Shown: one piece after another, positions 1 through 64,000 of the stretch
How positions within the stretch are numbered: position 1 is the stretch's first letter
How the letters are laid out: the number at the start of each line of letters is the position of its first letter
From: Escherichia coli
GTDB lineage: Bacteria; Pseudomonadota; Gammaproteobacteria; Enterobacterales; Enterobacteriaceae
Length of the DNA stretch: 64,000 bases
Strand: one strand, 5' to 3'
Assembly: GCF_022846255.1 (NCBI RefSeq)
Contig: NZ_AP025682.1
The notes under the pieces: generated by a model
The model's database searches: none
Told to the model about the DNA's origin: nothing
What the model saw: the letters and a program-made list of their open reading frames with translations, nothing else
Translations under genes and position numbers: made by a program

Positions 1-210
1 CGAGTTACATTTAGTTACATGTTTAACACTTGATTTAAGATTTGTAATGGCTAGATTGAAATCAGATGTAATCCATTAGTTTTATATTTTACCCATTTAG
101 GGCTGATTTATTACTACACACAGCAGTGCAACATCTGTCAGTACTTCTGGTGCTTCTATTTTAGAAGCAGCTGTCAGGTGTGCGATCAATAAAAAAAGCG
201 GGGTTTCATC
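1..210 (+). promoter_or_regulatory. csgD promoter-proximal region and long 5' UTR
   Basis: Lies directly upstream of csgD. A TAGATT -10-like hexamer is at 52-57, which puts a TSS near 63-65. That fits the ~148-nt csgD leader I recall. The GTTACATTTAGTTACATGTTTAAC repeat at 3-28 resembles the OmpR site recalled for this promoter. Confidence 0.55.
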
Positions 211-861
<651 letters not shown>

Positions 862-865
862 AGCC

Positions 866-1255
866 ATGAAACGTTATTTACGCTGGATTGTGGCGGCAGA
901 ATTTCTGTTCGCCGCAGGGAATCTTCACGCCGTTGAGGTAGAAGTCCCGGGATTGTTAACTGACCATACTGTTTCATCTATTGGCCATGATTTTTACCGA
1001 GCCTTTAGTGATAAATGGGAAAGTGACTATACGGGTAACTTAACGATTAATGAAAGGCCCAGTGCACGATGGGGAAGTTGGATCACTATAACGGTCAATC
1101 AGGACGTTATTTTCCAGACTTTTTTATTCCCGTTGAAAAGAGACTTCGAAAAAACTGTCGTCTTTGCACTGATTCAAACTGAAGAAGCACTAAATCGTCG
1201 CCAGATAAATCAGGCGTTATTGAGTACGGGCGATTTGGCGCATGATGAATTCTAA
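866..1255 (+). CDS. csgE: CsgE curli secretion specificity factor
   Basis: 129-aa ORF with a signal peptide. Its position and sequence ([15 protein letters not shown]...) match CsgE. Confidence 0.97.
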
Positions 1256-1279
1256 ATAAAAAATTGTTCGGAGGCTGCA

Positions 1280-1696
1280 ATGCGTGTCAAACATGCAGTA
1301 GTTCTACTCATGCTTATTTCGCCATTAAGTTGGGCTGGAACCATGACTTTCCAGTTCCGTAATCCAAACTTTGGTGGTAACCCAAATAATGGCGCTTTTT
1401 TATTAAATAGCGCCCAGGCACAAAACTCTTATAAAGATCCGAGCTATAACGATGACTTTGGTATTGAAACGCCATCAGCGTTAGATAACTTTACTCAGGC
1501 CATCCAGTCACAAATTTTAGGTGGGCTACTGTCGAATATTAATACCGGTAAACCGGGCCGCATGGTGACCAACGATTATATTGTTGATATTGCTAACCGC
1601 GATGGTCAATTGCAGTTGAACGTGACAGATCGTAAAACCGGACAAACCTCGACCATCCAGGTTTCGGGTTTACAAAATAACTCAACCGATTTTTAA
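1280..1696 (+). CDS. csgF: CsgF curli assembly component
   Basis: 138-aa ORF containing [19 protein letters not shown], in csgDEFG synteny. Confidence 0.97.
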
Positions 1697-1722
1697 GCCC
1701 CAGCTTCATAAGGAAAATAATC

Positions 1723-2556
1723 ATGCAGCGCTTATTTCTTTTGGTTGCCGTCATGTTACTGAGCGGATGCTTAACCGCCCCGCCTAAAGAAGCCGCCAGA
1801 CCGACATTAATGCCTCGTGCTCAGAGCTACAAAGATTTGACCCATCTGCCAGCGCCGACGGGTAAGATCTTTGTTTCGGTATACAACATTCAGGACGAAA
1901 CCGGGCAATTTAAACCCTACCCGGCAAGTAACTTCTCCACTGCTGTTCCGCAAAGCGCCACGGCAATGCTGGTCACGGCATTGAAAGATTCTCGCTGGTT
2001 TATACCGCTGGAGCGCCAGGGCTTACAAAATCTGCTTAACGAGCGCAAGATTATTCGTGCGGCACAAGAAAACGGCACAGTTGCCATTAATAACCGAATC
2101 CCGCTGCAATCTTTAACGGCGGCAAATATCATGGTTGAAGGTTCGATTATCGGTTATGAAAGCAACGTCAAATCGGGCGGGGTTGGGGCAAGATATTTTG
2201 GGATCGGTGCCGACACGCAATACCAGCTCGATCAGATTGCCGTGAACCTGCGCGTCGTCAATGTGAGTACCGGTGAGATCCTCTCCTCGGTGAACACCAG
2301 TAAGACGATACTTTCTTATGAAGTTCAGGCCGGGGTTTTCCGCTTTATTGACTACCAGCGCTTGCTGGAAGGGGAAGTGGGTTACACCTCGAACGAACCT
2401 GTTATGCTGTGCCTGATGTCGGCTATCGAAACAGGGGTCATTTTCCTGATTAATGATGGTATCGACCGTGGTCTGTGGGATTTGCAAAATAAAGCAGAAC
2501 GGCAGAATGACATTCTGGTGAAATACCGCCATATGTCGGTTCCACCGGAATCCTGA
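1723..2556 (+). CDS. csgG: CsgG curli secretion channel lipoprotein
   Basis: 277-aa ORF with a lipobox (LLSGC). It is the last gene of csgDEFG. Confidence 0.98.
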   Translation: MQRLFLLVAVMLLSGCLTAPPKEAARPTLMPRAQSYKDLTHLPAPTGKIFVSVYNIQDETGQFKPYPASNFSTAVPQSATAMLVTALKDSRWFIPLERQGLQNLLNERKIIRAAQENGTVAINNRIPLQSLTAANIMVEGSIIGYESNVKSGGVGARYFGIGADTQYQLDQIAVNLRVVNVSTGEILSSVNTSKTILSYEVQAGVFRFIDYQRLLEGEVGYTSNEPVMLCLMSAIETGVIFLINDGIDRGLWDLQNKAERQNDILVKYRHMSVPPES

Positions 2557-2567
2557 TAGATAAAAAA

Positions 2568-2592
2568 GCCGGAATTATCATCCGGCATTTTA
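2568..2592 (+). terminator. Rho-independent terminator after csgG
   Basis: Hairpin GCCGGA-attatca-TCCGGC followed by ATTTT. A second hairpin (AAGCGTGAG..CTCACGCTT, 2605-2627) overlaps the ycdZ stop codon. Confidence 0.6.
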
Positions 2593-2619
2593 CGGTTTAA
2601 GCGAAAGCGTGAGTGCCCC

Positions 2620-3111
2620 TCACGCTTTATTTTTGATTTGCTGCTCACGGTGAGCTGTCTTTGCACTACGCGCCGCCAACCACAGGCCGCTGTTTTTCAT
2701 TGCGTAACCAAATACCAGTCCAAGCGCCAGCGAAGGTAACACCAGTTTCCAGTCACCCTGCCCGGCAAACGTCGCGCATGCGCCTATAAACGTCCCCGGA
2801 ACAAATGAAAGCAGCAGCTGTTTGGCCTGGATACACATCAGAAACGCGACAATACCGGTTATGACATAACCGAGTATTTCCAGATGTGGTGCCAATGCAC
2901 TACCGTAAATAATGACCATCGCCCACACCACGCCACTAAGCAGGGTTGCAGCGGAGATCGCCAGCCCTTTCAGCCCACCTTGCGGGCAGGCAAAGTAGGC
3001 CGTACAGCCCAGGAAGCCCGCCCAGCTTAGTAAGCCCAGGGAAACAGCCACCCATCCCCAGATACCGGAGAGAATGCCTGTTGTGATTGCAATAGAGAGA
3101 AGTATGTTCAT
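2620..3111 (-). CDS. ycdZ: YcdZ inner-membrane protein (DUF1097)
   Basis: Polytopic hydrophobic ORF. Starting at MNILLSIAITTG gives the 163 aa recalled for K-12. The ORF track's upstream extension to 3159 was not used. Confidence 0.85.
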   Translation of the reverse strand: MNILLSIAITTGILSGIWGWVAVSLGLLSWAGFLGCTAYFACPQGGLKGLAISAATLLSGVVWAMVIIYGSALAPHLEILGYVITGIVAFLMCIQAKQLLLSFVPGTFIGACATFAGQGDWKLVLPSLALGLVFGYAMKNSGLWLAARSAKTAHREQQIKNKA

Positions 3112-3212
3112 GCCGCGCATGATAGCAGAAAACGCGGCCATGAATGAGATCGAGCACACATTTTATGCAACAACAAATTACCCGTTGCAGTTATGAGTGA
3201 TGCAGATCACAT

Positions 3213-3767
3213 TTACTCTTCAGAATCTTCTTCCAGCTCGTCCCACATTGCACTAATAGCATCGCGGGTTAGCGGTGCCATGGTGCGCCAGAAAGGCGTA
3301 GTTGCATGGGCCTCCACTTTGCCAAGGAACGCACCACACCAGGGTAACAGATACTCACTGAACAGTGTTTCCAGTGCTTCGCTCTCATCTTCCGTTGACT
3401 GATCTTCCAGCCAGGAAGCCGCAAGCAGCAATGTGCCGATGTGATCGGCTGGCGTATCCGCTAGTGGCATCCCTCGTTCGGAAAGAAAAGCGCGCACTTC
3501 CGCTTCCGTTGCGCCCTCAACCCATGCGCTACGATATGGCGGCACAGCACATTCATCGCCGATAAACAACGCATTGTAATCGGCAGAGACTTGCGTCATA
3601 TCACAGCTTTTCTGTAAACGCGTCAGTAACTCATCCTGCTCCAGTGGCCAGTTCGCAGCCAGTTTCCCCTCACGAATCAGGGTAAACAACGGCACCAGTA
3701 AAGGATCTTGCGGTTGGCGGTAATAGAGCGAACCCAGCACACGACAGAGGATAGAAAACTCATTCAT
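3213..3767 (-). CDS. ycdY: YcdY, TorD-family redox-enzyme maturation chaperone
   Basis: 184-aa ORF (MNEFSILCRVLGSLYYRQPQDP...) in ycdX-ycdY synteny. Confidence 0.95.
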   Translation of the reverse strand: MNEFSILCRVLGSLYYRQPQDPLLVPLFTLIREGKLAANWPLEQDELLTRLQKSCDMTQVSADYNALFIGDECAVPPYRSAWVEGATEAEVRAFLSERGMPLADTPADHIGTLLLAASWLEDQSTEDESEALETLFSEYLLPWCGAFLGKVEAHATTPFWRTMAPLTRDAISAMWDELEEDSEE

Positions 3768-3790
3768 TAATATATTTCCATTACTAGTAA

Positions 3791-4528
3791 TTAAAGGTCT
3801 GCAAATTCCGCAATCGGTGCCATACCGCGAGATTCAAGGAAGTTAAGTAAGCGGCGCGGAGAAACATTCAAAATGCGCTCTGGCGGAAAATCTACCGCGT
3901 CGAGGATTTTAAGACACTCTTCAAATTCCCCCATGGTAAACGCAGTGTGAGAATCCGAGCCTAATGCCACCCAACCTCCAGCGTCACGTACCGCTGCGGC
4001 TATCGCACGACAGTTGTCTTCACTGCCCTTACGTGAGTGTAAAAATGAGGAATTATTGATTTCCAGCGCCACCTGATGTTTCGCGGCTGCTTCAGCAACG
4101 GCTTTAACATCTATCTCATATTTCGGATTTCCGGGATGGCTTATTATATGCACATTGCCGCTGGCGATAGTGGCGATCATCGCTTGTGTATTGGTCGCTT
4201 TGTCATGTGGCGCAAAAACCGGCTCATGAAAACCGGCAATAATCAGATCCAGCGAATCAAACATTTTGCCGCTGCAGTCAATTTCACCATCAACATTTTT
4301 AATGTTAGCTTCGATGCCGCGCAGGATCCCTACCCCATCAACCACTCGCGGCCAGATACGCATGTTAATGAAGTGCCAGTGATGCGGCGCATCTTCCATA
4401 TCCGGGCCATGATCGGTGATAGCAAAAAGTTTAATGCCCTTTTGTTTGGCCTGGGCAATGTAATCACTCAATGTGCTATATGCATGCGTGCTGGCAACGG
4501 TATGCATATGAAGGTCGACGGGATACAT
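3791..4528 (-). CDS. ycdX: YcdX PHP-family zinc phosphatase
   Basis: 245-aa ORF with the N-terminal PHP motif [18 protein letters not shown]. Confidence 0.96.
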
Positions 4529-4582
4529 AACTCTCTCCTGTATTCAATTCCCGCCAAGGATAGCAGGAAACCTGATGCTTTA

Positions 4583-5572
<990 letters not shown>

Positions 5573-5690
5573 CTACAAAGACCACCAGCATAACAAATCC
5601 GTGGTCGGTGGCAAAAAAAGCAAATTTCGCTTATTAAAACTGCATATTGATTGAAGTTTGAATAATCGAGCGGTTTTTTAAAAAAGTTTG

Positions 5691-5719
5691 TTGACCTCAG
5701 GTCATGATTTCCCTAAATT
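5691..5719 (+). promoter_or_regulatory. serX promoter
   Basis: TTGACC (5691-5696), a 17-nt spacer, TAAATT (5714-5719), then a GC-rich discriminator GCGCCC. It lies ~30 nt upstream of the tRNA. Confidence 0.7.
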
Positions 5720-5753
5720 AGCGCCCGTTCCAGCAAGACAGGAACGACAATTT

Positions 5754-5841
5754 GGTGAGGTGTCCGAGTGGCTGAAGGAGCACGCCTGGAAAGTGTGTAT
5801 ACGGCAACGTATCGGGGGTTCGAATCCCCCCCTCACCGCCA
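5754..5841 (+). tRNA. serX: tRNA-Ser (anticodon GGA)
   Basis: 88 nt, GGTGAGGTGTCCGAGTGG...GGTTCGAATCCCCCCCTCACCGCCA. It has a long variable arm, anticodon loop CTGGAAA and an encoded CCA. Confidence 0.97.
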
Positions 5842-5853
5842 TATTTAAAGAAG

Positions 5854-5881
5854 AGCTCGTACGAAAGTGCGAGTTTTTTTT
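5854..5881 (+). terminator. serX Rho-independent terminator
   Basis: Hairpin CTCGTAC-gaaa-GTGCGAG followed by T8. Confidence 0.8.
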
Positions 5882-5932
5882 CGTCTATTGCATACACCGG
5901 GGGGATGAGAAGCCCCGACCGGGGATACCTGG

Positions 5933-6619
5933 TTAATGCAACGGTTCACTCTTTGTCGCCGCGACTAATGGGCGAATTTTGTCACGGGTATCCCAGACCG
6001 GAGGGATTTCCTCCAATTTAGTGACAGAAGCTCGTACAAAAGGCACCCGAGCAAGAGTCATAATCGTATCCAACCAATGGTCACGAATAATGCGATCTGC
6101 CCTTTCATGACTCGGATCATCCAGCTCAATAACACCGACTATTTTATTGTTCTTCTTTGAAACCAGCACATAATCCATTGCCATGCCATTATAAATAGCA
6201 AAGAAACGCTTTCTTTCTTCTTCGCTAAACTCGGGTTGTTCTGGAAAGTTGATCAAGCGCCCCAGAGAGACCTGGCAATGGATATGGCAATAATGTCCAA
6301 ACCATTTCTCCAGATTATCGAAATAGATTTTCTCACAACGCGTAATTAACCACTCTTTTCCTTCCAATAAAATGCCTTCGGCAACCATTCCCTGAAATAA
6401 CTCATCTCGTTCTTGCCAACGAGAATCACGATAGGTTTTCTGCGGTGTATAGCTCCTTGTCGACGCCTTAGCTGCAGGGGGAGTTGCAGATGAAGGGACT
6501 GGTTGCGATTTAGAGATGATCACCGATGAGGCAACTTTTCGGAGTGTCAATTTTCTGGCAACAACAAAACCGGCGACAAATGCAATTGTCAAACAAGTTA
6601 CAAAAGCCATAAAGCTCAT
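5933..6619 (-). CDS. Membrane-anchored DUF2726-like (PD-(D/E)xK nuclease-fold) protein
   Basis: 228-aa ORF with an N-terminal TM helix (FVTCLTIAFVAGFVVA) and a Pro/Ser/Ala linker. The C-terminal block ITRCEKIYFDNL..HCQVSLGRLI..MDYVLVSKKNNKIVGVIELDDPSHERADRIIRD..ARVPFVR fits the DUF2726 pattern I recall. It is flanked by AT-rich DNA next to a tRNA gene. Confidence 0.7.
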   Translation of the reverse strand: MSFMAFVTCLTIAFVAGFVVARKLTLRKVASSVIISKSQPVPSSATPPAAKASTRSYTPQKTYRDSRWQERDELFQGMVAEGILLEGKEWLITRCEKIYFDNLEKWFGHYCHIHCQVSLGRLINFPEQPEFSEEERKRFFAIYNGMAMDYVLVSKKNNKIVGVIELDDPSHERADRIIRDHWLDTIMTLARVPFVRASVTKLEEIPPVWDTRDKIRPLVAATKSEPLH

Positions 6620-6980
6620 AATTAATTTTCACCTATCCATGTTGATTATATTTCATTACCAACGTTACTCGCTGTAGCGTGTTACATGCCAACAATTCAA
6701 CGATCAATATATAGTTAGTATCATGTTTTTATTATTACAACCACCCCTATTTTGCCATTGCGGCTTGCCTTCCACAAAAAATAACAACACAAAATATTAG
6801 CCAAAGAATTAATTAAGATTAACCTGACATTTTTAATGTTATCCCTAAAAAATATAATCAGGGGAATGTATTCGGTGTTAATCAGTCAGTCAAATTATGG
6901 TCCATTATTGATGGAACCTCATACGCAAAATTGGCACCAGACCTCCTGTACAGGTTGAATGGCTGAAAAAAGATAGGCAG

Positions 6981-7142
6981 ATGCTCGATTTTTGGGCTTC
7001 TGAAAGAAAAACTCTCCGCACTGGCGGTATTACACTGGTCTGGTGCTATGACGACAAATGCCCGGTAAGAGTATCTAAACCTGAATTCATTTCAGCTTAT
7101 CAACACGCTCAAAGTCGCCCCCTGAACGTTAACCTGAAGTGA
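6981..7142 (+). CDS. Hypothetical 53-aa ORF, possibly a gene remnant
   Basis: ATG at 6981 to TGA at 7140-7142 (MLDFWASERKTLRTGGITLVWCYDDKCPVRVSKPEF...). The open frame extends upstream without a Met back to a TGA at 6909-6911. It converges on phoH. I do not recognise a family. Confidence 0.2.
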   Translation: MLDFWASERKTLRTGGITLVWCYDDKCPVRVSKPEFISAYQHAQSRPLNVNLK

Positions 7143-7160
7143 AAATCTTTGCTGTTAATG

Positions 7161-7192
7161 AAATAAAACAAAGCCCGGTTCGCCCGGGCTCT
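7161..7192 (-). terminator. phoH Rho-independent terminator
   Basis: On the minus strand: AGCCCGG-gcgaa-CCGGGCT followed by TTGTTTTATTT, just downstream of the phoH stop. Confidence 0.75.
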
Positions 7193-7207
7193 GCACCGAT
7201 AATACAC

Positions 7208-8272
7208 TTAACTGTATGCATGTAGCGTACGTTGGCAAAGTGCCGAACGTACGCAATCCTCTTTACCGAATCGGACGATCCCGACCATTTCATCCTCTTC
7301 GAAACGTTCCAGCGCGTCACTTAATCCGGAGCGCACGCCGCGAGGCAAATCGCATTGCGTGATATCACCGTTGACGATAACCGTCACGTTCTCCCCGAGG
7401 CGGGTTAAAAACATTTTCATTTGCGCGGCAGTCACATTCTGCGCCTCGTCAAGAATGACGACTGCATTTTCAAAGGTACGTCCACGCATATAGGCGAACG
7501 GCGCAATTTCCACCTTCCCTATTTCCGGTCGCAGGCAGTACTGCATAAAGGAAGCCCCTAAGCGACGGACCAGCACGTCGTAGACCGGGCGAAAATAGGG
7601 AGCAAACTTTTCTGCGATATCACCAGGTAAGAAACCAAGATCTTCATCGGCTTGCAGAACTGGACGGGTAACGATAATCCTGTCGACATCCTTATGTATC
7701 AGGGCCTCTGCCGCTTTTGCTGCGCTGATCCAGGTTTTTCCGCACCCGGCTTCGCCCGTGGCAAATATCAGCTGCTTACTCTCAATAGCCTTCAGATAGT
7801 GCAATTGCGCTTCATTTCGCGCGAGGATGGGCGAGGTATCGCGACTGTCGCGGGCCATACCAATGGCTTCTACGCCGCTCATCTGCACAAGCGAGGTGAC
7901 CGATTCTTCTTCACGCTGCTTATGGCTGCGCGAATCCCGTCTCAGCACACGTTTTGCCTCGCGACGAGCTTTGATCACTGCTTTTTGTCTTCCCATGGAG
8001 AGCACCTTGAGTTGTTTGTATTCATCACACGCGCCGTTGGCAGCGCGATTATGCGCACGAACATCAGAGGGTTGGCTTCCTTGTAAGCCATAGTTTGCTT
8101 TTGGATAAAATGCCGAAAAACGGCTACGCGCACCGTTTACGGCGTCGGTAACACATGAAAAGAAAGGATGAGGTTGAAAATACAAAGTGACGAGATGACT
8201 ACCGGAGGAGAAATCTCCGCGAGTGGTGGCGCGCTGATTATCTGAAACATGTCCAGTACAGGACGTTACCAT
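7208..8272 (-). CDS. phoH: PhoH phosphate-starvation-inducible ATPase
   Basis: 354-aa ORF with Walker A GEAGCGKT. The sequence is as recalled for K-12 PhoH. Confidence 0.96.
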   Translation of the reverse strand: MVTSCTGHVSDNQRATTRGDFSSGSHLVTLYFQPHPFFSCVTDAVNGARSRFSAFYPKANYGLQGSQPSDVRAHNRAANGACDEYKQLKVLSMGRQKAVIKARREAKRVLRRDSRSHKQREEESVTSLVQMSGVEAIGMARDSRDTSPILARNEAQLHYLKAIESKQLIFATGEAGCGKTWISAAKAAEALIHKDVDRIIVTRPVLQADEDLGFLPGDIAEKFAPYFRPVYDVLVRRLGASFMQYCLRPEIGKVEIAPFAYMRGRTFENAVVILDEAQNVTAAQMKMFLTRLGENVTVIVNGDITQCDLPRGVRSGLSDALERFEEDEMVGIVRFGKEDCVRSALCQRTLHAYS

Positions 8273-8417
8273 CCGCGATCTCCATAGTGACTGACTATCA
8301 CTGCCGGGAACTTCCGCTGCTACTTAATAAGTACAACAGATTTCGCATTCATTGCAACAATATATTCACTTATATTTAACTATAAAACACCATTTCAGTG
8401 ACATTAGTTTCTACCGG

Positions 8418-8440
8418 AAAGATGACAGAGTGATGACAGT
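8418..8440 (-). promoter_or_regulatory. Pho box (PhoB site) of phoH
   Basis: The minus strand reads CTGTCATCACTCTGTCATCTTT, a tandem CTGTCAT repeat matching the Pho-box consensus. It lies ~150 nt upstream of phoH. Confidence 0.8.
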
Positions 8441-8490
8441 GATGAAAAAAGCTGTGTGCTTTCAGCAGGATTCGCAGTACTGGTAAAAGC

Positions 8491-8614
8491 TTGCCGGATG
8501 CGGCTTGAACGCCTTATCCAACCTACCGACCCGCACCGATTGTAGGCATGATAAGACGCGCAAGCGTCGCATCAGCGCACGAACGCCTGGTGCGGCGTAA
8601 ACGCCTTATCCGCC
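8491..8614. repeat. REP/BIME cluster
   Basis: Several copies of GCCGGATGCGGC.../CGCCTTATCC/GATAAGACGCG palindromic units between efeB and phoH. Confidence 0.85.
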
Positions 8615-8622
8615 TAAAAACA

Positions 8623-9894
8623 TTAAACCCGCAATAATGCGCTTCCGAGATAATCGTTCGCGTCCTTCACACCCGGCAGCGCAAAGAAATAGCCGCCACC
8701 GATAGGTTTGACATATTCCTCCAGCGCCTCGCCATTCAACCTTTTTTGTACTGTCAGGAAGCCCTTTTCCAGATCGTGTTGGTAGCAGACAAACAGTAGC
8801 CCCATATCGAGTTGCCCGGAATTGGTGACGCCCAACGAATAACTGTAGCCACGACGCAGCATCAGGCTGGACTCGCTCTCCGCCGTGCGGGGATTCGCCA
8901 GCCGGATATGGCTGTCCAGCGCAATCACCTTCCCTTCCGGATCGCTAGCGTAATCGGGAACATCATGCTCATGCAGCATGCCCAGCGGCGCACCGGTTTG
9001 CTTATCACGACCAAATATCGTCTGCTGCTCTTTCAGCGGCGTTCTGTCCCAAAATTCCACTCGAAACTGAATCAAGCGTACTGCCTGATAGCTGCCACCG
9101 ATTGTCCACGCAGGCTCCTGCTGATCTGCCGTCACCCACACCACTTTTTGCATCAACTTCGCATTCTGGCTATCGGGATTGGCGGTGCCGTCTTTAAAGC
9201 CCAGCAAATTTATCGGCGTCTCTTTGCCTTTACTACGCGCTGCGTGGTCGGAAATAAACCCTTCCCGCTTCCAGCGCACGCTGAGCAAATCCGGCGTGTG
9301 TTTGATGATATCGCGCAGCGCATGGATCACCGTGTCCTGGGTGTTGGCGCAAATTTGTAGCAACACATCACCATGACATAACGCCGCATCCAGCGAGTCG
9401 TTAGGGAAACGCGTCATCTTCTGCAACTTTTTTGGCATCTGTGGCGCAAGGCCAAAGCGCTCATCAAACAATGAGTGACCCACCGATAACGTGATGGTGA
9501 GATTATCGGGCGCAATGTAGCCGCCAAGAATGCCGGAATCGAGTGGTGGCAGGCGCGGATTTGGCGTTTCTGGTGCAGCTCCGCCCTGAGTCAGAAAAGC
9601 AAAACGCTGAGTCAACAAGCGAAACAACCGTTCAAGATCGGCTTTATCGCTGGCAAGCACATCAAACGCCACCAGCATCATTGCAGCCTGTTGTGGTGTC
9701 AGGATCCCTGCCTGATGCTCACCATAAAACGGCTGTTTCTCATTGCGTGCATCCGGTGAAAGCGTACCCGGCGCACTTTGCGTTTTTTGTGCATGAGCGA
9801 CCGGACAACTTCCCGCCAGCGCCAGCGCACCAATCCCTTTCAGTAAATGTCGGCGTGACGGTTCATTCACGCCGTTTTCATCTTCATACTGCAT
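8623..9894 (-). CDS. efeB: EfeB Tat-exported DyP-type haem peroxidase/deferrochelatase
   Basis: 423-aa ORF with a twin-arginine signal ([16 protein letters not shown]), in efeUOB synteny. Confidence 0.97.
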
Positions 9895-9899
9895 AACGC

Positions 9900-11027
9900 T
9901 TAGTCCAGTCCCAGCACACCGCGAAGTTGCGCCAGATCTTCCGCCAGCGCAGTAATCGGTCCTTTCAGTGCATTCCGGTCGGCATCGGTCAGTTTGTCGT
10001 AATTTTCAAAACCCTCTTTAGTGCGGTATTTCGCCAGAATAGTATCGACCTTTTTGAAGTTGGCATCGACTTTTGCCAGCAGTTCCGGATTCGCTTTTTG
10101 TAGTTGTGGACGCAGCAGATCGACAATTTTCTGCGAGCCTTCAACGTTAGCCTGGAAATCCCACAGATCGGTGTGGCTGTAGCGATCTTCTTCACCGCTG
10201 ATTTTGCTGGCCGCCACTTCCTCAATCAGTCCGGCTGCACCGCCGACCACTTTTGAAGGTGGGAAAGCCAGTTCACTGATGCGTTTTTGCAAATCGACCA
10301 CATCGGTATAAAGCTGGTCAGCATACTTATCCATCCCTTTGGTGGTGTTATCGCCAAACAATGCTTTTTCCAGACGGTGGAAACCGGTGAATTTTGGATC
10401 GGCGGCTTTTTGCTCGTAATCATCTTCACGGGCGTCAATGCTGCCATCCAGATCGGAGAACAGTTCAGCAATCGGTTCGATGCGCTCATAGTGCTGGCGC
10501 GTCGGCGCATACAGTGCTTTCGCTTTTTCGATATCGCCTGCTTTAATAGCGTCGGTAAAGGCTTTGGTGTCGGTCACCAATTGCGTGGTTTCCGCCATGA
10601 CATACGCTTTATATGCAGTAATTGCACCACCAAGACTTAACAGCGCATCACTTTGCGCCGCATCCGCCGTTGCTTCACCTTTGACGATCAACTTCCCTTT
10701 CGGGTTAGTCAGCAGACCGCAGGTCATATCGTATTCGCCAGGCTGTAAATTCGCCGTCATTTTCTGGCTAAAACCAGGGGCGATATTTTCCCGCTCTTCC
10801 ACCACCATCACGCCTTTGAGGATCTCCCACTCCAGCGCCTTCTGGCTGTGGTTCTGAATAATGAACTGTGTTTTCCCGGCGTTAACCGTAATGGTCATCG
10901 GCTCGCACTGTTTATCTGTCACAGTGACTTTGACTTGCGGAATATCGGCGGCGTTAGCCATAAAAGCAGAAGAGAACAGCGCAGCCACGCTCAACTGCAA
11001 TGCGTTACGGCGGAAGTTAATGGTCAT
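9900..11027 (-). CDS. efeO: EfeO periplasmic iron-uptake component
   Basis: 375-aa ORF with a signal peptide, lying between efeU and efeB. Confidence 0.97.
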
Positions 11028-11084
11028 GACGAGACTATCCCTTTAAAGTATGTTGTAACTAAGCAAGAGTTTGCGTCGTATTTG

Positions 11085-11915
11085 CTACGCGGAGCGAGAC
11101 GCTGTCGCCCCTGCACGTGGTGGCAGGGCAAATGCCACCAGCGCCGGGATGAGATAAATAAACCAGACGGCGACTTCGCTGACGCTCGGCGCTTCCTGAT
11201 AGCCAAAAATCCCTTCCATCAGCGTGCCAAACAGCGAGTGAGTTGAGAGCACCGCGCTCATATCGAAGGCGATTTCCTGAAAGTGGTTCCACAATCCGGC
11301 TTCATGAAATGCGCGAATGGCACCAGCCGCCAGCCCTGCGGCGACGAAGAGAATAAACAGGCTGGTCCATTTAAAAAATGCACCAAGATTGAGGCGAATA
11401 CCGCCCCAGTAGAGCAGGAAGCCAAGCACCACGGCTGTAGCAAGACCGAGCATTGCACCCAGCGGCGGCCAGATCCCGACATCTTGTTGAAATGCCGCCA
11501 GCAGGAAAAAGACCGACTCCAGCCCTTCCCTTGCAACGGCAAAAAAAACCATCATCACCAGCGCCCAGCCATGATGATTTCCACGCTGCAATGCGCTATC
11601 GACTGCCTGCTCCAGTTGTACTTTGACGTTGCGCGACACTTTGCGCATCCAGAAAACCATCCAGGTAAGGATCACCACGGCGATCACCGCCACGATACCT
11701 TCAAACAGTTCCTGTTCTTTTTGCGGAAATTCGCCGGTGGTTTCGTTAATGAAGATACCCAAGCCCAGGCACAACGCAGCGGCAAGCAACACGCCAATCC
11801 ACATCACACCAATCCATCGGCCTCGCTGGGTACGCTTAAGATAGCTGGCAATCAAACTGACAATCAGCGCGGCTTCAAGTCCTTCGCGCAACATAATGAG
11901 AAACGGAACAAACAT
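11085..11915 (-). CDS. efeU: EfeU ferrous-iron permease (FTR1 family), intact
   Basis: Uninterrupted 276 aa from MFVPFLIMLREGLEAAL, with two REGLE motifs. K-12 carries a frameshifted pseudogene here, as I recall. Confidence 0.93.
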   Translation of the reverse strand: MFVPFLIMLREGLEAALIVSLIASYLKRTQRGRWIGVMWIGVLLAAALCLGLGIFINETTGEFPQKEQELFEGIVAVIAVVILTWMVFWMRKVSRNVKVQLEQAVDSALQRGNHHGWALVMMVFFAVAREGLESVFFLLAAFQQDVGIWPPLGAMLGLATAVVLGFLLYWGGIRLNLGAFFKWTSLFILFVAAGLAAGAIRAFHEAGLWNHFQEIAFDMSAVLSTHSLFGTLMEGIFGYQEAPSVSEVAVWFIYLIPALVAFALPPRAGATASRSA

Positions 11916-11974
11916 GCCACCCACCCTTAAACGTTTTTCTGAGTCAATCTATGCAAAGAAAAGTAAATCGCAGT

Positions 11975-12035
11975 GATAGCGATTATCATTACGATGAAGA
12001 AAAATACAAGTGGAATGTAGTGATAATGATGAGAA
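11975..12035 (-). promoter_or_regulatory. Candidate Fur boxes in the efeU promoter
   Basis: The reverse complement of 11975-11993 is CGTAATGATAATCGCTATC. GTGATAATGATGAGAA lies at 12019-12034. Both resemble GATAATGATAATCATTATC. Confidence 0.6.
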
Positions 12036-12052
12036 GATGTAAAAATATTTTG

Positions 12053-12090
12053 AGAAAAAACGCAGAGGGCAATCACTGATTGCCCTCTGC
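12053..12090 (-). terminator. putP Rho-independent terminator
   Basis: Perfect 12-bp stem GCAGAGGGCAAT/ATTGCCCTCTGC, followed on the minus strand by GTTTTTTCTC. Confidence 0.8.
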
Positions 12091-12134
12091 CTGCTTCCTG
12101 TTATGACGTGAAATTTCCGGTAAAACGCCTTCCC

Positions 12135-13643
<1,509 letters not shown>

Positions 13644-14065
13644 CTAAAGTCTCCAAAAAATTATTATCGGCAATGTCGAAACTTGCCGTTATATCTGCCA
13701 CCGGAACGGGGTAACAGAGTTTATGTTTTACCAGGGCGACCGTATCCTGCCGGAAGCGCTGGTTATTCACAATCGATTTAACACACCATTTACATTAAAT
13801 TTTAGTGCTCAGCGACACTATTTTTCATCAGGTTGCACTCTCTCACATTTTTTGCGGTTGCACCTTTCAAAAATGTTAACTGCCGCAGAGAAAAAGTCTG
13901 AGTTATTTTTTTAATCCCTGTCATATCGATTTCTTTTATTAACATTTCATTCATTTTTAAGCTTGCTACGCAGGTCACATTTAACATGGTTGCACAAAGT
14001 TGCAACATCATGGATATTTCACGATAACGTTAAGTTGCACCTTTCAGAACAACAGGAGTAATGGC
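13644..14065. promoter_or_regulatory. put control region with PutA operator hexamers
   Basis: GTTGCA occurs at 13832, 13857, 13989, 13999 (within the palindrome GTTGCAAC) and 14034. This matches the five GTTGCA PutA operators described for this divergent promoter region. Confidence 0.8.
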
Positions 14066-17000
14066 ATGGGAACCACCACCATGGGGGTTAAGCTGGACGA
14101 CGCGACGCGTGAGCGTATTAAGTCTGCCGCGACACGTATCGATCGCACGCCACACTGGTTAATCAAACAGGCGATTTTTTCTTATCTTGAACAACTGGAA
14201 AACAGCGATACTCTGCCGGAGCTACCTGCGCTGCTTTCTGGCGCTGCCAATGAGAGCGATGAAGCACCGACTCCGGCAGAGGAACCACACCAGCCTTTCC
14301 TCGACTTTGCCGAGCAAATTTTGCCCCAGTCGGTTTCCCGCGCCGCGATCACCGCGGCCTATCGCCGCCCGGAAACCGAAGCGGTTTCTATGCTGCTGGA
14401 ACAAGCTCGCCTGCCGCAGCCAGTTGCTGAACAGGCGCACAAACTGGCGTATCAACTGGCCGATAAACTGCGTAATCAAAAAAACGCCAGTGGTCGCGCA
14501 GGTATGGTTCAGGGGTTATTGCAGGAGTTTTCGTTGTCATCGCAGGAAGGCGTGGCGCTGATGTGTCTGGCGGAAGCGTTGTTGCGTATTCCCGACAAAG
14601 CCACCCGTGACGCGTTAATTCGCGACAAAATCAGTAACGGTAACTGGCAGTCACACATTGGTCGTAGCCCGTCCCTGTTTGTTAATGCCGCTACCTGGGG
14701 GCTGCTGTTTACCGGCAAACTGGTTTCCACCCATAACGAAGCCAGCCTCTCCCGCTCGCTGAACCGCATTATCGGTAAGAGCGGTGAACCGCTGATCCGC
14801 AAAGGTGTGGATATGGCGATGCGCCTGATGGGCGAGCAGTTCGTCACGGGCGAAACCATCGCGGAAGCGTTAGCCAATGCCCGCAAACTGGAAGAGAAAG
14901 GTTTCCGTTACTCTTACGATATGCTGGGCGAAGCCGCACTGACTGCCGCAGATGCACAAGCGTATATGGTTTCCTATCAGCAGGCGATTCACGCCATTGG
15001 TAAAGCGTCTAACGGTCGTGGCATCTATGAAGGTCCGGGCATTTCAATCAAGCTGTCGGCGCTACATCCGCGTTATAGCCGCGCCCAGTATGACCGGGTA
15101 ATGGAAGAGCTTTACCCGCGTCTGAAATCACTCACCCTGCTGGCGCGTCAGTACGATATTGGTATTAACATCGATGCCGAAGAGGCCGATCGTCTGGAGA
15201 TCTCCCTCGATCTGCTGGAAAAACTCTGTTTCGAGCCGGAACTGGCAGGCTGGAACGGCATCGGTTTTGTTATTCAGGCTTATCAAAAACGCTGCCCACT
15301 GGTGATTGATTACCTGATTGATCTCGCCACCCGCAGCCGTCGCCGTCTGATGATTCGCCTGGTGAAAGGCGCGTACTGGGATAGTGAAATCAAGCGCGCA
15401 CAGATGGACGGCCTTGAAGGTTATCCGGTTTATACCCGCAAGGTGTATACCGACGTTTCTTATCTTGCCTGTGCGAAAAAACTGCTGGCGGTGCCAAATC
15501 TAATCTACCCGCAGTTCGCGACGCACAACGCCCATACGCTGGCGGCAATTTATCAACTGGCGGGTCAAAACTACTACCCGGGTCAGTACGAGTTCCAGTG
15601 CCTGCATGGTATGGGCGAGCCACTGTATGAGCAGGTCACCGGGAAAGTTGCCGACGGCAAACTTAACCGTCCGTGTCGTATTTATGCTCCGGTCGGTACA
15701 CATGAAACGCTGCTGGCATATCTGGTGCGCCGCCTGCTGGAAAACGGTGCTAACACCTCGTTTGTTAACCGTATTGCCGACACCTCTTTGCCACTGGATG
15801 AACTGGTCGCCGATCCAGTCACTGCTGTAGAAAAACTGGCGCAACAGGAAGGGCAAACTGGATTACCGCATCCGAAAATTCCCCTGCCGCGCGATCTTTA
15901 CGGTCACGGGCGCGACAACTCGGCAGGGCTGGATCTCGCTAACGAACACCGTCTGTCCTCGCTCTCTTCAGCCCTGCTCAATAGTGCACTGCAAAAATGG
16001 CAGTCCTTGCCAATGCTGGAACAATCGGTCGCGGCTGGTGAGATGTCGCCCGTTATTAACCCTGCGGAACCGAAAGATATTGTGGGCTATGTGCGTGAAG
16101 CCACGCCGCGTGAAGTAGAACAGGCGCTGGAAAGTGCGGTTAATAACGCGCCAATCTGGTTTGCCACTCCTCCGGCTGAACGCGCGGCGATTTTGCATCG
16201 CGCTGCCGTGCTAATGGAAAGCCAGATGCAGCAACTGATTGGTATTCTGGTGCGTGAAGCCGGAAAAACCTTCAGTAACGCCATTGCCGAAGTGCGCGAA
16301 GCGGTCGATTTTCTCCACTACTATGCCGGACAGGTGCGGGATGATTTCGCTAACGAAACCCACCGTCCATTAGGGCCTGTGGTATGTATCAGTCCGTGGA
16401 ACTTCCCGCTGGCTATTTTCACCGGACAGATCGCTGCCGCACTGGCGGCAGGTAACAGCGTGCTGGCAAAACCGGCAGAACAAACGCCGCTGATTGCCGC
16501 GCAAGGGATCGCCATTTTGCTGGAAGCGGGTGTACCGCCAGGCGTGGTGCAATTGCTGCCAGGTCGGGGTGAAACCGTGGGCGCGCAACTGACGGGTGAT
16601 GATCGCGTGCGCGGGGTGATGTTTACCGGTTCAACCGAAGTCGCTACGTTACTGCAGCGCAATATCGCCAGCCGCCTGGACGCTCAGGGTCGCCCTATTC
16701 CGCTCATCGCTGAAACCGGCGGCATGAACGCGATGATTGTCGATTCTTCAGCACTGACCGAACAAGTCGTAATAGATGTGCTGGCCTCGGCGTTCGACAG
16801 TGCAGGTCAGCGTTGTTCGGCACTGCGCGTGCTGTGCCTGCAAGATGAGATTGCCGACCACACGCTGAAAATGCTGCGCGGCGCAATGGCCGAATGCCGG
16901 ATGGGTAATCCGGGTCGCCTGACCACCGATATCGGTCCGGTGATTGATAGCGAAGCGAAAGCCAATATCGAGCGTCATATTCAGACCATGCGTAGTAAAG

Positions 17001-18028
17001 GCCGTCAGGTGTTCCAGGCGGTGCGGGAAAACAGCGAAGATGCCCGTGAATGGCAAAGCGGCACCTTTGTCGCTCCGACGCTGATCGAACTGGATGACTT
17101 TGCCGAATTACAAAAAGAGGTCTTTGGTCCGGTGTTGCATGTGGTGCGTTACAACCGTAACCAGCTGCCGGCGCTGATCGAGCAGATTAACGCTTCCGGT
17201 TATGGTCTGACGCTTGGCGTCCATACGCGCATTGATGAAACCATCGCCCAGGTCACTGGCTCGGCGCATGTCGGTAATCTGTACGTTAACCGTAATATGG
17301 TGGGCGCGGTGGTTGGGGTGCAACCGTTCGGCGGCGAAGGGTTGTCCGGTACCGGGCCGAAAGCAGGCGGTCCGCTCTATCTCTACCGTCTGCTGGCGAA
17401 TCGCCCGGAAAGTGCGCTGGCGGTGACGCTCGCGCGTCAGGATGCGGAGTATCCGGTCGATGCGCAGTTGAAAGCCGCATTGACTCAGCCGCTAAATGCA
17501 CTGCGGGAATGGGCGGCAAACCGTCCAGAATTGCAGGCGTTATGTACGCAATATGGCGAGTTGGCGCAGGCAGGAACACAACGATTGTTGCCAGGGCCGA
17601 CGGGTGAACGCAACACCTGGACGCTGCTGCCGCGTGAGCGCGTGTTGTGTATTGCGGATGATGAACAGGATGCGCTGACTCAGCTCGCCGCCGTGCTGGC
17701 GGTGGGTAGCCAGGTGCTGTGGCCGGATGATGCGCTGCATCGTCAGTTAGTGAAGGCATTGCCATCGGCAGTCAGCGAACGTATTCAACTGGCGAAAGCG
17801 GAAAATATAACCGCTCAACCGTTTGATGCGGTGATCTTCCACGGTGATTCGGATCAGCTTCGCGCATTGTGTGAAGCCGTTGCCGCGCGGGATGGTGCAA
17901 TTGTTTCGGTGCAGGGTTTTGCCCGTGGCGAAAGCAATATCCTTCTGGAACGGCTGTATATCGAGCGTTCGCTGAGTGTGAATACCGCTGCTGCTGGCGG
18001 TAACGCCAGTTTAATGACGATCGGTTAA
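14066..18028 (+). CDS. putA: PutA, a bifunctional proline dehydrogenase/P5C dehydrogenase that also acts as a repressor
   Basis: Starting at MGTTTMGVKLDDATRERIK gives 1320 aa. The track's start at 14000 lies inside the operators and is rejected. Confidence 0.97.
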   Translation: MGTTTMGVKLDDATRERIKSAATRIDRTPHWLIKQAIFSYLEQLENSDTLPELPALLSGAANESDEAPTPAEEPHQPFLDFAEQILPQSVSRAAITAAYRRPETEAVSMLLEQARLPQPVAEQAHKLAYQLADKLRNQKNASGRAGMVQGLLQEFSLSSQEGVALMCLAEALLRIPDKATRDALIRDKISNGNWQSHIGRSPSLFVNAATWGLLFTGKLVSTHNEASLSRSLNRIIGKSGEPLIRKGVDMAMRLMGEQFVTGETIAEALANARKLEEKGFRYSYDMLGEAALTAADAQAYMVSYQQAIHAIGKASNGRGIYEGPGISIKLSALHPRYSRAQYDRVMEELYPRLKSLTLLARQYDIGINIDAEEADRLEISLDLLEKLCFEPELAGWNGIGFVIQAYQKRCPLVIDYLIDLATRSRRRLMIRLVKGAYWDSEIKRAQMDGLEGYPVYTRKVYTDVSYLACAKKLLAVPNLIYPQFATHNAHTLAAIYQLAGQNYYPGQYEFQCLHGMGEPLYEQVTGKVADGKLNRPCRIYAPVGTHETLLAYLVRRLLENGANTSFVNRIADTSLPLDELVADPVTAVEKLAQQEGQTGLPHPKIPLPRDLYGHGRDNSAGLDLANEHRLSSLSSALLNSALQKWQSLPMLEQSVAAGEMSPVINPAEPKDIVGYVREATPREVEQALESAVNNAPIWFATPPAERAAILHRAAVLMESQMQQLIGILVREAGKTFSNAIAEVREAVDFLHYYAGQVRDDFANETHRPLGPVVCISPWNFPLAIFTGQIAAALAAGNSVLAKPAEQTPLIAAQGIAILLEAGVPPGVVQLLPGRGETVGAQLTGDDRVRGVMFTGSTEVATLLQRNIASRLDAQGRPIPLIAETGGMNAMIVDSSALTEQVVIDVLASAFDSAGQRCSALRVLCLQDEIADHTLKMLRGAMAECRMGNPGRLTTDIGPVIDSEAKANIERHIQTMRSKGRQVFQAVRENSEDAREWQSGTFVAPTLIELDDFAELQKEVFGPVLHVVRYNRNQLPALIEQINASGYGLTLGVHTRIDETIAQVTGSAHVGNLYVNRNMVGAVVGVQPFGGEGLSGTGPKAGGPLYLYRLLANRPESALAVTLARQDAEYPVDAQLKAALTQPLNALREWAANRPELQALCTQYGELAQAGTQRLLPGPTGERNTWTLLPRERVLCIADDEQDALTQLAAVLAVGSQVLWPDDALHRQLVKALPSAVSERIQLAKAENITAQPFDAVIFHGDSDQLRALCEAVAARDGAIVSVQGFARGESNILLERLYIERSLSVNTAAAGGNASLMTIG

Positions 18029-18035
18029 ACAGGTA

Positions 18036-18063
18036 GCCGGAGGATGTTACAACCTCCTCCGGC
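18036..18063. terminator. Hairpin between convergent putA and rutR
   Basis: GCCGGAGG...CCTCCGGC stem with a 12-nt loop. The flanking U-tracts are weak. Confidence 0.4.
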
Positions 18064-18067
18064 ATCT

Positions 18068-18706
18068 TTAACGTGGTCGAATCCCCTCAATAATAATCCG
18101 CTGCACGTTTTCAACCGTTTGATTGAAAAACACCTCATCGCGCAACGTCGCGCCTGTCACCGCCTCCACCTGAGGGGCAAAATCGGCGTAATGTTGAGTG
18201 GAAGCCCAAATCATAAAAATCAAATGCTGCGGGTCAATCGGCGCGAGTTTGCCGCTTTTAACCCAACCGGCAATGAGCGCCGATTTCTCATCAATTAATG
18301 CCTTCAAATCGCCCGTCAGTTCATCCATTAACAGCGGTGCACCTGCCAGCATCTCCATACAGAACAGGCGCGAAGCCTGCGGATAATCGCGGGAAACTTC
18401 CAGCTTCAGACGGATGTATTCTTTGATCGCCGCCAGCGGGGCGAAATCTTCTCGAAACGCTTTTAACGGTGCCAGCCAGATATCGAGAATCTGCCGCAGT
18501 ACGGCTATATACAGCGCCTCTTTTGACGGAAAGTAATACAGCAGATTGGTTTTTGAAACACCCGCCAACTCCGCGATCTGCTCCAGCCTTGTGCCGTGAA
18601 AACCGAATTGTGAAAAAGTGTCCAGTGCTGCGCTAAGAATCGCTTTTTTCTTCGCGCTTACTGCGCGCGAACGCTTACCCGTTGTTTTCACTGCGCCTTG
18701 CGTCAT
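18068..18706 (-). CDS. rutR: RutR TetR-family repressor
   Basis: 212 aa from MTQGAVKTTGKRSRAV, with an N-terminal TetR HTH. Confidence 0.95.
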   Translation of the reverse strand: MTQGAVKTTGKRSRAVSAKKKAILSAALDTFSQFGFHGTRLEQIAELAGVSKTNLLYYFPSKEALYIAVLRQILDIWLAPLKAFREDFAPLAAIKEYIRLKLEVSRDYPQASRLFCMEMLAGAPLLMDELTGDLKALIDEKSALIAGWVKSGKLAPIDPQHLIFMIWASTQHYADFAPQVEAVTGATLRDEVFFNQTVENVQRIIIEGIRPR

Positions 18707-18812
18707 GCGCTCTCCCCTCTTGTTGATTGGCAACAGGATAGCAAAACCCCCGCCCGGCCTCGACCTTCTGCACTCTCATCGCGCACGAATGCATGTTTTA
18801 TGTGCAACTGTT

Positions 18813-18828
18813 TTGACCGTTTAGTCCA
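18813..18828. promoter_or_regulatory. Candidate RutR box
   Basis: TTGACCGTTTAGTCCA resembles the RutR consensus TTGACCAnnTGGTCAA. It is located between rutR and rutA. Confidence 0.55.
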
Positions 18829-18892
18829 CTTTTTTTCAGGCATTTTAGACAACTTAACATTAACACATTAATAACATTCACTTTTTAAAAAC

Positions 18893-18908
18893 TGGCATCC
18901 GCTTTGCA
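18893..18908 (+). promoter_or_regulatory. sigma54 (-24/-12) promoter of rutA-G
   Basis: TGGCATCCGCTTTGCA matches TGGCAC-N5-TTGCA. The rut operon is NtrC/sigma54-dependent. Confidence 0.8.
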
Positions 18909-18993
18909 AACAAGCCATTACGCGGCTGAAAAGGATATGCAGGATGCAGCGCCCCGTCTGACTTTCACTTTACGAGACGAAGAGAGGTTGATG

Positions 18994-20777
<1,784 letters not shown>

Positions 20778-20788
20778 GGAGTTTAACG

Positions 20789-21175
20789 ATGCCAAAATCC
20801 GTAATTATTCCTGCTGGCAGCAGCACACCGCTGGCCCCCTTCGTTCCCGGCACGCTGGCTGATGGCGTGGTGTATGTCTCCGGTACGCTGGCTTTTGATC
20901 AACATAACAACGTGCTGTTTGCCGATGACCCAAAGGCGCAAACCCGCCACGTTCTGGAAACCATCCGCAAGGTCATCGAGACGGCGGGTGGCACGATGGC
21001 GGATGTGACCTTCAACAGCATCTTTATTACCGACTGGAAAAATTACGCCGCGATTAACGAAATCTACGCCGAGTTTTTCCCGGGTGACAAACCGGCGCGA
21101 TTCTGCATTCAGTGCGGACTGGTAAAACCTGACGCGCTGGTGGAAATCGCCACAATTGCGCATATCGCCAAGTGA
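20789..21175 (+). CDS. rutC: RutC (RidA/YjgF family)
   Basis: 128-aa ORF in rut operon order. Confidence 0.95.
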
Positions 21176-21182
21176 GGCCGCG

Positions 21183-21983
21183 ATGAAACTTTCACTCTCA
21201 CCTCCCCCTTATGCTGATGCGCCCGTAGTGGTGTTGATTTCGGGTCTTGGCGGTAGCGGCAGTTACTGGTTACCGCAACTGGCGGTGCTGGATCAGGAGT
21301 ATCAGGTAGTCTGTTACGACCAGCGCGGCACCGGCAATAATCCCGACACGCTGGCAGAAGATTACAGTATCGCCCAGATGGCAGCGGAACTGCATCAGGC
21401 GCTGGTAGCCGCAGGGATTGAGCGTTACGCGGTGATCGGCCATGCGCTCGGTGCGCTGGTGGGAATGCAGCTGGCGCTGGATTATCCCGCGTCGGTAACT
21501 GTGCTGGTCAGCGTTAACGGCTGGCTACGAATAAACGCCCATACGCGCCGCTGTTTTCAGGTTCGCGAACAGTTACTACATAGCGGCGGCGCGCAGGCAT
21601 GGGTGGAAGCGCAGCCGTTGTTCCTCTATCCCGCCGACTGGATGGCGGCCCGCGCACCTCGCCTTGAGGCAGAAGACGCGCTGGCACTGGCGCATTTTCA
21701 GGGCAAAAATAATTTACTGCGTCGACTTAACGCCCTCAAACGCGCTGACTTTAGTCGCCATGCGGATCGTATCCGCTGCCCGGTGCAAATCATCTGCGCC
21801 AGTGATGATCTGCTGGTGCCATCAGCATGTTCCAGTGAACTTCATGCCGCTCTGCCCGATAGCCAGAAAATGGTGATGCGCTATGGCGGACACGCCTGCA
21901 ACGTGACCGATCCCGAAACGTTTAATGCTCTGTTACTCAACGGGCTTGCCAGCCTGTTACATCACCGTGAAGCCGCCCTGTAA
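21183..21983 (+). CDS. rutD: RutD alpha/beta hydrolase
   Basis: 266 aa from [26 protein letters not shown]. Confidence 0.93.
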
Positions 21984-21992
21984 GGAATTGCT

Positions 21993-22583
21993 ATGAACGA
22001 AGCCGTTAGCCCAGGTGCGCTTAGCACCCTGTTCACCGATGCCCGCACTCACAACGGCTGGCGGGAGCCCCCCGTCAGCGATGAGACGTTACGGGAGATT
22101 TATGCCCAGATGAAATGGGGGCCGACATCAGCTAACTGTTCTCCGGCACGGATCGTGTTTATCCGCACTGCAGAAGGAAAAGAACGTCTGCGCCCGGCGC
22201 TTTCCAGCGGCAATCTGCAAAAAACCCTGACCGCGCCCGTCACCGCTATCGTCGCCTGGGACAGTGAATTTTATGAACGGTTACCACAGCTGTTTCCTCA
22301 CGGCGATGCCCGCAGTTGGTTTACCTCCAGCCCACAACTTGCCGAAGAAACAGCGTTTCGCAACAGTTCCATGCAGGCGGCTTATCTGATCGTCGCCTGC
22401 CGCTCGCTGGGGCTGGATACCGGCCCGATGTCGGGCTTTGACCGTCAACACGTGGACGACGCCTTTTTTACGGGCAGCACGCTGAAGAGCAATCTGCTGA
22501 TTAATATCGGCTATGGCGATAGCAGCAAGCTTTATGCGCGCCTGCCACGTCTGTCCTTTGAAGAAGCCTGCGGGCTGTTGTAA
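21993..22583 (+). CDS. rutE: RutE nitroreductase-family malonic semialdehyde reductase
   Basis: 196-aa ORF in rut operon order. Confidence 0.95.
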
Positions 22584-22593
22584 GGAGCAAACT

Positions 22594-23088
22594 ATGAACA
22601 TTGTCGATCAACAAACTTTTCGCGATGCGATGTCCTGCATGGGCGCGGCGGTCAATATCATCACCACGGACGGTCCAGCCGGGCGCGCCGGGTTCACCGC
22701 CAGCGCCGTCTGCAGCGTGACCGATACGCCGCCCACATTACTGGTGTGCCTGAATCGTGGGGCGTCCGTCTGGCCGGTATTCAATGAAAATCGAACGCTG
22801 TGTGTAAATACACTTAGCGCCGGGCAGGAGCCGCTTTCAAACCTTTTTGGCGGCAAAACGCCCATGGAACACCGCTTTGCCGCCGCCCGCTGGCAGACGG
22901 GTGTGACCGGATGCCCGCAACTGGAAGAAGCACTGGTTTCGTTTGACTGCCGTATCAGCCAGGTGGTGAGCGTCGGCACCCACGACATTTTGTTTTGCGC
23001 CATCGAAGCGATTCATCGTCACGCCACCCCCTACGGGCTGGTGTGGTTTGATCGCAGTTATCACGCGCTGATGCGCCCTGCTTGTTAA
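22594..23088 (+). CDS. rutF: RutF flavin reductase
   Basis: 164 aa from [25 protein letters not shown]. Confidence 0.93.
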
Positions 23089-23108
23089 CCTCCTTAAGGA
23101 GACAGCTG

Positions 23109-24437
23109 ATGGCAATGTTCGGTTTTCCTCACTGGCAGTTAAAATCGACCTCTACAGAGAGCGGCGTGGTCGCGCCGGATGAACGATTGCCGTTTGCTCA
23201 AACGGCAGTAATGGGCGTTCAACACGCGGTGGCGATGTTTGGCGCGACGGTGTTAATGCCGATTCTGATGGGGCTGGATCCCAATCTTTCCATTTTAATG
23301 TCGGGGATCGGCACGTTACTGTTTTTCTTTATTACCGGCGGGCGCGTGCCCAGTTATCTCGGTTCCAGCGCGGCTTTTGTCGGCGTGGTGATTGCCGCGA
23401 CGGGCTTTAATGGTCAGGGAATTAATCCGAATATCGGCATCGCGCTGGGCGGGATTATCGCCTGTGGGCTGGTTTATACCGTCATTGGCCTGGTGGTGAT
23501 GAAAATCGGTACGCGCTGGATTGAACGACTAATGCCGCCGGTTGTGACGGGTGCGGTAGTGATGGCGATTGGCCTGAACTTAGCGCCTATCGCAGTGAAA
23601 AATGTATCGGCTTCGGCCTTTGATAGCTGGATGGCGGTAATGACGGTGCTGTGTATTGGGCTGGTGGCCGTATTTACCCGTGGCATGATCCAGCGATTAT
23701 TGATTCTCGTAGGATTAATTGTTGCCTGTCTGCTGTATGGCGTGATGACCAACGTTTTAGGGCTGGGAAAAGCCGTCGATTTTACTCTCGTCAGCCATGC
23801 TGCCTGGTTCGGTCTGCCACATTTTTCCACTCCTGCTTTTAATGGTCAGGCAATGATGCTGATTGCGCCCGTGGCGGTGATTCTGGTGGCGGAAAACTTA
23901 GGTCATCTCAAGGCGGTCGCCGGGATGACCGGACGCAATATGGACCCGTATATGGGGCGGGCATTCGTAGGCGATGGGCTGGCGACGATGCTTTCTGGCT
24001 CTGTCGGCGGTAGCGGCGTAACCACCTACGCCGAGAATATCGGTGTGATGGCCGTGACAAAAGTCTACTCGACGCTGGTGTTTGTTGCCGCTGCCGTCAT
24101 CGCCATGCTGTTGGGCTTTTCGCCGAAATTTGGCGCGCTGATCCATACTATTCCGGCTGCGGTGATTGGTGGTGCATCAATTGTTGTGTTCGGGCTGATT
24201 GCCGTCGCAGGCGCACGGATCTGGGTACAAAACAGTGTGGATTTAAGCCAGAACGGTAATTTGATTATGGTCGCAGTAACCTTAGTGCTGGGTGCGGGTG
24301 ATTTTGCTCTCACACTGGGCGGTTTTACGTTGGGAGGGATCGGTACAGCCACCTTTGGCGCGATTTTACTCAATGCGTTGTTAAGCAGAAGGTTGGTTGA
24401 CGTTCCACCGCCAGAAGTTGTTCATCAGGAGCCATAA
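23109..24437 (+). CDS. rutG: RutG pyrimidine permease (NCS2 family)
   Basis: 442 aa from MAMFGFPHWQLK, polytopic. Confidence 0.94.
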   Translation: MAMFGFPHWQLKSTSTESGVVAPDERLPFAQTAVMGVQHAVAMFGATVLMPILMGLDPNLSILMSGIGTLLFFFITGGRVPSYLGSSAAFVGVVIAATGFNGQGINPNIGIALGGIIACGLVYTVIGLVVMKIGTRWIERLMPPVVTGAVVMAIGLNLAPIAVKNVSASAFDSWMAVMTVLCIGLVAVFTRGMIQRLLILVGLIVACLLYGVMTNVLGLGKAVDFTLVSHAAWFGLPHFSTPAFNGQAMMLIAPVAVILVAENLGHLKAVAGMTGRNMDPYMGRAFVGDGLATMLSGSVGGSGVTTYAENIGVMAVTKVYSTLVFVAAAVIAMLLGFSPKFGALIHTIPAAVIGGASIVVFGLIAVAGARIWVQNSVDLSQNGNLIMVAVTLVLGAGDFALTLGGFTLGGIGTATFGAILLNALLSRRLVDVPPPEVVHQEP

Positions 24438-24519
24438 ACAGAAAACCGCCGGGGTAACCGGCGGTGATGGCGTTTTGACGAGCTACAGACAAAAATGCAT
24501 GCGTCATTGATTAGCCCGG

Positions 24520-24693
24520 CTAGTTGTCGCTTTTACCGTGACTGCTCTTGCCACCTTTTTTACCTGCTTCAGATGCGCGCTGCGGGTCATTTTTGAAATT
24601 ACCCCCGCTGTGCTGTCCACCTTTTTTACCTGCTTCTGATGCTCTTTCGCGGTCTTCTGCAAAATTGCCGGAACCGCCTCGATGGTTTGCCAT
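24520..24693 (-). CDS. ymdF: YmdF (KGG-repeat stress-induced protein family)
   Basis: 57 aa from MANHRGGSGNFAEDRERASEAGKKGG, with a repeated ASEAGKKGG motif. Confidence 0.85.
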   Translation of the reverse strand: MANHRGGSGNFAEDRERASEAGKKGGQHSGGNFKNDPQRASEAGKKGGKSSHGKSDN

Positions 24694-25047
24694 TACTGAC
24701 CTCCGTCTGGGTATAGACATCATATTGCATAGAATTAACGCGGCGTATGGCGGCTGCCATATTTTCGCTACGTGGGACTAAGCTTAGTGAACTGACGCGG
24801 GCAGACCCGCGTTTGGTAATATCCTGCAACAGCTTCTTAGCGAGAATAGATATCATCTCCAATAATTATCCATAAGCCGCTCTTATGATTAAAAAAACGC
24901 GATGAGATAAAAATGTGTCATTTTGCGACAAAATTACGTGCTTGTGAAAGTTGTTATAAATCAAATAAGTGGTTGTGAAATTTGCACTCTGAAAAGGACG
25001 TCTTATCTTTAAATAAGTGGTAGCGAATCGCTACGGAATAGAGATAA

Positions 25048-25662
<615 letters not shown>

Positions 25663-25682
25663 TCTTCAACAGGAGGATACGC

Positions 25683-25910
25683 ATGCCAACTCAAGAAGCG
25701 AAAGCTCATCACGTCGGTGAATGGGCATCTCTGCGCAATACGTCGCCGGAAATAGCCGAGGCCATTTTCGAAGTCGCCGGGTACGACGAAAAAATGGCGG
25801 AAAAGATTTGGGAAGAAGGTAGCGATGAAGTGTTAGTCAAAGCCTTTGCTAAGACCGATAAAGATTCGCTTTTTTGGGGCGAACAGACCATCGAACGTAA
25901 AAACGTTTAA
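25683..25910 (+). CDS. yccJ: YccJ
   Basis: 75-aa ORF ([19 protein letters not shown]...) immediately after wrbA. Confidence 0.93.
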
Positions 25911-25916
25911 CCAGCG

Positions 25917-25946
25917 ACTCCCCCGCTTCACGCGGGGGAGTTTTCT
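25917..25946 (+). terminator. wrbA-yccJ terminator
   Basis: ACTCCCCCGC-ttcac-GCGGGGGAGT followed by TTTTCT. Confidence 0.8.
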
Positions 25947-25947
25947 G

Positions 25948-27189
25948 TTATTTCACCGCTTCATTCAATACGCTATCAAACTTATCCATTGGGCAAAAAC
26001 CGTTGGCATCTATCGGGCAACCGCTTAATTCCAGCGTCACGCGCTGCGCAGGTGCCTGCAGGGTTAACGCATCGGCATTACGTAACTGTTCCGCACTCTG
26101 GTACACATATTCAATTTTCATCAGGTCGCGATTGGCTTTGCTGTCATGCCAACGCTGGAAAACGATTTTGCCGCCAATCGGCGTGCGTTCGTTCTGGTCA
26201 TGCAACTGATACGGTTTGAAATCCAGCGCCGTTAACAGAGAGGCAATGTTGGAGTCGTGCCCAACTAATACCGTGATTTTCGGAGCACTGGTGCGATCGG
26301 TGACCAGGGCTTTGTCGATATAACTGACCAGCGGTTTCGCAACATTGCGCGCCACTTCCGGTGAGGTAAACAGGCTGTCCTGGTAACCGTTTTTCAGCTT
26401 CGACAACACCTTCCACTGCTGGTCAGATTTGATTTCTCCCCAGGCCACCTGATCCATCGGAAAACCTTCGTAGTATTGCAAAGTAAACGCATCTACCAGC
26501 GAGTTGCCGACTTTCAGCGGCCCGGAAACGCCCGGTTCTTGTTGATACTTCGCGCTAAAGGTATTTTTGCCATCTACAAGCGAACATTGTTGCTTCTCTT
26601 TACACGCAGGAGAATCTTTATAGTTAACGATTTGTTCCAGTAGCTTGTAGCTGTCGGTAAGCTGGAGTTTGCTGAGCTCTTTCTCCATTGCCGCCACCGC
26701 CTGTTCACTGAATGCGGCGGAATCATCGGTGATCACTGGGTTAAAGGTGGGGTCCATAGTGCCCATTTTTTCCTGGTGATGAACAGGAATATCACACCCA
26801 GGGAATGCGCCAGTAATAAAGAACTGCGCGGTCGCGACGGTGCGTTGCAGACTATTGGCATAGGCATAAACGGTGTCCGGTGGCGGGCATTCCCCTGATT
26901 TCACCATCCCCTGTTCTGCCAGCCATTCACGCATATAATGGCCCATATACACTTCGAGCACGCCCCCTTTAGTGGTGAGCTGCCCACCGGGGACGTCCCA
27001 TTCAGGCCATTTATTCGGCGTCGACTGCTCCAGCACACTGCCATTGTTCGCCAGCGGCGCACGTAAGTTATGGCGGCTCATCATGAGCACTTGCTGTAGC
27101 TGATAGCCTTCCGGTACGGTTTGTGCCTAAGCATTTGAAGCGAGTAAAACTATCCCTGCCACAGTTGCGGCGATTAGCGTTTTGTTCAT
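25948..27189 (-). pseudogene. agp: agp (periplasmic glucose-1-phosphatase) with an amber codon at codon 21
   Basis: From the ATG at 27189 the frame reads MNKTLIAATVAGIVLLASNA, then TAG (27129-27127), then [21 protein letters not shown] and onward for 413 codons in total. K-12 has Gln at this position as I recall (..SNAQAQTVPEG..). The track ORF is only the downstream 380 aa. Confidence 0.85.
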
Positions 27190-27723
27190 TCCTCACACCT
27201 CTTTTGTTATCAATAATTAAAGAGTGTGACAGAAATATGTCATTTTTCCGGGAACAGGTTCGCAAAATGGCTCGTTGAACGCCTGTTTTTCTATATTCTC
27301 CTTTAAAAACAGGCAAGTTTTGACGCAAACTATGCCTGATTAGCCCCGGCCTCGTTTACGCCGCTAATGATTACATCAGTAGCTATAAAGAAAATCAGCG
27401 GCGTTACCATTACCAATAAAAAAAGAATGTGAGACTAATAGAAATGGTTTTTAGCACATGTCTTTATCATTAAATTGCATAACGATTTAAATAGTCGAGT
27501 TGTGCATTCCTTTCCTTATTGTTTAACTTGTAAGCATGAGCCAAAAGTTCAGGAGGGAGGTAAATAAAATATGTTCCTCCCACCTTGAGGCGACCTCCCC
27601 TCCGCGATGATTTCAATAACATATTCTGTGTTGGCATATGAAATTTTGAGGATTACCCTACACTTATAGGAGTTACCTTACAGGGGTTCCTTCAATTTGT
27701 GTTGATTTACGCGAGATAACGCT

Positions 27724-28644
27724 ATGGAATTAAAGGATTATTACGCCATCATGGGCGTGAAACCGACGGACGATCTCAAGACAATCAAGACCGCCTATCG
27801 TCGACTGGCCCGCAAATACCATCCTGATGTCAGCAAAGAACCTGATGCCGAAGCCCGCTTCAAAGAGGTCGCTGAAGCCTGGGAAGTGTTAAGTGATGAA
27901 CAACGTCGCGCTGAGTATGATCAGATGTGGCAACATCGCAACGATCCGCAATTTAACCGTCAGTTCCATCATGGCGACGGTCAGAGTTTTAACGCCGAAG
28001 ATTTTGACGATATCTTCTCGTCAATTTTCGGTCAGCATGCCCGCCAGAGCCGTCAACGCCCCGCCACACGCGGCCACGATATTGAAATCGAAGTGGCGGT
28101 TTTCCTCGAAGAAACGCTTACTGAGCATAAGCGTACCATCAGCTATAACCTGCCGGTTTATAACGCCTTTGGCATGATCGAACAGGAAATCCCGAAAACG
28201 CTGAATGTGAAGATCCCGGCGGGCGTCGGCAATGGTCAACGCATCCGCCTGAAAGGCCAGGGGACGCCGGGCGAAAACGGCGGTCCAAATGGCGACCTGT
28301 GGCTGGTGATTCACATTGCGCCACATCCGCTGTTTGATATTGTCGGCCAGGATCTGGAAATAGTGGTGCCGGTTAGCCCGTGGGAAGCGGCGCTGGGTAC
28401 TAAAGTCACCGTTCCAACACTGAAAGAAAGCATTTTGCTGACTATCCCGCCTGGCAGCCAGGCCGGGCAACGATTGCGCGTTAAAGGCAAAGGTCTGGTG
28501 AGCAAAAAACAGACCGGCGATCTGTATGCGGTACTGAAAATCGTGATGCCGCCGAAACCGGATGAAAACACTGCCGCGCTGTGGCAGCAACTGGCAGACG
28601 CCCAGTCGTCTTTTGATCCACGTAAAGATTGGGGGAAAGCATAA
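27724..28644 (+). CDS. cbpA: CbpA curved-DNA-binding DnaJ homologue
   Basis: 306-aa ORF with a J-domain (DYYAIMGV...YHPD). Confidence 0.97.
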
Positions 28645-28949
28645 TGGCTAATGTTACGGTGACTTTTACTATTACCGAATTTTGCCTGCATACCGGCATC
28701 TCTGAAGAGGAGTTGAATGAAATTGTCGGTTTGGGGGTGGTTGAACCGCGGGAGATCCAGGAGACAACCTGGGTATTTGACGACCATGCCGCCATTGTGG
28801 TGCAACGCGCGGTACGCCTGCGTCATGAACTGGCTCTGGACTGGCCGGGGATCGCGGTGGCGCTGACGTTAATGGATGATATTGCGCACCTGAAGCAGGA
28901 AAACCGCCTGCTGCGCCAGCGGCTTTCCCGGTTTGTGGCTCACCCGTGA
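28644..28949 (+). CDS. cbpM: CbpM modulator of CbpA
   Basis: 101 aa from [19 protein letters not shown]. The start overlaps the cbpA stop. Confidence 0.93.
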
Positions 28950-28955
28950 GTTTGT

Positions 28956-29095
28956 TGCCTGATACGACGCTTAACGCATCTTATCAGGCCCACAAAAAGC
29001 ACTGTTCCCGTAGGCCGGATAAGGCGTTCTCGCCGCATCCGGCAACTGCGCACTAATGCCTGATGCGACGCCTGCCGCGTCTTATCAGGCCTACA
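28956..29095. repeat. REP/BIME cluster
   Basis: Repeated TGCCTGATGCGACGC...CTTATCAGGCCTAC and GCCGGATAAGGCG units between cbpM and torD. Confidence 0.85.
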
Positions 29096-29102
29096 AACGG
29101 CA

Positions 29103-29702
29103 TTATCTTTTTTGGTAGTCACACTCCACTAACACCAGCAATAACTGGCTTAGTGCCGCGTAAAAACCAAAGCTGTCATACTGTCGACAACGCGCAGCAA
29201 ACTCTGGTAACCATTCCCGCAGCGCCGTCAGTGTTTTTTGCCGCAAACCGTCGATTCTTCGCGCAGGAACGGTCCCCTCTCCCAGCGAAAAATGCAGATG
29301 ACTCAACAACTCGAGATAGATCGCCAGATGATCTGCCGGTTCGTTGAAATTGCCGCTGGTCTCCATCCCTGCCTCAACTAACAAGCGTTTAATCTCTTGC
29401 TCGTCCTGTTTGTAGGCCGATGCATACGGCAGCGCCGCTTGTTTGTCGGTCATCAGAAACAGGCCGCAAAAGTCAGCGGCCAGTTCCAGACGGGCATCGT
29501 CACGTACTGTCAGAGTGGCAATACTGTTTTCCAGCCCATTCACCGCCGCAGTGAGCGGAGGTTCGCTTTTCAGCAACGAAAACCATTCAGCCATCTGCGC
29601 ACTGGCGATTTGCGTCAGTTGTTCATCGTCCAGTTCACGGGAGAACAACTGCGCCAGCCAGGCGTAAACACAGGCAATCTGTTGTGCTGTCAGCGTGGTC
29701 AT
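29103..29702 (-). CDS. torD: TorD, chaperone for TorA
   Basis: 199 aa from [20 protein letters not shown]. There is an ATGA overlap with the torA stop. Confidence 0.95.
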
Positions 29703-32245
29703 GATTTCACCTGCGACGCGGGAACATATTCGCACTGCGCCACCATCTCCACGGGGCCGTTAAACGCCGTCACCTGCTCCACTGTTCCGTTGTACTTCTC
29801 AATTTCCACCAGCGTAGTGTGCGCACTGGTCGCCTGCGCCAGCTGCGAAGTACCGATGTCGATGGTCAACACGTTGGGGTTACCGTATTTGCACAGCGCC
29901 CCTGGCTCGCCGCCTTTGTCCGGATCGTACCATGCCCCTTCGTGAATTCGCGCCACGCCGGGTGCATAACGGTCAGAAACCACTGCTCCAGCCAACACCT
30001 GACCACGAACGTTAAAGACGCGTACCACATCACCGTGACGAATACCGCGCGCGCTGGCATCCTGCGGGCTAATAAATACTGGCTCTTTACCCGCTACGGT
30101 ATATTGCTGACGCAGAGTTTCCGACTCACATAACTGCGAGTGAAGTCGGAAATCCGGATGCACAGATTGCAGATGCAACGGATACTTCTGCGAGCCAGGC
30201 CCACCGTGGGAGCGTTCGATTTTCTCAAACCACATCGGATGCCCCTGACAATCGTCGTAGTTCATGTCGGCGATGGTTTTCGAGTAGATCTCAATCAGGC
30301 CACTCGGCGTGCCCAGCGGTTCGAGATCCGGATCTTCGCGGAATGCCTGGTGGCGAACAAACATCTGCGGATGGTCAAACTCGACGTACTCTTTGTTATT
30401 CCAGAAGTCATCAAACGCTGGCAGATGAACGCCGCGTCCTTTGCCCTGTTGTACACCTTCCTGCCAGATGCGTTTCAGCCAGCCCATTTCGTCCAGCCCT
30501 TCGGTAAAGGCTTCTTCGCGATTAAAGCGACGGCACAGCTCGCGGAAAATATCAAAGTCGTTGCGCGCCTCGAACTGCGGCGGCACGACCTGTTTCATGG
30601 CGATGATGCCACGATTGGAGTGGTTGCCGTACTGGTCGAGATCGTTACGCTCAAACTGCGTGGTCGCAGGCAGCACGATATCGGCAAAGCGGCAGGTTGA
30701 GGTCCACTGGTTATCTATGGCGATAACCGTTTCCAGCTTGCGCCAGCCTTCAATAATGCGGTTGATCTGCTGATGGCGATGGAACGGGTTAGTTCCGGCA
30801 AAAATACACATTTTCAGCGGCGGCAGTTTTACCGATTTACCGTTCCAGTTGATTACTTTCCCCGGTTCGAGGATCGCATCGATAAAACGGGCAATCGGAA
30901 TGGTGCTGCTGTAGCCTTTGTAGTCACTGTTGTCGTGAACAGGCGGAATCGACGTAGAGCCGGAGAAACCACTCAAAATAACGCCTTTACGCCCCGGCGT
31001 GCCTGCGCCGTTATAGTGCCAGCCAAAACCAAAACCACCACCTGGCAGGCCAATTTGCCCCAGCATCGCCGCCAGAACGACAATCATCCACGCCCACTGT
31101 TCACCGTGCTGCATACGCTGTACGCACCAGCCAGCAATAATCTGCGTTCTGTTCGCCGCCATCTGCCGTGCCAGCCCACGAATGGTTTCGGCATCAATGC
31201 CGGTCAGTTTTTCTGCCCATGCGGCATCTTTCGGCTGACCGTCTTTCTCACCCAGCAGATACGGCAGGAACTGCTCAAAACCTACACAGTAGTTAGCGAG
31301 GAAGTTTTTGTCGTACAGGTTTTCACTGTACAGCGTATGCGCCAGAGCCAGTTGCAGCGGCACGTCAGTTTGCGGGTTAACCGCAATGTGCTTCACATGC
31401 TCGCCCCCCAGATACTCATGGGTGGATGTGACAACCGGATCGATGCTGATGACCTCAATTTCACCGGCGGCGACTTTCGCTTTTAGCTGCTCGTAATATT
31501 CATAAACATCGTGATCCGGGCACCACCAGTTCGCTTGCTGGTTTTTCAGCAAATCGGAGCCCCACAGCACAATGGTTTTGCTGTTCTGCAATACCAGCGG
31601 CCAGGAGGTTTGCTGTTCATACACTTCCATCGAACCGACTACGCGCGGCAGGATCACCTGCGCAGCCCCGGTAGAGTAATCTCCGCCTGTACCAACGCTA
31701 TTACCATGCAAGGCAATCGCTTTCGCCAGCATCCCCGAAGCGTTATGGAACATCCCCGTCGATTGCCAACCACTGGCGGTCAGCAAGGCACTCGGCCCGT
31801 GAGTTTTCTGTACGCGTTCCAGTTCTTCATAGAACATGTCGAGGGCTTCATCCCAGCTCACGCGCACAAAACGGTTATCACCGCGCTGGGAGGTGTCGCT
31901 CAGATGGCGCTTACGTAGCCAGTCCACGCGTACCATCGGATAACGAATACGCGCCGCGTTGTGTACATGATCCGGCAATCCGGCGATCATTTTCGACGGA
32001 TATTTATCCAGTTCGAACGGTTTTGCTGCCACGAAGCGACCCTCCTTCACCGTCGCGCGGATAGCCCCCCAGTGCGACCCGGTAAGAATGCCCTCTTTCG
32101 AGATGACAGCCTCAGTCGCCGCTTGCGCCGCAGTCGCACGGCGCGGCGTTAACAATGACGGCCCCAGCATCCCGGCGACGGTTAAGCCGCCGAGTTGTGC
32201 CAGAAAACGCCGACGTGATGCCTGAAAGAGATCGTTATTGTTCAT
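29699..32245 (-). CDS. torA: TorA TMAO reductase (molybdoenzyme)
   Basis: 848-aa ORF with the Tat signal [16 protein letters not shown]. Confidence 0.98.
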
Positions 32246-33417
32246 TATTTTTCTTCCTTCTTATCGCCGTGAGCTTTACCTGCGGTGTCAGACGCATTCA
32301 TTTGCAGATATTTCAACAAGGTGCGTTCTTCACGTTTATCGAGGCTGGTAAAGCCAATCATGCCGTTGAGCGTGCCGATCCAACCGTTAGCGTCAAAGTG
32401 GGATATTTCCGGTGCGCCGTGGCACTGGTTACAGGTGCCGTTGTACAGCGAATCCGCATAAGCCCAGATCGGTTTGATATCGTTCACCATGTCGCCTTTC
32501 TTCATCCACGCAGTGGCCTGCAACTTGCTCCACTCGGTATTGGTGTCGGCAACGGTGGTTTTCTCCAGTGTTTTCACCTGCTGCTGCACATCACCACGAA
32601 TCGAGGCAACAAAGATGCGTTTACCTGGGAATTGGGTGAGTACACGCTGACGTCCTGCACTTTCCGTCCAGCCAGTGATTTCAATTTGCAGCCAGTCGCC
32701 GTCACGTTTAAGGACTTTCACTTCCGAAGCAGGCAGCAGAGAACCAGACGCTTCTTTATCGCCTTTCGCCGCATAAATCGGCTTAATATCAATGGAGTAC
32801 AGCGTGTCACCACTATCATTAGCACTGGCGCGCAGCTCATCGAACTGCTTACGGAAGCCACTACTCATATCCGGTAACTGGTGGGCAATACCTTTATGAC
32901 AGTCGATGCAGGATTGATTATCTTTCGCTGCCACCTTCATCTGACGCGCCGCTTCAGGATGCTGCTTCGCATGATCCATCGCATCGTAGTTATGGCAGGA
33001 GCGGCAGGTTGCCGAGTTGTTTTCTTTCATTCGCGCCCATTCACGCTCGGCAAGTTCCGCGCGTTTGGCTTCAAATTTCTCAGGTGTATCAATGGAGTGG
33101 GCAATAAAGGTCTGGTAAATGTCGTTGCTCGCTTCCAGTTTGCGCTTCACCATGCCTGGAATATCCGGCGGGATATGACAGTCATGGCATTCAGCTCGCA
33201 CGCCGGAGGCGTTCTGGAAATGCACCGACTGTTTATATTCTTCATACACCGGTTGCATACTGTGGCAACTGACACAAAATTCGGTTGTGCTGGTGACTTT
33301 GATCCCAACGTGTGGCAATACAATCAGCGCAATGCCAATCACAATCCCAGTAGCGACCAGCGCCAGTACCGACCAACGAGCACTGGGTCGGCGTAGCGCG
33401 TTCCAGAGTTTCCGCAT
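32245..33417 (-). CDS. torC: TorC pentahaem c-type cytochrome
   Basis: 390 aa from MRKLWNALRRPSARW. It has multiple CxxCH motifs (CVSCH, CHDCH, CRSCH, CIDCH, CNQCH). Confidence 0.96.
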   Translation of the reverse strand: MRKLWNALRRPSARWSVLALVATGIVIGIALIVLPHVGIKVTSTTEFCVSCHSMQPVYEEYKQSVHFQNASGVRAECHDCHIPPDIPGMVKRKLEASNDIYQTFIAHSIDTPEKFEAKRAELAEREWARMKENNSATCRSCHNYDAMDHAKQHPEAARQMKVAAKDNQSCIDCHKGIAHQLPDMSSGFRKQFDELRASANDSGDTLYSIDIKPIYAAKGDKEASGSLLPASEVKVLKRDGDWLQIEITGWTESAGRQRVLTQFPGKRIFVASIRGDVQQQVKTLEKTTVADTNTEWSKLQATAWMKKGDMVNDIKPIWAYADSLYNGTCNQCHGAPEISHFDANGWIGTLNGMIGFTSLDKREERTLLKYLQMNASDTAGKAHGDKKEEK

Positions 33418-33465
33418 AATAGCCCCTGTAAAATTATGGTTTAGTGAAGCGATCTTAATGAGCAA

Positions 33466-33528
33466 ATATGAACAGCGGCACTGGTCAGGATGAACGGCTT
33501 ACGGCAGAATATGAACAGATATGAACAG
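33466..33528 (-). promoter_or_regulatory. torC promoter tor boxes (TorR sites)
   Basis: The minus strand carries CTGTTCATAT at 33466-33475, 33509-33518 and 33519-33528, plus the variant CCGTTCATCC at 33488-33497. This is the classic four-box arrangement. Confidence 0.85.
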
Positions 33529-33546
33529 AATGAGTAAAACCCTCTG

Positions 33547-34239
33547 ATGCCACATCACATTGTTATTGTTGAAGATGAGCCGGTTACCCAGGCGCGATTA
33601 CAATCTTACTTCACTCAGGAGGGGTATACCGTTTCCGTTACGGCGAGCGGTGCCGGGCTGCGGGAAATTATGCAGAATCAGCCGGTGGATTTGATTCTGC
33701 TGGATATCAATTTGCCCGATGAAAATGGCCTGATGTTAACCCGCGCCCTGCGAGAACGCTCAACGGTGGGGATTATTCTGGTTACCGGACGCAGCGATCG
33801 GATTGACCGTATTGTTGGGCTGGAAATGGGCGCAGACGATTACGTCACCAAACCGCTGGAGCTGCGCGAACTGGTGGTACGAGTGAAAAATTTGCTCTGG
33901 CGAATCGACCTCGCGCGACAGGCGCAACCGCACACTCAGGACAACTGCTATCGCTTTGCCGGTTATTGCCTGAATGTGTCGCGCCATACGCTGGAGCGGG
34001 ATGGAGAGCCGATTAAACTGACCCGCGCAGAGTATGAAATGCTGGTGGCGTTTGTGACCAATCCCGGCGAAATTCTCAGCCGTGAACGTCTGCTGCGTAT
34101 GCTCTCTGCGCGTCGGGTGGAAAACCCTGACCTGCGCACCGTCGATGTGTTAATTCGTCGTTTACGCCATAAACTCAGTGCAGATTTACTGGTGACACAA
34201 CATGGCGAAGGTTATTTCTTAGCCGCTGATGTGTGCTGA
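33547..34239 (+). CDS. torR: TorR OmpR-family response regulator
   Basis: 230-aa ORF with receiver and winged-helix domains. Confidence 0.97.
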   Translation: MPHHIVIVEDEPVTQARLQSYFTQEGYTVSVTASGAGLREIMQNQPVDLILLDINLPDENGLMLTRALRERSTVGIILVTGRSDRIDRIVGLEMGADDYVTKPLELRELVVRVKNLLWRIDLARQAQPHTQDNCYRFAGYCLNVSRHTLERDGEPIKLTRAEYEMLVAFVTNPGEILSRERLLRMLSARRVENPDLRTVDVLIRRLRHKLSADLLVTQHGEGYFLAADVC

Positions 34240-35240
34240 TAAAAATAGACCGGACGAAATCCCCCTGGTGACAGCGAGCGACGGATATGTTCGCGGTCGG
34301 CATTTTTCGGCGTCATGACTAAAATCGGTGGGCTGACATTATCAGACACCGATTGCCCCTGTAATTGCCTGATAGCCTGCTCAACCGCCAGTTCCCCCTG
34401 CCAGACCATTTGATCGCTGGCTGCCATAATCACTCTTCCCCGCTTCAACCCGCGATACACCTGATGTGAAAGATAAAACGACACCACGGTAAGCGGCGTT
34501 TTCAGGTTGCGCCCTTCCCCCATTGCCGCCTCTGCCGCAATGGCCGTTCCGGCAACGACGTCGATTTCTGGATGGCGTTCCAGCATCTCCTGCAACAGGT
34601 TACGCTGGATTTCAATATCGTTATCACCGAGCGCAATATCAACAATACGTACCGGGCTTCCGGCAATGGCTGCGCGAAAACCCTCTACCATCTCCTTACT
34701 GCCCCCGGCGTTATCGGGGCCGGGCATCAACAGCACGTTCAGTGGTTTACCGTGCGCCCATTGCACCAGATATCGCCCTGGTTGATAGCCCATCTGAAAC
34801 CAGGGCACACCAACGCGGCTTTTCACCTGGGGAGCATCAATAGCATTCACCAGTTCGATCACCGGCAGATTTGCTACCTGCTTTTGCAGATCGGGAAATG
34901 ACGTCGTGCTACTACCGAGCAAAATGGCCTCTGCGCCCCACTGTTTACATTGGTCGATTTGTGCTTGCTGGGTAGCCAACTGGCTGTAGCCGCCTGCCTC
35001 CAGCACTTTTAAATCCACACCGTAGCGGCGAGCAGCCTCCTGCATACCATAGTTCAACGATAACCAGTATGAATCTTTCAGGCTGGGATAAAGCGCGCAC
35101 AGTTTCCATGCGCGTTTGGCTTTAAGCGGCGTAGAGGCTTGCACCGTGTAATGCTGCGCATCATGCCAGCGCAACAGGTTATCAGCCGAAAATGCCGATA
35201 ACATGAAAAGGGAAAGAAGTAAAAATAGCAGTACGCGCAT
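34212..35240 (-). CDS. torT: TorT periplasmic TMAO-binding protein
   Basis: 342-aa ORF with a signal peptide. Its 3' end overlaps torR, as in K-12. Confidence 0.96.
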   Translation of the reverse strand: MRVLLFLLLSLFMLSAFSADNLLRWHDAQHYTVQASTPLKAKRAWKLCALYPSLKDSYWLSLNYGMQEAARRYGVDLKVLEAGGYSQLATQQAQIDQCKQWGAEAILLGSSTTSFPDLQKQVANLPVIELVNAIDAPQVKSRVGVPWFQMGYQPGRYLVQWAHGKPLNVLLMPGPDNAGGSKEMVEGFRAAIAGSPVRIVDIALGDNDIEIQRNLLQEMLERHPEIDVVAGTAIAAEAAMGEGRNLKTPLTVVSFYLSHQVYRGLKRGRVIMAASDQMVWQGELAVEQAIRQLQGQSVSDNVSPPILVMTPKNADREHIRRSLSPGGFRPVYFYQHTSAAKK

Positions 35241-35294
35241 GATAGCCTCATCAATAATAAGGCTTTATGCTAGATGCATTCTGCTTTGCGACTC

Positions 35295-35465
35295 AACCTT
35301 TTTCACCTAAAGGATGACAAAATCACATAAATAATTTAAAAATCATAGCATTAGATTACTTAATGATTAAATAATAGACTGCAAAACGCGACAAAACACA
35401 ACATATCCAGTCACTATGAATCAACTACTTAGATGGTATTAGTGACCTGTAGCAGAGCATTAGCG
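35295..35465. mobile_element. Prophage attR (POB'): HK022-type core plus lambda-type P arm
   Basis: The reverse complement of 35296-35313 is CTTTAGGTGAAAAAGGTT, which I recall as the HK022 att core. Bases 35391-35460 (ACAAAACACAACATATCCAGTCACTATGAATCAACTACTTAGATGGTATTAGTGACCTGT) are near-identical to the lambda attP P arm. They include arm-type sites CAGTCACTAT (35409-35418, P2) and the reverse complement CAGGTCACTAAT (P1, ~35447-35458). The spacing from P1 to the core is ~145 bp, as in lambda. Confidence 0.8.
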
Positions 35466-35499
35466 CAAGGTGATTTTTGTCTTCTTGCGCTAATTTTTT
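35463..35499 (+). terminator. Lambda tI / sib-region hairpin, separated from int in the prophage
   Basis: GCGCAAG-gtgatttttgtctt-CTTGCGC followed by TAATTTTTT. The flanking sequence out to ~35560 matches the lambda sequence just left of attP as I recall it. Confidence 0.7.
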
Positions 35500-35766
35500 G
35501 TCATCAAACCTGTCGCACTCCAGAGAAGCGCAACGCCTCGCAATCCAGTGCAAAGCTTTGCGTGCCCCCACTACGACCTGCATAACCAGTAAGAAGATAG
35601 CAGTGATGTCAAACGACGCAGCTGACTTCTTTTCTTTCACGACTTCCCCACACCCAGCATGCATACCTTTCTGCCATAACTGTAGTGAATGTCTGCTATG
35701 AGCGAGGAGTGATCATTAGCCTCTCAGCCGGATGCCTTAGAGTACGCCAGAAATAAAAGGATTGCG

Positions 35767-36960
35767 CTACTGCGCCTTCCTGTTTTGACGGGATGTGGCA
35801 TATGTCATCGCTACCGCTCCCAGAAGTAACAAACCACTTAAACCAAAAGCACTTCTCCATCCCAGACTGTCGAATACCAGACCTCCAGCTGTTGAACCAA
35901 GTGCAATAAATAACTGAATCACCGCAACCATGAGGCCTCCCCCCGTCTCTGCATCTTCGGGTAACGCGCGTGCTATCCATGTCCACCACCCCGTTGGCGC
36001 AGCTGTCGCAAGTAGCCCCCACAGGCTGAGTAGAACGGCAACAGCCCAGATATGGTGTCCGACCAGCAGTAGCGCACCGGTAATCGCTGCCATAAGCAAC
36101 GGGATCATGATTAAGGTCTTATAAAATGTGGTGTTCAGGAATGTTGAGACGATCATTGTGCCGACAAAACCTGCTACGCCTATTGCGAGCAAAATCAGAG
36201 AAAGATCAGAAGGTCCCACTCTGGTGACGCTCTCCAGAAAGGGGCGCACGTAGGTAAATAAAGCAAACTGTCCCATAAAGAAGAGTCCGCAGGCCAGCAG
36301 TCCCGTTGGTACGATGGCAACGCTGAACAGGCGAAGCACAGATCTCTGTGGCTTTTGTGTTTTATCACTTTCCATCGGAGGCAGACTGACCCATTGCCAG
36401 ATGAACGCAGCTATCGCAAGGGGGACCAGACATAAAAAGGCCCCACGCCAACCGATGGTTGTCCCCAGATAGCTACCAAGCGGCGCTGCTACAACGGTGG
36501 CCAGCGCGTTGCCGCCGTTAAAAATTGCCAGTGCGCGGGAAACCTGGTGCTGCGGCACGAGCCGAATGGCGGTTGCAGCCGACATTGACCAGAACCCTCC
36601 GATGACAACACCAATCAGAGCCCTCCCCAGCATATAAATCGGATAGTCAGGTGCTATAGTGATAATTATTCCCGATATGGCCATTAAGACCGTCAGTCCT
36701 AGCAAAAGATATTTTCGATCCAGGTCTCCGACAATACGGGAGATAGTCAGACTGGTAAGCACCGCCAGCGCACCAGAGACAGCAATTCCTTGCCCTGCCA
36801 GCCCTTCGGTAACGTGCAAATCATGGGCAATGAGCGTAAGCAGGCTGACTGGCATAAACTCAGAAGCGATCAGCACAAACACGCAAAGCGTCATGGCGAA
36901 TACGCCGCTCCAGTATGCATGCGTTTTTCCGTATGATTGTTTGAGACTTACAGTGGACAT
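35767..36960 (-). CDS. MFS transporter (12-TMS, DHA1/sugar-efflux-like)
   Basis: 397-aa polytopic ORF with an MFS-type loop motif (GDLDRKYLLLG) and ~12 hydrophobic segments. Confidence 0.8.
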   Translation of the reverse strand: MSTVSLKQSYGKTHAYWSGVFAMTLCVFVLIASEFMPVSLLTLIAHDLHVTEGLAGQGIAVSGALAVLTSLTISRIVGDLDRKYLLLGLTVLMAISGIIITIAPDYPIYMLGRALIGVVIGGFWSMSAATAIRLVPQHQVSRALAIFNGGNALATVVAAPLGSYLGTTIGWRGAFLCLVPLAIAAFIWQWVSLPPMESDKTQKPQRSVLRLFSVAIVPTGLLACGLFFMGQFALFTYVRPFLESVTRVGPSDLSLILLAIGVAGFVGTMIVSTFLNTTFYKTLIMIPLLMAAITGALLLVGHHIWAVAVLLSLWGLLATAAPTGWWTWIARALPEDAETGGGLMVAVIQLFIALGSTAGGLVFDSLGWRSAFGLSGLLLLGAVAMTYATSRQNRKAQ

Positions 36961-37137
36961 TATTAGCCCCCCTTAATATCGAACCAGCCAGATTCAGGCG
37001 CAGTCGGGTCAGAAGTTATTCAGGGAATAACGACATAATAGTTGGGTGAGAATAGAGGGCGATGCGGCATATTCTGCATCACACCAGACAGTTAAAAGCC
37101 ACCCGTTTACGACAGGTGGCCTGGTAAACCTTTCGGG

Positions 37138-38289
37138 TTATCTTAAGTTTGCCTTGAAAAATTGCTCAAATTTGGCAAATGGGATCTTACCCGCAACGTT
37201 GTCGTACAGATCAACATGGTTTGCCCCGGGGACAATCACTAACTCTTTCTCTTTGCTGCCGATTGCCTTAAAGGCATCTTCAGCAAAATAGCGTGAATGG
37301 GCTTTTTCACCGGTCACGATGAGTGTAGGGATAGTAACTTCATTAGCATAACTCAGCAGCGGCATATTCATAAATGACAGCGGCATGGTTGCATTCCAAG
37401 CACTGGTTGAGTTGACCGAACGCGCATGGAAACCACGCGGCATGCGGTAATAATCAAAGAACTCTTTCAATACCGGATTTGGATTCGCTGGCAGAGTTTC
37501 CGGCAAAATACGATCGGAAGCGGTGACGTTGCCCTTCTCATCAACGTAAATATCATGCCCGCCTGGCGCGAAAGCGCCATTTTCAGCATCCTTCCAGCGC
37601 TGCATGTTCAGATACTGCAATACGGCACGACGATCGGCAGTGGTGTAGCGGTCTTTGCCATCGCCCACGCCATGCCCCATTGCACGGCTCATGTCATACA
37701 TCACGCTGCTCGCCACCGCCTTGACACGTGTGTCCATCGCGGCGTCGTTTAAGGCCATGCCACCCCATCCGCAGATGCCGAGCAACCCGATACGGTTGCG
37801 ATCCACCTCTTTTTGCAGGCCTAAGAAATCAACCGCCGCGCTGAAATCCTCGGTGTTGATATCCGGAGATGCGACGTTTCGCGGGTAGCCGCCGCTTTCA
37901 CCCGTGTATGAAGGGTCAAAAGCCAGAGTGACAAACCCCCGTTCAGCCAGCGTCTGCGCATACAGGCCACTGGATTGCTCTTTCACCGCCCCGAAGGGGC
38001 CACTAACAGCAATAGCTGCCAGCTTGCGATCGCCACGATCCTTCGGTATATAGAGATCCCCGACTAAGGTGATCCCGTACCGGTTCGGAAAGGTCACCTT
38101 ACGGTGATCAACTTTCGTGCTCTCAGCAAACGTTTTATCCCATTTCTCGACCTGCGAAACGGGCGCGTTCGGATTGGTTGTATCAGCGTAACTCATATTT
38201 GTGACTCCATTTAATGATACGCATAACAGCATGGCGGGTATCGCAGCTGTCAATTTTTGGGTGAAAGCAGTCATCAAAATTCCCCTCAT
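37138..38289 (-). CDS. Exported alpha/beta-fold hydrolase (dienelactone-hydrolase-like)
   Basis: 383-aa ORF with an N-terminal signal-like segment (AIPAMLLCVSLNGVTNMSYA). It has a candidate nucleophile elbow IGLLGICGWGG and a C-terminal VPGANHVDLY His motif. Confidence 0.7.
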   Translation of the reverse strand: MRGILMTAFTQKLTAAIPAMLLCVSLNGVTNMSYADTTNPNAPVSQVEKWDKTFAESTKVDHRKVTFPNRYGITLVGDLYIPKDRGDRKLAAIAVSGPFGAVKEQSSGLYAQTLAERGFVTLAFDPSYTGESGGYPRNVASPDINTEDFSAAVDFLGLQKEVDRNRIGLLGICGWGGMALNDAAMDTRVKAVASSVMYDMSRAMGHGVGDGKDRYTTADRRAVLQYLNMQRWKDAENGAFAPGGHDIYVDEKGNVTASDRILPETLPANPNPVLKEFFDYYRMPRGFHARSVNSTSAWNATMPLSFMNMPLLSYANEVTIPTLIVTGEKAHSRYFAEDAFKAIGSKEKELVIVPGANHVDLYDNVAGKIPFAKFEQFFKANLR

Positions 38290-38357
38290 AAAATGTGCCA
38301 GATACTGGTTTCAGACGGATAACACTGCTGTGCTTTGTTGCAACGTGCACATTATAG

Positions 38358-38376
38358 TTAGCATTAATAGTGCTAA
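38358..38376. promoter_or_regulatory. Candidate LysR-type operator in the divergent promoter
   Basis: Perfect dyad TTAGCA-N7-TGCTAA (T-N11-A type) between the hydrolase gene and the LysR gene. Confidence 0.55.
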
Positions 38377-38444
38377 TTAGAGGGTAAAAAATGCTAAGAT
38401 TAATAACATATTGTTCTTAATCGTGATGCAGCAGCAGAGGAAGG

Positions 38445-39332
38445 ATGATGGCGAAACGGGAAAACTATAACGATCTCTATCTGTTTATGAAGGTCGTGCG
38501 AGAAGGGAGTTTTACCGCCGCCGCGCAGAGGCTTGGCCTGGCGCAGTCAGGAATTAGCCGTGCAGTGCGCGAGCTGGAAGAGCGACTGGGCGTGCAGCTT
38601 CTAGTACGCACCACGCGCAAGTTATCGCTCACCCATGCCGGCGAGTTATTCTATCGAAACGTCGAATCTGGATTTGACGCCTTAGATATGGGGCTTGCCA
38701 CGCTGGCCCATTATCGCCATACACCATCGGGTACGGTCCGAATTAATGCGAGCCAGCATGCCATTGATAAAGTGCTTCTGCCGAAGCTGGCGGTGTTTAA
38801 ACAACGATACCCGGATATTCGGCTGGAGCTCATCAGCGAAAGCCGGTTTGTCGATATTATTACTGAGCGCTTCGATGCCGGTATACGTCTGGGCTCGGAA
38901 GTGGATAGCGGTATGGTTGCGGTGCGCATTTCGCCCGATATGGAGATGGCCGTTGTCGGCACACCCGAGCACTTTCGTCGCTACGGATTTCCGCAAACCC
39001 CCACCGATTTAGTGGGTCATCCCTGCATCGCTTACCAGTTCGGCGACGGCAGCCTGTATGCCTGGGAACTCAATCAGGACGGTAAAAAGATCACCCATCA
39101 GCCTCAGGGACAATGGGCCTTTGCTGACAGTTATATGGAAGCCAAAGCCGCGAGGCTAGGTCTGGGACTGGCTTATGTTCCGGAGGAATTGGTGTCTGAT
39201 GATATAGAACAGGGGGCGCTGATCAGAGTTTTGCAATGCTACAGCCAACGCCTGGCAGGTTCATATATCTATTATCCGCACAGAAATGTGTCACCCGCTC
39301 TACGAGCGGTTATCGATACATTGAGAATTTAA
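38445..39332 (+). CDS. LysR-family transcriptional regulator
   Basis: 295-aa ORF with an N-terminal wHTH (FMKVVREGSFTAAAQRLGLAQSGISRAVRELEERLGVQLLVRTTR) and a LysR substrate-binding domain. It is divergent from the hydrolase-MFS pair. Confidence 0.9.
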   Translation: MMAKRENYNDLYLFMKVVREGSFTAAAQRLGLAQSGISRAVRELEERLGVQLLVRTTRKLSLTHAGELFYRNVESGFDALDMGLATLAHYRHTPSGTVRINASQHAIDKVLLPKLAVFKQRYPDIRLELISESRFVDIITERFDAGIRLGSEVDSGMVAVRISPDMEMAVVGTPEHFRRYGFPQTPTDLVGHPCIAYQFGDGSLYAWELNQDGKKITHQPQGQWAFADSYMEAKAARLGLGLAYVPEELVSDDIEQGALIRVLQCYSQRLAGSYIYYPHRNVSPALRAVIDTLRI

Positions 39333-40217
39333 GGGATGAAGATGAGATGATTCGCAGGCCTGGGTAATAGTTGGAAAACAACGTCCGTTCCTGGCACAGA
39401 GCAGACCATCGGACTAAACTGAAGGTCCTCTCTGTGCGAGAAACGGAAGTTAGCAATTGTGATACAGACGTGGGGCATTACTCGCTTTACAGTGTGTTAA
39501 TCAATTGGAAACAGGTCAGAATTTATTGGGTGGAATGACACCTTTAAACTTCTTGCGCATCGCAAGGAATATCTCCACCAGACGGTAAGACAGTAGATTG
39601 CGCCACAAGTCCTCAGAATGCCCTTTGCTGGGTTAACCACACGTCGTAATCATCCTTCCAGTGCAGCGGATCAAGATCCGTAATGCTCATAGTCACGCGA
39701 TTTCAAATACAAGCCCAGTGGTGTTATCCGTGAGCTGGACAGTGCTTCCGGCAACATGACTGAGACAGACAAAAAATCAGTTAGTACAGCATTGACTCAG
39801 GTTGAGCAGGAGTTAAAACAAACTGGGCTGGAGCAGTAGAAGCCTGCAGTGAATTCCCTGAATCAGGCGATTAAGTTGGCTTAAGAGTCCGTGTATGCCA
39901 TGTGCCGCGAGATGTCGTGCTATACGTGAAAGTCAGCGATATATATCGTTTTGAAGATGATTTAGGTTACGGGAGTGTCTCTGGGTGATGTATTACTTCA
40001 TCGACATCGGCTACGCACGGGTTGCCGCGATGCAGCGGATGGAAGCTGTCTGGGAAAAGAAAGCTCCGCTTGCTAATATTAGTACATCCGATGAAAAATC
40101 GTGTGTGAAAGTTGCAGATTCGTAATATACTAATGAAGAATGGAGATGTATTTTATATAATAAAAACATCTAAGTAGAGCTTTTTATTTTAAATCCTTCA
40201 TTATTACTGGAGATTTT
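39333..40217. other. ORF-poor 0.9-kb segment with short broken reading frames
   Basis: No ORF of 60 aa or more on any frame. Only fragments of ~26-50 codons are present, for example ATG 39756 to TAG (MTETDKKSVSTALTQVEQELKQTGLEQ*), ~39985-40126 (+, ~46 aa) and ATG 39690 (-, 26 aa). Confidence 0.5.
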
Positions 40218-41996
40218 ATGGGTTTTTATAATGACGCACTGAGTAAAATATATAGTGAAGATGATGATTTCCTAATTATAGGATTAACAGGGAGGACGGG
40301 GTCAGGCTGTTCAACAGTTTCTAATATACTGTCATCAGAATCAAGTGAGATAAAGCATTCTCTATTTAACGGTGATTACCCTAAGTCGAATGAAGAAAGA
40401 AAAGAGCGGGTTCTATTTAAATATTTTTCCGTGTCATGGGTTCCATTTATAAAGATACAAGCAAGTTCCATACTGACATTGTGTTTATCAAAGGACTTTG
40501 ATGGTAAGCTGAATAAATTTATTCGGGAAGTGACGGAGTTAGGTAATGACCAAAGAATCCTAGAGTCAACAGTTAATGATCTTGAATCTATACTAAAAGA
40601 AATTAAAGCTAAAGATGAAAGCTCTGATCATGATATAGATGATAAGATAAAATTCATAAATGAATATCTAATAAAAGCGAATACACAAATTAAATCCATA
40701 TTTAAGAACAAGGCTGACTATATAAAACTATATCAAGCTATAGGTAATAATTATAGATCTAGTGGGATGTACCATGACAGTTCATTTAGTGATGATTTCC
40801 ATGGTTTTTTTCTTCCTAAAAAAATAAATGATATAATTCAAAGATTAAGAACCTTAGCAAAAGAAAAGAACACAAAAACTGGAGAAAAGAAACCTATTTA
40901 TATAGTTATTGATGCTATAAGAAATCCGTTCGAAGCAACATACTTCCAAGATAGATACTCATCATTTTATTTAATGGCTGTTTCTACAGAAGAGCATTAC
41001 AGGCATCAAAGGCTTAGAGAACAAGGTTTAACTGATGCTGAGATAAAAGATATTGATGCAAAAGAATACCGTAAATCATCTTTGGATGAGAAGTCATCAT
41101 ATATATATCAGAATATACAGTCTTGTTTAGAAATATCAGACATCTATGTTGAGAATCCGGAAGAGGAAAATGTTGTTTGTCGGTACTCAGGATTGGCTAA
41201 TCAATTAATTAAATTCACTTCATTAATGAAGCGTCCCGGTATAATAACTCCATCAAATGTTGAACGTTGCATGCAGATAGCATATACAGCTAAGTTGAAC
41301 TCTGGTTGTATATCCAGGCAGGTAGGCGCTGCAGTATCTGATAGTTCATTTTCAATTAAGTCTATTGGTTGGAATGATGTACCAAGTGGTCAAGTTCCTT
41401 GCTCTTTAAGGGATAGGTTTGATTTGTCTGAGGGGATTGATGATATTGCTTACTCTGAATTCGAAAAGAACGAAAATAGTTTCATTCGAAAAATAGATAG
41501 CACTAAGATTATTTTTTTAGATGTTAAAAATAAAGGAATGAGAGCTCCATTTTGTTTTAAAACAGAATGGAATAATATCCTTGATGATAAATACAAAGAA
41601 GATCTACGGGTCGAGCATAAGTTAAATGATGATGAGTTTGCTATTATTGACAAAATAAAGTCTAACGCTAATCAAGTTTTTACAAGATCACTTCATGCTG
41701 AAGAGAATGCTTTCTTACAAATATCTAAGTATGGTGGCGTTGGTATACAGAATGGTTTTTTGTTCACAACAGCAAGCCCTTGTGAATTATGTTCTAAAAA
41801 AGCGTATCAATTAGGGATCAAACAAATATATTACATAGATCCATACCCTGGTATAGCAATGAGGAATATTTTAAACGCAGGGAGCAATAAACCATTGCTT
41901 AAGCTTTTCAATGGTGCAATAGGTAAGGCATTCCATAATTTTTACACGCCAAGAATGGCTTATAAAGATGAGCTTTCAGCAAGATCTAGGGGGTGA
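40218..41996 (+). CDS. P-loop NTPase-like + dCMP/cytidine deaminase fusion protein (AvcD/DcdV-like dCTP-deaminase defence candidate)
   Basis: 592-aa ORF with a GGAG SD 6 nt upstream of the ATG. It has a P-loop GLTGRTGSGCST (aa 22-33), the motif IVIDAIRNPFEATYF, and the zinc deaminase signature H493-A-E495...P521-C522-E-L-C525. That signature is preceded by GCISRQVGAAV...IGWNDVPSG. The gene is strongly AT-rich relative to its neighbours. Confidence 0.85.
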   Translation: MGFYNDALSKIYSEDDDFLIIGLTGRTGSGCSTVSNILSSESSEIKHSLFNGDYPKSNEERKERVLFKYFSVSWVPFIKIQASSILTLCLSKDFDGKLNKFIREVTELGNDQRILESTVNDLESILKEIKAKDESSDHDIDDKIKFINEYLIKANTQIKSIFKNKADYIKLYQAIGNNYRSSGMYHDSSFSDDFHGFFLPKKINDIIQRLRTLAKEKNTKTGEKKPIYIVIDAIRNPFEATYFQDRYSSFYLMAVSTEEHYRHQRLREQGLTDAEIKDIDAKEYRKSSLDEKSSYIYQNIQSCLEISDIYVENPEEENVVCRYSGLANQLIKFTSLMKRPGIITPSNVERCMQIAYTAKLNSGCISRQVGAAVSDSSFSIKSIGWNDVPSGQVPCSLRDRFDLSEGIDDIAYSEFEKNENSFIRKIDSTKIIFLDVKNKGMRAPFCFKTEWNNILDDKYKEDLRVEHKLNDDEFAIIDKIKSNANQVFTRSLHAEENAFLQISKYGGVGIQNGFLFTTASPCELCSKKAYQLGIKQIYYIDPYPGIAMRNILNAGSNKPLLKLFNGAIGKAFHNFYTPRMAYKDELSARSRG

Positions 41997-42226
41997 AAAT
42001 ATTGATACAGGTAAAGGCAACGAACCAGAAATGCTCGAGACTATTCTGGCTAAGTCTGCCGGGCGATAAGCACGAGTGCATATGCTGTTCCAAAAGTCTT
42101 CTATTCAATAAATTACGAAGTGCTAACTAACTGACCATGTACAATAAGAACAAATCGCCTTGAATTGCTCTTGATTGAATGGTGAAGAATTATGAGGGTG
42201 ATAGTCCTTACCACCCTCAATTAAAA

Positions 42227-42453
42227 TTAAAGGTATTTACGTGAGAAATTTTTCTTAACCACACTACTAATAAAACTATTTAGTCCATGCCCATCCTGGG
42301 CTAGCGCTTTCATCTTAGAGACCGTTGAAGCACCCAGTTTTGTAGAATCGTAACGTATTTCCATCCATCTTTAAACTGTACTGTGATAACATCGGGAGTA
42401 ATCTCATAAAACACTATTCCCGAATTACCGCCTTAATTAGCATAAGTTGGCAT
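42227..42453 (-). pseudogene. Decayed KTSC-domain-like gene (in-frame stop plus frameshift)
   Basis: The minus strand reads MPTYAN*GGNSGIVFYEITPDVITVQFKDGWKYV. After a 1-nt frame change it continues YDSTKLGASTVSKMKALAQDGHGLNSFISSVVKKNFSRKYL*. The 227-nt length is not a multiple of 3. The pattern resembles KTSC domains. Confidence 0.4.
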
Positions 42454-42797
42454 TTTTAATTCTTATTAAATTATTGCAGCAAGTCGCTGCACTCTAGTCA
42501 TATGACCCCATGCTAAACCTAATTGTTGAGCTAAGTCATAATTTCGATTATTTGATGAACGTAAGTTATTTGACAGGCAGAATTAACCATACACAGTAAT
42601 ATCCGTTTCTGGCACATAGCAGTCCTATAGATAGTGGCATACAGTCATAGATGGTCGATTGGAGGAGGTGCAAATTCTCCCATACAAAAAATACGTAAAA
42701 TCAATAACAGCTGGAAATTATTTAATAATCAAATTATCGGAAGTTCACCAGCCAGCCGCAGTATTCTGCCACGACAAGTTGCTGCGGCTTTTTATGT

Positions 42798-43085
42798 TTA
42801 ACGGATAAACAGCCAGACCAGCAGACACGCCACCGCGGGCACCGCAAAATCCATCAGACTTGCCACATCCCATGCACGAGGATCAAAACCGCCCCACCAC
42901 GGCATGTTAATCCGCTTGCCATGCCCGAACATTTCAATCCAGCGATATTCTGCCTGGGTGTGTTCACGCGCAATGAAGAACGTACAACCGGCTATCGCCC
43001 CGTAAGCCCAGTTTCCGGTAAAAAGACCAATCAGTAGCTGCGCAGCCACAGCACAAAGTGCATGAAGGAAAGGTGTTATATCCAT
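42798..43085 (-). CDS. Small membrane protein (95 aa), unknown function; moron candidate
   Basis: The preferred start is MDITPFLHAL, because AAGGAGG lies 5 nt upstream. It has two or three hydrophobic segments and is the last gene of the minus-strand tail-fibre transcription unit. Confidence 0.65.
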   Translation of the reverse strand: MDITPFLHALCAVAAQLLIGLFTGNWAYGAIAGCTFFIAREHTQAEYRWIEMFGHGKRINMPWWGGFDPRAWDVASLMDFAVPAVACLLVWLFIR

Positions 43086-43098
43086 TACTCCTCCTTTA

Positions 43099-43800
43099 TC
43101 AGATATCACTTCGGGAAGTTGATAACAACTTTAATTCTGACTCAAGTTCATCAACTCTTTCAGTCAGTTTCTGGATATGGTGAATCAGTGGAACAACCAG
43201 ACGTTCGTACATTACACCTTCGACAACAAGGCCATTGCTGGAAATAGCTTCAGGAGCATCATCTTCGTTAGCTGGTCGCCAGTGTACAAACTGAGGAGCA
43301 ATTTCTCCCACTTCCTCGGCAATCAATCCGTAGAATCCCCAGTCACTCCTGTCATTTTCGCATTGCGACCTGTACCACACAGGGCGCATCCTGAAAATGA
43401 GATCGGCGTGCTCTGAATCTATTGTCTCTACTGAATGTTTATAGCGAATAGACGATGTTGACCGCAGTACAGACGAAATTGCAGGGTCAGGATTAAGATA
43501 AAGATTTGCCGCCGCTGTAGTCGTGCCCAATTCCCATAAATAAAACGCTTCACGGCCAGTCAGCGGGTAAAAATCTCCACCATAACGACCGCTTTCCAGA
43601 TCGTTCACTTCCAGTTTGTTTTTCAGCTTATTATCAACTTCAGTTTTTGTGTATCTGGTGCTGATATCCTGCTTTGCACTGGTCATATCAGTCTGAAGCG
43701 TTGATACTTTTCCGTTAATTGAGGAAATATCTTCCTTAGTTTTACTGACATCTCCCTTTAGCGTGGTGATATCTCCTGGAATTACTGTCGATGTAGCCAT
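43099..43800 (-). CDS. Short tail-fibre/tailspike-like protein with a C-terminal S74-type intramolecular chaperone domain
   Basis: 233 aa. The N-terminus has coiled-coil heptads (ITTLKGDVSKTKEDISSINGKVSTLQTDMTSAKQDIS). The C-terminal block STSSIRYKHSVETI...GLIAEEV...LESELKLL is typical of the auto-cleaving chaperone domain. Confidence 0.7.
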   Translation of the reverse strand: MATSTVIPGDITTLKGDVSKTKEDISSINGKVSTLQTDMTSAKQDISTRYTKTEVDNKLKNKLEVNDLESGRYGGDFYPLTGREAFYLWELGTTTAAANLYLNPDPAISSVLRSTSSIRYKHSVETIDSEHADLIFRMRPVWYRSQCENDRSDWGFYGLIAEEVGEIAPQFVHWRPANEDDAPEAISSNGLVVEGVMYERLVVPLIHHIQKLTERVDELESELKLLSTSRSDI

Positions 43801-43809
43801 TTGTCTCCC

Positions 43810-44091
43810 TCACATCCAGCCACGAAGTTGATGCTCAACAACAACCGCATATTTATCGAATATTGACGATTTTTTTGCATCATTAATGATGCGCACGTTT
43901 ACAAAATATCCGTCTTCCTTAACACATACCGGTTCGCCATCTTCAGTCAGTTCTCCGGTTTCTTTGTACACGTTACCTATCACGTCAATAAGAATATTAT
44001 CCTGCATCGACTCGTCATCATAATAGCCAGTGCTCTCCATAAAGGCCGAAAAGTCGGCCCTGTCTGCAAATTTGAGTGTTAAATCTTTCAT
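43810..44091 (-). CDS. Hypothetical 93-aa protein, translationally coupled to the side tail fibre gene
   Basis: TAATG overlap with the upstream gene. It occupies the tfa position but does not resemble lambda Tfa as I recall it. Confidence 0.6.
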   Translation of the reverse strand: MKDLTLKFADRADFSAFMESTGYYDDESMQDNILIDVIGNVYKETGELTEDGEPVCVKEDGYFVNVRIINDAKKSSIFDKYAVVVEHQLRGWM

Positions 44092-46466
44092 TAGATTGAC
44101 TCCCCCACCTGAGCATCAGTCAATGCCTTGTGCCATATTCTGAAATTCCTGACATGACCAAATAAATGACGTAACCCGGCAGTAGTCTGGCCTCCAATAC
44201 GGATAATTGCGGTGTTCTGAATACAGGACCATGTGGTTTTTGTTTCGCTGGATATACGCCCGTTACTTACTGAGCACGTAGACTGATCTGACTTTACACG
44301 CATCCCCATAACCATTTTTTCAAGCGATGCGTTTTCGTTTACCCGTCTGTTAGCTCCTCCAATATCGCAATAAGGAAATCCGTCGTAATCTGTTGAACGA
44401 CCGAAGCCAAGAATAATAGCCGCTCCGGTTTGATGACCGCCGGTGTCAAAAACACGCGGAGCTGCATTTGGCGTTTTATACCAGTTCTTATGTACCTCAC
44501 AAAGAACCGTAAAAGGAAGATTATAAAGATTATTCTTAATGGGAACTGTAACTATATCGCTTGCGCGGGTCGCCGCCGTCGTTCCTGATATAATAAAAGA
44601 TGATACACAAGGCCCATTTTCTACTTGTGGGGTGGCCAGATAAATATAGTCACCAGATACGGTTGCCCCGCCCTGCTTAGGAGAATACTGTATCTGAGAA
44701 CCTATTTTTAACTCCCCATCAATTGCCTGAATTGTTGCCTCTGCAAAAATCCATCCGGTAGCTTCGTCCTTTCTGACTCTCGCAGTAATCCTTGAGGCAG
44801 CACCGCCTGTCATATTAATTTCAAGCGTTTGTGTATCAATATACGCATCACCAAGAAAAGTTGTTGCGCTACCGTCATATTTATCAAACCGGATACGCAA
44901 CCTTACCTGCAGTTCTGTTTTAAAACGACATGAGGTTGTCACGTGTTTATTATCGCCTGAGACATCAACTGACTTTGTTGCAGCAATTGATGCCATATTA
45001 ATGGCTGAGGTTTGCCCAATCAGAGAATCGTTGCAGACAAACTTTCCATAGGTAAAACCAAAACTATCCGTCCCTGTTTCGGGCACATCCATATTTGACG
45101 ATCGCCCCCAACTGGCAGGGTTTTCCGAATTGAGCATGTAGTTTGTTCTTTGCCCCTCAATAAGCAGGCCATCACGTTCAAACCGTGGCTCGTCAATGGC
45201 AGCCTCTGTCAGCACACCAGATTTATTAATGTAAGTTGCTTTTGATGCGCGTTTAAACTTTACAACCTTATCGCCAGGCATCGTTATTTCATCATCACCA
45301 ATAACAATCTTTTTATATGACGGCGAAAAGCCCGTAATCATATCCAGTGAATCGTTAAACGGTATCCACACATCGGGAAGCGGCTGCAATACTTGTTTAT
45401 ACGGCTCCGCAGCCTGGCTTGCATACTCTCTGGCTGCGTCTTCACTTGCTTTTGCAGCCGTCTGGCTTGCAGCGGATGCTTTCGCCGAGTTAGCCGCCGC
45501 AGTCTCGCTCGCCTTTGCGTTGGTTTCACTGGTTTTTGCAGCTTTTTGACTGTTGGCTGATGCAGTGGCAGAAGCAGCCGCCGCGCTTGCAGAGCCAGCT
45601 GCAGCACTCTCGCTTTCGGCTGCTGCATCCTGACTGCTTTTCGCCGCAGTTTCACTGGCTTTGGCATTCGTTTCGCTGGTTTTCGCTGCCGTCTGGCTGG
45701 ACTTTGCGTTGGTTTCGCTGGTTTTTGCAGCTTTTTGACTGTTGGCTGATGCAGTGGCAGAAGAAGCCGCCGCACTTGCAGAACCAGCTGCAGCACTCTC
45801 GCTTTCGGCTGCTGCATCCTGACTGCTTTTCGCCGCAGTTTCACTGGCTTTGGCATTCGTTTCGCTGGTTTTCGCTGCCGTCTGGCTGGACTTTGCGTTG
45901 GTTTCGCTCGTCTTTGCGGCTGTCTCGCTGTTTTTCGCATTGGTTTCTGATTTTTTGGCTGCTGTCGCGGAGTTTGCCGATGCAGTCTGTGAGGTCGCTG
46001 CCGCCTGTGCGCTGTTAGCTGCATTCGTTTCTGAGGTTTTCGCCGCGTTCTTCGATGATGCCGCTGCAGTTTCGGATTTCTTTGCCGCCGCTGCGCTCTG
46101 AGAGGCGGCTTCGGCGTTGCGTGCCGCTTCTTCCACCATTTCCTGAAAACGGCGCAATGCCTCCGGCATGACATCATCTTCCGTCATGGCACCGAGAAAA
46201 TCATTCAGCGTCCCCGGACTGGAACCTTCATAGACGGTAATGGTCCCAACATGTGATGGCTGAGAACCCTCAATCCACAGGATGACGCTGTACTGACCAT
46301 ACTCAACGTCCATACTGTAACGCCCGGCTTCATCAGGATTTTCAGAGGTCACCGTGTTCACCAATACCGTGGTGCTGTTACGCTTTGCCTTCAGTTGAAT
46401 AGTGCAGTTCTGTATTGGTTTTCCCGCACCATCTTTCAGCACACCTGAGATTTTTACTGCTGCCAT
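44091..46466 (-). CDS. stf: Side tail fibre (lambda Stf-like N-terminus, different C-terminal receptor-binding region)
   Basis: The N-terminus MAAVKISGVLKDGAGKPIQNCTIQLKAKRNSTT...YSMDVEYGQYSV matches lambda Stf. The middle is Ala/Ser/Thr/Lys/Glu repeats. The C-terminal end LFGHVRNFRIWHKALTDAQV looks LamG/lectin-like. The ATG at 46466 has a GGAG upstream. Confidence 0.88.
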   Translation of the reverse strand: MAAVKISGVLKDGAGKPIQNCTIQLKAKRNSTTVLVNTVTSENPDEAGRYSMDVEYGQYSVILWIEGSQPSHVGTITVYEGSSPGTLNDFLGAMTEDDVMPEALRRFQEMVEEAARNAEAASQSAAAAKKSETAAASSKNAAKTSETNAANSAQAAATSQTASANSATAAKKSETNAKNSETAAKTSETNAKSSQTAAKTSETNAKASETAAKSSQDAAAESESAAAGSASAAASSATASANSQKAAKTSETNAKSSQTAAKTSETNAKASETAAKSSQDAAAESESAAAGSASAAAASATASANSQKAAKTSETNAKASETAAANSAKASAASQTAAKASEDAAREYASQAAEPYKQVLQPLPDVWIPFNDSLDMITGFSPSYKKIVIGDDEITMPGDKVVKFKRASKATYINKSGVLTEAAIDEPRFERDGLLIEGQRTNYMLNSENPASWGRSSNMDVPETGTDSFGFTYGKFVCNDSLIGQTSAINMASIAATKSVDVSGDNKHVTTSCRFKTELQVRLRIRFDKYDGSATTFLGDAYIDTQTLEINMTGGAASRITARVRKDEATGWIFAEATIQAIDGELKIGSQIQYSPKQGGATVSGDYIYLATPQVENGPCVSSFIISGTTAATRASDIVTVPIKNNLYNLPFTVLCEVHKNWYKTPNAAPRVFDTGGHQTGAAIILGFGRSTDYDGFPYCDIGGANRRVNENASLEKMVMGMRVKSDQSTCSVSNGRISSETKTTWSCIQNTAIIRIGGQTTAGLRHLFGHVRNFRIWHKALTDAQVGESI
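45514..45891 (-). repeat. Two tandem 189-bp (63-codon) in-frame repeats inside stf
   Basis: TTTGCGTTGGTTTC(A/G)CTGGTTTTTGCAGCTTTTTGACTG... recurs at 45514 and 45703. A diverging third copy starts at 45892. The protein repeat is KSSQTAAKTSETNAKASETAAKSSQDAAAESESAAAGSASAAA.SATASANSQKAAKTSETNA. Confidence 0.9.
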
Positions 46467-46475
46467 ATCCACTCC

Positions 46476-46504
46476 ACAAAAAAGCCCGCCTGAACCGGCG
46501 GGCT
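46476..46504 (-). terminator. Rho-independent terminator after lom
   Basis: Minus strand: AGCCCGCC-ggttca-GGCGGGCT followed by TTTTTTGTGG. Confidence 0.8.
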
Positions 46505-46530
46505 GTCATAACACTGTGTTACCTGGCTAA

Positions 46531-47130
46531 TCAGAACTTATAACCGACACCCACGATGAAACCGTCAGTGCGCCAGTCGCCACTGCCGGAGCCTTCATAA
46601 GCAATATCAATGGCCACGGATTCGGTCGGGTTAAACTGCACGCCAGCTCCCCACGCCAGAGACGTGTTGCTGTGGCGATCGTCATCACTTCCGGTCAGCA
46701 CATCGTGCGTTTTCCCCTTGTTGTCAGTTACGCGGAGATAATCCCCGGAGAACGTCGAAACACGGCTGTAAGCCACACCTGCCATCGCATAAGCACTGAA
46801 CCATTCATTCACGCGTACAGATGGCCCCGCCATCATGCTGAACCAGCGGTTACGCACTGAATCTTCATGCCAGCGGGTATCGCTGTAATGCGTTTTTTGC
46901 TCATCTTTGGCATTGGCATAACTGAATGACGTCACCAGCCCCAGCGTGTCCGTAAACTCATAACGGTATTTCACGTTAATCCCGTTCAGATCATCGCTGC
47001 CTGGCATATCAGTATGGGTCTGAAGATACCCGGCGCTTAGTGTGGACTGATGCTCTGCTGCGCTTGCTGGCGTACCAGCGGCAACCAGCCAGACTACTGC
47101 GGACAGAATAACAGCACATAATTTACGCAT
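46531..47130 (-). CDS. lom: Lom (Ail/Lom-family outer-membrane beta-barrel protein)
   Basis: 199 aa with a signal peptide and a terminal ...GVGYKF. It occupies the lambda lom position after J. Confidence 0.93.
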   Translation of the reverse strand: MRKLCAVILSAVVWLVAAGTPASAAEHQSTLSAGYLQTHTDMPGSDDLNGINVKYRYEFTDTLGLVTSFSYANAKDEQKTHYSDTRWHEDSVRNRWFSMMAGPSVRVNEWFSAYAMAGVAYSRVSTFSGDYLRVTDNKGKTHDVLTGSDDDRHSNTSLAWGAGVQFNPTESVAIDIAYEGSGSGDWRTDGFIVGVGYKF

Positions 47131-47153
47131 AATTACCTCTCGCTTTTCTGCAA

Positions 47154-47178
47154 TAAAAAAGGCGTCATTTCTGACGCC
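47154..47178 (-). terminator. Rho-independent terminator after J
   Basis: Minus strand: GGCGTCA-gaaa-TGACGCC followed by TTTTTTATT. Confidence 0.8.
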
Positions 47179-47197
47179 CGTATTGGGGTTATAAAAT

Positions 47198-50100
47198 TCA
47201 GCTGATACTGATGCCTGCGGTGGCTTTCTTCATCACCACAACCAGCAAATCGCTGATACTTGCTGTGGGATACCAGTCATTTACCAGCCATGCTGACACC
47301 GAAAACTCCAGCGTCATGTGACCGTGACCGGCAGGCATATCAATAACGCCACTGTAAATCAGCGTATTATCCAACGCGGTACGGTTATAAATTTCAGCAC
47401 CGTTTTTCCGCACTATCAGACGGCATGAGGAGTAAATATCAGTATGCTCTCTCTCATGTTTAGCGCCGCTGAATGCCACCGCCGGAATAACAATCTGCCG
47501 GTCAAACGGCTGATCGTCATAAATCCTGACGGTAATGGTCCCTGATGGCCACCGTTCCGGTGCACGGGAGTCCCGGGGGAAAGCTTTGCCCACTGTTTTA
47601 ACGAGATCGCCTTCAATCTGGTTCGCGGACAGTTTTCCCAGAACCCGGCAGTTCTCGTTAATCGTGACGTTGTTGAGCGTCCCGGAGTTCGCATTCACGT
47701 TACCGCTGATATCGGCATTTTTCGCCGTCAGCCGCCCGTCCGGTGTCAGGGAAAATGCCGGAGGATTACCGCCGCTGGTAATGGTGGGAGCCGTCAGATA
47801 TTTCAGGAACACTTCGTTCATGAATATCTGATCGCCCTGACCAACAAACATCGGCTTTGTGTTGCCATTTGCAGGATTAACCATCGCAATCCTGTCCGCC
47901 GCCAGCAGCACCTGACTCTGCATGCCGTCAGGGGTGTTCTCAATACCGGCACCAATACCCGCGATATAAAGGCGTCCGTCCCGCATCTGCTGCAGCTTCA
48001 CAGCCCACATGCTGTTCAGGTTATTATTTGTATCAACCTGAACCTTCTGTATCTGCTGAATTGCCGCACTCTGGTCTTCCAGTTTCTTATTGACGGTCTG
48101 CGTGATTTCATTGCTGACACCCGTAATGGACGTCCTGATTTCAGCCAGGTCAGGCGCAAGCTGACCGTTATCAATCTGCGTCCACAACTCCTGAGCCAGA
48201 TGGGTTTTCCCTATCTCTCCTTTGAAAAAATTCAGATAGCCGGATGCATCATCACTCGGCTGGCCAACAGCCTCCACAAATGCCGATTTGCCAACGGTGT
48301 TCACACTGCGGATGTAAAAATAATAATCATGGCCCGGTTTGATATTGATACTGGCGGCTATCCAGTACAGCGCCGTGCCAAGATAGCGTGCTGTGGTTTC
48401 AACCTGCCTGATATCCGCAATCCGCTTTTCCGAGAACCAGAACTCAAACTGTACCGTCGGATCATAAACCGCAAGATGCGGCGTGGCGGTTATCTGAAAA
48501 TACCCCGGTGTCAGCTCAATCTGCGACGGCGCTGCCGGTGCGGCAATCCGGAACGATACCGATGCCGGATCGCCCTGCTGCCCCCACGCATTTACCGCCC
48601 GGACTGTCAGCCTGTAGTTCCCCAGCGCCAGTTGCCTGAAGCGGTATGTGGTTTCCGTCGTCCGGGCCATGCTGACCAGCCGCTCACTGCCGTCGTCCGC
48701 TGCCACGGTAAGGCGAAGCAGGAAGCTCACGCCCTTCACCACCTTCGGCGTGTCCCATCGCGCCAGCACCTGATATTCCCCGCTGTCTGCGGTGACTTCG
48801 GCGGTCAGGTGCTGCACCGCTGGCGGCGTGACACCATTCACCGTGCCGCTCTGGTCGCCGTCAAAGTGCGCCCCGTTATCCACGATGGCTTCTTTTTCCG
48901 GTACATGCTGCACGGCGGTGATGGCATACGTACCGTCATCGTTCTCCCGGATACTCACACAGCGGAACAGGCGCTGGCGCAGCGTCGGCAGCTTCAGCCC
49001 CCATACGCTGTATTCAGCAACACCGTCAGGAACACGGCTCACTTTCACCTTCACGCCGTCGGTGACGGACTGAACCTCCACGCTGACCGGACTCCCCTGC
49101 CCGTCAACCAGGCTTATCAGCGTGGTGCCGGAGGATGGCAGCGTGATTTCACGGTCGAGCGTCAGCGTCCGGGTCTGGCTGTTTACCGCCAGCACGCGCC
49201 CGCCGGTGCTGATACCGGCATAGTCATCATCACAGATTTCAATGACATCGCCCGGCACATGGCGAAGCCCTTCTGCGCCCACGCTGAAGTCCACGGTCTG
49301 CGTTTCCAGCAGTTCTGTTTTAATCAGCCACAGCCCGGCGCGGTGTGCCTGCCCCCGGCTGGTACAGCCAAAAGCATCCATCTTCGTGACGTTACGACCG
49401 TAACGGGCAATGGCCTGCGTGTCCTCCACAAGCTCTGTCGCCGTCTCCCAGCCGTTGTTCGGGTCAATCCAGTTCACCTCAACGGCATTATGGCGGTCTT
49501 TCAGGGCGCTGAAGCTGTAGCGGAACGGCGCGCCATCATCCGGCATCACCACATTACTGCGGTTATAGGTCCACACCTTATCCGACGGTCGGTCCTGCAC
49601 GAACGTCAGCGTCTGCCCGTTCCATACCGGCATACAGCGCATCGCCGAGCAGAAATCACTGAGCACATCCCACGCCTTGCGCTGTGTGGTCAGGTACGCA
49701 TTACAGGTGATGCGCGGCTCCGTGCCGCCAAAACCGTCCGGCACTGACTGGTCGCAATACTGGCCGATGACATACAGCGCCCATTTATCCACATCTGCCG
49801 CACCAAGACGTTTCCCCATGCCGTAGCGCGGGTGGGTCAGCATATCCCACAGACACCAGGCCATGTTGTTGCTGTATGCTGGCTTAAACGTTCCGTCCCA
49901 GATACCGCTGTATTGCCGCGTCTGCGGGTTATAGTTCGACGGCACCTGCAGAATACGCCCGCGCAGATGATAATTACGGCTCACCTGCTGGCTGCCGAAC
50001 TGCTCCGAATCCACCTGCACGCCGACCAGTGCCGTGTTCGGGTAGCACTGTTTCACATCGATGATTTCGGTGTATGACGACCAGAGCGTTTTGTTCTGCA

Positions 50101-50677
50101 GCTGGTCTGTGGTGCTGTCCGGCGTCATCCTGCGCATCCGGATATTAAACGGGCGCGGCGGCAGGTTATCCACCACCACCGAGGCCAGATACTGCGAGGT
50201 GGTTTTGCCCTTAATGGTGATGTCTTTTTCCGTCACCCAGCCACCGTTACGTTGTATCTGAACCAGCAGGCGGACTTCCGATGGATTCCTGTCCCCCTTT
50301 GAGGTGGTTTCCACCAGTGCCTGCACACCGAAGGTAAAGCGCAGACGGTCGATGTTTGCCGACGTGATGGTGCGGGTGATCGGCGTGTCGTATTTCACTT
50401 CCGTACCCAGCACCGTCTCGGAACCGGAGGATTCAAATCCCTCCGGCGGTGTCTGCTCCTGCTCACCTGCCCGGAACACCACCGTGACACCGGAGATGTT
50501 GGTATTCCCCTCACTGTCCAGCACCGGCGTACTGTTCAGCAGCACGCTTTTTAATCCATCCACCGGACCTTCAACCGGCCCTTCACTGATGGCATCAATC
50601 ACACTCAGCAACTGCGTGGATTTCAGGTTGTCCTTCGCTTCGCGCGGGGTATGCCCCTTACTGCTGCCTTTACCCAT
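47198..50677 (-). CDS. J: Tail tip/host-specificity protein J
   Basis: 1159 aa. The N-terminus [34 protein letters not shown] matches lambda gpJ. Confidence 0.96.
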
Positions 50678-50737
50678 TCGTCATGCTCCATAAACGACAA
50701 AACCGCCCGGAGGCGGTTTCACATAAAACATTTTGCA

Positions 50738-51409
50738 TCAGCGACCAATCACCACAACCTGACCACCGTCCCCTTCGTCTGCCGTGCTGATCTCCTGAGA
50801 AACCACGCGTGACCCCACGCGCATTTCCCCGTACAGAACAGGCAGAACATTGCCCTGGGCAACCATGTTATCCAGTGACGAGAAATACGTGTTCTGTTTG
50901 CCGTTATCTGTACTGGCTGCCGTGGGCGTCCTGGCTTTCGGTGCCAGCATCTGCGCCACACCACCAAGTACCATACTGGCACCGAGAGAAAACAGGATAC
51001 CGGTCATACCACCGGCCCCAATGGCTGCCCCCCATGCTGCAAGGGTGGCTCCGGCAGTAAAGAATGATCCGGCAATGGCGGCAGCCCCCAGAACAATCTG
51101 GAATACGCCCCCTGACTTGGCCCCGGCGACTCTGGGAACAATATGAATCACAGCGCCGTCAGGCAGAACCTCATGTAACTGCGCCGTCAATCCGGACGTG
51201 CTGACGTCCCGCCCGGAAATCCGTACCTGATACCAGCCGTCGCTCAGTTTCTGACGAAACGCCGGGAGCTGTGTGGCCAGCGCCCGAATGGCTTCAGCCC
51301 CCGTTTTCACACGAAGGTCGATGCGGCGGCCAAATCGTTGTAAATCCCCGTAAAGGCAGATGCGCGCCATGCCCGGTGACGCCAGAGGGAGTGTGTGCGT
51401 CGCTGCCAT
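50738..51409 (-). CDS. I: Tail tip assembly protein I
   Basis: 223 aa, the same length as lambda gpI. It overlaps the K 3' end as in lambda. Confidence 0.94.
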   Translation of the reverse strand: MAATHTLPLASPGMARICLYGDLQRFGRRIDLRVKTGAEAIRALATQLPAFRQKLSDGWYQVRISGRDVSTSGLTAQLHEVLPDGAVIHIVPRVAGAKSGGVFQIVLGAAAIAGSFFTAGATLAAWGAAIGAGGMTGILFSLGASMVLGGVAQMLAPKARTPTAASTDNGKQNTYFSSLDNMVAQGNVLPVLYGEMRVGSRVVSQEISTADEGDGGQVVVIGR

Positions 51410-52050
51410 TTGTCGGTATACCTCTCTCGTTTGCTCAGTTGTTCAGGAATATGGTGCAGCAGCTCGCCGTCGCCGCAGTAAATAGCGGCATGATTCGGCA
51501 CCGATGAACCAAAACAGCACAGCAGCACATCGCCCGGCTGCGCCGCTGACAACGGCACCTGATACAGCCCCGTTGCCTCCAGATTATCCAGATAGAGATT
51601 CTGACCGTGACGCCACCAGTCATCCTCACGATGAAAATCCGGCATCTCAATCCCCGCCAGATGATAAGCATCCCGGAACAGCGTGTAACAGTCCGTCACC
51701 CCGTGCTCAAAGCGCCGCCCGGTGAGATGCGGCACACAGCGGAACTTATGAATCGCCCCCCGGCAGACCAGCAACCACGGCAAATCACTCTGCACCTGCA
51801 GCCGCCGGTCGGCCTCACTCAGCCAGGGCAGACCACCGGGGTGGCTGTGGACCAGCGCCACAATCTCACCCTGCATTTCTGCCTGCAGCCAGTCTTCCGG
51901 CGACATACGGAAATACGCCTCCGGCTCACCGGAGATATTCACGCAGGGGAAATATCTTTCCCCCTCCGGCGTGCTTACCACGAAGCCGCACGACTCCGCT
52001 GGCGCACATCGCCGGGCGTGCGCCAGAATCGCTGATTCTGCCTGTGTCAT
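51307..52050 (-). CDS. K: Tail tip assembly protein K (MPN/JAB + NlpC/P60)
   Basis: MTQAESAILAHARRCAPAESCGFVV...HSHPGG motif, in lambda order. Confidence 0.94.
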   Translation of the reverse strand: MTQAESAILAHARRCAPAESCGFVVSTPEGERYFPCVNISGEPEAYFRMSPEDWLQAEMQGEIVALVHSHPGGLPWLSEADRRLQVQSDLPWLLVCRGAIHKFRCVPHLTGRRFEHGVTDCYTLFRDAYHLAGIEMPDFHREDDWWRHGQNLYLDNLEATGLYQVPLSAAQPGDVLLCCFGSSVPNHAAIYCGDGELLHHIPEQLSKRERYTDKWQRRTHSLWRHRAWRASAFTGIYNDLAAASTFV

Positions 52051-52055
52051 GGGAT

Positions 52056-52754
52056 TTACTGCGAAAGTTTGTTAATGGAAAGGAAGCCGCCAAAGTTGCC
52101 GACGTTATTGCGGAACTTACAACCGCTCAGGCATTTGCTGCATTTATCCTTCGTGATATCGGACGTTGGCTGGTCATATTCATCCGCGACCGCCGGACCG
52201 TGATAACCGCACTCATCGCCGCGATAGGTCCAGGTGCAGGTGTTGGCCAGCATGATGCGCCCCGGAAAAACGGCACCATCCGTTTCCGTCGGTGTGGACA
52301 GTACAAAGGAGGCACTGACCGCACTCAGTTCGCTGCACTGCTCGATGCGCCAGCGGCTGATCACCTCCTGCTCCGGATCGGCGTCGCTGTTTCCGTTGAC
52401 GAAGTTCACCGCATCCAGAAAACGGGCGTAAACCTTACGCCTGACCACCGTTCCGCCGACCAGACTCTGCAGATCTTCCACCATCCCGGTGACCATACCG
52501 TACAGGTTAGAAACCGTCAGCGTGGGGCGCGTACTGGTGCCTTTGCCATTCAGTTCAAAACTACTCCCCTGAATGGGATACGGCTGATACTGTCGCCCCT
52601 GCCAGGTGACCGGCTCACCTTTTTCGTTCTGCTCATTACAGAAAAAATAACGTTCTCCACCGACCTCTGTCAGATCGATTTCCCAGAGCACCACGCTGGC
52701 CGACTGCTCCGCACGGGTGCATTCATTCAATGTTTCCTGCCGGATATCCTGCAT
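52056..52754 (-). CDS. L: Tail tip protein L
   Basis: 232 aa as in lambda gpL, with a C-terminal Cys cluster. Confidence 0.95.
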   Translation of the reverse strand: MQDIRQETLNECTRAEQSASVVLWEIDLTEVGGERYFFCNEQNEKGEPVTWQGRQYQPYPIQGSSFELNGKGTSTRPTLTVSNLYGMVTGMVEDLQSLVGGTVVRRKVYARFLDAVNFVNGNSDADPEQEVISRWRIEQCSELSAVSASFVLSTPTETDGAVFPGRIMLANTCTWTYRGDECGYHGPAVADEYDQPTSDITKDKCSKCLSGCKFRNNVGNFGGFLSINKLSQ

Positions 52755-53083
52755 CAGTTCACCACCTGTTCAAACTCTGCGCTGAACTCAACACGCAGCA
52801 TACTGACCCGCGACGACCATTTTGCGCAGGTCACCTTTATCTGCCGCCACTCATAAGGCGGCGTCCACAGAAAGGATTTCCAGCCCCCGTGCTCAGCCAG
52901 AAACGACTCCAGCGCCGTGGGCTCCCAACGGGGGACAGAAAGCGTCACGCTGTACGTTTTCAGGTTGGCATTCAGCCCGGCAGGCGCTCGCTGGGAATAG
53001 CCATCACCAAAGCGCACCTTTCTTACAGAAGGGGCCGAAGCCACATCCATACCGGGTTTCACTTTCCAGCGGAAGGTTTTCAT
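52754..53083 (-). CDS. M: Tail tip protein M
   Basis: 109 aa as in lambda gpM. Confidence 0.95.
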   Translation of the reverse strand: MKTFRWKVKPGMDVASAPSVRKVRFGDGYSQRAPAGLNANLKTYSVTLSVPRWEPTALESFLAEHGGWKSFLWTPPYEWRQIKVTCAKWSSRVSMLRVEFSAEFEQVVN

Positions 53084-55641
53084 CGTCCACCTCCGGAGAA
53101 CAGGCCACCATCACGCATCTGTGTCTGAATTTCATCACGGGCACCCTTGCGGGCCATGTCATACACTGCCTTCATCATCTGTGGACCTGGCAGACCATTC
53201 GTACCGTCGTTCTGAATCACCACGTGATTGTTCTGATTAAAATTAATGCCTTCAGCCCGCCGCATCTGCGCCGGACTTCCGGCACCGCCCACATAACCAC
53301 CTTCCGCATAGCCCCGCATTAGGCGGTACAGGTTGCCGACACCAATCCGGCTGGTTGCCTCCTTCGTGAAGACAAACTCACCACGGTGAACAATCCCCGC
53401 TGGCTCATATTTGCCGCCGGTTCCCGTAAATCCTCCGGTTGCAAAATGGAATTTCGCCGCAGCGGCCTGAATGGCTGTACCGCCTGACGCGGATGCGCCG
53501 CCACCAACAGCCCCGCCAATGGCGCTGCCGATACTCCCGACAATCCCCACCATTGCCTGCTTAAGCAGAATTTCTGTCATCATGGACAGCACGGAACGGG
53601 TGAAGCTTCGCCAGTTCTGCTCACTGCCGGTCAGCATCGCCGCCATATTATGCGCAATACCATCAAAGGTCTGCGTGGCAGCACTTTTAACCTGCGACAT
53701 ACTGTCCGTGGCACTCTCTTTCCACTCGCTCCAGCCGGACCTGAGGCCTGCCATCCAGTTCCCGCGAAGCAGGTCTTCAGCCGCCCAGGTCTTTTTCTGC
53801 TCTGACATGACGTTATTCAGCGCCAGAGGATTATCGCCATACTGTTCCTTCAGGCGCTGTTCCGTGGCGTCCCGCGCTGCCTGCCGGTCAGTCAGCCCCC
53901 GGTTTTTCGCCTCAATGGCTGCCCGTTTTGCCCGTTGTTGCTGTGCGAATTTATCCGCCTGCTGCGCCAGCGCGTTCAGGCGCTCCTGATACGTAACCTT
54001 GTCGCCAAGTGCAGCCAGCTGGCGTTTGTACTCCAGCGTCTCATCTTTATGCGCCAGCAGGGATTTCTCCTGTACAGACAGCTGGCGACGTTGCGCCGCC
54101 TCCTCCAGTACCGCGAACTGACTCTCCGCCTTCCACAAATCCCGGCGCTGCTGGCTGATTTTCTCATTTGCTCCGGCATGCTTCTCCAGCGTCCGGAGTT
54201 CAGCCTGAAGCGTCAGCAGGGCAGCATGAGCACTGTCTTCCTGACGATCGCCCGCAGACACCTTCACGCCGGACTGTTTCGGCTTTTTCAGCGTCGCTTC
54301 ATAGTCCTTTTTCGCCGCCGCCATCAGCGTGTTGTAATCTGCCTGCAGAATTTTCCCGTCCTTCAGTGCCTTGTTCAGTTCTTCCTGACGGGCGGTATAT
54401 TTCTCCAGCGGCGTCTGCAGCCGTTCGTAAGCCTTCTGCGCCTCTTCGGTATATTTCAGCCGTGACGCTTCAGTATCGCTCTGCTGCTGCGCATTTTTGT
54501 CCTGTTGACTCTGCTGCTCAGCCTTCTTTCTCGCGGCTTCAAGCGCAAGACGGGCCTTTTCACGATCATCCCAGTAACGCGCCCGCGCTTCATCGTTAAC
54601 AAAATAATCATCCTTGCGCAGACTCCAGATGTCGTCCGCTTTCTTAAACGCAGCCTCTGCCTTAATCAGCATCTCCTGCGCGGTATCAGGACGACCAATA
54701 TCCAGCACCGCATCCCACATGGATTTGAATGCCCGCGCTGTCCTGTCTGCCCAGGTCTCCAGCGTACCCATGTTCTCTTTCAGGCGGCGGGTCTGGTCAT
54801 CAAACCCTTTCGTCGCGGCCTCGTTCGCCGCCTGCAATGCCCCGGCTTCATCGCCGGAACGCTGCAACTGAGCAACATACGCAATCTGCTCCGTCGTCAC
54901 GTTATGGAACTGGCGTGCCATCGCTGTCAGCCCTGACGTCGGGTCTGTGGTCAGCTTCCCGAAGGCTTCAGCGACCTTGTCCACCTCCACGCCGGATGCA
55001 GAGGAGAAACGCGCCACACTCTGGCTGATGGATGCAATCTGAGCCTCACCGCTTACTCCCGCCTTAACCAGTGCGCTGAGTGACTCGCTGGTCTGGTTAA
55101 ACGTCAGCCCTGCCGCCTGCCCGGCTCTGGACAGGACCAGCATGCGATCTGCCGTCAGACCCGACTGATTGCCGGAAAGGACCAGCGTTTTGTTGAAATC
55201 GGACAGGGTTGAGTTGCCCTGATACCAGGCATACGCCAGCGCACCGGTCGCCACCGCCAGCGAGGTGGCCCCGACCATCGGCAGGGTGATCGCACCGGCA
55301 AGCCCCCTGAACATGGGGATCATCCCGCCGAAGGAGTCCTTCACCTGCCCCCCCTGTTGCAGCAGGATCAGCCACGGACTTTGCCCGCCTGCAAGCTGCG
55401 TGGCCACGTCGGTGAACTGCGCAGGCAGCATACGCATGGCAGCTTTATACTGCCCGACGGAAATCCCCGCTTTCTGTGCAGCCAGTGCCTGTCGGCTCAG
55501 CGACTGTTCAACGACTGCCGCTGTTTTTTTCGCATCACTTTCCGTACCGGAAAAATGACGCCTGACTCTGGCCATCTGCTCGTCAAATCTGGCCGCATCC
55601 AGACTCAAATCAACGACCAGATCGCCTACCGGTTCAGCCAT
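53080..55641 (-). CDS. H: Tape measure protein H
   Basis: 853 aa as in lambda gpH, long and alpha-helical. Confidence 0.96.
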   Translation of the reverse strand: MAEPVGDLVVDLSLDAARFDEQMARVRRHFSGTESDAKKTAAVVEQSLSRQALAAQKAGISVGQYKAAMRMLPAQFTDVATQLAGGQSPWLILLQQGGQVKDSFGGMIPMFRGLAGAITLPMVGATSLAVATGALAYAWYQGNSTLSDFNKTLVLSGNQSGLTADRMLVLSRAGQAAGLTFNQTSESLSALVKAGVSGEAQIASISQSVARFSSASGVEVDKVAEAFGKLTTDPTSGLTAMARQFHNVTTEQIAYVAQLQRSGDEAGALQAANEAATKGFDDQTRRLKENMGTLETWADRTARAFKSMWDAVLDIGRPDTAQEMLIKAEAAFKKADDIWSLRKDDYFVNDEARARYWDDREKARLALEAARKKAEQQSQQDKNAQQQSDTEASRLKYTEEAQKAYERLQTPLEKYTARQEELNKALKDGKILQADYNTLMAAAKKDYEATLKKPKQSGVKVSAGDRQEDSAHAALLTLQAELRTLEKHAGANEKISQQRRDLWKAESQFAVLEEAAQRRQLSVQEKSLLAHKDETLEYKRQLAALGDKVTYQERLNALAQQADKFAQQQRAKRAAIEAKNRGLTDRQAARDATEQRLKEQYGDNPLALNNVMSEQKKTWAAEDLLRGNWMAGLRSGWSEWKESATDSMSQVKSAATQTFDGIAHNMAAMLTGSEQNWRSFTRSVLSMMTEILLKQAMVGIVGSIGSAIGGAVGGGASASGGTAIQAAAAKFHFATGGFTGTGGKYEPAGIVHRGEFVFTKEATSRIGVGNLYRLMRGYAEGGYVGGAGSPAQMRRAEGINFNQNNHVVIQNDGTNGLPGPQMMKAVYDMARKGARDEIQTQMRDGGLFSGGGR

Positions 55642-56472
55642 ACCGGACTCCTCCTGCGATCCCTTCTGATACTGTCATCAGCATTACGTCATCCTCCGTC
55701 ATGTCCGCCACATCCGGGGAAGCGGGGATAACTTCATTCCCGTCCGGGCCAAAGCGGACACCTCCGGCAAGCCCTGCCGCTTTCTGCATCAGCACATCAT
55801 CTTCAGGCTCTTCGTCAGCCTCGCGCCGGTTCAGCAGACTGAAATCCAGCGGATGCATATCCGGATCGCTGAAAAACAGGCTGAGTACGGTGTACGTCAG
55901 CCCGGAAAAGTGCATATCCAGCAGAACATCATGAAAATAATGGGTACTGTAAAAGCGGTGCCAGTCGGCATACTCCGTGGATGACATCCCGGCAAGCATG
56001 GCACGCCAGTCGGGTCGCCCCATCTCGCGCGCCAGTTTCAGGGCAAAACTCAGCTCACCGTCGAACACTTTCCCGCAGAAACAGGCTCTGCAGGCCCGGC
56101 GTCCTCTGCCTGTTCAGGAGCATCATTCACCACAAACTCATACATACCGGACAGCCGGTACACCACGTTTTCAGCATGAGAAATTGCCTCTGTGGGCCAG
56201 GTGGTAAGCACTTCCCGCTCAATCTGTTTAACGGCTTCATTCATGGAAGGCAGCTTTGTCTTCTTCGGATGGTTATGCCACAGGGACATCGCCACCAGAA
56301 ACGCGCCGGTTCTGATGGCGTCTTCCACAGTAAACTTCCGGTTGCTGTCTGACTCCGCCTGTTCTGCCTGCCGTTTCATCAGGGCGAGATGCTCAATACG
56401 CTGCAGGGCTGACAGTTCAGAAAGCGTGACGGTCACACCGTTATGTTCAAATGATTCGGTTTTCAGGAACAT
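55634..56472 (-). CDS. T: Tail assembly chaperone G-T (made by a -1 programmed frameshift)
   Basis: The slippery heptamer G GGA AAG lies on the minus strand at 56074-56068, five codons before the G stop. The -1 frame stays open to 55634 (the T portion). Confidence 0.9.
56050..56472 (-). CDS. G: Tail assembly chaperone G
   Basis: 140 aa as in lambda gpG. Confidence 0.95.
   Translation of the reverse strand: MFLKTESFEHNGVTVTLSELSALQRIEHLALMKRQAEQAESDSNRKFTVEDAIRTGAFLVAMSLWHNHPKKTKLPSMNEAVKQIEREVLTTWPTEAISHAENVVYRLSGMYEFVVNDAPEQAEDAGPAEPVSAGKCSTVS
56068..56074 (-). promoter_or_regulatory. G/T -1 ribosomal frameshift site GGGAAAG
   Basis: The heptamer and frame arrangement are identical to those known for lambda G-T. 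Confidence 0.9.
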
Positions 56473-56487
56473 CGCTGACTCTCCGGA

Positions 56488-57228
56488 TTAACTGGCGGTG
56501 ACGTTGATTTCTGCAACCGCAGCAAGTTCACCATTACCGGATACGACCGGAATGTTGACCTTGCCTGCAGCAACACCTTTCACGGTGATGGTCATACCAC
56601 TGACCGACACGGTGGCTTTTGTTTTATCCGCAGACACCGCACGGAAGCTCTTGTCGGTTGCGCCCTCCGGCTGGAATGCCACGGTCAGCGTGGTGCTCTG
56701 CCCTTTCACTACGGAAGCACTGGCGGGTGTCACCGTCATGCCGGTTGTCGCCGTCACCGTGCTGCGATCTTCTGCCATCGACGGACGTCCCACATTGGTG
56801 ACCTTCACCGTGCGGGTAATCACTTCCTTCGCCGTCACCGCCTTACCGATACTGCTGACCCAGCCACGGAACACATCGACCGTGCCGTTCGGGAAGCGGA
56901 TTTTATAGGCACGGATATCACCTTCATTAAACCACGCCAGCAGCGCCTGCTGCCCCTGCTCTCCGGGCATCCACGCCAGCGTGAAGCTGGTATCTCCGGC
57001 AGATTTCTGCCCCTGCCCGGTCGCAGTCCAGTCTGCATCTTCATCATCGAGATAGCTGTCGTCATAGGACTCAGCGGTCAGTTCGCCGGGCGTCAGGTCT
57101 TTAACTTTTGCCAGACGCGACCAGTCAACGTCTGAAAGCGGGTTCGCATAAGGGTCACCGCTCCCCTTATAAACCCACAGGGTGGTCCCGGCACCTTTCA
57201 CCGGCATTGTAGGATTTGGTACAGGCAT
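56488..57228 (-). CDS. V: Major tail protein V
   Basis: 246 aa from [24 protein letters not shown], with a C-terminal Ig-like domain. Confidence 0.95.
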
Positions 57229-57235
57229 AGCGTCC

Positions 57236-57631
57236 TCACATTTCATAGGTAATGACATAAGTCAGATCGGCTGAACTCCACAGGCCCGCATCATCGTCGC
57301 GCCGGTAGTCATAGCCGCTGGCCACCATACTGGTGATCAAATCTGACAGTGCCGGGATATCGCTCATCACCGGGTAAATCCGGGACTCCATCCACGAATC
57401 CAGCTCTGAATCCGGCACCTGAGCAGGCAGGAAAACTTCGATATGCAGCTCCGCCTGCCAGGTATCGCTGTCCAGCTCTTCGCCCGTGTATTCAGCGCCG
57501 GTGAGATAAACGGCAACTGCCGGAAAATCCGCCTCATCAAAAACAGCGGGGCGACCATCAAAAAACGTCGCCCCGGTGTCATGCTTCTCCAGTGCATCCA
57601 GTACGGCTGCACGGAGTTCAGTATGTTTCAT
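57236..57631 (-). CDS. U: Tail terminator U
   Basis: 131 aa as in lambda gpU. Confidence 0.95.
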
Positions 57632-58206
57632 CGCTTTATTACCATCCTCAGTTGATGCTGCAGCGCATAGCCCAGCTCTTTCGGAAGACGTTCACGCCGT
57701 ATCCGCTCAATATTTTGTTTAAACGCCGTGGTCAGCGGCACCGCCATCGGGATTTTCACTACATCAATGGGGTAACGGTTTTTCCCGGCCACACGCTGCA
57801 TGACATGCCACCGGCCATTTTTCAGTTGCTGAATAAACGCGCCGGGAATACGACGGTTACCCACCACAAGCACGCTGCCGCCACCTTTCAGGGATGAACG
57901 CTGCCCCTTTTTACGACGCCTGCGTCGGGACAGGACAATCCGCGCGTTACCCAGCTTTATTACGGGCAAATCCCCCCGGTTAACCCTGATTCTGGCCTGC
58001 GGATTTTTGACCGTGGCCCTTTTCAGCCTGGCCCTTTCCTTTACCAGTTTCCGGCGTACCTTTGTCTCACGGGCAACCTGTGACGCCGACTGCGATATCG
58101 CGGATGAAGCAACGCGGTTAATGGCCATTGCGGCGGCACCGGGCACCGCCGTTCTGCTGATACGGCTGAGGTTTTCAACGGCCTGCTCAAGACCTTTTAT
58201 GGCCAT
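57628..58206 (-). CDS. Z: Tail completion protein Z
   Basis: 192 aa as in lambda gpZ. Confidence 0.95.
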   Translation of the reverse strand: MAIKGLEQAVENLSRISRTAVPGAAAMAINRVASSAISQSASQVARETKVRRKLVKERARLKRATVKNPQARIRVNRGDLPVIKLGNARIVLSRRRRRKKGQRSSLKGGGSVLVVGNRRIPGAFIQQLKNGRWHVMQRVAGKNRYPIDVVKIPMAVPLTTAFKQNIERIRRERLPKELGYALQHQLRMVIKR

Positions 58207-58217
58207 ACATCCCCCTT

Positions 58218-58571
58218 TCAGCGGCGACGGTTAACGGCAGGCGGTACGCCCCGCCCAAGCCAGAGATGACAGCTTCCGCCATCATCCGGCGAAATCCGGT
58301 CTATCCAGAAGTTTTCCTCACCGATGGTCAGCGTGTCGCCGCGCCGCAGCTGCCGCACATCATCAGTCCGGACAAACAGGGACGGGCTGGAGCCTTCAAC
58401 GCGCACGCCCTGTCCGGCATAGCTGATATTTTCAGGGTCATCAAAAACACCACGTATCACAGCACCGGACTGCTCACCGGATGTCATGGTGGCTGACGTT
58501 CCCATGTACCCGCGTATCGTTTCATCGGCGCGGGCAATGGCAGCATCGAACAGGTTATCGAAATCAGCCAC
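58218..58571 (-). CDS. FII: Head-tail joining protein FII
   Basis: 117 aa as in lambda gpFII. Confidence 0.95.
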   Translation of the reverse strand: MADFDNLFDAAIARADETIRGYMGTSATMTSGEQSGAVIRGVFDDPENISYAGQGVRVEGSSPSLFVRTDDVRQLRRGDTLTIGEENFWIDRISPDDGGSCHLWLGRGVPPAVNRRR

Positions 58572-58582
58572 AGCGCCTCCCG

Positions 58583-58978
58583 TTATTGCATTCTGGCCAG
58601 GCCGCGCTCTGTCATTTCGGCTGCCACACCGGCAGAGACACGAAACGCCGTTCCCGGCAGCACAAATGCCACAGGTTCATCCCGCGTGGCGTGAAGTGCA
58701 TCAGTATGCAGCGTCACCAGTGCCACAACCGTGACCAGATCAGCCGTATCAGTCACGGTATCCGGCTGCGCTGATACCACCTCATTTTCATGTCCGGTCA
58801 GCGCATTTTCCGGGCTGACAGATGTGTCCTGACCGGCAGCGTCATCCGTGTCATCAAGCTCCTCTTCCAGCTCTGCCACACGGAGCACCAGTTCTTCTTT
58901 CGTCCCCGTCAGGCTGACATCACGGTTCAGTTGTTCACCCAGCGAGCGGAGACGGGCAATCAGTTCATCTTTCGTCAT
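58583..58978 (-). CDS. FI: DNA packaging protein FI
   Basis: 131 aa from MTKDELIARLRSLGEQLNRDVSLTGTKEEL. Confidence 0.92.
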   Translation of the reverse strand: MTKDELIARLRSLGEQLNRDVSLTGTKEELVLRVAELEEELDDTDDAAGQDTSVSPENALTGHENEVVSAQPDTVTDTADLVTVVALVTLHTDALHATRDEPVAFVLPGTAFRVSAGVAAEMTERGLARMQ

Positions 58979-59018
58979 GGACTCCTCCACAGAGAGAAAT
59001 GGCCCCGAAGGGCCATGA

Positions 59019-60044
59019 TTACGCCAGTTGTACGGACACGAACTCATCAGGATCAGCCAGCAGCATTAGCGGTGCTGACTGAATCATGGTGAACTCACGC
59101 GCCGGATCGCCGGATGTCTTCCAGTTTTTCGGATAACGAGGAGACGCATTAATACCCTCACTCAATGCATCCGCATCCTGAATACAGCCATAGGTGCGCA
59201 GACCGCGAGCCTGAGTGTTCCCCAGCACCATCGTGTTGTCCGGCAGGAAGTTCTTTTTGACGCCGTTTTCCACGTACTGTCCGGAATACACGACGATGGC
59301 CACATCGCCATACATTCCCTTATAGGACACCGCTTTGCCCAGGTCTTTTACCGCTGTCTCCAGCTCGGAATGAGAGCCGCGACGGGTATCCAGCTTCTCC
59401 CTGACGGCTTTGAAGGAACGGAACAGCGCCCAGCCTTTCGGATCGAACACGATGATATTCACCACACCGCTGGCGTTCAGCGCGTAGGCTTCGATATCGT
59501 CGGTCGGGTCATACGTGGACTTGTCACGCTTGCTCCACTCCGTGCCGCCGGACTGCGTGATGTTATTCGCCGCACTGCGGCCCATATCCACCTCAACCGG
59601 ATCGAAGGCTTCACCGGTCATGGTGTATTTGCCCTTAAGCACGGCAGAAACTGCCTGCATCTCTTCGACCTGGGCAATGGCCAGCTCTTCGTCACGCATG
59701 TTCTGCATGATGATGCGACGGCGACGGTAAGCCGGATCCGCCAGATTCTGCGGATCTTCATCCGGCAGGCGACGCAGGGTCATCTGCGGATTCACTTCAT
59801 GCTTCGGCTTGACATATCCCGGCGTAAATTCAGAGGTGGAGCCGCCACGGGAGCGGATAACCTCACCGGAAACAATCGGCGAAACGTACAGCGCCATGTT
59901 TACCAGTCCCGGAATTTGTGAGAGATAGACTTTCTCCGTGGTGAAGGGATAGCTCTCACGGAAAAAGAGGCGCAGAAACAGCGGATCAAACTTAAATTTC
60001 TGCTCATTTGCCGCCAGCAGCTGGGCGGTTGTGTACATCGACAT
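59019..60044 (-). CDS. E: Major capsid protein E
   Basis: 341 aa from MSMYTTAQLLAANEQKFKFDPLFLRLFF. Confidence 0.96.
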   Translation of the reverse strand: MSMYTTAQLLAANEQKFKFDPLFLRLFFRESYPFTTEKVYLSQIPGLVNMALYVSPIVSGEVIRSRGGSTSEFTPGYVKPKHEVNPQMTLRRLPDEDPQNLADPAYRRRRIIMQNMRDEELAIAQVEEMQAVSAVLKGKYTMTGEAFDPVEVDMGRSAANNITQSGGTEWSKRDKSTYDPTDDIEAYALNASGVVNIIVFDPKGWALFRSFKAVREKLDTRRGSHSELETAVKDLGKAVSYKGMYGDVAIVVYSGQYVENGVKKNFLPDNTMVLGNTQARGLRTYGCIQDADALSEGINASPRYPKNWKTSGDPAREFTMIQSAPLMLLADPDEFVSVQLA

Positions 60045-60099
60045 AAAAAAATCCCGTAAAAAAAGCCGCACAGGCGGCCTTTAGTGATGAAGGGTAAGG

Positions 60100-60432
60100 T
60101 TAAACGATGCTGATTGCCGTTCCGGCAAACGCGGTCCGTTTTTTCGTCTCATCGCTGGCAGCCTCCGGCCAGAGCACATCCTCATAACGGAACGTGCCGG
60201 ACTTGTAGAACGTCAGCGTGGTGCTGGTCTGGTCAGCATCAACCGCCAGAATGCCAACGGCAGCACCGTCGGTGGTGCCATCCCACGCAACCAGCTTACG
60301 GGTGGAGGTGTCCAGCATCAGCGGGGTCATTGCAGGCGCTTTCGCACTCAATCCGCCGGGCGCGGTTGCGGTATGAGCCGGGTCACTGTTGCCCAGCGGC
60401 TGGTAATGGGTAAAGGTTTCTTTGCTCGTCAT
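60100..60432 (-). CDS. D: Head decoration protein D
   Basis: 110 aa from [27 protein letters not shown]. Confidence 0.95.
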
Positions 60433-60441
60433 AAACATCCC

Positions 60442-61047
60442 TTACACTGGTGTGTTCAGCAAATCGTTAACGGCATCAGATGCCGGGTTACCTGCAGCCA
60501 GCGGTGCCGGTGCCCCCTGCATCAGACGATCCAGCGCAGTGTCACTGCGCGCCTGTGCACTCTGTGGTGCTGCGGCCAGAATGCGGCGGGCCGTTTCCAC
60601 GGTCATTCCGGGGGTTTCTGCCAGCACGCGTGCCTGTTCTTCGCGTCCGTGAGCCTCCTCACAGTTGAGGATCCCCATAATGCGGCTGTTTTCTGCCGCA
60701 ACCGCTGCGGTGATCTGCGCGTTCACGTCCGGCTGCGCCGCGCTGGCGTTCTCGCCCTCCGTCGCTGGCACCACGCCAGTAACGTCAGCCTGCGAAGCAG
60801 TGGCTGAAACAGTTGTTGATTGAGTCTCTTTGGTCATTCGCCCTCCTGAGAGACGGGATTTACGTGCATCCAGTGCATCACGCATGACGGTGATCGCATC
60901 GGTACTGTTAACAAGTTCATCAGCCAGTCCGGCATCAATGGCCTCCTGACCGCTGTACACTGCAGCCTCGGTATCCAGCACAGCCTGCACGGACAGGCCG
61001 GTATATGCCGACACCTTCTGTGCAAACATCCGGCGGGTTGCATCCAT
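60442..61047 (-). CDS. nu3: Scaffold Nu3 (nested, in-frame C-terminal third of C)
   Basis: An in-frame ATG at 61047 (MDATRRMFAQKV...) gives 201 aa. This is the nested arrangement and size known for lambda Nu3. Confidence 0.7.
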   Translation of the reverse strand: MDATRRMFAQKVSAYTGLSVQAVLDTEAAVYSGQEAIDAGLADELVNSTDAITVMRDALDARKSRLSGGRMTKETQSTTVSATASQADVTGVVPATEGENASAAQPDVNAQITAAVAAENSRIMGILNCEEAHGREEQARVLAETPGMTVETARRILAAAPQSAQARSDTALDRLMQGAPAPLAAGNPASDAVNDLLNTPV

Positions 61048-61741
61048 CCGGGACTGCAGTGTTTCCCGGACATCATCCGGTAGATGGCTGTAGGGGTTGC
61101 CATCCACCTTATGGCTGCCGCTGTAAATCAGCGTGATTTCCACGCCCTGTTTCTCCAGCGCAGCACCGTAATTACTGTGAGCCATCATGACGCCGATGGA
61201 GCCTGTCCGGGCGGTCTGCGTGACCAGACGTCGGGAGGCGGCGCTGGCAAGCAACTGACCTGCACTGCAGTTCATGTCGTTGGCCAGCGCCCATACCGGC
61301 TTTATGTCACGCACACGGGCGATGATGTCAGCGCAGTCAAATGCCCCTGCCACCATCCCGCCTGGCGTATCCATATCGAGCAGAATGCCGTCCACCATCG
61401 GGTCGCTGGCAGCCTGTTGCAGACGGGCGATAATGCCGTTGTAACCGGTCATCCCCGAATACGGCTGCAGCGCTCGCGTCCGACTGACCAGCGTGCCGGA
61501 CACCGGCAGCACGGCGATGCCGTTCATGACCTGATAACTGCGGGCCTGTCGTGGTCCGTCATCATCAACGGATAACGCCAGCGCCGCGGGTGCCTCTCCG
61601 GCAGTCAGGCTGTCGCCGGATACCGCATCCGTCATGCGGCTGATCCCAAGCTGGCCTGCAAGCGCACAAAAGAAAACCCGCGCATAGGCGGGTTCAAGCA
61701 TCAGCGGCTCATTAAAGGCCATACTGGCAATATGCGGGAGA

Positions 61742-61761
<20 letters not shown>
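60442..61761 (-). CDS. C: Capsid protease/scaffold C
   Basis: 439 aa from a GTG start (61761-59) reading (M)TAELRNLPHIASMAFNEPL. It overlaps the 3' end of B by 20 nt, as in lambda. Confidence 0.9.

Positions 61762-64000
<2,239 letters not shown>

What the first reader, a model, noticed from the sequence alone, without database searches (positions are those of the whole stretch)
35767..39332. Metabolic-looking cargo (LysR regulator, exported alpha/beta hydrolase, MFS transporter) inside prophage boundaries
The attR core, P arm and tI/sib remnant end at ~35560. The next genes are an MFS transporter, a signal-peptide-bearing alpha/beta hydrolase and a divergent LysR regulator with a perfect TTAGCA-N7-TGCTAA dyad in the shared promoter. 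The hydrolase has a GICGWGG elbow, possibly a Cys nucleophile as in dienelactone hydrolases. They lie between attR and the tail-fibre module, so they are formally prophage cargo in the b-region position. However, they have core-like G+C and the organisation of a small catabolic or detoxification operon, not of typical phage morons. Either the phage has captured a chromosomal operon, or a rearrangement has placed chromosomal DNA inside the prophage.
Basis: partly seen in the sequence, partly recalled or inferred. Interest (0 to 1): 0.5.

Follow-up and report, generated by a model that had tools for sequence, protein, structure and literature searches.

The report
Mobile hydrolase–pump cassette inside a prophage
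The three "metabolic" genes are one intact 3.7-kb accessory cassette that travels between phages, islands and plasmids; it lies in a swap-slot of this lambda-like E. coli prophage, bounded by the inverted repeats already known around the fun(Z) gene of phage P2.

Summary
The window carries an MFS exporter (35767-36960, -), an exported Cys-elbow alpha/beta hydrolase (37138-38289, -) and a divergent LysR regulator (38445-39332, +) with a perfect dyad. They start 379 bp inside a genuine HK022-type attR next to torT.

The trio is not displaced chromosomal DNA. It is a discrete cassette (35691-39406), 97.5-99.1% identical and with the same ends in four settings:
- P2-like phages, including the isolated phages vB_YpM_115 and vB_YpM_117
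- CP4-like islands (98 E. coli genomes)
- another lambdoid prophage
- here

A 93.5% identical copy lies on a Kosakonia plasmid. Motif-free chromosomal copies in Klebsiella and Kluyvera point to its origin.

Its ends are 24-bp palindromic motifs, which I call S and W. They also bracket fun(Z) in P2 and ea59-ea31 in lambda. A second cassette, an anti-phage dCTP deaminase, follows in tandem.

In IMG/VR the motifs bracket at least 65 cargo families, both defence and detoxification-like, with a strict S-cargo-W order. A 200-aa tyrosine recombinase that always sits inside such junctions is a candidate, untested, exchange enzyme.

Verdict: a new member of a known kind. The substrate is unknown.

The parts
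35296..35312 (.). HK022-type att core; the chromosome/prophage junction (attR) next to torT
   Evidence: Identity to the unoccupied K-12 torT-torS spacer ends at 35312. Other E. coli strains carry a P22-like prophage at the same site.
35313..35690 (.). Phage P arm (Int arm sites) and sib/tI terminator
   Evidence: Window 35393-35709 is 97.5% identical to lambda 27644-27327. The sequence was read. The distance from the S motif to the core is as in lambda (about 385 nt).
35691..35714 (+). Left cassette boundary, 'S' motif GTCTGCTATGAGCGAGGAGTGATC
   Evidence: Homology to lambda ends here and homology to the trio in all other contexts starts here. Scored by the motif scan.
35767..36960 (-). MFS transporter, DHA1/NepI-like exporter (397 aa)
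   Evidence: Pfam MFS_1 E 8.9e-39. NCBIfam NepI 279 bits against a cut-off of 584, so related but not an equivalog.
37138..38289 (-). Exported alpha/beta hydrolase of the PA2218/YcjY family with Cys at the nucleophile elbow (383 aa; alternative start 38274)
   Evidence: PDB 2HDW (PA2218) E 5.5e-123; 5XB6 (YcjY) E 1.7e-42. Cys aligns to the nucleophile Ser of other hydrolases. 33% identical to K-12 YcjY.
38358..38376 (.). Perfect dyad TTAGCA-N7-TGCTAA over the -35 region of the hydrolase promoter; putative LysR site
   Evidence: conserved half-sites and an adjacent conserved TATAAT in orthologous loci.
38445..39332 (+). LysR-family regulator (295 aa), PgrR/YcjZ-like
   Evidence: Pfam HTH_1 + LysR_substrate. 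40% identical to K-12 PgrR, E 8e-73.
39383..39406 (+). Right cassette boundary, 'W' motif GTCCGTTCCTGGCACAGAGCAGAC
   Evidence: 0.03 expected by chance. The exchange point with SF-468-type DNA lies within positions 10-24.
39407..39448 (+). 18-nt linker (..ACTGAAG) plus a degenerate S-like motif that opens the next cassette
   Evidence: The 42-nt start-to-start spacing is that of 30 of 35 close motif pairs.
40218..41996 (+). Second cassette cargo: anti-phage dCTP deaminase (592 aa, 32-34% G+C)
   Evidence: PADLOC dCTPase E 5.3e-127. NCBIfam NF041025 370.7 bits against a cut-off of 400. for G+C.
42601..42624 (+). W-like motif ATCCGTTTCTGGCACATAGCAGTC that closes the second cassette
   Evidence: It matches the lambda copy at 24327-24349.
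43099..50677 (-). Side tail-fibre genes, a Lom-like gene and J of the prophage
   Evidence: ORFs. Peptidase_S74 domain. RefSeq annotation of the homologous SF-468 region.

Best explanation
**What it is.** The trio is one intact, self-regulated accessory cassette (window 35691-39406). It sits in the variable slot at the attR end of a lambda-like prophage that uses the HK022 att site beside torT.

**How it probably works (inferred).** A PgrR-like LysR regulator binds the dyad that overlaps the -35 region of a promoter with a good -10 but no usable -35. From there it controls the divergent operon. That operon encodes a secreted, probably periplasmic, Cys-nucleophile alpha/beta hydrolase of the PA2218/YcjY family and a DHA1-type MFS exporter. 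The lysogen would therefore gain a small inducible module that hydrolyses and exports some compound; the substrate is unknown. It is a lysogenic-conversion type of cargo, not a phage function and not a known defence system.

**How it got there.**
- Shown: the cassette is bounded by two 24-bp palindromic motifs, S on the left and W on the right. The same motifs bracket fun(Z) in P2 and ea59-ea31 in lambda.
- Shown: the same cassette with the same ends occurs in P2-like phages, CP4-like islands, another lambdoid prophage and a plasmid.
- Inferred: it entered by exchange at the motifs. It fills the place that ea59-ea31 fill in lambda, and a second cassette (dCTP deaminase) follows in tandem.
- Inferred: it originally came from a chromosomal operon of Klebsiella/Kluyvera-like Enterobacteriaceae.
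For: - **Same boundaries, 97.5-99.1% identity, in four contexts:**
- **Counts in 5426 complete E. coli genomes:** 98 island, 2 P2-like, 2 beside an integrase, 0 like the window.
- **In phage genomes:** present in the complete genomes of the isolated phages vB_YpM_115 and vB_YpM_117, between the tail sheath gene and the downstream tail-fibre genes (the tail-fibre-assembly gene in the RefSeq-annotated P2-like prophage).
- **On a plasmid:** Kosakonia plasmid copy, 93.5% identical.
- **Motifs in reference phages:** they flank fun(Z) in P2 at 15335 and 17432 and ea59-ea31 in lambda at 27322 and 24327. They coincide with the 'left/right inverted repeat' annotated in AJ512676 and AJ512682.
- **Motif specificity:** 0 hits elsewhere in the window and 2 hits in 0.94 Mb of control DNA.
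- **Native context:** motif-free, mobile-element-free trio in K. grimontii and Kluyvera at about 70-79% DNA identity; in Enterobacter only the LysR-hydrolase pair aligned (74%).
- **Real attR:**
- **Regulation:** dyad and -10 conserved.
- **Homologies:**
- **No PADLOC hit for the trio:**
Against: - No expression or phenotype data exist, and the substrate is unknown.
- Packaging is shown only for P2-like phages. The rest of this prophage lies outside the window, so its viability is unknown.
- No complete E. coli genome in the collection has this exact arrangement, so the donor and the order of events cannot be reconstructed.
- The signal peptide was not tested with a predictor.
- K-12 YcjY, the nearest studied relative, is cytoplasmic and linked to murein-peptide recycling. 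That link may not carry over.
Confidence: 0.78

Rival explanations
1. Exchange mechanism A. Cassettes move by site-specific recombination at the S/W junctions. The enzyme is a 200-aa tyrosine recombinase supplied in trans, so the system is integron-like: two junctions in direct orientation excise a circle, and the circle re-enters a junction in another element.
For: - **Strict site order.** 108 of 143 distant motif pairs are S-cargo-W. 30 of 35 close pairs are W-18 nt-S. Tandem arrays exist.
- **Conserved centres, no hairpin covariation.** This points to a protein-recognised duplex site.
- **Short shared stretch at the exchange point.** The window's right-hand exchange lies within at most 15 nt of identity, short for RecA.
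- **Position of the recombinase gene.** It always lies between an S and a W site, in place of the linker. This holds in E. coli, Proteus and marine gammaproteobacteria.
- **Prevalence.** The gene is in 770-919 of 5426 E. coli genomes.
- **Literature.** Nilsson et al. 2004, as summarised in PMC8987985, proposed site-specific recombination at the fun repeats.
Against: - There is no functional evidence.
- The recombinase is absent from the window and from the P2-like phages that carry the trio.
- Only about 6 of 120 viral loci with motifs have it nearby.
- It could be one more cargo gene, or an invertase.
- No circular intermediates or empty single-junction sites were examined.
Confidence: 0.35
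2. Exchange mechanism B. The motifs are conserved boundary or insulator sequences. Cassettes are swapped by homologous or short-homology recombination (RecA, Red/RecET) between co-resident phages and islands, as proposed for PeSL sequences in T4-type phages.
For: - Flanks are often shared well beyond the motif. The right flank is 99.1% identical to SF-468.
- A38 and the islands keep bits of P2-type outer flank.
- Lambdoid phages encode Red.
- No recombinase is consistently adjacent.
Against: - Between unrelated slots (P2 against lambda) the shared sequence is only the 24-mer, with 11-15 nt of uninterrupted identity.
- P2 has no recombination system of its own (my own knowledge).
- The S/W asymmetry and the fixed 42-nt spacing are not explained by this model.
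Confidence: 0.4
3. The segment is E. coli chromosomal DNA trapped by a rearrangement, or the att sequence is a relic unrelated to the present prophage end.
For: - Core-like G+C.
- The gene content looks metabolic.
Against: - The trio is absent from 98% of E. coli genomes and is never in a core context.
- The stretch att core-P arm-sib-S motif-cassettes-tail fibres is colinear with lambda, with lambda spacing.
Confidence: 0.03
4. The trio is itself an unrecognised anti-phage or phage-benefiting system, like many neighbours in these slots.
For: - The slots are rich in defence genes: PD-T7-1/3/5, DarTG, AbiV and TIR domains.
- The adjacent cassette is a dCTP deaminase.
Against: - No PADLOC match.
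- The same operon is a stable chromosomal unit in Klebsiella and Kluyvera among ordinary metabolic genes.
- Other cassettes in these slots carry arsenic-resistance, aldo/keto reductase, lactonase and glyoxalase genes.
Confidence: 0.08

Closest known systems
P2 Z/fun hotspot cassettes flanked by inverted repeats (Nilsson, Karlsson & Haggard-Ljungquist 2004, Mol Biol Evol 21:1; GenBank AJ512676, AJ512682, AJ512685)
   Same: The trio has the same 24-bp S and W motifs at its ends as fun(Z) in P2. In P2-like phages it occupies exactly that slot, between the tail sheath gene FI and the tail-fibre-assembly gene G. The annotated 'left/right inverted repeats' end in these motifs.
   Different: Here the slot is the b region of a lambdoid prophage next to attR, and the cargo is a three-gene regulated operon rather than a single exclusion gene. 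The 2004 paper could not be read here, so I cannot say whether it covered lambda.
Lambda b-region genes ea59-ea31
   Same: Same position relative to sib/attP and to the tail fibres. They are bracketed by the same S motif (lambda 27322-27345) and W-like motif (24327-24349).
   Different: The cargo is unrelated. Lambda has one cassette in this place; the window has two in tandem.
E. coli K-12 pgrR(ycjZ)-ycjY divergent pair
   Same: A LysR regulator (40% identical) lies divergent from a YcjY-family hydrolase (33% identical, Cys elbow GICAGAG). PgrR targets the ycjY/ycjZ spacer (PMC5934670).
   Different: The trio's hydrolase has about 60 extra N-terminal residues with a signal-peptide-like sequence. 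It is followed by an MFS exporter rather than ymjD-ymjC-mpaA. No link to murein-peptide recycling was shown for the trio.
Integron gene cassettes (attC, IntI)
   Same: Tandem arrays of cargo separated by imperfectly palindromic junctions of about 66 nt. There is a candidate small tyrosine recombinase.
   Different: There is no IntI, attI or Pc. Cassettes carry their own promoters and are 0.3-5.7 kb long. The sites show no hairpin covariation. The candidate recombinase is 200 aa and only distantly related to IntI (17 bits).
Pseudomonas aeruginosa PA2218 (PDB 2HDW)
   Same: Closest solved homologue of the hydrolase (E 5.5e-123), with an identical GICGWGG elbow.
   Different: PA2218 has a lipoprotein-type LVGC box and no assigned function.

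Membership tests
Inverted-repeat-flanked accessory cassette of temperate coliphages (P2 Z/fun type) | Lies in a non-essential variable slot between conserved phage modules | tested here: met
   It lies between sib/attR and the tail-fibre genes. In P2-like phages it lies between FI and G.
Inverted-repeat-flanked accessory cassette of temperate coliphages (P2 Z/fun type) | Bounded by the characteristic inverted repeats | tested here: met
   S motif at 35691 and W motif at 39383. The same motifs flank fun(Z) in P2 and end the repeats annotated in AJ512682.
Inverted-repeat-flanked accessory cassette of temperate coliphages (P2 Z/fun type) | The same cargo plus repeats is found in unrelated phages and in bacterial genomes | tested here: met
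   Found in P2-like phages, CP4-like islands, a lambdoid prophage, a Kosakonia plasmid and Klebsiella sp. I138.
Inverted-repeat-flanked accessory cassette of temperate coliphages (P2 Z/fun type) | Moves by site-specific recombination at the repeats | not testable with these tools
   Only indirect evidence: exchange points lie inside the motifs, and there is a candidate recombinase.
LysR-type transcriptional regulator | N-terminal HTH_1 domain plus LysR substrate-binding domain, divergent from its target, with a dyad in the shared promoter | tested here: met
   Pfam E 6.1e-24 and 3.2e-36. Dyad at 38358-38376, conserved across orthologues. DNA binding itself was not tested.
Dienelactone hydrolase family (Cys-His-Asp alpha/beta hydrolases) | Match to the DLH profile above its threshold | tested here: inconclusive
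   PF01738 scores 21.7 bits against a cut-off of 21, over residues 107-194 only. The PETase and Hydrolase_4 profiles score similarly.
Dienelactone hydrolase family (Cys-His-Asp alpha/beta hydrolases) | Cys at the nucleophile elbow | tested here: met
   The Cys aligns with the nucleophile Ser of 8b4u, 9pjb and 7d78. It is conserved in PA2218 and YcjY.
Dienelactone hydrolase family (Cys-His-Asp alpha/beta hydrolases) | His and Asp of the catalytic triad in place; dienelactone activity | not tested
   GANHVD offers a candidate His. The acid residue was not identified, and no structural superposition was run.
NepI purine ribonucleoside efflux pump (the name given in the phage record) | Score above the NCBIfam equivalog cut-off | tested here: not met
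   279 bits against a cut-off of 584. It is a DHA1-type MFS relative, not NepI.
Known anti-phage defence systems (PADLOC) | Match to a defence-system protein model | tested here: not met
   No match for any of the three proteins. The neighbouring gene 40218-41996 matches dCTPase at E 5.3e-127.
Integron | IntI integrase, attI, and attC sites with hairpin-conserving variation | tested here: not met
   No IntI. The small recombinase scores 17 bits against integron-integrase models. The arms show no compensatory variation.

The most novel reading that the evidence does not exclude
The S/W motifs are the sites of a widespread, uncharacterised, integron-like cassette-exchange system of enterobacterial mobile elements. 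The slots seen here are the P2 Z/fun locus, the lambdoid b region, a ren-adjacent slot, CP4-like islands and plasmids. The recombinase would be the highly conserved 200-aa tyrosine recombinase that sits inside S/W junctions and acts in trans. The trio and the dCTP deaminase in this window would be two cassettes it delivered. That would name the enzyme behind the 'site-specific recombination' postulated for P2 in 2004.
Probability: 0.3. Interest if true: 0.8.

Novelty: new member of a known kind. Interest (0 to 1): 0.5.

Why it matters
This is real, transferable phage cargo that also sits in the deposited genomes of isolated P2-like phages, not an assembly or rearrangement oddity.
- It shows that temperate coliphages carry regulated detoxification-like operons by the same route as defence genes.
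- Beyond the trio, the repeats known from P2 also delimit lambda's ea59-ea31 and at least 65 other cargo families, in a fixed order.
- A specific small recombinase gene always occupies such junctions. That turns the 20-year-old question of how these cassettes move into a simple experiment.
- The motifs also give a practical way to delimit accessory cargo, including new defence systems, in prophages.

Tried and rejected
- **Rfam on 35.2-43.2 kb.** Only sub-threshold miRNA-like hairpin hits on the 39379-39454 junction.
- **Hairpin model for the motifs.** The window junction folds well (z -5.6), but a typical junction (L201) does not. Arm positions 4/21 show C-A 26 times against T-A once, so there is no covariation.
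- **Classical transposon.** No target-site duplication flanks the cassette in any context, and the cassette holds no transposase.
- **Consensus promoter/terminator scan.** Uninformative.
- **Literature.** Full-text searches for the motif sequences found nothing. Nilsson 2004 is not held. Searches for YcjY and PA2218 gave no functional study of the hydrolase. A search for integron-like phage cassette systems found nothing matching.
- **Known defence.** PADLOC on the trio was negative.
- **Names in the phage record.** 'NepI' and 'PgrR' were not accepted as identities.
- **Left-hand exchange point.** It could not be narrowed below the 19-nt overlap, because a Kosakonia-type donor motif would explain the whole of it.


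Full report
**1. What is in the window**

The left part of the window is E. coli chromosome. It ends with torC (32245-33465, -), torR (33547-34239, +) and torT (34212-35240, -). The tor region is 99.4% identical to sequenced E. coli strains.

Identity to the unoccupied torT-torS spacer of K-12 stops at 35312, inside CTTTTTCACCTAAAG. I recall that sequence as the HK022 att core. Other strains carry a P22-like prophage at the same point.

Phage DNA follows. Window 35393-35709 is 97.5% identical to lambda 27644-27327, that is the P arm with its Int arm sites and sib/tI. So attR is real and is the end of the present prophage. The order is colinear with lambda: core, P arm, sib, cargo, side tail fibres (43.1-46.5 kb), a Lom-like gene, J (47198-50677). 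The spacing between the first boundary motif and the core is also that of lambda (about 385 nt).

**2. The three genes**

- 35767-36960 (-) is an MFS_1 transporter. It is NepI/DHA1-like but far below the NepI cut-off.
- 37138-38289 (-) is an alpha/beta hydrolase.
  - Its closest solved relatives are P. aeruginosa PA2218 (2HDW, E 5.5e-123) and E. coli YcjY (5XB6, E 1.7e-42).
- The Cys of GICGWGG aligns with the nucleophile Ser of other hydrolases and is conserved in PA2218 and YcjY.
  - Membership of the dienelactone hydrolase family proper is borderline: 21.7 bits against a cut-off of 21.
  - The N-terminus looks like a Sec signal peptide. This is inference only.
- 38445-39332 (+) is a LysR regulator. 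It is 40% identical to K-12 PgrR (YcjZ), and the hydrolase is 33% identical to YcjY. The pair is therefore a paralogue of the divergent pgrR-ycjY unit, whose spacer PgrR binds (PMC5934670).
- The dyad TTAGCA-N7-TGCTAA (38358-38376) is real.
  - Its half-sites and position are conserved in Klebsiella, Kluyvera and Enterobacter.
  - It lies immediately upstream of a conserved TATAAT, with only 14 nt between its upstream half-site (the only -35-like hexamer) and that TATAAT.
  - This is the layout of an activator-dependent LysR promoter.
- None of the three proteins matches a PADLOC defence model.

**3. The trio is a discrete mobile cassette**

BLAST against 5426 complete E. coli genomes finds the trio in 102 of them. 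In every context the homology has the same ends, window 35691 (or 35680) to 39406.

| Context | Where seen |
|---|---|
| CP4-57-like islands (Ag43, CbtA/YeeU, antirestriction) | 98 genomes |
| P2-like prophages, between tail sheath FI and tail-fibre-assembly G | 2 genomes |
| Directly beside the integrase of a lambdoid prophage | 2 genomes (A38, STEC299) |
| The window's own arrangement | 0 genomes |

The phage collection holds the cassette at 99.1% identity in the complete genomes (33.7 and 33.4 kb) of two isolated P2-like phages, vB_YpM_115 and vB_YpM_117. The cassette therefore does travel in phage genomes.

A 93.5% identical copy lies on a Kosakonia cowanii plasmid among phage-like genes. 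An 82.5% identical copy lies in Klebsiella sp. I138 next to an ars operon.

K. grimontii and Kluyvera have a syntenic trio (about 70-79% DNA identity) with no boundary motif; in Enterobacter only the LysR-hydrolase pair aligned (74%). In K. grimontii the neighbours are ordinary metabolic genes. This is the likely native, chromosomal state. The hydrolase family itself is very widespread.

**4. The boundaries**

The left end is GTCTGCTATGAGCGAGGAGTGATC, which I call S. The right end is GTCCGTTCCTGGCACAGAGCAGAC, which I call W. Both belong to one 24-bp palindromic family, GTCYGCT-N10-AGCRGAC. S and W are imperfect inverted copies of each other.

The same pair brackets other known cargo:
- fun(Z) in P2, at 15335 and 17432;
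- ea59-ea31 in lambda, at 27322 and 24327.

The 'left/right inverted repeat' features of the P2-EC30 and P2-EC53 Z-region records of Nilsson et al. end in exactly these motifs. [quoted passage not shown] The boundary structure is therefore a known feature of P2. I could not read the 2004 paper, so I do not know whether it covered lambda.

At up to 7 mismatches the window has four copies and no others: 35691 (S), 39383 (W), 39425 (S-like) and 42601 (W-like). The b region therefore holds two tandem cassettes:
- the trio;
- a low-G+C module encoding an anti-phage dCTP deaminase (40218-41996).

Strain SF-468 has the same deaminase cassette, preceded by a different cargo (DUF4365, an integrase remnant and a hypothetical gene) between the same motifs.

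The exchange that joined the trio to the deaminase module lies inside W. Positions 1-9 are trio-type. Position 21 onward is SF-468-type. The shared stretch is at most 15 nt. On the left, the lambda-type and trio-type homologies overlap by 19 nt inside S.

**5. How general this is**

In those loci:
- 108 of 143 distant neighbouring motif pairs are S-cargo-W;
- 30 of 35 close pairs are W-18 nt-S, with a semi-conserved linker (..ACTGAGCTGAAG);
- arrays hold up to 3-4 cassettes.

There are 65 cargo families of 0.34-4 kb. They include defence genes: PD-T7-1/3/5, PD-T4-2/5, DarTG, AbiV/HEPN, TIR, GmrSD and DUF4365. They also include detoxification-like genes: 4 LysR, 3 MFS, HAD, aldo/keto reductase, SMP-30 lactonase, glyoxalase, ArsB/C, FMN reductase and amidohydrolase. 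Metabolic-looking cargo is therefore normal for this cassette type.

The flanking phage genes show at least three kinds of slot: P2 tail sheath/tail-fibre assembly, a lambdoid Ren-adjacent slot, and lambdoid tail fibres.

The composite junction occurs in 779-1024 of 5426 E. coli genomes. As a control, 0.94 Mb of unrelated loci give 2 hits at up to 6 mismatches.

The motif centres (TGGCAC, TGAGCGA) are nearly invariant, and the arms do not covary. A typical junction does not fold better than shuffled sequence. This argues for a duplex protein-binding site rather than a hairpin.

**6. A candidate recombinase (a lead, not a result)**

A 200-aa tyrosine recombinase with only the catalytic domain lies inside such junctions. 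An S site lies about 39 nt before its start codon and a W site about 18 nt after its stop codon. The gene thus replaces the 18-nt linker.

| Where | Loci |
|---|---|
| Four E. coli contexts | L217; L218/L229; L230; L138 |
| Remnants | SF-468 (L006, L146) |
| Proteus (87% identical protein) | L219-L223 |
| Marine gammaproteobacterial elements, with diverged sites | L224-L228 |

The gene is present in 770-919 of 5426 E. coli genomes. It is absent from the window, from the P2-like phages that carry the trio, and from the E. coli phages in the phage collection. It would therefore have to act in trans. Nothing here shows activity. It could equally be cargo or an invertase.

**7. Verdict**

- The 'prophage cargo' reading is right. 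The 'rearranged chromosomal DNA' reading is wrong.
- The cassette is a new member of a known kind: the inverted-repeat-flanked accessory cassettes of temperate coliphages.
- Its function is inferred as a LysR-controlled secreted hydrolase plus exporter. The substrate is unknown.
- The mechanism of cassette exchange remains open. I rate short-homology recombination at 0.40 and site-specific recombination by the small recombinase at 0.35.

Noticed in passing
window 39425-42624 (gene 40218-41996, +): A second, tandem cassette of 32-34% G+C encodes an anti-phage dCTP deaminase with an N-terminal P-loop and a C-terminal deaminase domain. PADLOC dCTPase scores E 5.3e-127. It is bounded by an S-like motif and a W-like motif. 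The same cassette lies in E. coli SF-468 behind a different first cassette.
   Followed up: partly
lambda J02459 24327-27345 (locus L007): In the lambda reference genome the b-region genes ea31 and ea59 are bracketed by the same W-like and S motifs that bracket fun(Z) in P2. I could not check whether this has been published.
   Followed up: partly
L217 3422-4024; L218 8126-8728; L230 7053-7655; L219-L228 8001-8603: A very conserved 200-aa tyrosine recombinase (77-95% identical across Enterobacterales, Proteus, Idiomarina and Cycloclasticus) always lies between an S and a W site. It is present in about 15% of complete E. coli genomes. It is a candidate enzyme for cassette exchange.
   Followed up: partly
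L218 282-6025 (E. coli Res13-Lact-EA06-22) and L229: A 5.7-kb TonB-dependent receptor plus ABC iron-uptake operon lies between an S and a W motif, next to the small recombinase. Cassettes of this type can therefore be much larger than those seen in phages.
   Followed up: no
IMG/VR loci L092-L211: Twenty of 150 genes that flank motif arrays are Ren-like exclusion proteins. This suggests a third cassette slot in lambdoid phages, near ren/nin. Lambda itself has no motif at 38-46 kb.
   Followed up: partly
L086 3812-4486 and 7001-7936 (Brevundimonas olei): A 59% identical small recombinase, with a linker-plus-S-like sequence (GAGCTGAAG GTCCGCT), lies 2.5 kb from a PA2218-family hydrolase in an alphaproteobacterium. 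This may be coincidence.
   Followed up: no
window 35241-35420; locus L091: The torT-torS att site is shared by unrelated prophages. Strain AR_0017 has a P22-like phage (tailspike, Ant, Arc) at the same junction with the same P-arm start. Some Stx1a phages match the first 277 nt at 87.5%.
   Followed up: partly
window 43099-43800 (-): This 233-aa ORF downstream of the side tail-fibre gene carries a Peptidase_S74 (intramolecular chaperone of endosialidase) domain. That is typical of a self-cleaving tail-fibre C-terminus.
   Followed up: no
L003 9463-10599 (E. coli VTB96959v): In at least one island copy of the trio the hydrolase gene is annotated as a pseudogene (internal stop). The cargo is therefore not maintained everywhere.
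   Followed up: no

What the first reader, a model, noticed from the sequence alone, without database searches (positions are those of the whole stretch)
39333..40217. 0.9-kb ORF-poor leader upstream of the deaminase gene: possible cis-encoded RNA regulator/antitoxin, or a gene graveyard
No ORF of 60 aa or more exists on any frame for 885 bp between the LysR gene and the deaminase gene. Only broken frames of ~26-50 codons are present. G+C composition drops sharply at ~40130, about 90 nt before the deaminase ATG. In the related AvcID system the deaminase toxin is held inactive by a small non-coding RNA encoded immediately 5' of the toxin gene. A constitutively toxic dC-deaminase carried by a prophage would need similar control. 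The last ~250 nt contain several AT-rich -10-like hexamers on both strands (for example TATAAT at 40157-40162) and a small hairpin (AGATGT..ACATCT, 40143-40170). I cannot tell from sequence alone whether an sRNA is made.
Basis: inference. Interest (0 to 1): 0.55.

Follow-up and report, generated by a model that had tools for sequence, protein, structure and literature searches.

The report
Decayed plasmid gene, not RNA antitoxin
The 0.9-kb gene-free stretch in front of the prophage's anti-phage deaminase gene is a patchwork of leftover DNA (a recombination-junction hairpin, an unassigned spacer and a broken plasmid mobilisation gene), and nothing in the sequence points to a regulatory RNA beyond an ordinary promoter and short leader.

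Summary
Window 39333-40217 has no ORF of 60 aa or more and is the longest such stretch in the window, and G+C drops near 40100-40130.

The stretch has five parts:
- 39333-39383: host intergenic DNA.
- 39380-39451: a very stable 72-nt inverted repeat. It is a recurrent junction element. Its 21-24-nt core recurs at 42602-42625, so the two copies bracket a 3.2-kb cargo.
- 39452-39716: unassigned spacer.
- 39717-40176: a decayed mobX-like gene of small MOBQ plasmids (tblastn E 1e-50). It lacks 43 codons and has five stops and one frameshift.
- 40177-40217: leader with GGAG.

Relatives separate the parts. The 90%-identical deaminase keeps only 129 nt upstream. The 71% orthologue has a 60-nt unrelated gap. 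The spacer plus the mobX 5' part also occurs without any deaminase. The published E. coli AW1.7 dCTP deaminase has the same P-loop and defended when cloned with 83 nt upstream.

The 'gene graveyard' reading is supported. The AvcI-like antitoxin reading is not supported, but sequence alone cannot exclude it (about 0.1). Rfam and folding scores also miss the validated ETEC AvcI region, so they carry no weight here.

The finding is of low interest. The junction element is the more interesting by-product.

The parts
39333..39383 (.). Host chromosomal intergenic DNA after the LysR-family gene stop
   Evidence: Window 39333-39406 matches E. coli chromosomes immediately downstream of the orthologous LysR gene at about 90% identity.
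39380..39451 (.). Junction element: an imperfect inverted repeat with 31-nt arms and a 10-nt spacer. It is the only statistically unusual structure in the region.
   Evidence: the repeat finder pair I1. Folding gives -42.6 kcal/mol with z -6.2 on the + strand and z -5.8 on the - strand. Related copies occur at module boundaries in other E. coli prophages and islands.
39384..39404 (+). Core site copy 1 (TCCGTTCCTGGCACAGAGCAG), the left bracket of the 3.2-kb cargo
   Evidence: Pattern search finds 3 matches in the window and 0 in shuffles. It forms direct repeat D1 with 42602-42625.
39427..39447 (-). Inverted, degenerate copy of the core site (the right arm of the junction hairpin)
39452..39716 (.). 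Unassigned spacer with no ORF and no homologue outside near-identical copies
   Evidence: No hits beyond the same cassette in E. coli genomes or plasmids. The large protein search found a single 79-aa called ORF in a near-identical copy. The spacer occurs together with the mobX 5' part, without the deaminase, in L026.
39717..40176 (+). Pseudogene of a mobX-like accessory mobilisation gene of small MOBQ plasmids. It lacks the first 43 codons and has five in-frame stops and one +1 frameshift.
   Evidence: tblastn with intact Yersinia and E. coli plasmid proteins gives E 1e-50 and 2e-45. DNA identity to over 200 plasmids is 70-79%. Stops at 39837, 39882 and 39927 are sense codons in L020. The AT-rich tail aligns to the mobX 3' coding end.
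40089..40217 (+). The only upstream DNA shared with the 90%-identical deaminase locus (L011). It is the likely promoter plus 5' leader of the deaminase.
   Evidence: Homology with L011 begins at 40089. Its fold z-score is -1.0.
40156..40161 (+). TATAAT, the candidate -10 of the deaminase promoter (inferred)
   Evidence: Position. It is kept as TATAAT in L020 and TATAAA in L011. No good -35 is present, and the scan did not call a promoter.
40209..40212 (+). GGAG Shine-Dalgarno, 5 nt before the ATG
   Evidence: Read directly. It is conserved in L020 and L011.
40218..41996 (+). Anti-phage dCTP deaminase (P-loop kinase-like N-terminal domain plus zinc deaminase domain), 592 aa
   Evidence: PADLOC dCTPase scores 423 bits. 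Pfam dCMP_cyt_deam_1 hits. NCBIfam antiphage_deaminase scores 370.7 bits, below its 400-bit cutoff. The HAE and PCxxC motifs and the GLTGRTGSGC P-loop are read.
42012..42601 (.). Remnant of another cassette's 3' flank: the last ~58 bp of an OLD-like ATP-dependent nuclease gene plus a broken small ORF
   Evidence: It is 93% identical to 28 E. coli genomes, where it lies under the 3' end of an ATP-dependent nuclease gene and a 75-aa ORF in a different lambdoid prophage. It is not shared with L020 or L011.
42602..42625 (+). Core site copy 2, the right bracket of the cargo. Conserved lambdoid b-region DNA resumes here.
   Evidence: Homology to L003 and to phage lambda starts at 42596-42602.

Best explanation
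The 885-bp stretch has no single function. It is the left part of a 3.2-kb cargo segment (39408-42601) in the b region of a lambdoid prophage. The cargo is bracketed by two direct copies of a 21-24-nt palindromic junction site.

From left to right the stretch contains:
- host intergenic DNA;
- a 72-nt junction hairpin that marks mosaic module boundaries in many enterobacterial phages and islands;
- about 260 bp of unassigned spacer;
- a decaying mobX-like gene from a small MOBQ mobilisable plasmid.

The deaminase once sat just downstream of mobX on such a plasmid. It was carried into the prophage together with that remnant (inferred). The deaminase is most likely transcribed from a promoter in the AT-rich mobX tail, with a candidate -10 TATAAT at 40156-40161, a leader of about 50 nt and a GGAG ribosome-binding site (inferred). 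Like the E. coli AW1.7 dCTP deaminase, it most likely works as a single-gene defence that depletes dCTP on infection (from the literature, not tested here). The rest of the region drifts neutrally.
For: Shown:
- The mobX pseudogene is clear. tblastn gives E 1e-50, with five stops, one frameshift and a 5' truncation. The TATAAT and AGATGT/ACATCT features align to the mobX 3' coding end of an intact Yersinia plasmid gene.
- Decay is ongoing. Three of the window's stops are sense codons in L020.
- Against L020, the upstream DNA is 91-94% identical with 7 indel events. Deaminase codon position 3 is 90.5% identical, and positions 1 and 2 are 97-99% identical with no indels.
- The parts dissociate. 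L011 (90% protein identity) shares only 40089-41988. L012-L017 (71%) share only the CDS and have a 60-nt upstream gap after a co-directional gene. L018 (59%) has a 200-nt unrelated gap. L026 carries 39432-39887 without any deaminase.
- No promoter-like or terminator-like site was called inside the region. No significant fold was found apart from the junction hairpin.
- The AW1.7 construct of Tal et al. has 83 nt before the ATG, was cloned without an inducer and defended. Its N-terminus aligns with ours (33% over 95 aa, same GLTGRTGSGC). The ETEC AvcD N-terminus does not.
- For the cargo brackets and junction element.
Against: - No transcript data exist, so promoter use and leader length are inferred. 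The -35 is poor and the scan called no promoter.
- Most more distant relatives have 200-450-nt upstream gaps, which leaves room for upstream RNAs in the family at large.
- Validated AvcI regions also evolve fast, show no sequence conservation and have unremarkable folding. Lack of conservation and lack of structure are therefore weak arguments on their own.
- Tal et al. found escape mutations in T7 gene 5.7. From my own knowledge, Gp5.7 inhibits host RNA polymerase. That would fit an unidentified labile inhibitor for this branch too.
Confidence: 0.8

Rival explanations
1. AvcI-like type III antitoxin. An RNA transcribed from the pseudogene-derived leader on the same strand, co-transcribed with the deaminase, binds and silences the enzyme. 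Its decay after phage-induced transcription shut-off releases deaminase activity.
For: - The protein has the AvcD architecture.
- AvcI lies immediately 5' on the same strand, needs 152-174 nt and has no conserved sequence. An unrelated-looking upstream sequence is therefore not by itself disqualifying.
- The validated ETEC AvcI region is invisible to Rfam and to fold z-scores, so those negatives do not count.
- The mobX tail is retained with the deaminase in three contexts.
Against: - The immediate 5' sequence is a decaying protein gene with lineage-specific stops and indels.
- Only 129 nt are shared with the 90% relative, and nothing is shared with the 71% orthologue, whose gap is 60 nt. AvcI action is cognate-specific for two of the four tested pairs.
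- ETEC-type AvcD plasmids keep a 183-186-nt small-ORF-like unit 12-54 nt upstream even at 50% protein identity. No such unit exists here.
- The AW1.7 relative works with 83 nt upstream.
Confidence: 0.1
2. Another hidden gene sits in the region: an antisense sRNA from the AT-rich block reading leftward across 39975-40150, or a small protein from one of the 26-55-codon frames.
For: - The minus strand of 39975-40150 folds better than shuffles (z -3.5; z -3.0 to -3.4 in scan windows).
- AT-rich -10-like hexamers occur on both strands.
Against: - The main stem of that fold pairs two segments that are also present in the intact Yersinia mobX gene, and its left arm is replaced in L011. It is therefore inherited from mobX and does not travel with the deaminase.
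- With 54 fold tests (27 windows on two strands), z about -3.4 is borderline.
- The short frames are fragments of mobX in three different frames or have no homologues.
- No promoter or terminator was called.
Confidence: 0.04
3. The join between the host chromosome and the prophage b region at 39384-39406 is an assembly artefact across a ~70-nt repeated element. If so, the left 120 bp of the 'leader' is not physically contiguous with the rest.
For: - In E. coli SF-468 and Z247 the same prophage sits at thrW, with 1.7-3.2 kb of other cargo between the hairpin and the thrW repeat.
- In the window the LysR flank joins exactly at a site that E. coli D8 also carries after its LysR gene.
Against: - A real recombination between two copies of a recombinogenic site would give the same picture.
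- The element is shorter than normal read lengths.
- The junction sequence is a clean hybrid.
Confidence: 0.06

Closest known systems
AvcID (DcdV/DifV) type III toxin-antitoxin defence of Vibrio cholerae, ETEC, Proteus and V. parahaemolyticus (Hsueh et al.; bioRxiv 10.1101/2021.03.31.437871; PMC10511110)
   Same: - The protein has a P-loop kinase-like domain plus a zinc dC deaminase domain.
- The gene is carried on mobile DNA.
- There is an ORF-poor stretch 5' of the gene on the same strand.
   Different: - Only the C-terminal ~375 aa align with ETEC AvcD, at 24% identity.
- NCBIfam scores 370.7 bits, below the 400-bit equivalog cutoff that ETEC AvcD passes.
- There is no ~185-nt small-ORF-like unit abutting the gene, unlike p58 and two related plasmids.
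- The upstream DNA is a mobX pseudogene, and close relatives do not retain it.
Single-gene anti-phage dCTP deaminase of E. coli AW1.7 (Tal et al.; bioRxiv 10.1101/2021.04.26.441389)
   Same: - The size class is similar (576 vs 592 aa) and the P-loop GLTGRTGSGC is identical.
- The N-terminal domains align, with 33% identity over 95 aa.
- Both have a short AT-rich upstream region.
- AW1.7 was cloned with only 83 nt upstream, without an inducer, and gave defence.
   Different: - Only the first ~105 aa of AW1.7 could be compared, because the table entry is truncated.
- The 3' flank of that construct is unknown to me.
- Our gene has not been tested.
mobX-type accessory gene downstream of mobA on small MOBQ (ColE-like) mobilisable plasmids. 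RefSeq annotates it as 'mobilization protein MobX', 'tRNA modification GTPase' or 'hypothetical protein'.
   Same: - Amino-acid identity is 68-72% over residues 44-185, and DNA identity is 70-79%.
- The 3' end, including the AT-rich tail, is collinear with the intact gene.
   Different: - The first 43 codons and the mobA partner are missing.
- It has five stops and one frameshift.
- It is located in a prophage.
Variable accessory cargo (morons) of the lambda b region and of the P2 hotspot between the tail-fibre assembly and sheath genes (Rousset et al. 2022, PMC9122126). Nilsson et al. 2004, Mol Biol Evol 21:1, is known to me by title only.
   Same: - Low-GC defence cargo sits between conserved tail-fibre genes and the prophage end.
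- The same 21-24-nt site lies in the lambda b region between ea47 and ea31.
- The site brackets a single-gene cargo in a P2-like prophage.
   Different: - The papers I could read describe hotspots by their flanking core genes and not by a short junction site.
- The 2004 paper may already describe this site, but I could not check it.

Membership tests
AvcID type III TA system | Toxin with an N-terminal P-loop kinase-like domain and a C-terminal zinc-dependent deoxycytidylate deaminase domain | tested here: met
   Pfam dCMP_cyt_deam_1 (E 2.5e-12) and a weak AAA_18 hit. PADLOC dCTPase 423 bits. NCBIfam antiphage_deaminase 370.7 bits, below the 400-bit cutoff. HAE and PCxxC motifs and the P-loop read.
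AvcID type III TA system | A non-coding RNA of at least ~152-174 nt (transcript ~280 nt) encoded immediately 5' of the toxin gene on the same strand. In characterised loci it is visible as a ~185-nt small-ORF-like unit abutting the gene. | tested here: not met
   The 5' sequence is a decayed mobX gene, and no abutting small-ORF-like unit exists. Only 129 nt are shared with the 90% relative, and the 71% orthologue has a 60-nt gap. For contrast, see p58, pZ1323PEC0011-4 and the Klebsiella plasmid. This is indirect evidence, because an RNA cannot be ruled out from sequence.
AvcID type III TA system | Co-transcription of the RNA with the toxin gene, and a large excess and lability of the RNA | not testable with these tools
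   This needs RNA-seq, Northern blots or rifampicin chase (criteria).
AvcID type III TA system | The toxin alone causes filamentation or dC depletion, and the cognate RNA relieves this in trans | not testable with these tools
   This needs expression experiments (criteria).
Single-gene anti-phage dCTP deaminase (Tal et al.) | Kinase-like P-loop (G29/C30 of GSGC essential) and zinc-binding cysteines of the deaminase domain | tested here: met
   GLTGRTGSGC at residues 22-31 and PCELC near residue 520. The N-terminal alignment to AW1.7 has E 2e-14.
Single-gene anti-phage dCTP deaminase (Tal et al.) | Defence conferred by the gene with only its short native promoter region | not testable with these tools
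   The precedent is the AW1.7 construct, which has 83 nt upstream. Our gene is untested.
mobX-like gene (pseudogene) | Significant collinear similarity to intact MobX-type proteins | tested here: met
   tblastn E 1e-50 (Yersinia aleksiciae pB-8086-2) and 2e-45 (E. coli pFUJ80154-3).
mobX-like gene (pseudogene) | Disrupted reading frame that cannot encode the full-length product | tested here: met
   It lacks codons 1-43 and has in-frame stops at 39837, 39882, 39927, ~39963 and 40123, plus a +1 frameshift near 39975. L020 carries a different set of lesions.
Known RNA families (Rfam 15) | A match at or near a family's gathering score | tested here: not met
   Only sub-threshold microRNA-model hits appear on the junction hairpin (26 bits against gathering scores of 68-90). 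This test has no power for AvcI, because the validated ETEC AvcI region also gives no relevant hit.

The most novel reading that the evidence does not exclude
The most novel reading still open concerns the left end of the region and not the leader. The 72-nt hairpin at 39380-39451 and its core copy at 42602-42625 may be sites of a cassette-exchange system. In this reading, a lox-like 8-8-8 palindrome (GTCCGCTC-CTGGCACA-GAGCGGAC) is used by an unidentified recombinase to swap defence and accessory genes. The swaps would run between lambdoid b regions, the P2 tail-fibre/sheath hotspot and CP4-like chromosomal islands. The deaminase with its junk flanks would then be one such cassette. The alternative is that the element is only a short shared 'linker' that promotes homologous exchange. 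It may also already have been described (Nilsson et al. 2004).
Probability: 0.25. Interest if true: 0.65.

Novelty: already known. Interest (0 to 1): 0.22.

Why it matters
If the leader had encoded an AvcI-like RNA, RNA-antitoxin control would extend to the large, divergent AW1.7-type branch of anti-phage dCTP deaminases. That would also explain how a prophage tolerates such an enzyme. The evidence instead points to an ordinary situation: a defence gene carried with the wreckage of its earlier plasmid home.

There are three practical lessons.
- ORF-poor flanks of defence genes in prophage cargo regions can be recombination debris.
- The functional upstream unit of this deaminase is at most about 130 nt, which is useful for cloning.
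- Rfam and folding scores cannot find AvcI-type RNAs even where they are known to exist. Only synteny and experiment can decide.

The by-product may matter more for understanding how defence genes move. It is a short palindromic junction element that sharply delimits mosaic modules in hundreds of enterobacterial phage contigs and brackets low-GC cargo.

Tried and rejected
- **Rfam on 38000-43500.** It returned only spurious microRNA hits on the hairpin. I rejected it as evidence either way, because the validated ETEC AvcI region also gives nothing.
- **Fold z-scores along both strands.** Only the junction hairpin stands out. I rejected this as a test for AvcI, because the ETEC AvcI region has z -0.16.
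- **Substitution-rate test against L020.** The upstream DNA diverges like codon position 3. In bona fide ETEC-type AvcD plasmids, however, the upstream region also diverges about 1.6-fold faster than the CDS. The rate alone therefore does not discriminate, and I use it only as supporting evidence.
- **Homologues of the spacer 39452-39716.** DNA searches in E. coli genomes and plasmids, two tblastn searches with conceptual translations and one search of the 5.8-billion-protein set found only near-identical copies. The spacer stays unassigned.
- **tblastn of all proteins of two mobX-bearing plasmids against the region.** Only mobX matches, and there is no mobA remnant.
- **Hairpin as prophage att site.** Rejected. 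In E. coli SF-468 and Z247 the thrW-derived att repeat lies 1.7-3.2 kb beyond the hairpin.
- **Hairpin as tRNA-like or retron RNA.** The only tRNA in the window is at 5754-5841, and there is no reverse transcriptase near it in the window.
- **Hairpin as intrinsic terminator.** There is no T-run on the + strand and only a weak one on the - strand, and the scan did not call it.
- **Genome-contig scan for close deaminase relatives.** It gave only three loci at 43-44% identity, which were of little use for flank comparison.
- **Nilsson et al. 2004.** I could not read this paper to check prior description of the junction site.

Full report
**1. The observation**

The region is as described. No ORF of 60 aa or more overlaps 39333-40217. 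It lies between a LysR-family gene (38445-39332) and a 592-aa two-domain deaminase (40218-41996). Pfam, PADLOC and NCBIfam confirm both genes.

It is the longest ORF-free stretch of the window. The second longest (801 bp) lies directly downstream of the deaminase. G+C falls from 0.465 to 0.295 across about 40100.

TATAAT is at 40156-40161.

ORF absence is not in itself improbable. About 20% of shuffles of the 885 bp also lack an ORF of 60 aa or more. The consensus scan called no promoter-like and no terminator-like site inside the region.

**2. What the DNA is**

Only five of 5426 complete E. coli genomes carry the stretch. In all of them 39381-43200 is 98-99% identical and joined to the tail-fibre end of a lambdoid prophage.

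The first 74 nt (39333-39406) instead match the chromosome downstream of the orthologous LysR gene in many E. coli, at about 90%.

A more sensitive DNA search showed that 39723-40176 is 70-79% identical to a gene found on hundreds of small mobilisable plasmids, just downstream of the MOBQ relaxase gene mobA. RefSeq annotates it as MobX, 'tRNA modification GTPase' or hypothetical.

Translated comparison with two intact copies gives E 1e-50 and 2e-45. It also shows the damage:
- the first 43 codons are missing;
- there are five in-frame stops;
- there is one +1 frameshift.

The alignment continues through the AT-rich block.

The spacer 39452-39716 has no homologue outside near-identical copies.

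**3. The left end**

Positions 39380-39451 form a strong inverted repeat: -42.6 kcal/mol, z -6.2, and no shuffle folds as well. It is the only significant structure in a scan of both strands.

Its left arm, TCCGTTCCTGGCACAGAGCAG, recurs as a direct repeat at 42602-42622. A degenerate pattern for this site finds three matches in the window and none in shuffles.

Conserved lambdoid DNA resumes exactly at 42602. This holds for L003 and for phage lambda itself, which carries the site between ea47 and ea31.

The deaminase therefore sits in a 3.2-kb cargo bracketed by two copies of the site.

In E. coli SF-468 and Z247 the same prophage is integrated at thrW. There the thrW repeat lies 1.7-3.2 kb beyond the hairpin. 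The hairpin is thus an internal module boundary and not the att site.

The downstream flank 42012-42601 is also debris. It is 93% identical to the last ~58 bp of an OLD-like nuclease gene plus a small ORF in a different lambdoid prophage.

**4. Do the upstream parts travel with the deaminase?**

They do not.
- L020 (97% protein identity, different context) shares 39489-42011.
- L011 (90%, on a Rep3 plasmid-like contig) shares only 40089-41988. That is 129 nt upstream, containing the last 24 codons of mobX.
- L012-L017 (71%, chromosomal, between a DUF3748 gene and glyS) share only the CDS. Their upstream gap is 60 nt of unrelated sequence.
- L018 (59%) has a 200-nt unrelated gap.
- L026 carries 39432-39887 (spacer plus the mobX 5' part) next to IS91-type genes, with no deaminase.

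Against L020, the upstream DNA is 91-94% identical with seven indel events. Deaminase codon position 3 is 90.5% identical, and positions 1 and 2 are 97-99% identical with no indels. Three of the window's mobX stops are still sense codons in L020, so the gene is still decaying.

**5. Comparison with AvcID**

From the papers, AvcI (DifV) has these properties:
- it is encoded immediately 5' of avcD on the same strand;
- it is co-transcribed with avcD;
- it is 152-174 nt at minimum, with a transcript of about 280 nt;
- it is far more abundant than the toxin mRNA and labile;
- its sequence is not conserved between homologues;
- for two of the four tested homologues (P. mirabilis and ETEC) it inhibits only its cognate enzyme.

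In ETEC p58 and two related plasmids the unit is visible as a 183-186-nt small ORF, 12-54 nt before the gene. This holds even at 50% protein identity. No such unit exists in the window.

Our protein aligns with ETEC AvcD only over the C-terminal ~375 aa, at 24% identity. It scores below the NCBIfam equivalog cutoff that ETEC AvcD passes.

Its N-terminus does align with the E. coli AW1.7 dCTP deaminase of Tal et al., with an identical GLTGRTGSGC P-loop. The AW1.7 construct listed in their Table S5 has only 83 nt before the ATG. It was cloned with its native promoter, used without an inducer, and defended against phages, with dCTP depleted during phage infection.

The premise that the enzyme must be constitutively toxic and therefore needs a long 5' RNA does not hold for the nearest characterised branch.

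**6. Limits of the tests**

Three tests lack discriminating power.
- Rfam has no match for the validated ETEC AvcI region.
- That region folds no better than shuffles, with z -0.16.
- Real AvcI regions diverge faster than their toxin genes, about 62% against 76% nucleotide identity at 84% protein identity.

The negative Rfam result, the flat z-scores and the near-neutral rate therefore do not by themselves exclude an AvcI-type RNA.

Four lines of evidence do discriminate:
- the identity of the sequence as a decaying protein gene;
- the double dissociation among relatives;
- the absence of the syntenic small unit;
- the AW1.7 precedent.

An RNA element confined to the last ~129 nt or to the mRNA leader remains possible. 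Most distant relatives have 200-450-nt upstream gaps, so upstream RNAs elsewhere in the family are not excluded either.

**7. Most likely mechanism**

Shown:
- the region is a patchwork of host DNA, junction element, spacer and mobX pseudogene;
- only 129 nt or less of upstream DNA is retained with the gene across contexts.

Inferred:
- the deaminase once lay downstream of mobX on a small MOBQ plasmid and was moved with that remnant into a site-bracketed cargo slot of the prophage b region;
- it is transcribed from a promoter in the AT-rich mobX tail (-10 TATAAT at 40156-40161, kept as TATAAA in L011), with a leader of about 50 nt and a GGAG 5 nt before the ATG;
- it acts as a single-gene dCTP-depleting defence, as in AW1.7.

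I give this 0.8, the AvcI-like reading about 0.1, and other hidden genes about 0.04.

**8. The junction element (by-product)**

The 24-nt palindrome GTCCGCTC-CTGGCACA-GAGCGGAC brackets other variable cargo. In some copies a second, inverted unit follows it.
- In a P2-like prophage it brackets a single-gene cargo between the tail-fibre assembly and sheath genes (L027).
- In CP4-like islands it sits next to a 200-aa site-specific integrase (L021, L028-L030).
- In another lambdoid prophage it sits next to retron Eco8 (L003).

I compared 99 distinct 821-nt segments from those loci:

| Pairs | Count | Where homology stops |
|---|---|---|
| Share only the right flank | 548 | 480 begin within -5 to +4 nt of the site's first base |
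| Share only the left flank | 221 | 216 end 30-54 nt past the site |
| Homologous straight through | 36 | not applicable |

Eighteen same-orientation site pairs lie 0.6-5.2 kb apart. Many have low-GC DNA between them, and one locus has three sites in a row.

This is the signature of a mosaic joint. I could not decide whether it is a recombinase site or a short homology linker. A 2004 paper whose title points to site-specific recombination in P2-like phages could not be read.

**9. Verdict**

The 'graveyard' alternative is right, and the RNA-antitoxin idea is not supported. The finding as posed is ordinary (interest about 0.2). The junction element deserves a separate look.

Noticed in passing
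window 39380-39451 and 42602-42625; also L003, L021, L027-L030, L031 (lambda ~24,340) and IMG/VR loci L032-L151: A ~65-70-nt junction element with a 24-nt palindromic core (GTCCGCTC-CTGGCACA-GAGCGGAC) brackets variable, often low-GC cargo. It occurs in lambdoid b regions, a P2-like hotspot and CP4-like islands. In 99 phage segments, homology between pairs stops within a few nt of the site on one side and 30-54 nt past it on the other. It may be a recombination site and may already be described (Nilsson et al. 2004, not readable here).
   Followed up: partly
window 41997-42797: This is the second-longest ORF-free stretch of the window (801 bp), directly downstream of the deaminase. Within it, 42012-42601 is 93% identical to the 3' end of an OLD-like ATP-dependent nuclease gene plus a 75-aa ORF in a different lambdoid prophage of 28 E. 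coli genomes. The small ORF is frameshifted here. This suggests the deaminase replaced a nuclease in an existing cargo slot.
   Followed up: partly
window 39333-39406 compared with L001 4771-4817, L002 6280-6335 and L153 36100-36175: In E. coli SF-468 and Z247 the same prophage sits at thrW, with extra cargo between the hairpin and the thrW repeat. In the window the LysR flank joins the phage b region exactly at the junction site, and no thrW repeat is present. E. coli D8 has the site after its LysR gene, followed by a GTPase/Ag43 island. This is either a site-mediated rearrangement or an assembly join.
   Followed up: partly
L026 5871-6329 (matches window 39432-39887): The spacer plus the 5' part of the mobX remnant occurs at 93% identity, without any deaminase, on a metagenome contig between IS91-family (Y2 transposase) genes. 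The only protein-database hit to the spacer is a 79-aa ORF called there.
   Followed up: partly
L025 2618-2803, L154 705-887, L155 124-306: Three small plasmids with ETEC-type AvcD each carry an annotated 183-186-nt 'hypothetical protein' ORF 12-54 nt upstream. This is the position of the published AvcI RNA. Its size and position are conserved, but the sequence decays quickly (46-62% nt identity). The validated ETEC unit has no Rfam match and an unremarkable fold (z -0.16).
   Followed up: yes
window 39975-40150, minus strand: The antisense strand of the mobX remnant folds better than shuffles (z -3.5). The main stem pairs TATTAGTA with TATACTAA-type segments that are also present in the intact Yersinia mobX gene, and the left arm is lost in L011. 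It may be a feature of mobX genes themselves. It remains unexplained.
   Followed up: partly
window 40218-41996: The deaminase scores 370.7 bits on NCBIfam NF041025, below the 400-bit equivalog cutoff. RefSeq annotates it only as 'hypothetical protein' in the five E. coli genomes that carry it. Close relatives (above 59% identity) are rare, and the next tier is ~50% identical Pseudomonas proteins of ~552 aa.
   Followed up: no
L012-L017 4001-5788: The 71%-identical orthologue lies in a conserved chromosomal neighbourhood (spoT, rpoZ, gmk ... DUF3748 gene | deaminase | glyS, glyQ). Its flanking gaps are only 60 nt and 81 nt, so it is a bare single-gene insertion with no mobile-element debris.
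   Followed up: no

What the first reader, a model, noticed from the sequence alone, without database searches (positions are those of the whole stretch)
40218..41996. Prophage-borne P-loop NTPase + dCMP/cytidine deaminase fusion: candidate nucleotide-depletion antiphage gene
This single 592-aa gene is on the opposite strand to every flanking phage gene. It sits in a visibly AT-rich block (roughly 40130-42740) between the tail-fibre genes and attR. That is the lambda b-region position, a classical slot for morons and defence genes. The N-terminal half has a P-loop, GLTGRTGSGCST (aa 22-33), in which the canonical Walker-A Lys is Cys (TGT at 40308-40310), and a kinase-like IVIDAIRNPFE motif. The C-terminal half has the zinc-deaminase signature H493-A-E495 ... 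P521-C522-x-x-C525. That signature is preceded by GCISRQVGAAV...IGWNDVPSGQVPC, which is the dCMP-deaminase (ComEB/DCTD) fold. About 97 residues separate the GWNDVPSGQVPC strand from HAE, against roughly two dozen in the canonical dCMP deaminases I recall, so there is a large charged insertion. The two-domain architecture is that of the dCTP-deaminase defence proteins and of AvcD/DcdV in the AvcID system. Those proteins destroy dC nucleotides when phage infection shuts off host transcription. This copy is a divergent E. coli prophage version, and its degenerate Walker A and insertion are worth characterising.
Basis: partly seen in the sequence, partly recalled or inferred. Interest (0 to 1): 0.85.

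Follow-up and report, generated by a model that had tools for sequence, protein, structure and literature searches.

The report
Known anti-phage dCTP deaminase gene
This is an intact copy of an already described bacterial anti-phage enzyme that starves infecting viruses of the DNA building block dCTP; it sits in a small plasmid-derived insert at the tail-fibre end of an E. coli prophage, and it is ordinary for its family.

Summary
The gene belongs to the published anti-phage dCTP deaminase family (Tal et al.). It matches the PADLOC dCTPase model at E=5e-127. It aligns end to end with the experimentally validated E. coli AW1.7 enzyme (38% identity, E=6e-123). The identical protein, from E. coli SF-468, is already listed in that paper's family table. 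The two features called "divergent" are not. The P-loop Cys is present in 75/75 relatives, and the equivalent C30A mutation was already shown to abolish defence. About 70 of the 97 spacer residues in the deaminase domain are family-wide; only a 26-aa helical insert is specific to this clade. No AvcI-like upstream RNA is supported: the upstream DNA is a decayed plasmid mobX gene plus about 100 nt of promoter and leader. RefSeq calls the protein "hypothetical" only because it scores 370.7 bits against a 400-bit cut-off. The gene lies in a 3.2-kb AT-rich module bracketed by a 24-nt repeat, next to lambdoid tail-fibre genes.

The parts
39380..39451 (.). Left boundary of the module. An att-like crossover core (39380-39406; repeat copy 1 at 39384-39407) lies inside a 31-nt-arm inverted repeat (39380-39410 / 39421-39451).
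   Evidence: The STEC299-type match ends at 39406 and the SF-468-type match starts at 39380/39381. In the three-way alignment all three share CTGGCACAGAGCAGAC while the arms differ. Repeat statistics: 3 matches against 0.02 expected.
39717..40113 (+). mobX pseudogene, a remnant of a small mobilizable plasmid. It lacks the N-terminal 43 codons and has three in-frame stops and one frameshift.
   Evidence: blastn gives about 70% identity to mobX on 127 E. coli plasmid places. tblastn with MobX WP_023281055.1 gives 66% and 61% identity in two frames.
40089..40217 (+). Conserved promoter and leader region of the deaminase gene: TATAAT at 40156-40161 and GGAG at 40209-40212.
   Evidence: This is the only upstream DNA shared with the 90%-identical plasmid copy L004. 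Its RNA fold is not unusual (z=-1.36). The consensus promoter scan did not call a promoter here because no good -35 element is present.
40218..41996 (+). Anti-phage dCTP deaminase gene, 592 aa.
   Evidence: PADLOC dCTPase 423 bits, E=5e-127. NF041025 370.7 bits. 38% identity over the full length to the validated AW1.7 enzyme, E=6e-123. The protein is identical to that of E. coli SF-468, which is listed in Tal et al. Table S1.
40218..41237 (+). N-terminal P-loop kinase-like domain (aa 1 to about 340). P-loop codons are 40281-40316, with Cys31 at 40308-40310.
41250..41993 (+). C-terminal zinc deaminase domain (aa about 345-592). HAE is at 41694-41702 and PCxxC at 41778-41792. Conserved C364 and C395 correspond to AW1.7 C370 and C401.
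41580..41657 (+). Clade-specific 26-residue helical insert (aa about 455-480) inside the family-wide helical spacer (aa 396-492).
   Evidence: The segment is 32 residues in the window clade and 6 in 70/75 other relatives. The model predicts helices 447-466 and 471-480 at pLDDT 65-76.
42012..42619 (.). Downstream segment shared at about 92% with 173 other E. coli genomes, where it flanks other cargo. It holds a frameshifted small ORF (42227-42414, - strand) and a terminator-like hairpin (42193-42219, - strand).
42602..42625 (+). Repeat copy 2 (88% identical to copy 1), the right boundary of the 3.2-kb module. It is again a mosaic crossover point.
42798..47130 (-). Distal end of the lambdoid prophage, given as context: a small phrog_1443 protein, a tail-fibre C-terminal/Peptidase_S74 protein, a phrog_1361 protein, a 793-aa tail fibre and Lom.
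   Evidence: Pfam and PHROGs. This stretch is contiguous with the deaminase module at 97.6% identity in SF-468.

Best explanation
The gene encodes a single-protein anti-phage dCTP deaminase of the family described by Tal et al. By analogy with the tested members, it is made in uninfected cells but kept inactive. When a lytic phage interferes with host transcription, it becomes active. The C-terminal zinc deaminase domain then converts dCTP, dCDP and dCMP to deoxyuridine nucleotides. This empties the dC pool and stalls phage DNA synthesis. The N-terminal kinase-like domain, with its Cys-containing P-loop, is required for this activity. Shown here: family membership, domain folds, conservation of every residue whose mutation kills the AW1.7 enzyme, and the genomic setting. 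That setting is a 3.2-kb low-GC module, partly derived from a small mobilizable plasmid, bracketed by a 24-nt repeat, and linked to the tail-fibre end of a lambdoid prophage. Inferred, not shown: enzymatic activity, phage protection and the trigger for this particular ortholog.
Against: This ortholog has never been tested. Its score is below the NCBIfam equivalog cut-off (370.7 against 400), and it is only 38% identical to the nearest tested protein. Its neighbours within the module are pseudogenes (mobX remnant, frameshifted small ORF), and frameshifted copies of the gene exist in ST131, so selection on the module is not uniform. The consensus scan did not call a promoter. No close relative occurs in 50,697 deposited phage genomes. 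How this branch is kept inactive is unknown.
Confidence: 0.87

Rival explanations
1. It is the toxin of an AvcID-type type III toxin-antitoxin pair. An unrecognised small RNA encoded just upstream binds and inhibits the enzyme, and decay of that RNA after transcription shut-off activates it.
For: The superfamily is the same: V. cholerae AvcD and the ETEC homolog sit in the same Tal et al. table and hit the same PADLOC model. AvcI homologs share no sequence similarity, so sequence alone cannot exclude one. There is 837 nt without an intact ORF upstream of the gene.
Against: Only 129 nt upstream is shared with the 90%-identical plasmid copy, and homology to the 71% relatives starts at the ATG, where just 60 nt separate the gene from its upstream neighbour. 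Most of the upstream DNA is a mobX pseudogene. RNA folds show no excess stability (z=-1.36 and +0.24), and Rfam finds nothing. The window protein is only 26% identical (partial) to an AvcD-type protein, whose P-loop is GSGIKS and which, unlike the window gene, has a small same-strand ORF 55 nt upstream. AW1.7 was cloned with only 83 nt of upstream DNA and still defended.
Confidence: 0.08
2. It is a nucleotide-metabolism enzyme serving the mobile element or the host, that is, a dCMP deaminase feeding dTTP synthesis like T4 Cd or ComEB, and not a defence protein.
For: The C-terminal domain is structurally a dCMP deaminase, and its best matches include phage enzymes: T4 1vq2, cyanophage 4p9c and PBCV-1 7fh4. 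PHROGs dCMP-deaminase families give partial hits.
Against: The ComEB equivalog scores 36.6 bits against a cut-off of 219. The extra 340-aa kinase-like domain and the full-length match to the defence family are not features of metabolic dCMP deaminases. The gene is present in only 5 of 5,426 E. coli genomes. It is transcribed opposite to the phage late genes.
Confidence: 0.02
3. It is a non-functional passenger: an intact-looking but unexpressed or inactive relic in a decaying insert.
For: The flanking elements of the module are pseudogenes. Split 340-aa and 202-aa copies occur in ST131. No canonical promoter was called.
Against: A 592-codon ORF at 33% GC that is identical on 40 contigs and retains every catalytic and essential residue is unlikely to be a relic. 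The promoter and leader stretch is the one piece of flanking DNA that is co-conserved with the gene in the plasmid copy.
Confidence: 0.03

Closest known systems
Anti-phage dCTP deaminase of E. coli AW1.7 (WP_045268677.1; Tal et al., bioRxiv 10.1101/2021.04.26.441389, later published in Nat Microbiol 2022 according to my own knowledge)
   Same: It has the same two-domain architecture, and the alignment is collinear over the full length (38% identity, E=6e-123). It has the same GSGC[ST]T P-loop, the same HAE/PCxxC motifs, and the same extra Cys pair (C370/C401 in AW1.7, C364/C395 in the window). It hits the same PADLOC and NCBIfam models. It is a single-gene system on a mobile element.
   Different: 62% of aligned positions differ. 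The window protein carries a 26-aa helical insert in the deaminase domain and small inserts in the N-terminal domain. It scores below the NF041025 cut-off (370.7 against 449 for AW1.7). AW1.7 carries its gene in an integrase island next to tRNA-Phe, whereas the window carries it at a prophage end. The window ortholog is untested.
AvcD/DcdV of the AvcID system (V. cholerae VC0175; ETEC H10407; Hsueh et al., bioRxiv 10.1101/2021.03.31.437871; PMC10511110)
   Same: P-loop kinase-like domain plus dCMP-deaminase domain. Same PADLOC model and same Tal et al. family table. The long helical spacer aligns through the window's insert without a gap. The presumed chemistry is the same (dC to dU nucleotides).
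   Different: Identity to an AvcD-type E. coli plasmid protein is only 26%, over aa 190-576. The P-loop is GSGIKS and not GSGCST. AvcD has a cognate same-strand upstream sRNA, AvcI. No equivalent is supported here.
Metabolic dCMP deaminases (T4 Cd 1vq2, S. mutans 2hvv, cyanophage S-TIM5 4p9c, PBCV-1 bi-DCD 7fh4, human DCTD 2w4l)
   Different: These enzymes have no N-terminal kinase-like domain and a much shorter spacer before HAE. They serve housekeeping or phage-metabolic roles. The sequence match is limited to about 55-75 residues.
Defensive dGTPases (Tal et al.) and SAMHD1
   Same: The same strategy, depletion of one dNTP on infection. In T7 the escape mutations fall in the same gene, 5.7.
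   Different: An unrelated HD-phosphohydrolase fold and different chemistry.

Membership tests
Anti-phage dCTP deaminase (Tal et al.; PADLOC dCTPase PDLC02373; NCBIfam NF041025) | Full-length match to the family profile | tested here: met
   PADLOC 423.3 bits, E=5.3e-127, aa 8-585. For comparison, the validated AW1.7 protein scores 496 bits and an AvcD-type protein 553 bits.
Anti-phage dCTP deaminase (Tal et al.; PADLOC dCTPase PDLC02373; NCBIfam NF041025) | Score at or above the NCBIfam equivalog cut-off (400 bits) | tested here: not met
   The score is 370.7 bits, covering model positions 1-437 of 437. The whole cloud of ~50%-identical relatives lies around the cut-off (366-401 bits), including a protein that NCBI itself names anti-phage dCTP deaminase (P0051, 385.6 bits). 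I read this as a conservative threshold and not as evidence of a different family.
Anti-phage dCTP deaminase (Tal et al.; PADLOC dCTPase PDLC02373; NCBIfam NF041025) | N-terminal kinase-like domain with the G-S-G-C nucleotide-binding motif (G29 and C30 essential in AW1.7) | tested here: met
Anti-phage dCTP deaminase (Tal et al.; PADLOC dCTPase PDLC02373; NCBIfam NF041025) | C-terminal zinc deaminase domain with H-A-E and P-C-x-x-C, plus the Cys pair equivalent to AW1.7 C370 and C401 | tested here: met
Anti-phage dCTP deaminase (Tal et al.; PADLOC dCTPase PDLC02373; NCBIfam NF041025) | Listed in the published 977-member family | tested here: met
   Table S1 lists E. coli SF-468, 592 aa, + strand, and E. 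coli 2999, 592 aa. The window protein is identical to the single SF-468 copy. IMG and RefSeq coordinates differ by 389 nt, so the identification rests on strain, length, strand and copy number.
Anti-phage dCTP deaminase (Tal et al.; PADLOC dCTPase PDLC02373; NCBIfam NF041025) | Infection-triggered depletion of dCTP and protection from phage | not testable with these tools
   This needs plaque assays and LC-MS of nucleotide pools.
AvcID type III toxin-antitoxin system | Cognate sRNA (AvcI, about 150-300 nt) immediately 5' of the deaminase gene, on the same strand and co-transcribed | tested here: not met
   Only 129 nt upstream is co-conserved with the gene. The 71% relatives have a 60-nt upstream gap. 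The upstream DNA is a mobX pseudogene. There is no excess RNA structure and no Rfam match. Limit of the test: AvcI has no conserved sequence, so only transcript mapping can exclude it.
AvcID type III toxin-antitoxin system | AvcD-type protein (close relative of VC0175 or the ETEC homolog) | tested here: inconclusive
   It belongs to the same superfamily and hits the same PADLOC model, but identity is only 26% over aa 190-576 and the P-loop differs (GSGIKS against GSGCST). The window protein is clearly nearer to the AW1.7 branch.
Housekeeping dCMP deaminase (ComEB/DCTD) | Match to the ComEB equivalog at its cut-off, with a single-domain architecture | tested here: not met
   TIGR02571 scores 36.6 bits against a cut-off of 219.45, covering aa 488-543 only. 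The protein has an extra 340-aa domain.
Prophage accessory ('moron', lambda b-region-like) gene | Lies between the last tail-fibre genes and the prophage end, has its own promoter, is on the opposite strand and has atypical GC | tested here: met
   The module is contiguous with the Lom and tail-fibre genes at 97.6% identity in SF-468, while the left flank differs from 39381 onwards. GC is 0.33. The prophage's other end lies outside the window, so att was not formally defined. The module is itself bracketed by a repeat and may be a separate insertion.

The most novel reading that the evidence does not exclude
The Cys-P-loop (GSGC[ST]T) branch of the family, including this protein, works as a true single-gene system with no AvcI-type RNA antitoxin. 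The kinase-like domain itself would be the switch that senses infection, for example through a nucleotide or a signal linked to RNA polymerase. This would be a different activation logic from AvcID within one protein family. A lysogen that carries the gene inside a lambdoid prophage must also spare its own phage on induction, so it could make this directly testable.
Probability: 0.3. Interest if true: 0.45.

Novelty: already known. Interest (0 to 1): 0.14.

Why it matters
It matters little for discovery. The family, its chemistry and the importance of the P-loop Cys are published, and this exact protein is in the published catalogue. There are three practical points. First, RefSeq still labels this protein and many ~50%-identical relatives as "hypothetical", because the NF041025 cut-off of 400 bits sits just above their scores (366-392 bits). 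Annotation-based counts of this defence system are therefore too low. Second, the locus documents a route by which a defence gene moved from a small mobilizable plasmid into a prophage end. Third, the AW1.7-like branch has no evident RNA partner, so how it is activated remains open.

Tried and rejected
- **AvcI-like RNA.** I aligned the upstream regions of the closest relatives, folded 40040-40217 and 39860-40100, and scanned Rfam at a permissive threshold. No element of the right size is conserved or structured. The hairpin at 40156-40191 is not conserved in the plasmid copy.
- **Walker A degeneration.** Rejected: the Cys is invariant in the family and functionally required.
- **Insertion unique to this copy.** Rejected: about 70 of the 97 residues are family-wide, and the AvcD branch aligns through the remaining 26.
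- **Left flank as plain chromosome.** Not quite. The MFS-hydrolase-LysR block (35691-39406) lies inside a prophage in STEC299, so I did not call 39380-39406 an attB.
- **Close relatives in deposited phage genomes.** None were found; the best matches are 25-27% identical and partial. No phage DNA matches the upstream region.
- **Recombinase for the 24-nt repeat.** I did not identify which recombinase, if any, acts on it.
- **Large searches not run.** I did not run the 1.84-billion-protein representative search or any metagenome or genome-contig scan. The answer was already clear.

Full report
**Observation.** The ORF is exactly as described: 40218-41996 on the + strand, 592 aa, ATG start, preceded by GGAG at 40209-40212. 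The P-loop GLTGRTGSGCST is aa 22-33, and Cys31 is encoded by TGT at 40308-40310. IVIDAIRNPFE is aa 229-239. H493-A-E495 and P521-C522-x-x-C525 are present. Ninety-seven residues separate C395 from H493. The gene has 32.9% GC, against 52.1% for the whole window. Everything to its right, from 42798 to the end of the window, is lambdoid tail and head DNA on the - strand: a tail-fibre C-terminal/Peptidase_S74 protein, a 793-aa tail fibre, Lom, and J-like and tape-measure genes.

**Identity.** The protein matches the PADLOC dCTPase model over its whole length (423 bits, E=5e-127). It also matches the NCBIfam equivalog 'anti-phage dCTP deaminase' NF041025 across all 437 model positions (370.7 bits). 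Pfam finds the dCMP/cytidine deaminase zinc-binding domain (PF00383, 47 bits) and a sub-threshold AAA_18 hit on the P-loop.

I retrieved the experimentally validated enzyme of E. coli AW1.7 from its RefSeq genome. BLASTP gives a collinear alignment over aa 8-586 with 38% identity and E=6e-123. Tal et al. showed for AW1.7 that G29A, C30A, C370A and C401A each abolish both defence and infection-induced dCTP depletion. These residues correspond to window G30, C31, C364 and C395, and all four are conserved.

**Already catalogued.** An exact-sequence look-up collapsed the window protein and the SF-468 protein into one sequence. They are therefore identical (ALD26572.1, 'hypothetical protein', seen on 40 contigs). 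Table S1 of Tal et al. lists 'Escherichia coli SF-468 ... 592 aa ... +' and 'E. coli 2999 ... 592 aa' among its 977 family members. The same table holds the 529-aa V. cholerae proteins (AvcD) and the 532-aa ETEC H10407 homolog tested by Hsueh et al.. SF-468 has a single copy of the gene.

RefSeq calls the protein hypothetical because 370.7 bits is below the 400-bit cut-off. The whole cloud of ~50%-identical relatives sits at 366-401 bits, including one that NCBI itself names anti-phage dCTP deaminase. This is an annotation-threshold effect and not a biological difference.

**The two 'divergent' features.** A database search found more than 4,500 relatives, mostly 550-565 aa and about 50% identical. 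In a 75-sequence alignment that includes AW1.7, TGSGC is present in 75/75 sequences. The Cys at the usual Walker A lysine position is therefore a family hallmark, and its mutation has already been tested.

The spacer between C395 and H493 is 70-72 residues in 66/75 relatives and 76 in AW1.7. It is 97-98 only in the window's own clade of five sequences (59-97% identical). The difference is a 26-residue insert at about aa 455-480. The model predicts this insert as an extension of a helical hairpin, at moderate confidence. An AvcD-type E. coli plasmid protein aligns straight through that stretch without a gap, so even the insert is not unique.

**Relation to AvcID.** AvcI/DifV is a 152-174 nt (up to about 300 nt) RNA encoded immediately 5' of avcD on the same strand. 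It is co-transcribed with avcD, and the tested homologs share no sequence similarity in it.

In the window, the only upstream DNA co-conserved with the gene in the 90%-identical plasmid copy is 129 nt (40089-40217). It carries a TATAAT at 40156-40161. In the 71% relatives, homology starts at the ATG and only 60 nt separate the gene from its upstream neighbour. Predicted RNA folding is unremarkable (z=-1.36 and +0.24), and Rfam finds nothing. AW1.7 defended when cloned with just 83 nt of upstream DNA.

The window protein is 26% identical (aa 190-576) to an AvcD-type protein. That protein has a GSGIKS P-loop and, unlike the window gene, a small same-strand ORF 55 nt upstream. I therefore place the gene in the AW1.7-like branch of the dCTP deaminase family. 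I do not call it an AvcID toxin-antitoxin pair.

**Setting.** Only 5 of 5,426 complete E. coli genomes carry the locus. In SF-468, homology runs from window 39381 through the deaminase module into the tail-fibre genes (39381-46483 at 97.6%). The DNA to the left is different. Conversely, the MFS-hydrolase-LysR block (35691-39406) matches STEC299 at 98.8%, and there it lies between an integrase and early phage genes.

The two homologies overlap by 27 bp (39380-39406). All three genomes share CTGGCACAGAGCAGAC there, with different arms on either side. A second copy of this 24-nt sequence (88% identical) lies at 42602-42625. It is again at a mosaic boundary: the end of a 600-bp segment shared at about 92% with 173 E. 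coli genomes, where that segment flanks other cargo such as an ATP-dependent nuclease. The gene therefore sits in a 3.2-kb module bracketed by direct repeats of a crossover core, at the distal end of a lambdoid prophage.

Within that module, 39717-40113 is a mobX pseudogene. It is 61-66% identical at the protein level to MobX of small E. coli plasmids, and it has three in-frame stops, one frameshift and a missing N-terminus. The 90%-identical homolog lies on a Rep3/TraM plasmid-like contig next to a restriction-modification module. The cargo was most probably acquired from a small mobilizable plasmid. Cluster members at >=90% identity occur in Proteus terrae and Yersinia enterocolitica, and split copies occur in ST131. 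No close relative is present in 50,697 deposited phage genomes. PHROGs does hold a matching family of unknown function (phrog_8118, E=2e-117).

**Mechanism.** Shown here: family membership, fold, conserved essential residues and mobile, low-GC context. Taken from the literature for tested relatives: deamination of dCTP, dCDP and dCMP (but not ribonucleotides) within minutes of T7 infection, a rise in dUMP, T7 escape mutations in gene 5.7, and activation linked to interference with host transcription. Inferred: that this ortholog does the same. Also inferred: a lambdoid carrier phage tolerates the gene because lambdoid phages do not shut off host transcription (my own knowledge, not tested). 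How the AW1.7-like branch is held inactive without an evident RNA partner is unknown.

**Verdict.** Novelty: already known. Interest: low.

Noticed in passing
window 39384-39407, 42602-42625 (+ strand) and 39427-39446 (- strand): A 24-nt repeat (TCCGTTYCTGGCACAKAGCAG-CC) gives 3 matches against 0.02 expected by chance. Both direct copies coincide with mosaic junctions between different mobile elements in different E. coli genomes, and together they bracket the 3.2-kb deaminase module. Copy 1 lies in a 31-nt-arm inverted repeat. It looks like an att-type or crossover core, but the recombinase is unknown.
   Followed up: partly
window 39717-40113 (+ strand): A mobX pseudogene, 61-66% identical at the protein level to MobX of small E. 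coli plasmids, with 3 stops, 1 frameshift and a truncated N-terminus. It lies directly upstream of the deaminase gene and points to a small-plasmid origin for the cargo.
   Followed up: yes
window 42012-42619: A 600-bp segment shared at about 92% with 173 other complete E. coli genomes. In SCU-113 it lies in a Rac/Qin-like prophage just downstream of an 'ATP-dependent nuclease' gene, which suggests a conserved flank of a variable-cargo (defence) hotspot. In the window, the 75-aa ORF it carries elsewhere appears frameshifted (42227-42414, - strand). A terminator-like hairpin lies at 42193-42219.
   Followed up: partly
window 35691-39406: The MFS transporter, alpha/beta hydrolase and LysR regulator cassette is 98.8% identical to a block that in E. 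coli STEC299 lies between a tyrosine integrase and early prophage genes (yfdR/Q/P). Only 108 of 5,426 genomes hold the LysR end. The 'chromosomal' left flank is therefore itself accessory DNA associated with mobile elements.
   Followed up: partly
NCBIfam NF041025, scored on the window protein and on P0003, P0004, P0005 and P0051: The equivalog cut-off (400 bits) lies just above the scores of a large cloud of clear family members (366-392 bits). RefSeq therefore names them 'hypothetical protein'. Annotation-based surveys will under-count this defence system.
   Followed up: yes
window 44091-46472 (- strand): The 793-aa tail-fibre protein contains a long, internally duplicated Ala/Ser/Thr/Glu-rich stretch (...AAKTSETNAKSSQTAAKTSETNAKASETAAKSSQDAAAESESAAAGSASAAA... 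appears twice). In SF-468 the corresponding region is annotated as split or partial genes, which suggests repeat-driven variation or assembly trouble there.
   Followed up: no
window 42798-43109 (- strand): A 103-aa hydrophobic ORF lies immediately after the tail-fibre genes. It matches phrog_1443 (E=5e-57, unknown function) and has no Pfam or PADLOC hit. It may be another prophage accessory gene.
   Followed up: partly
window 64-155, 5754-5841, 7213-7406, 29013-29091: RNA genes in the chromosomal part of the window: ES056 sRNA, tRNA-Ser(GGA), Ysr251 antisense RNA and naRNA4 (CssrE). All score above the Rfam gathering thresholds.
   Followed up: no
protein cluster of the window protein: Members at >=90% identity occur in Proteus terrae and Yersinia enterocolitica, which indicates recent transfer between genera. 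In E. coli ST131 the gene is split into 340-aa and 202-aa pieces, apparently frameshifted copies.
   Followed up: no
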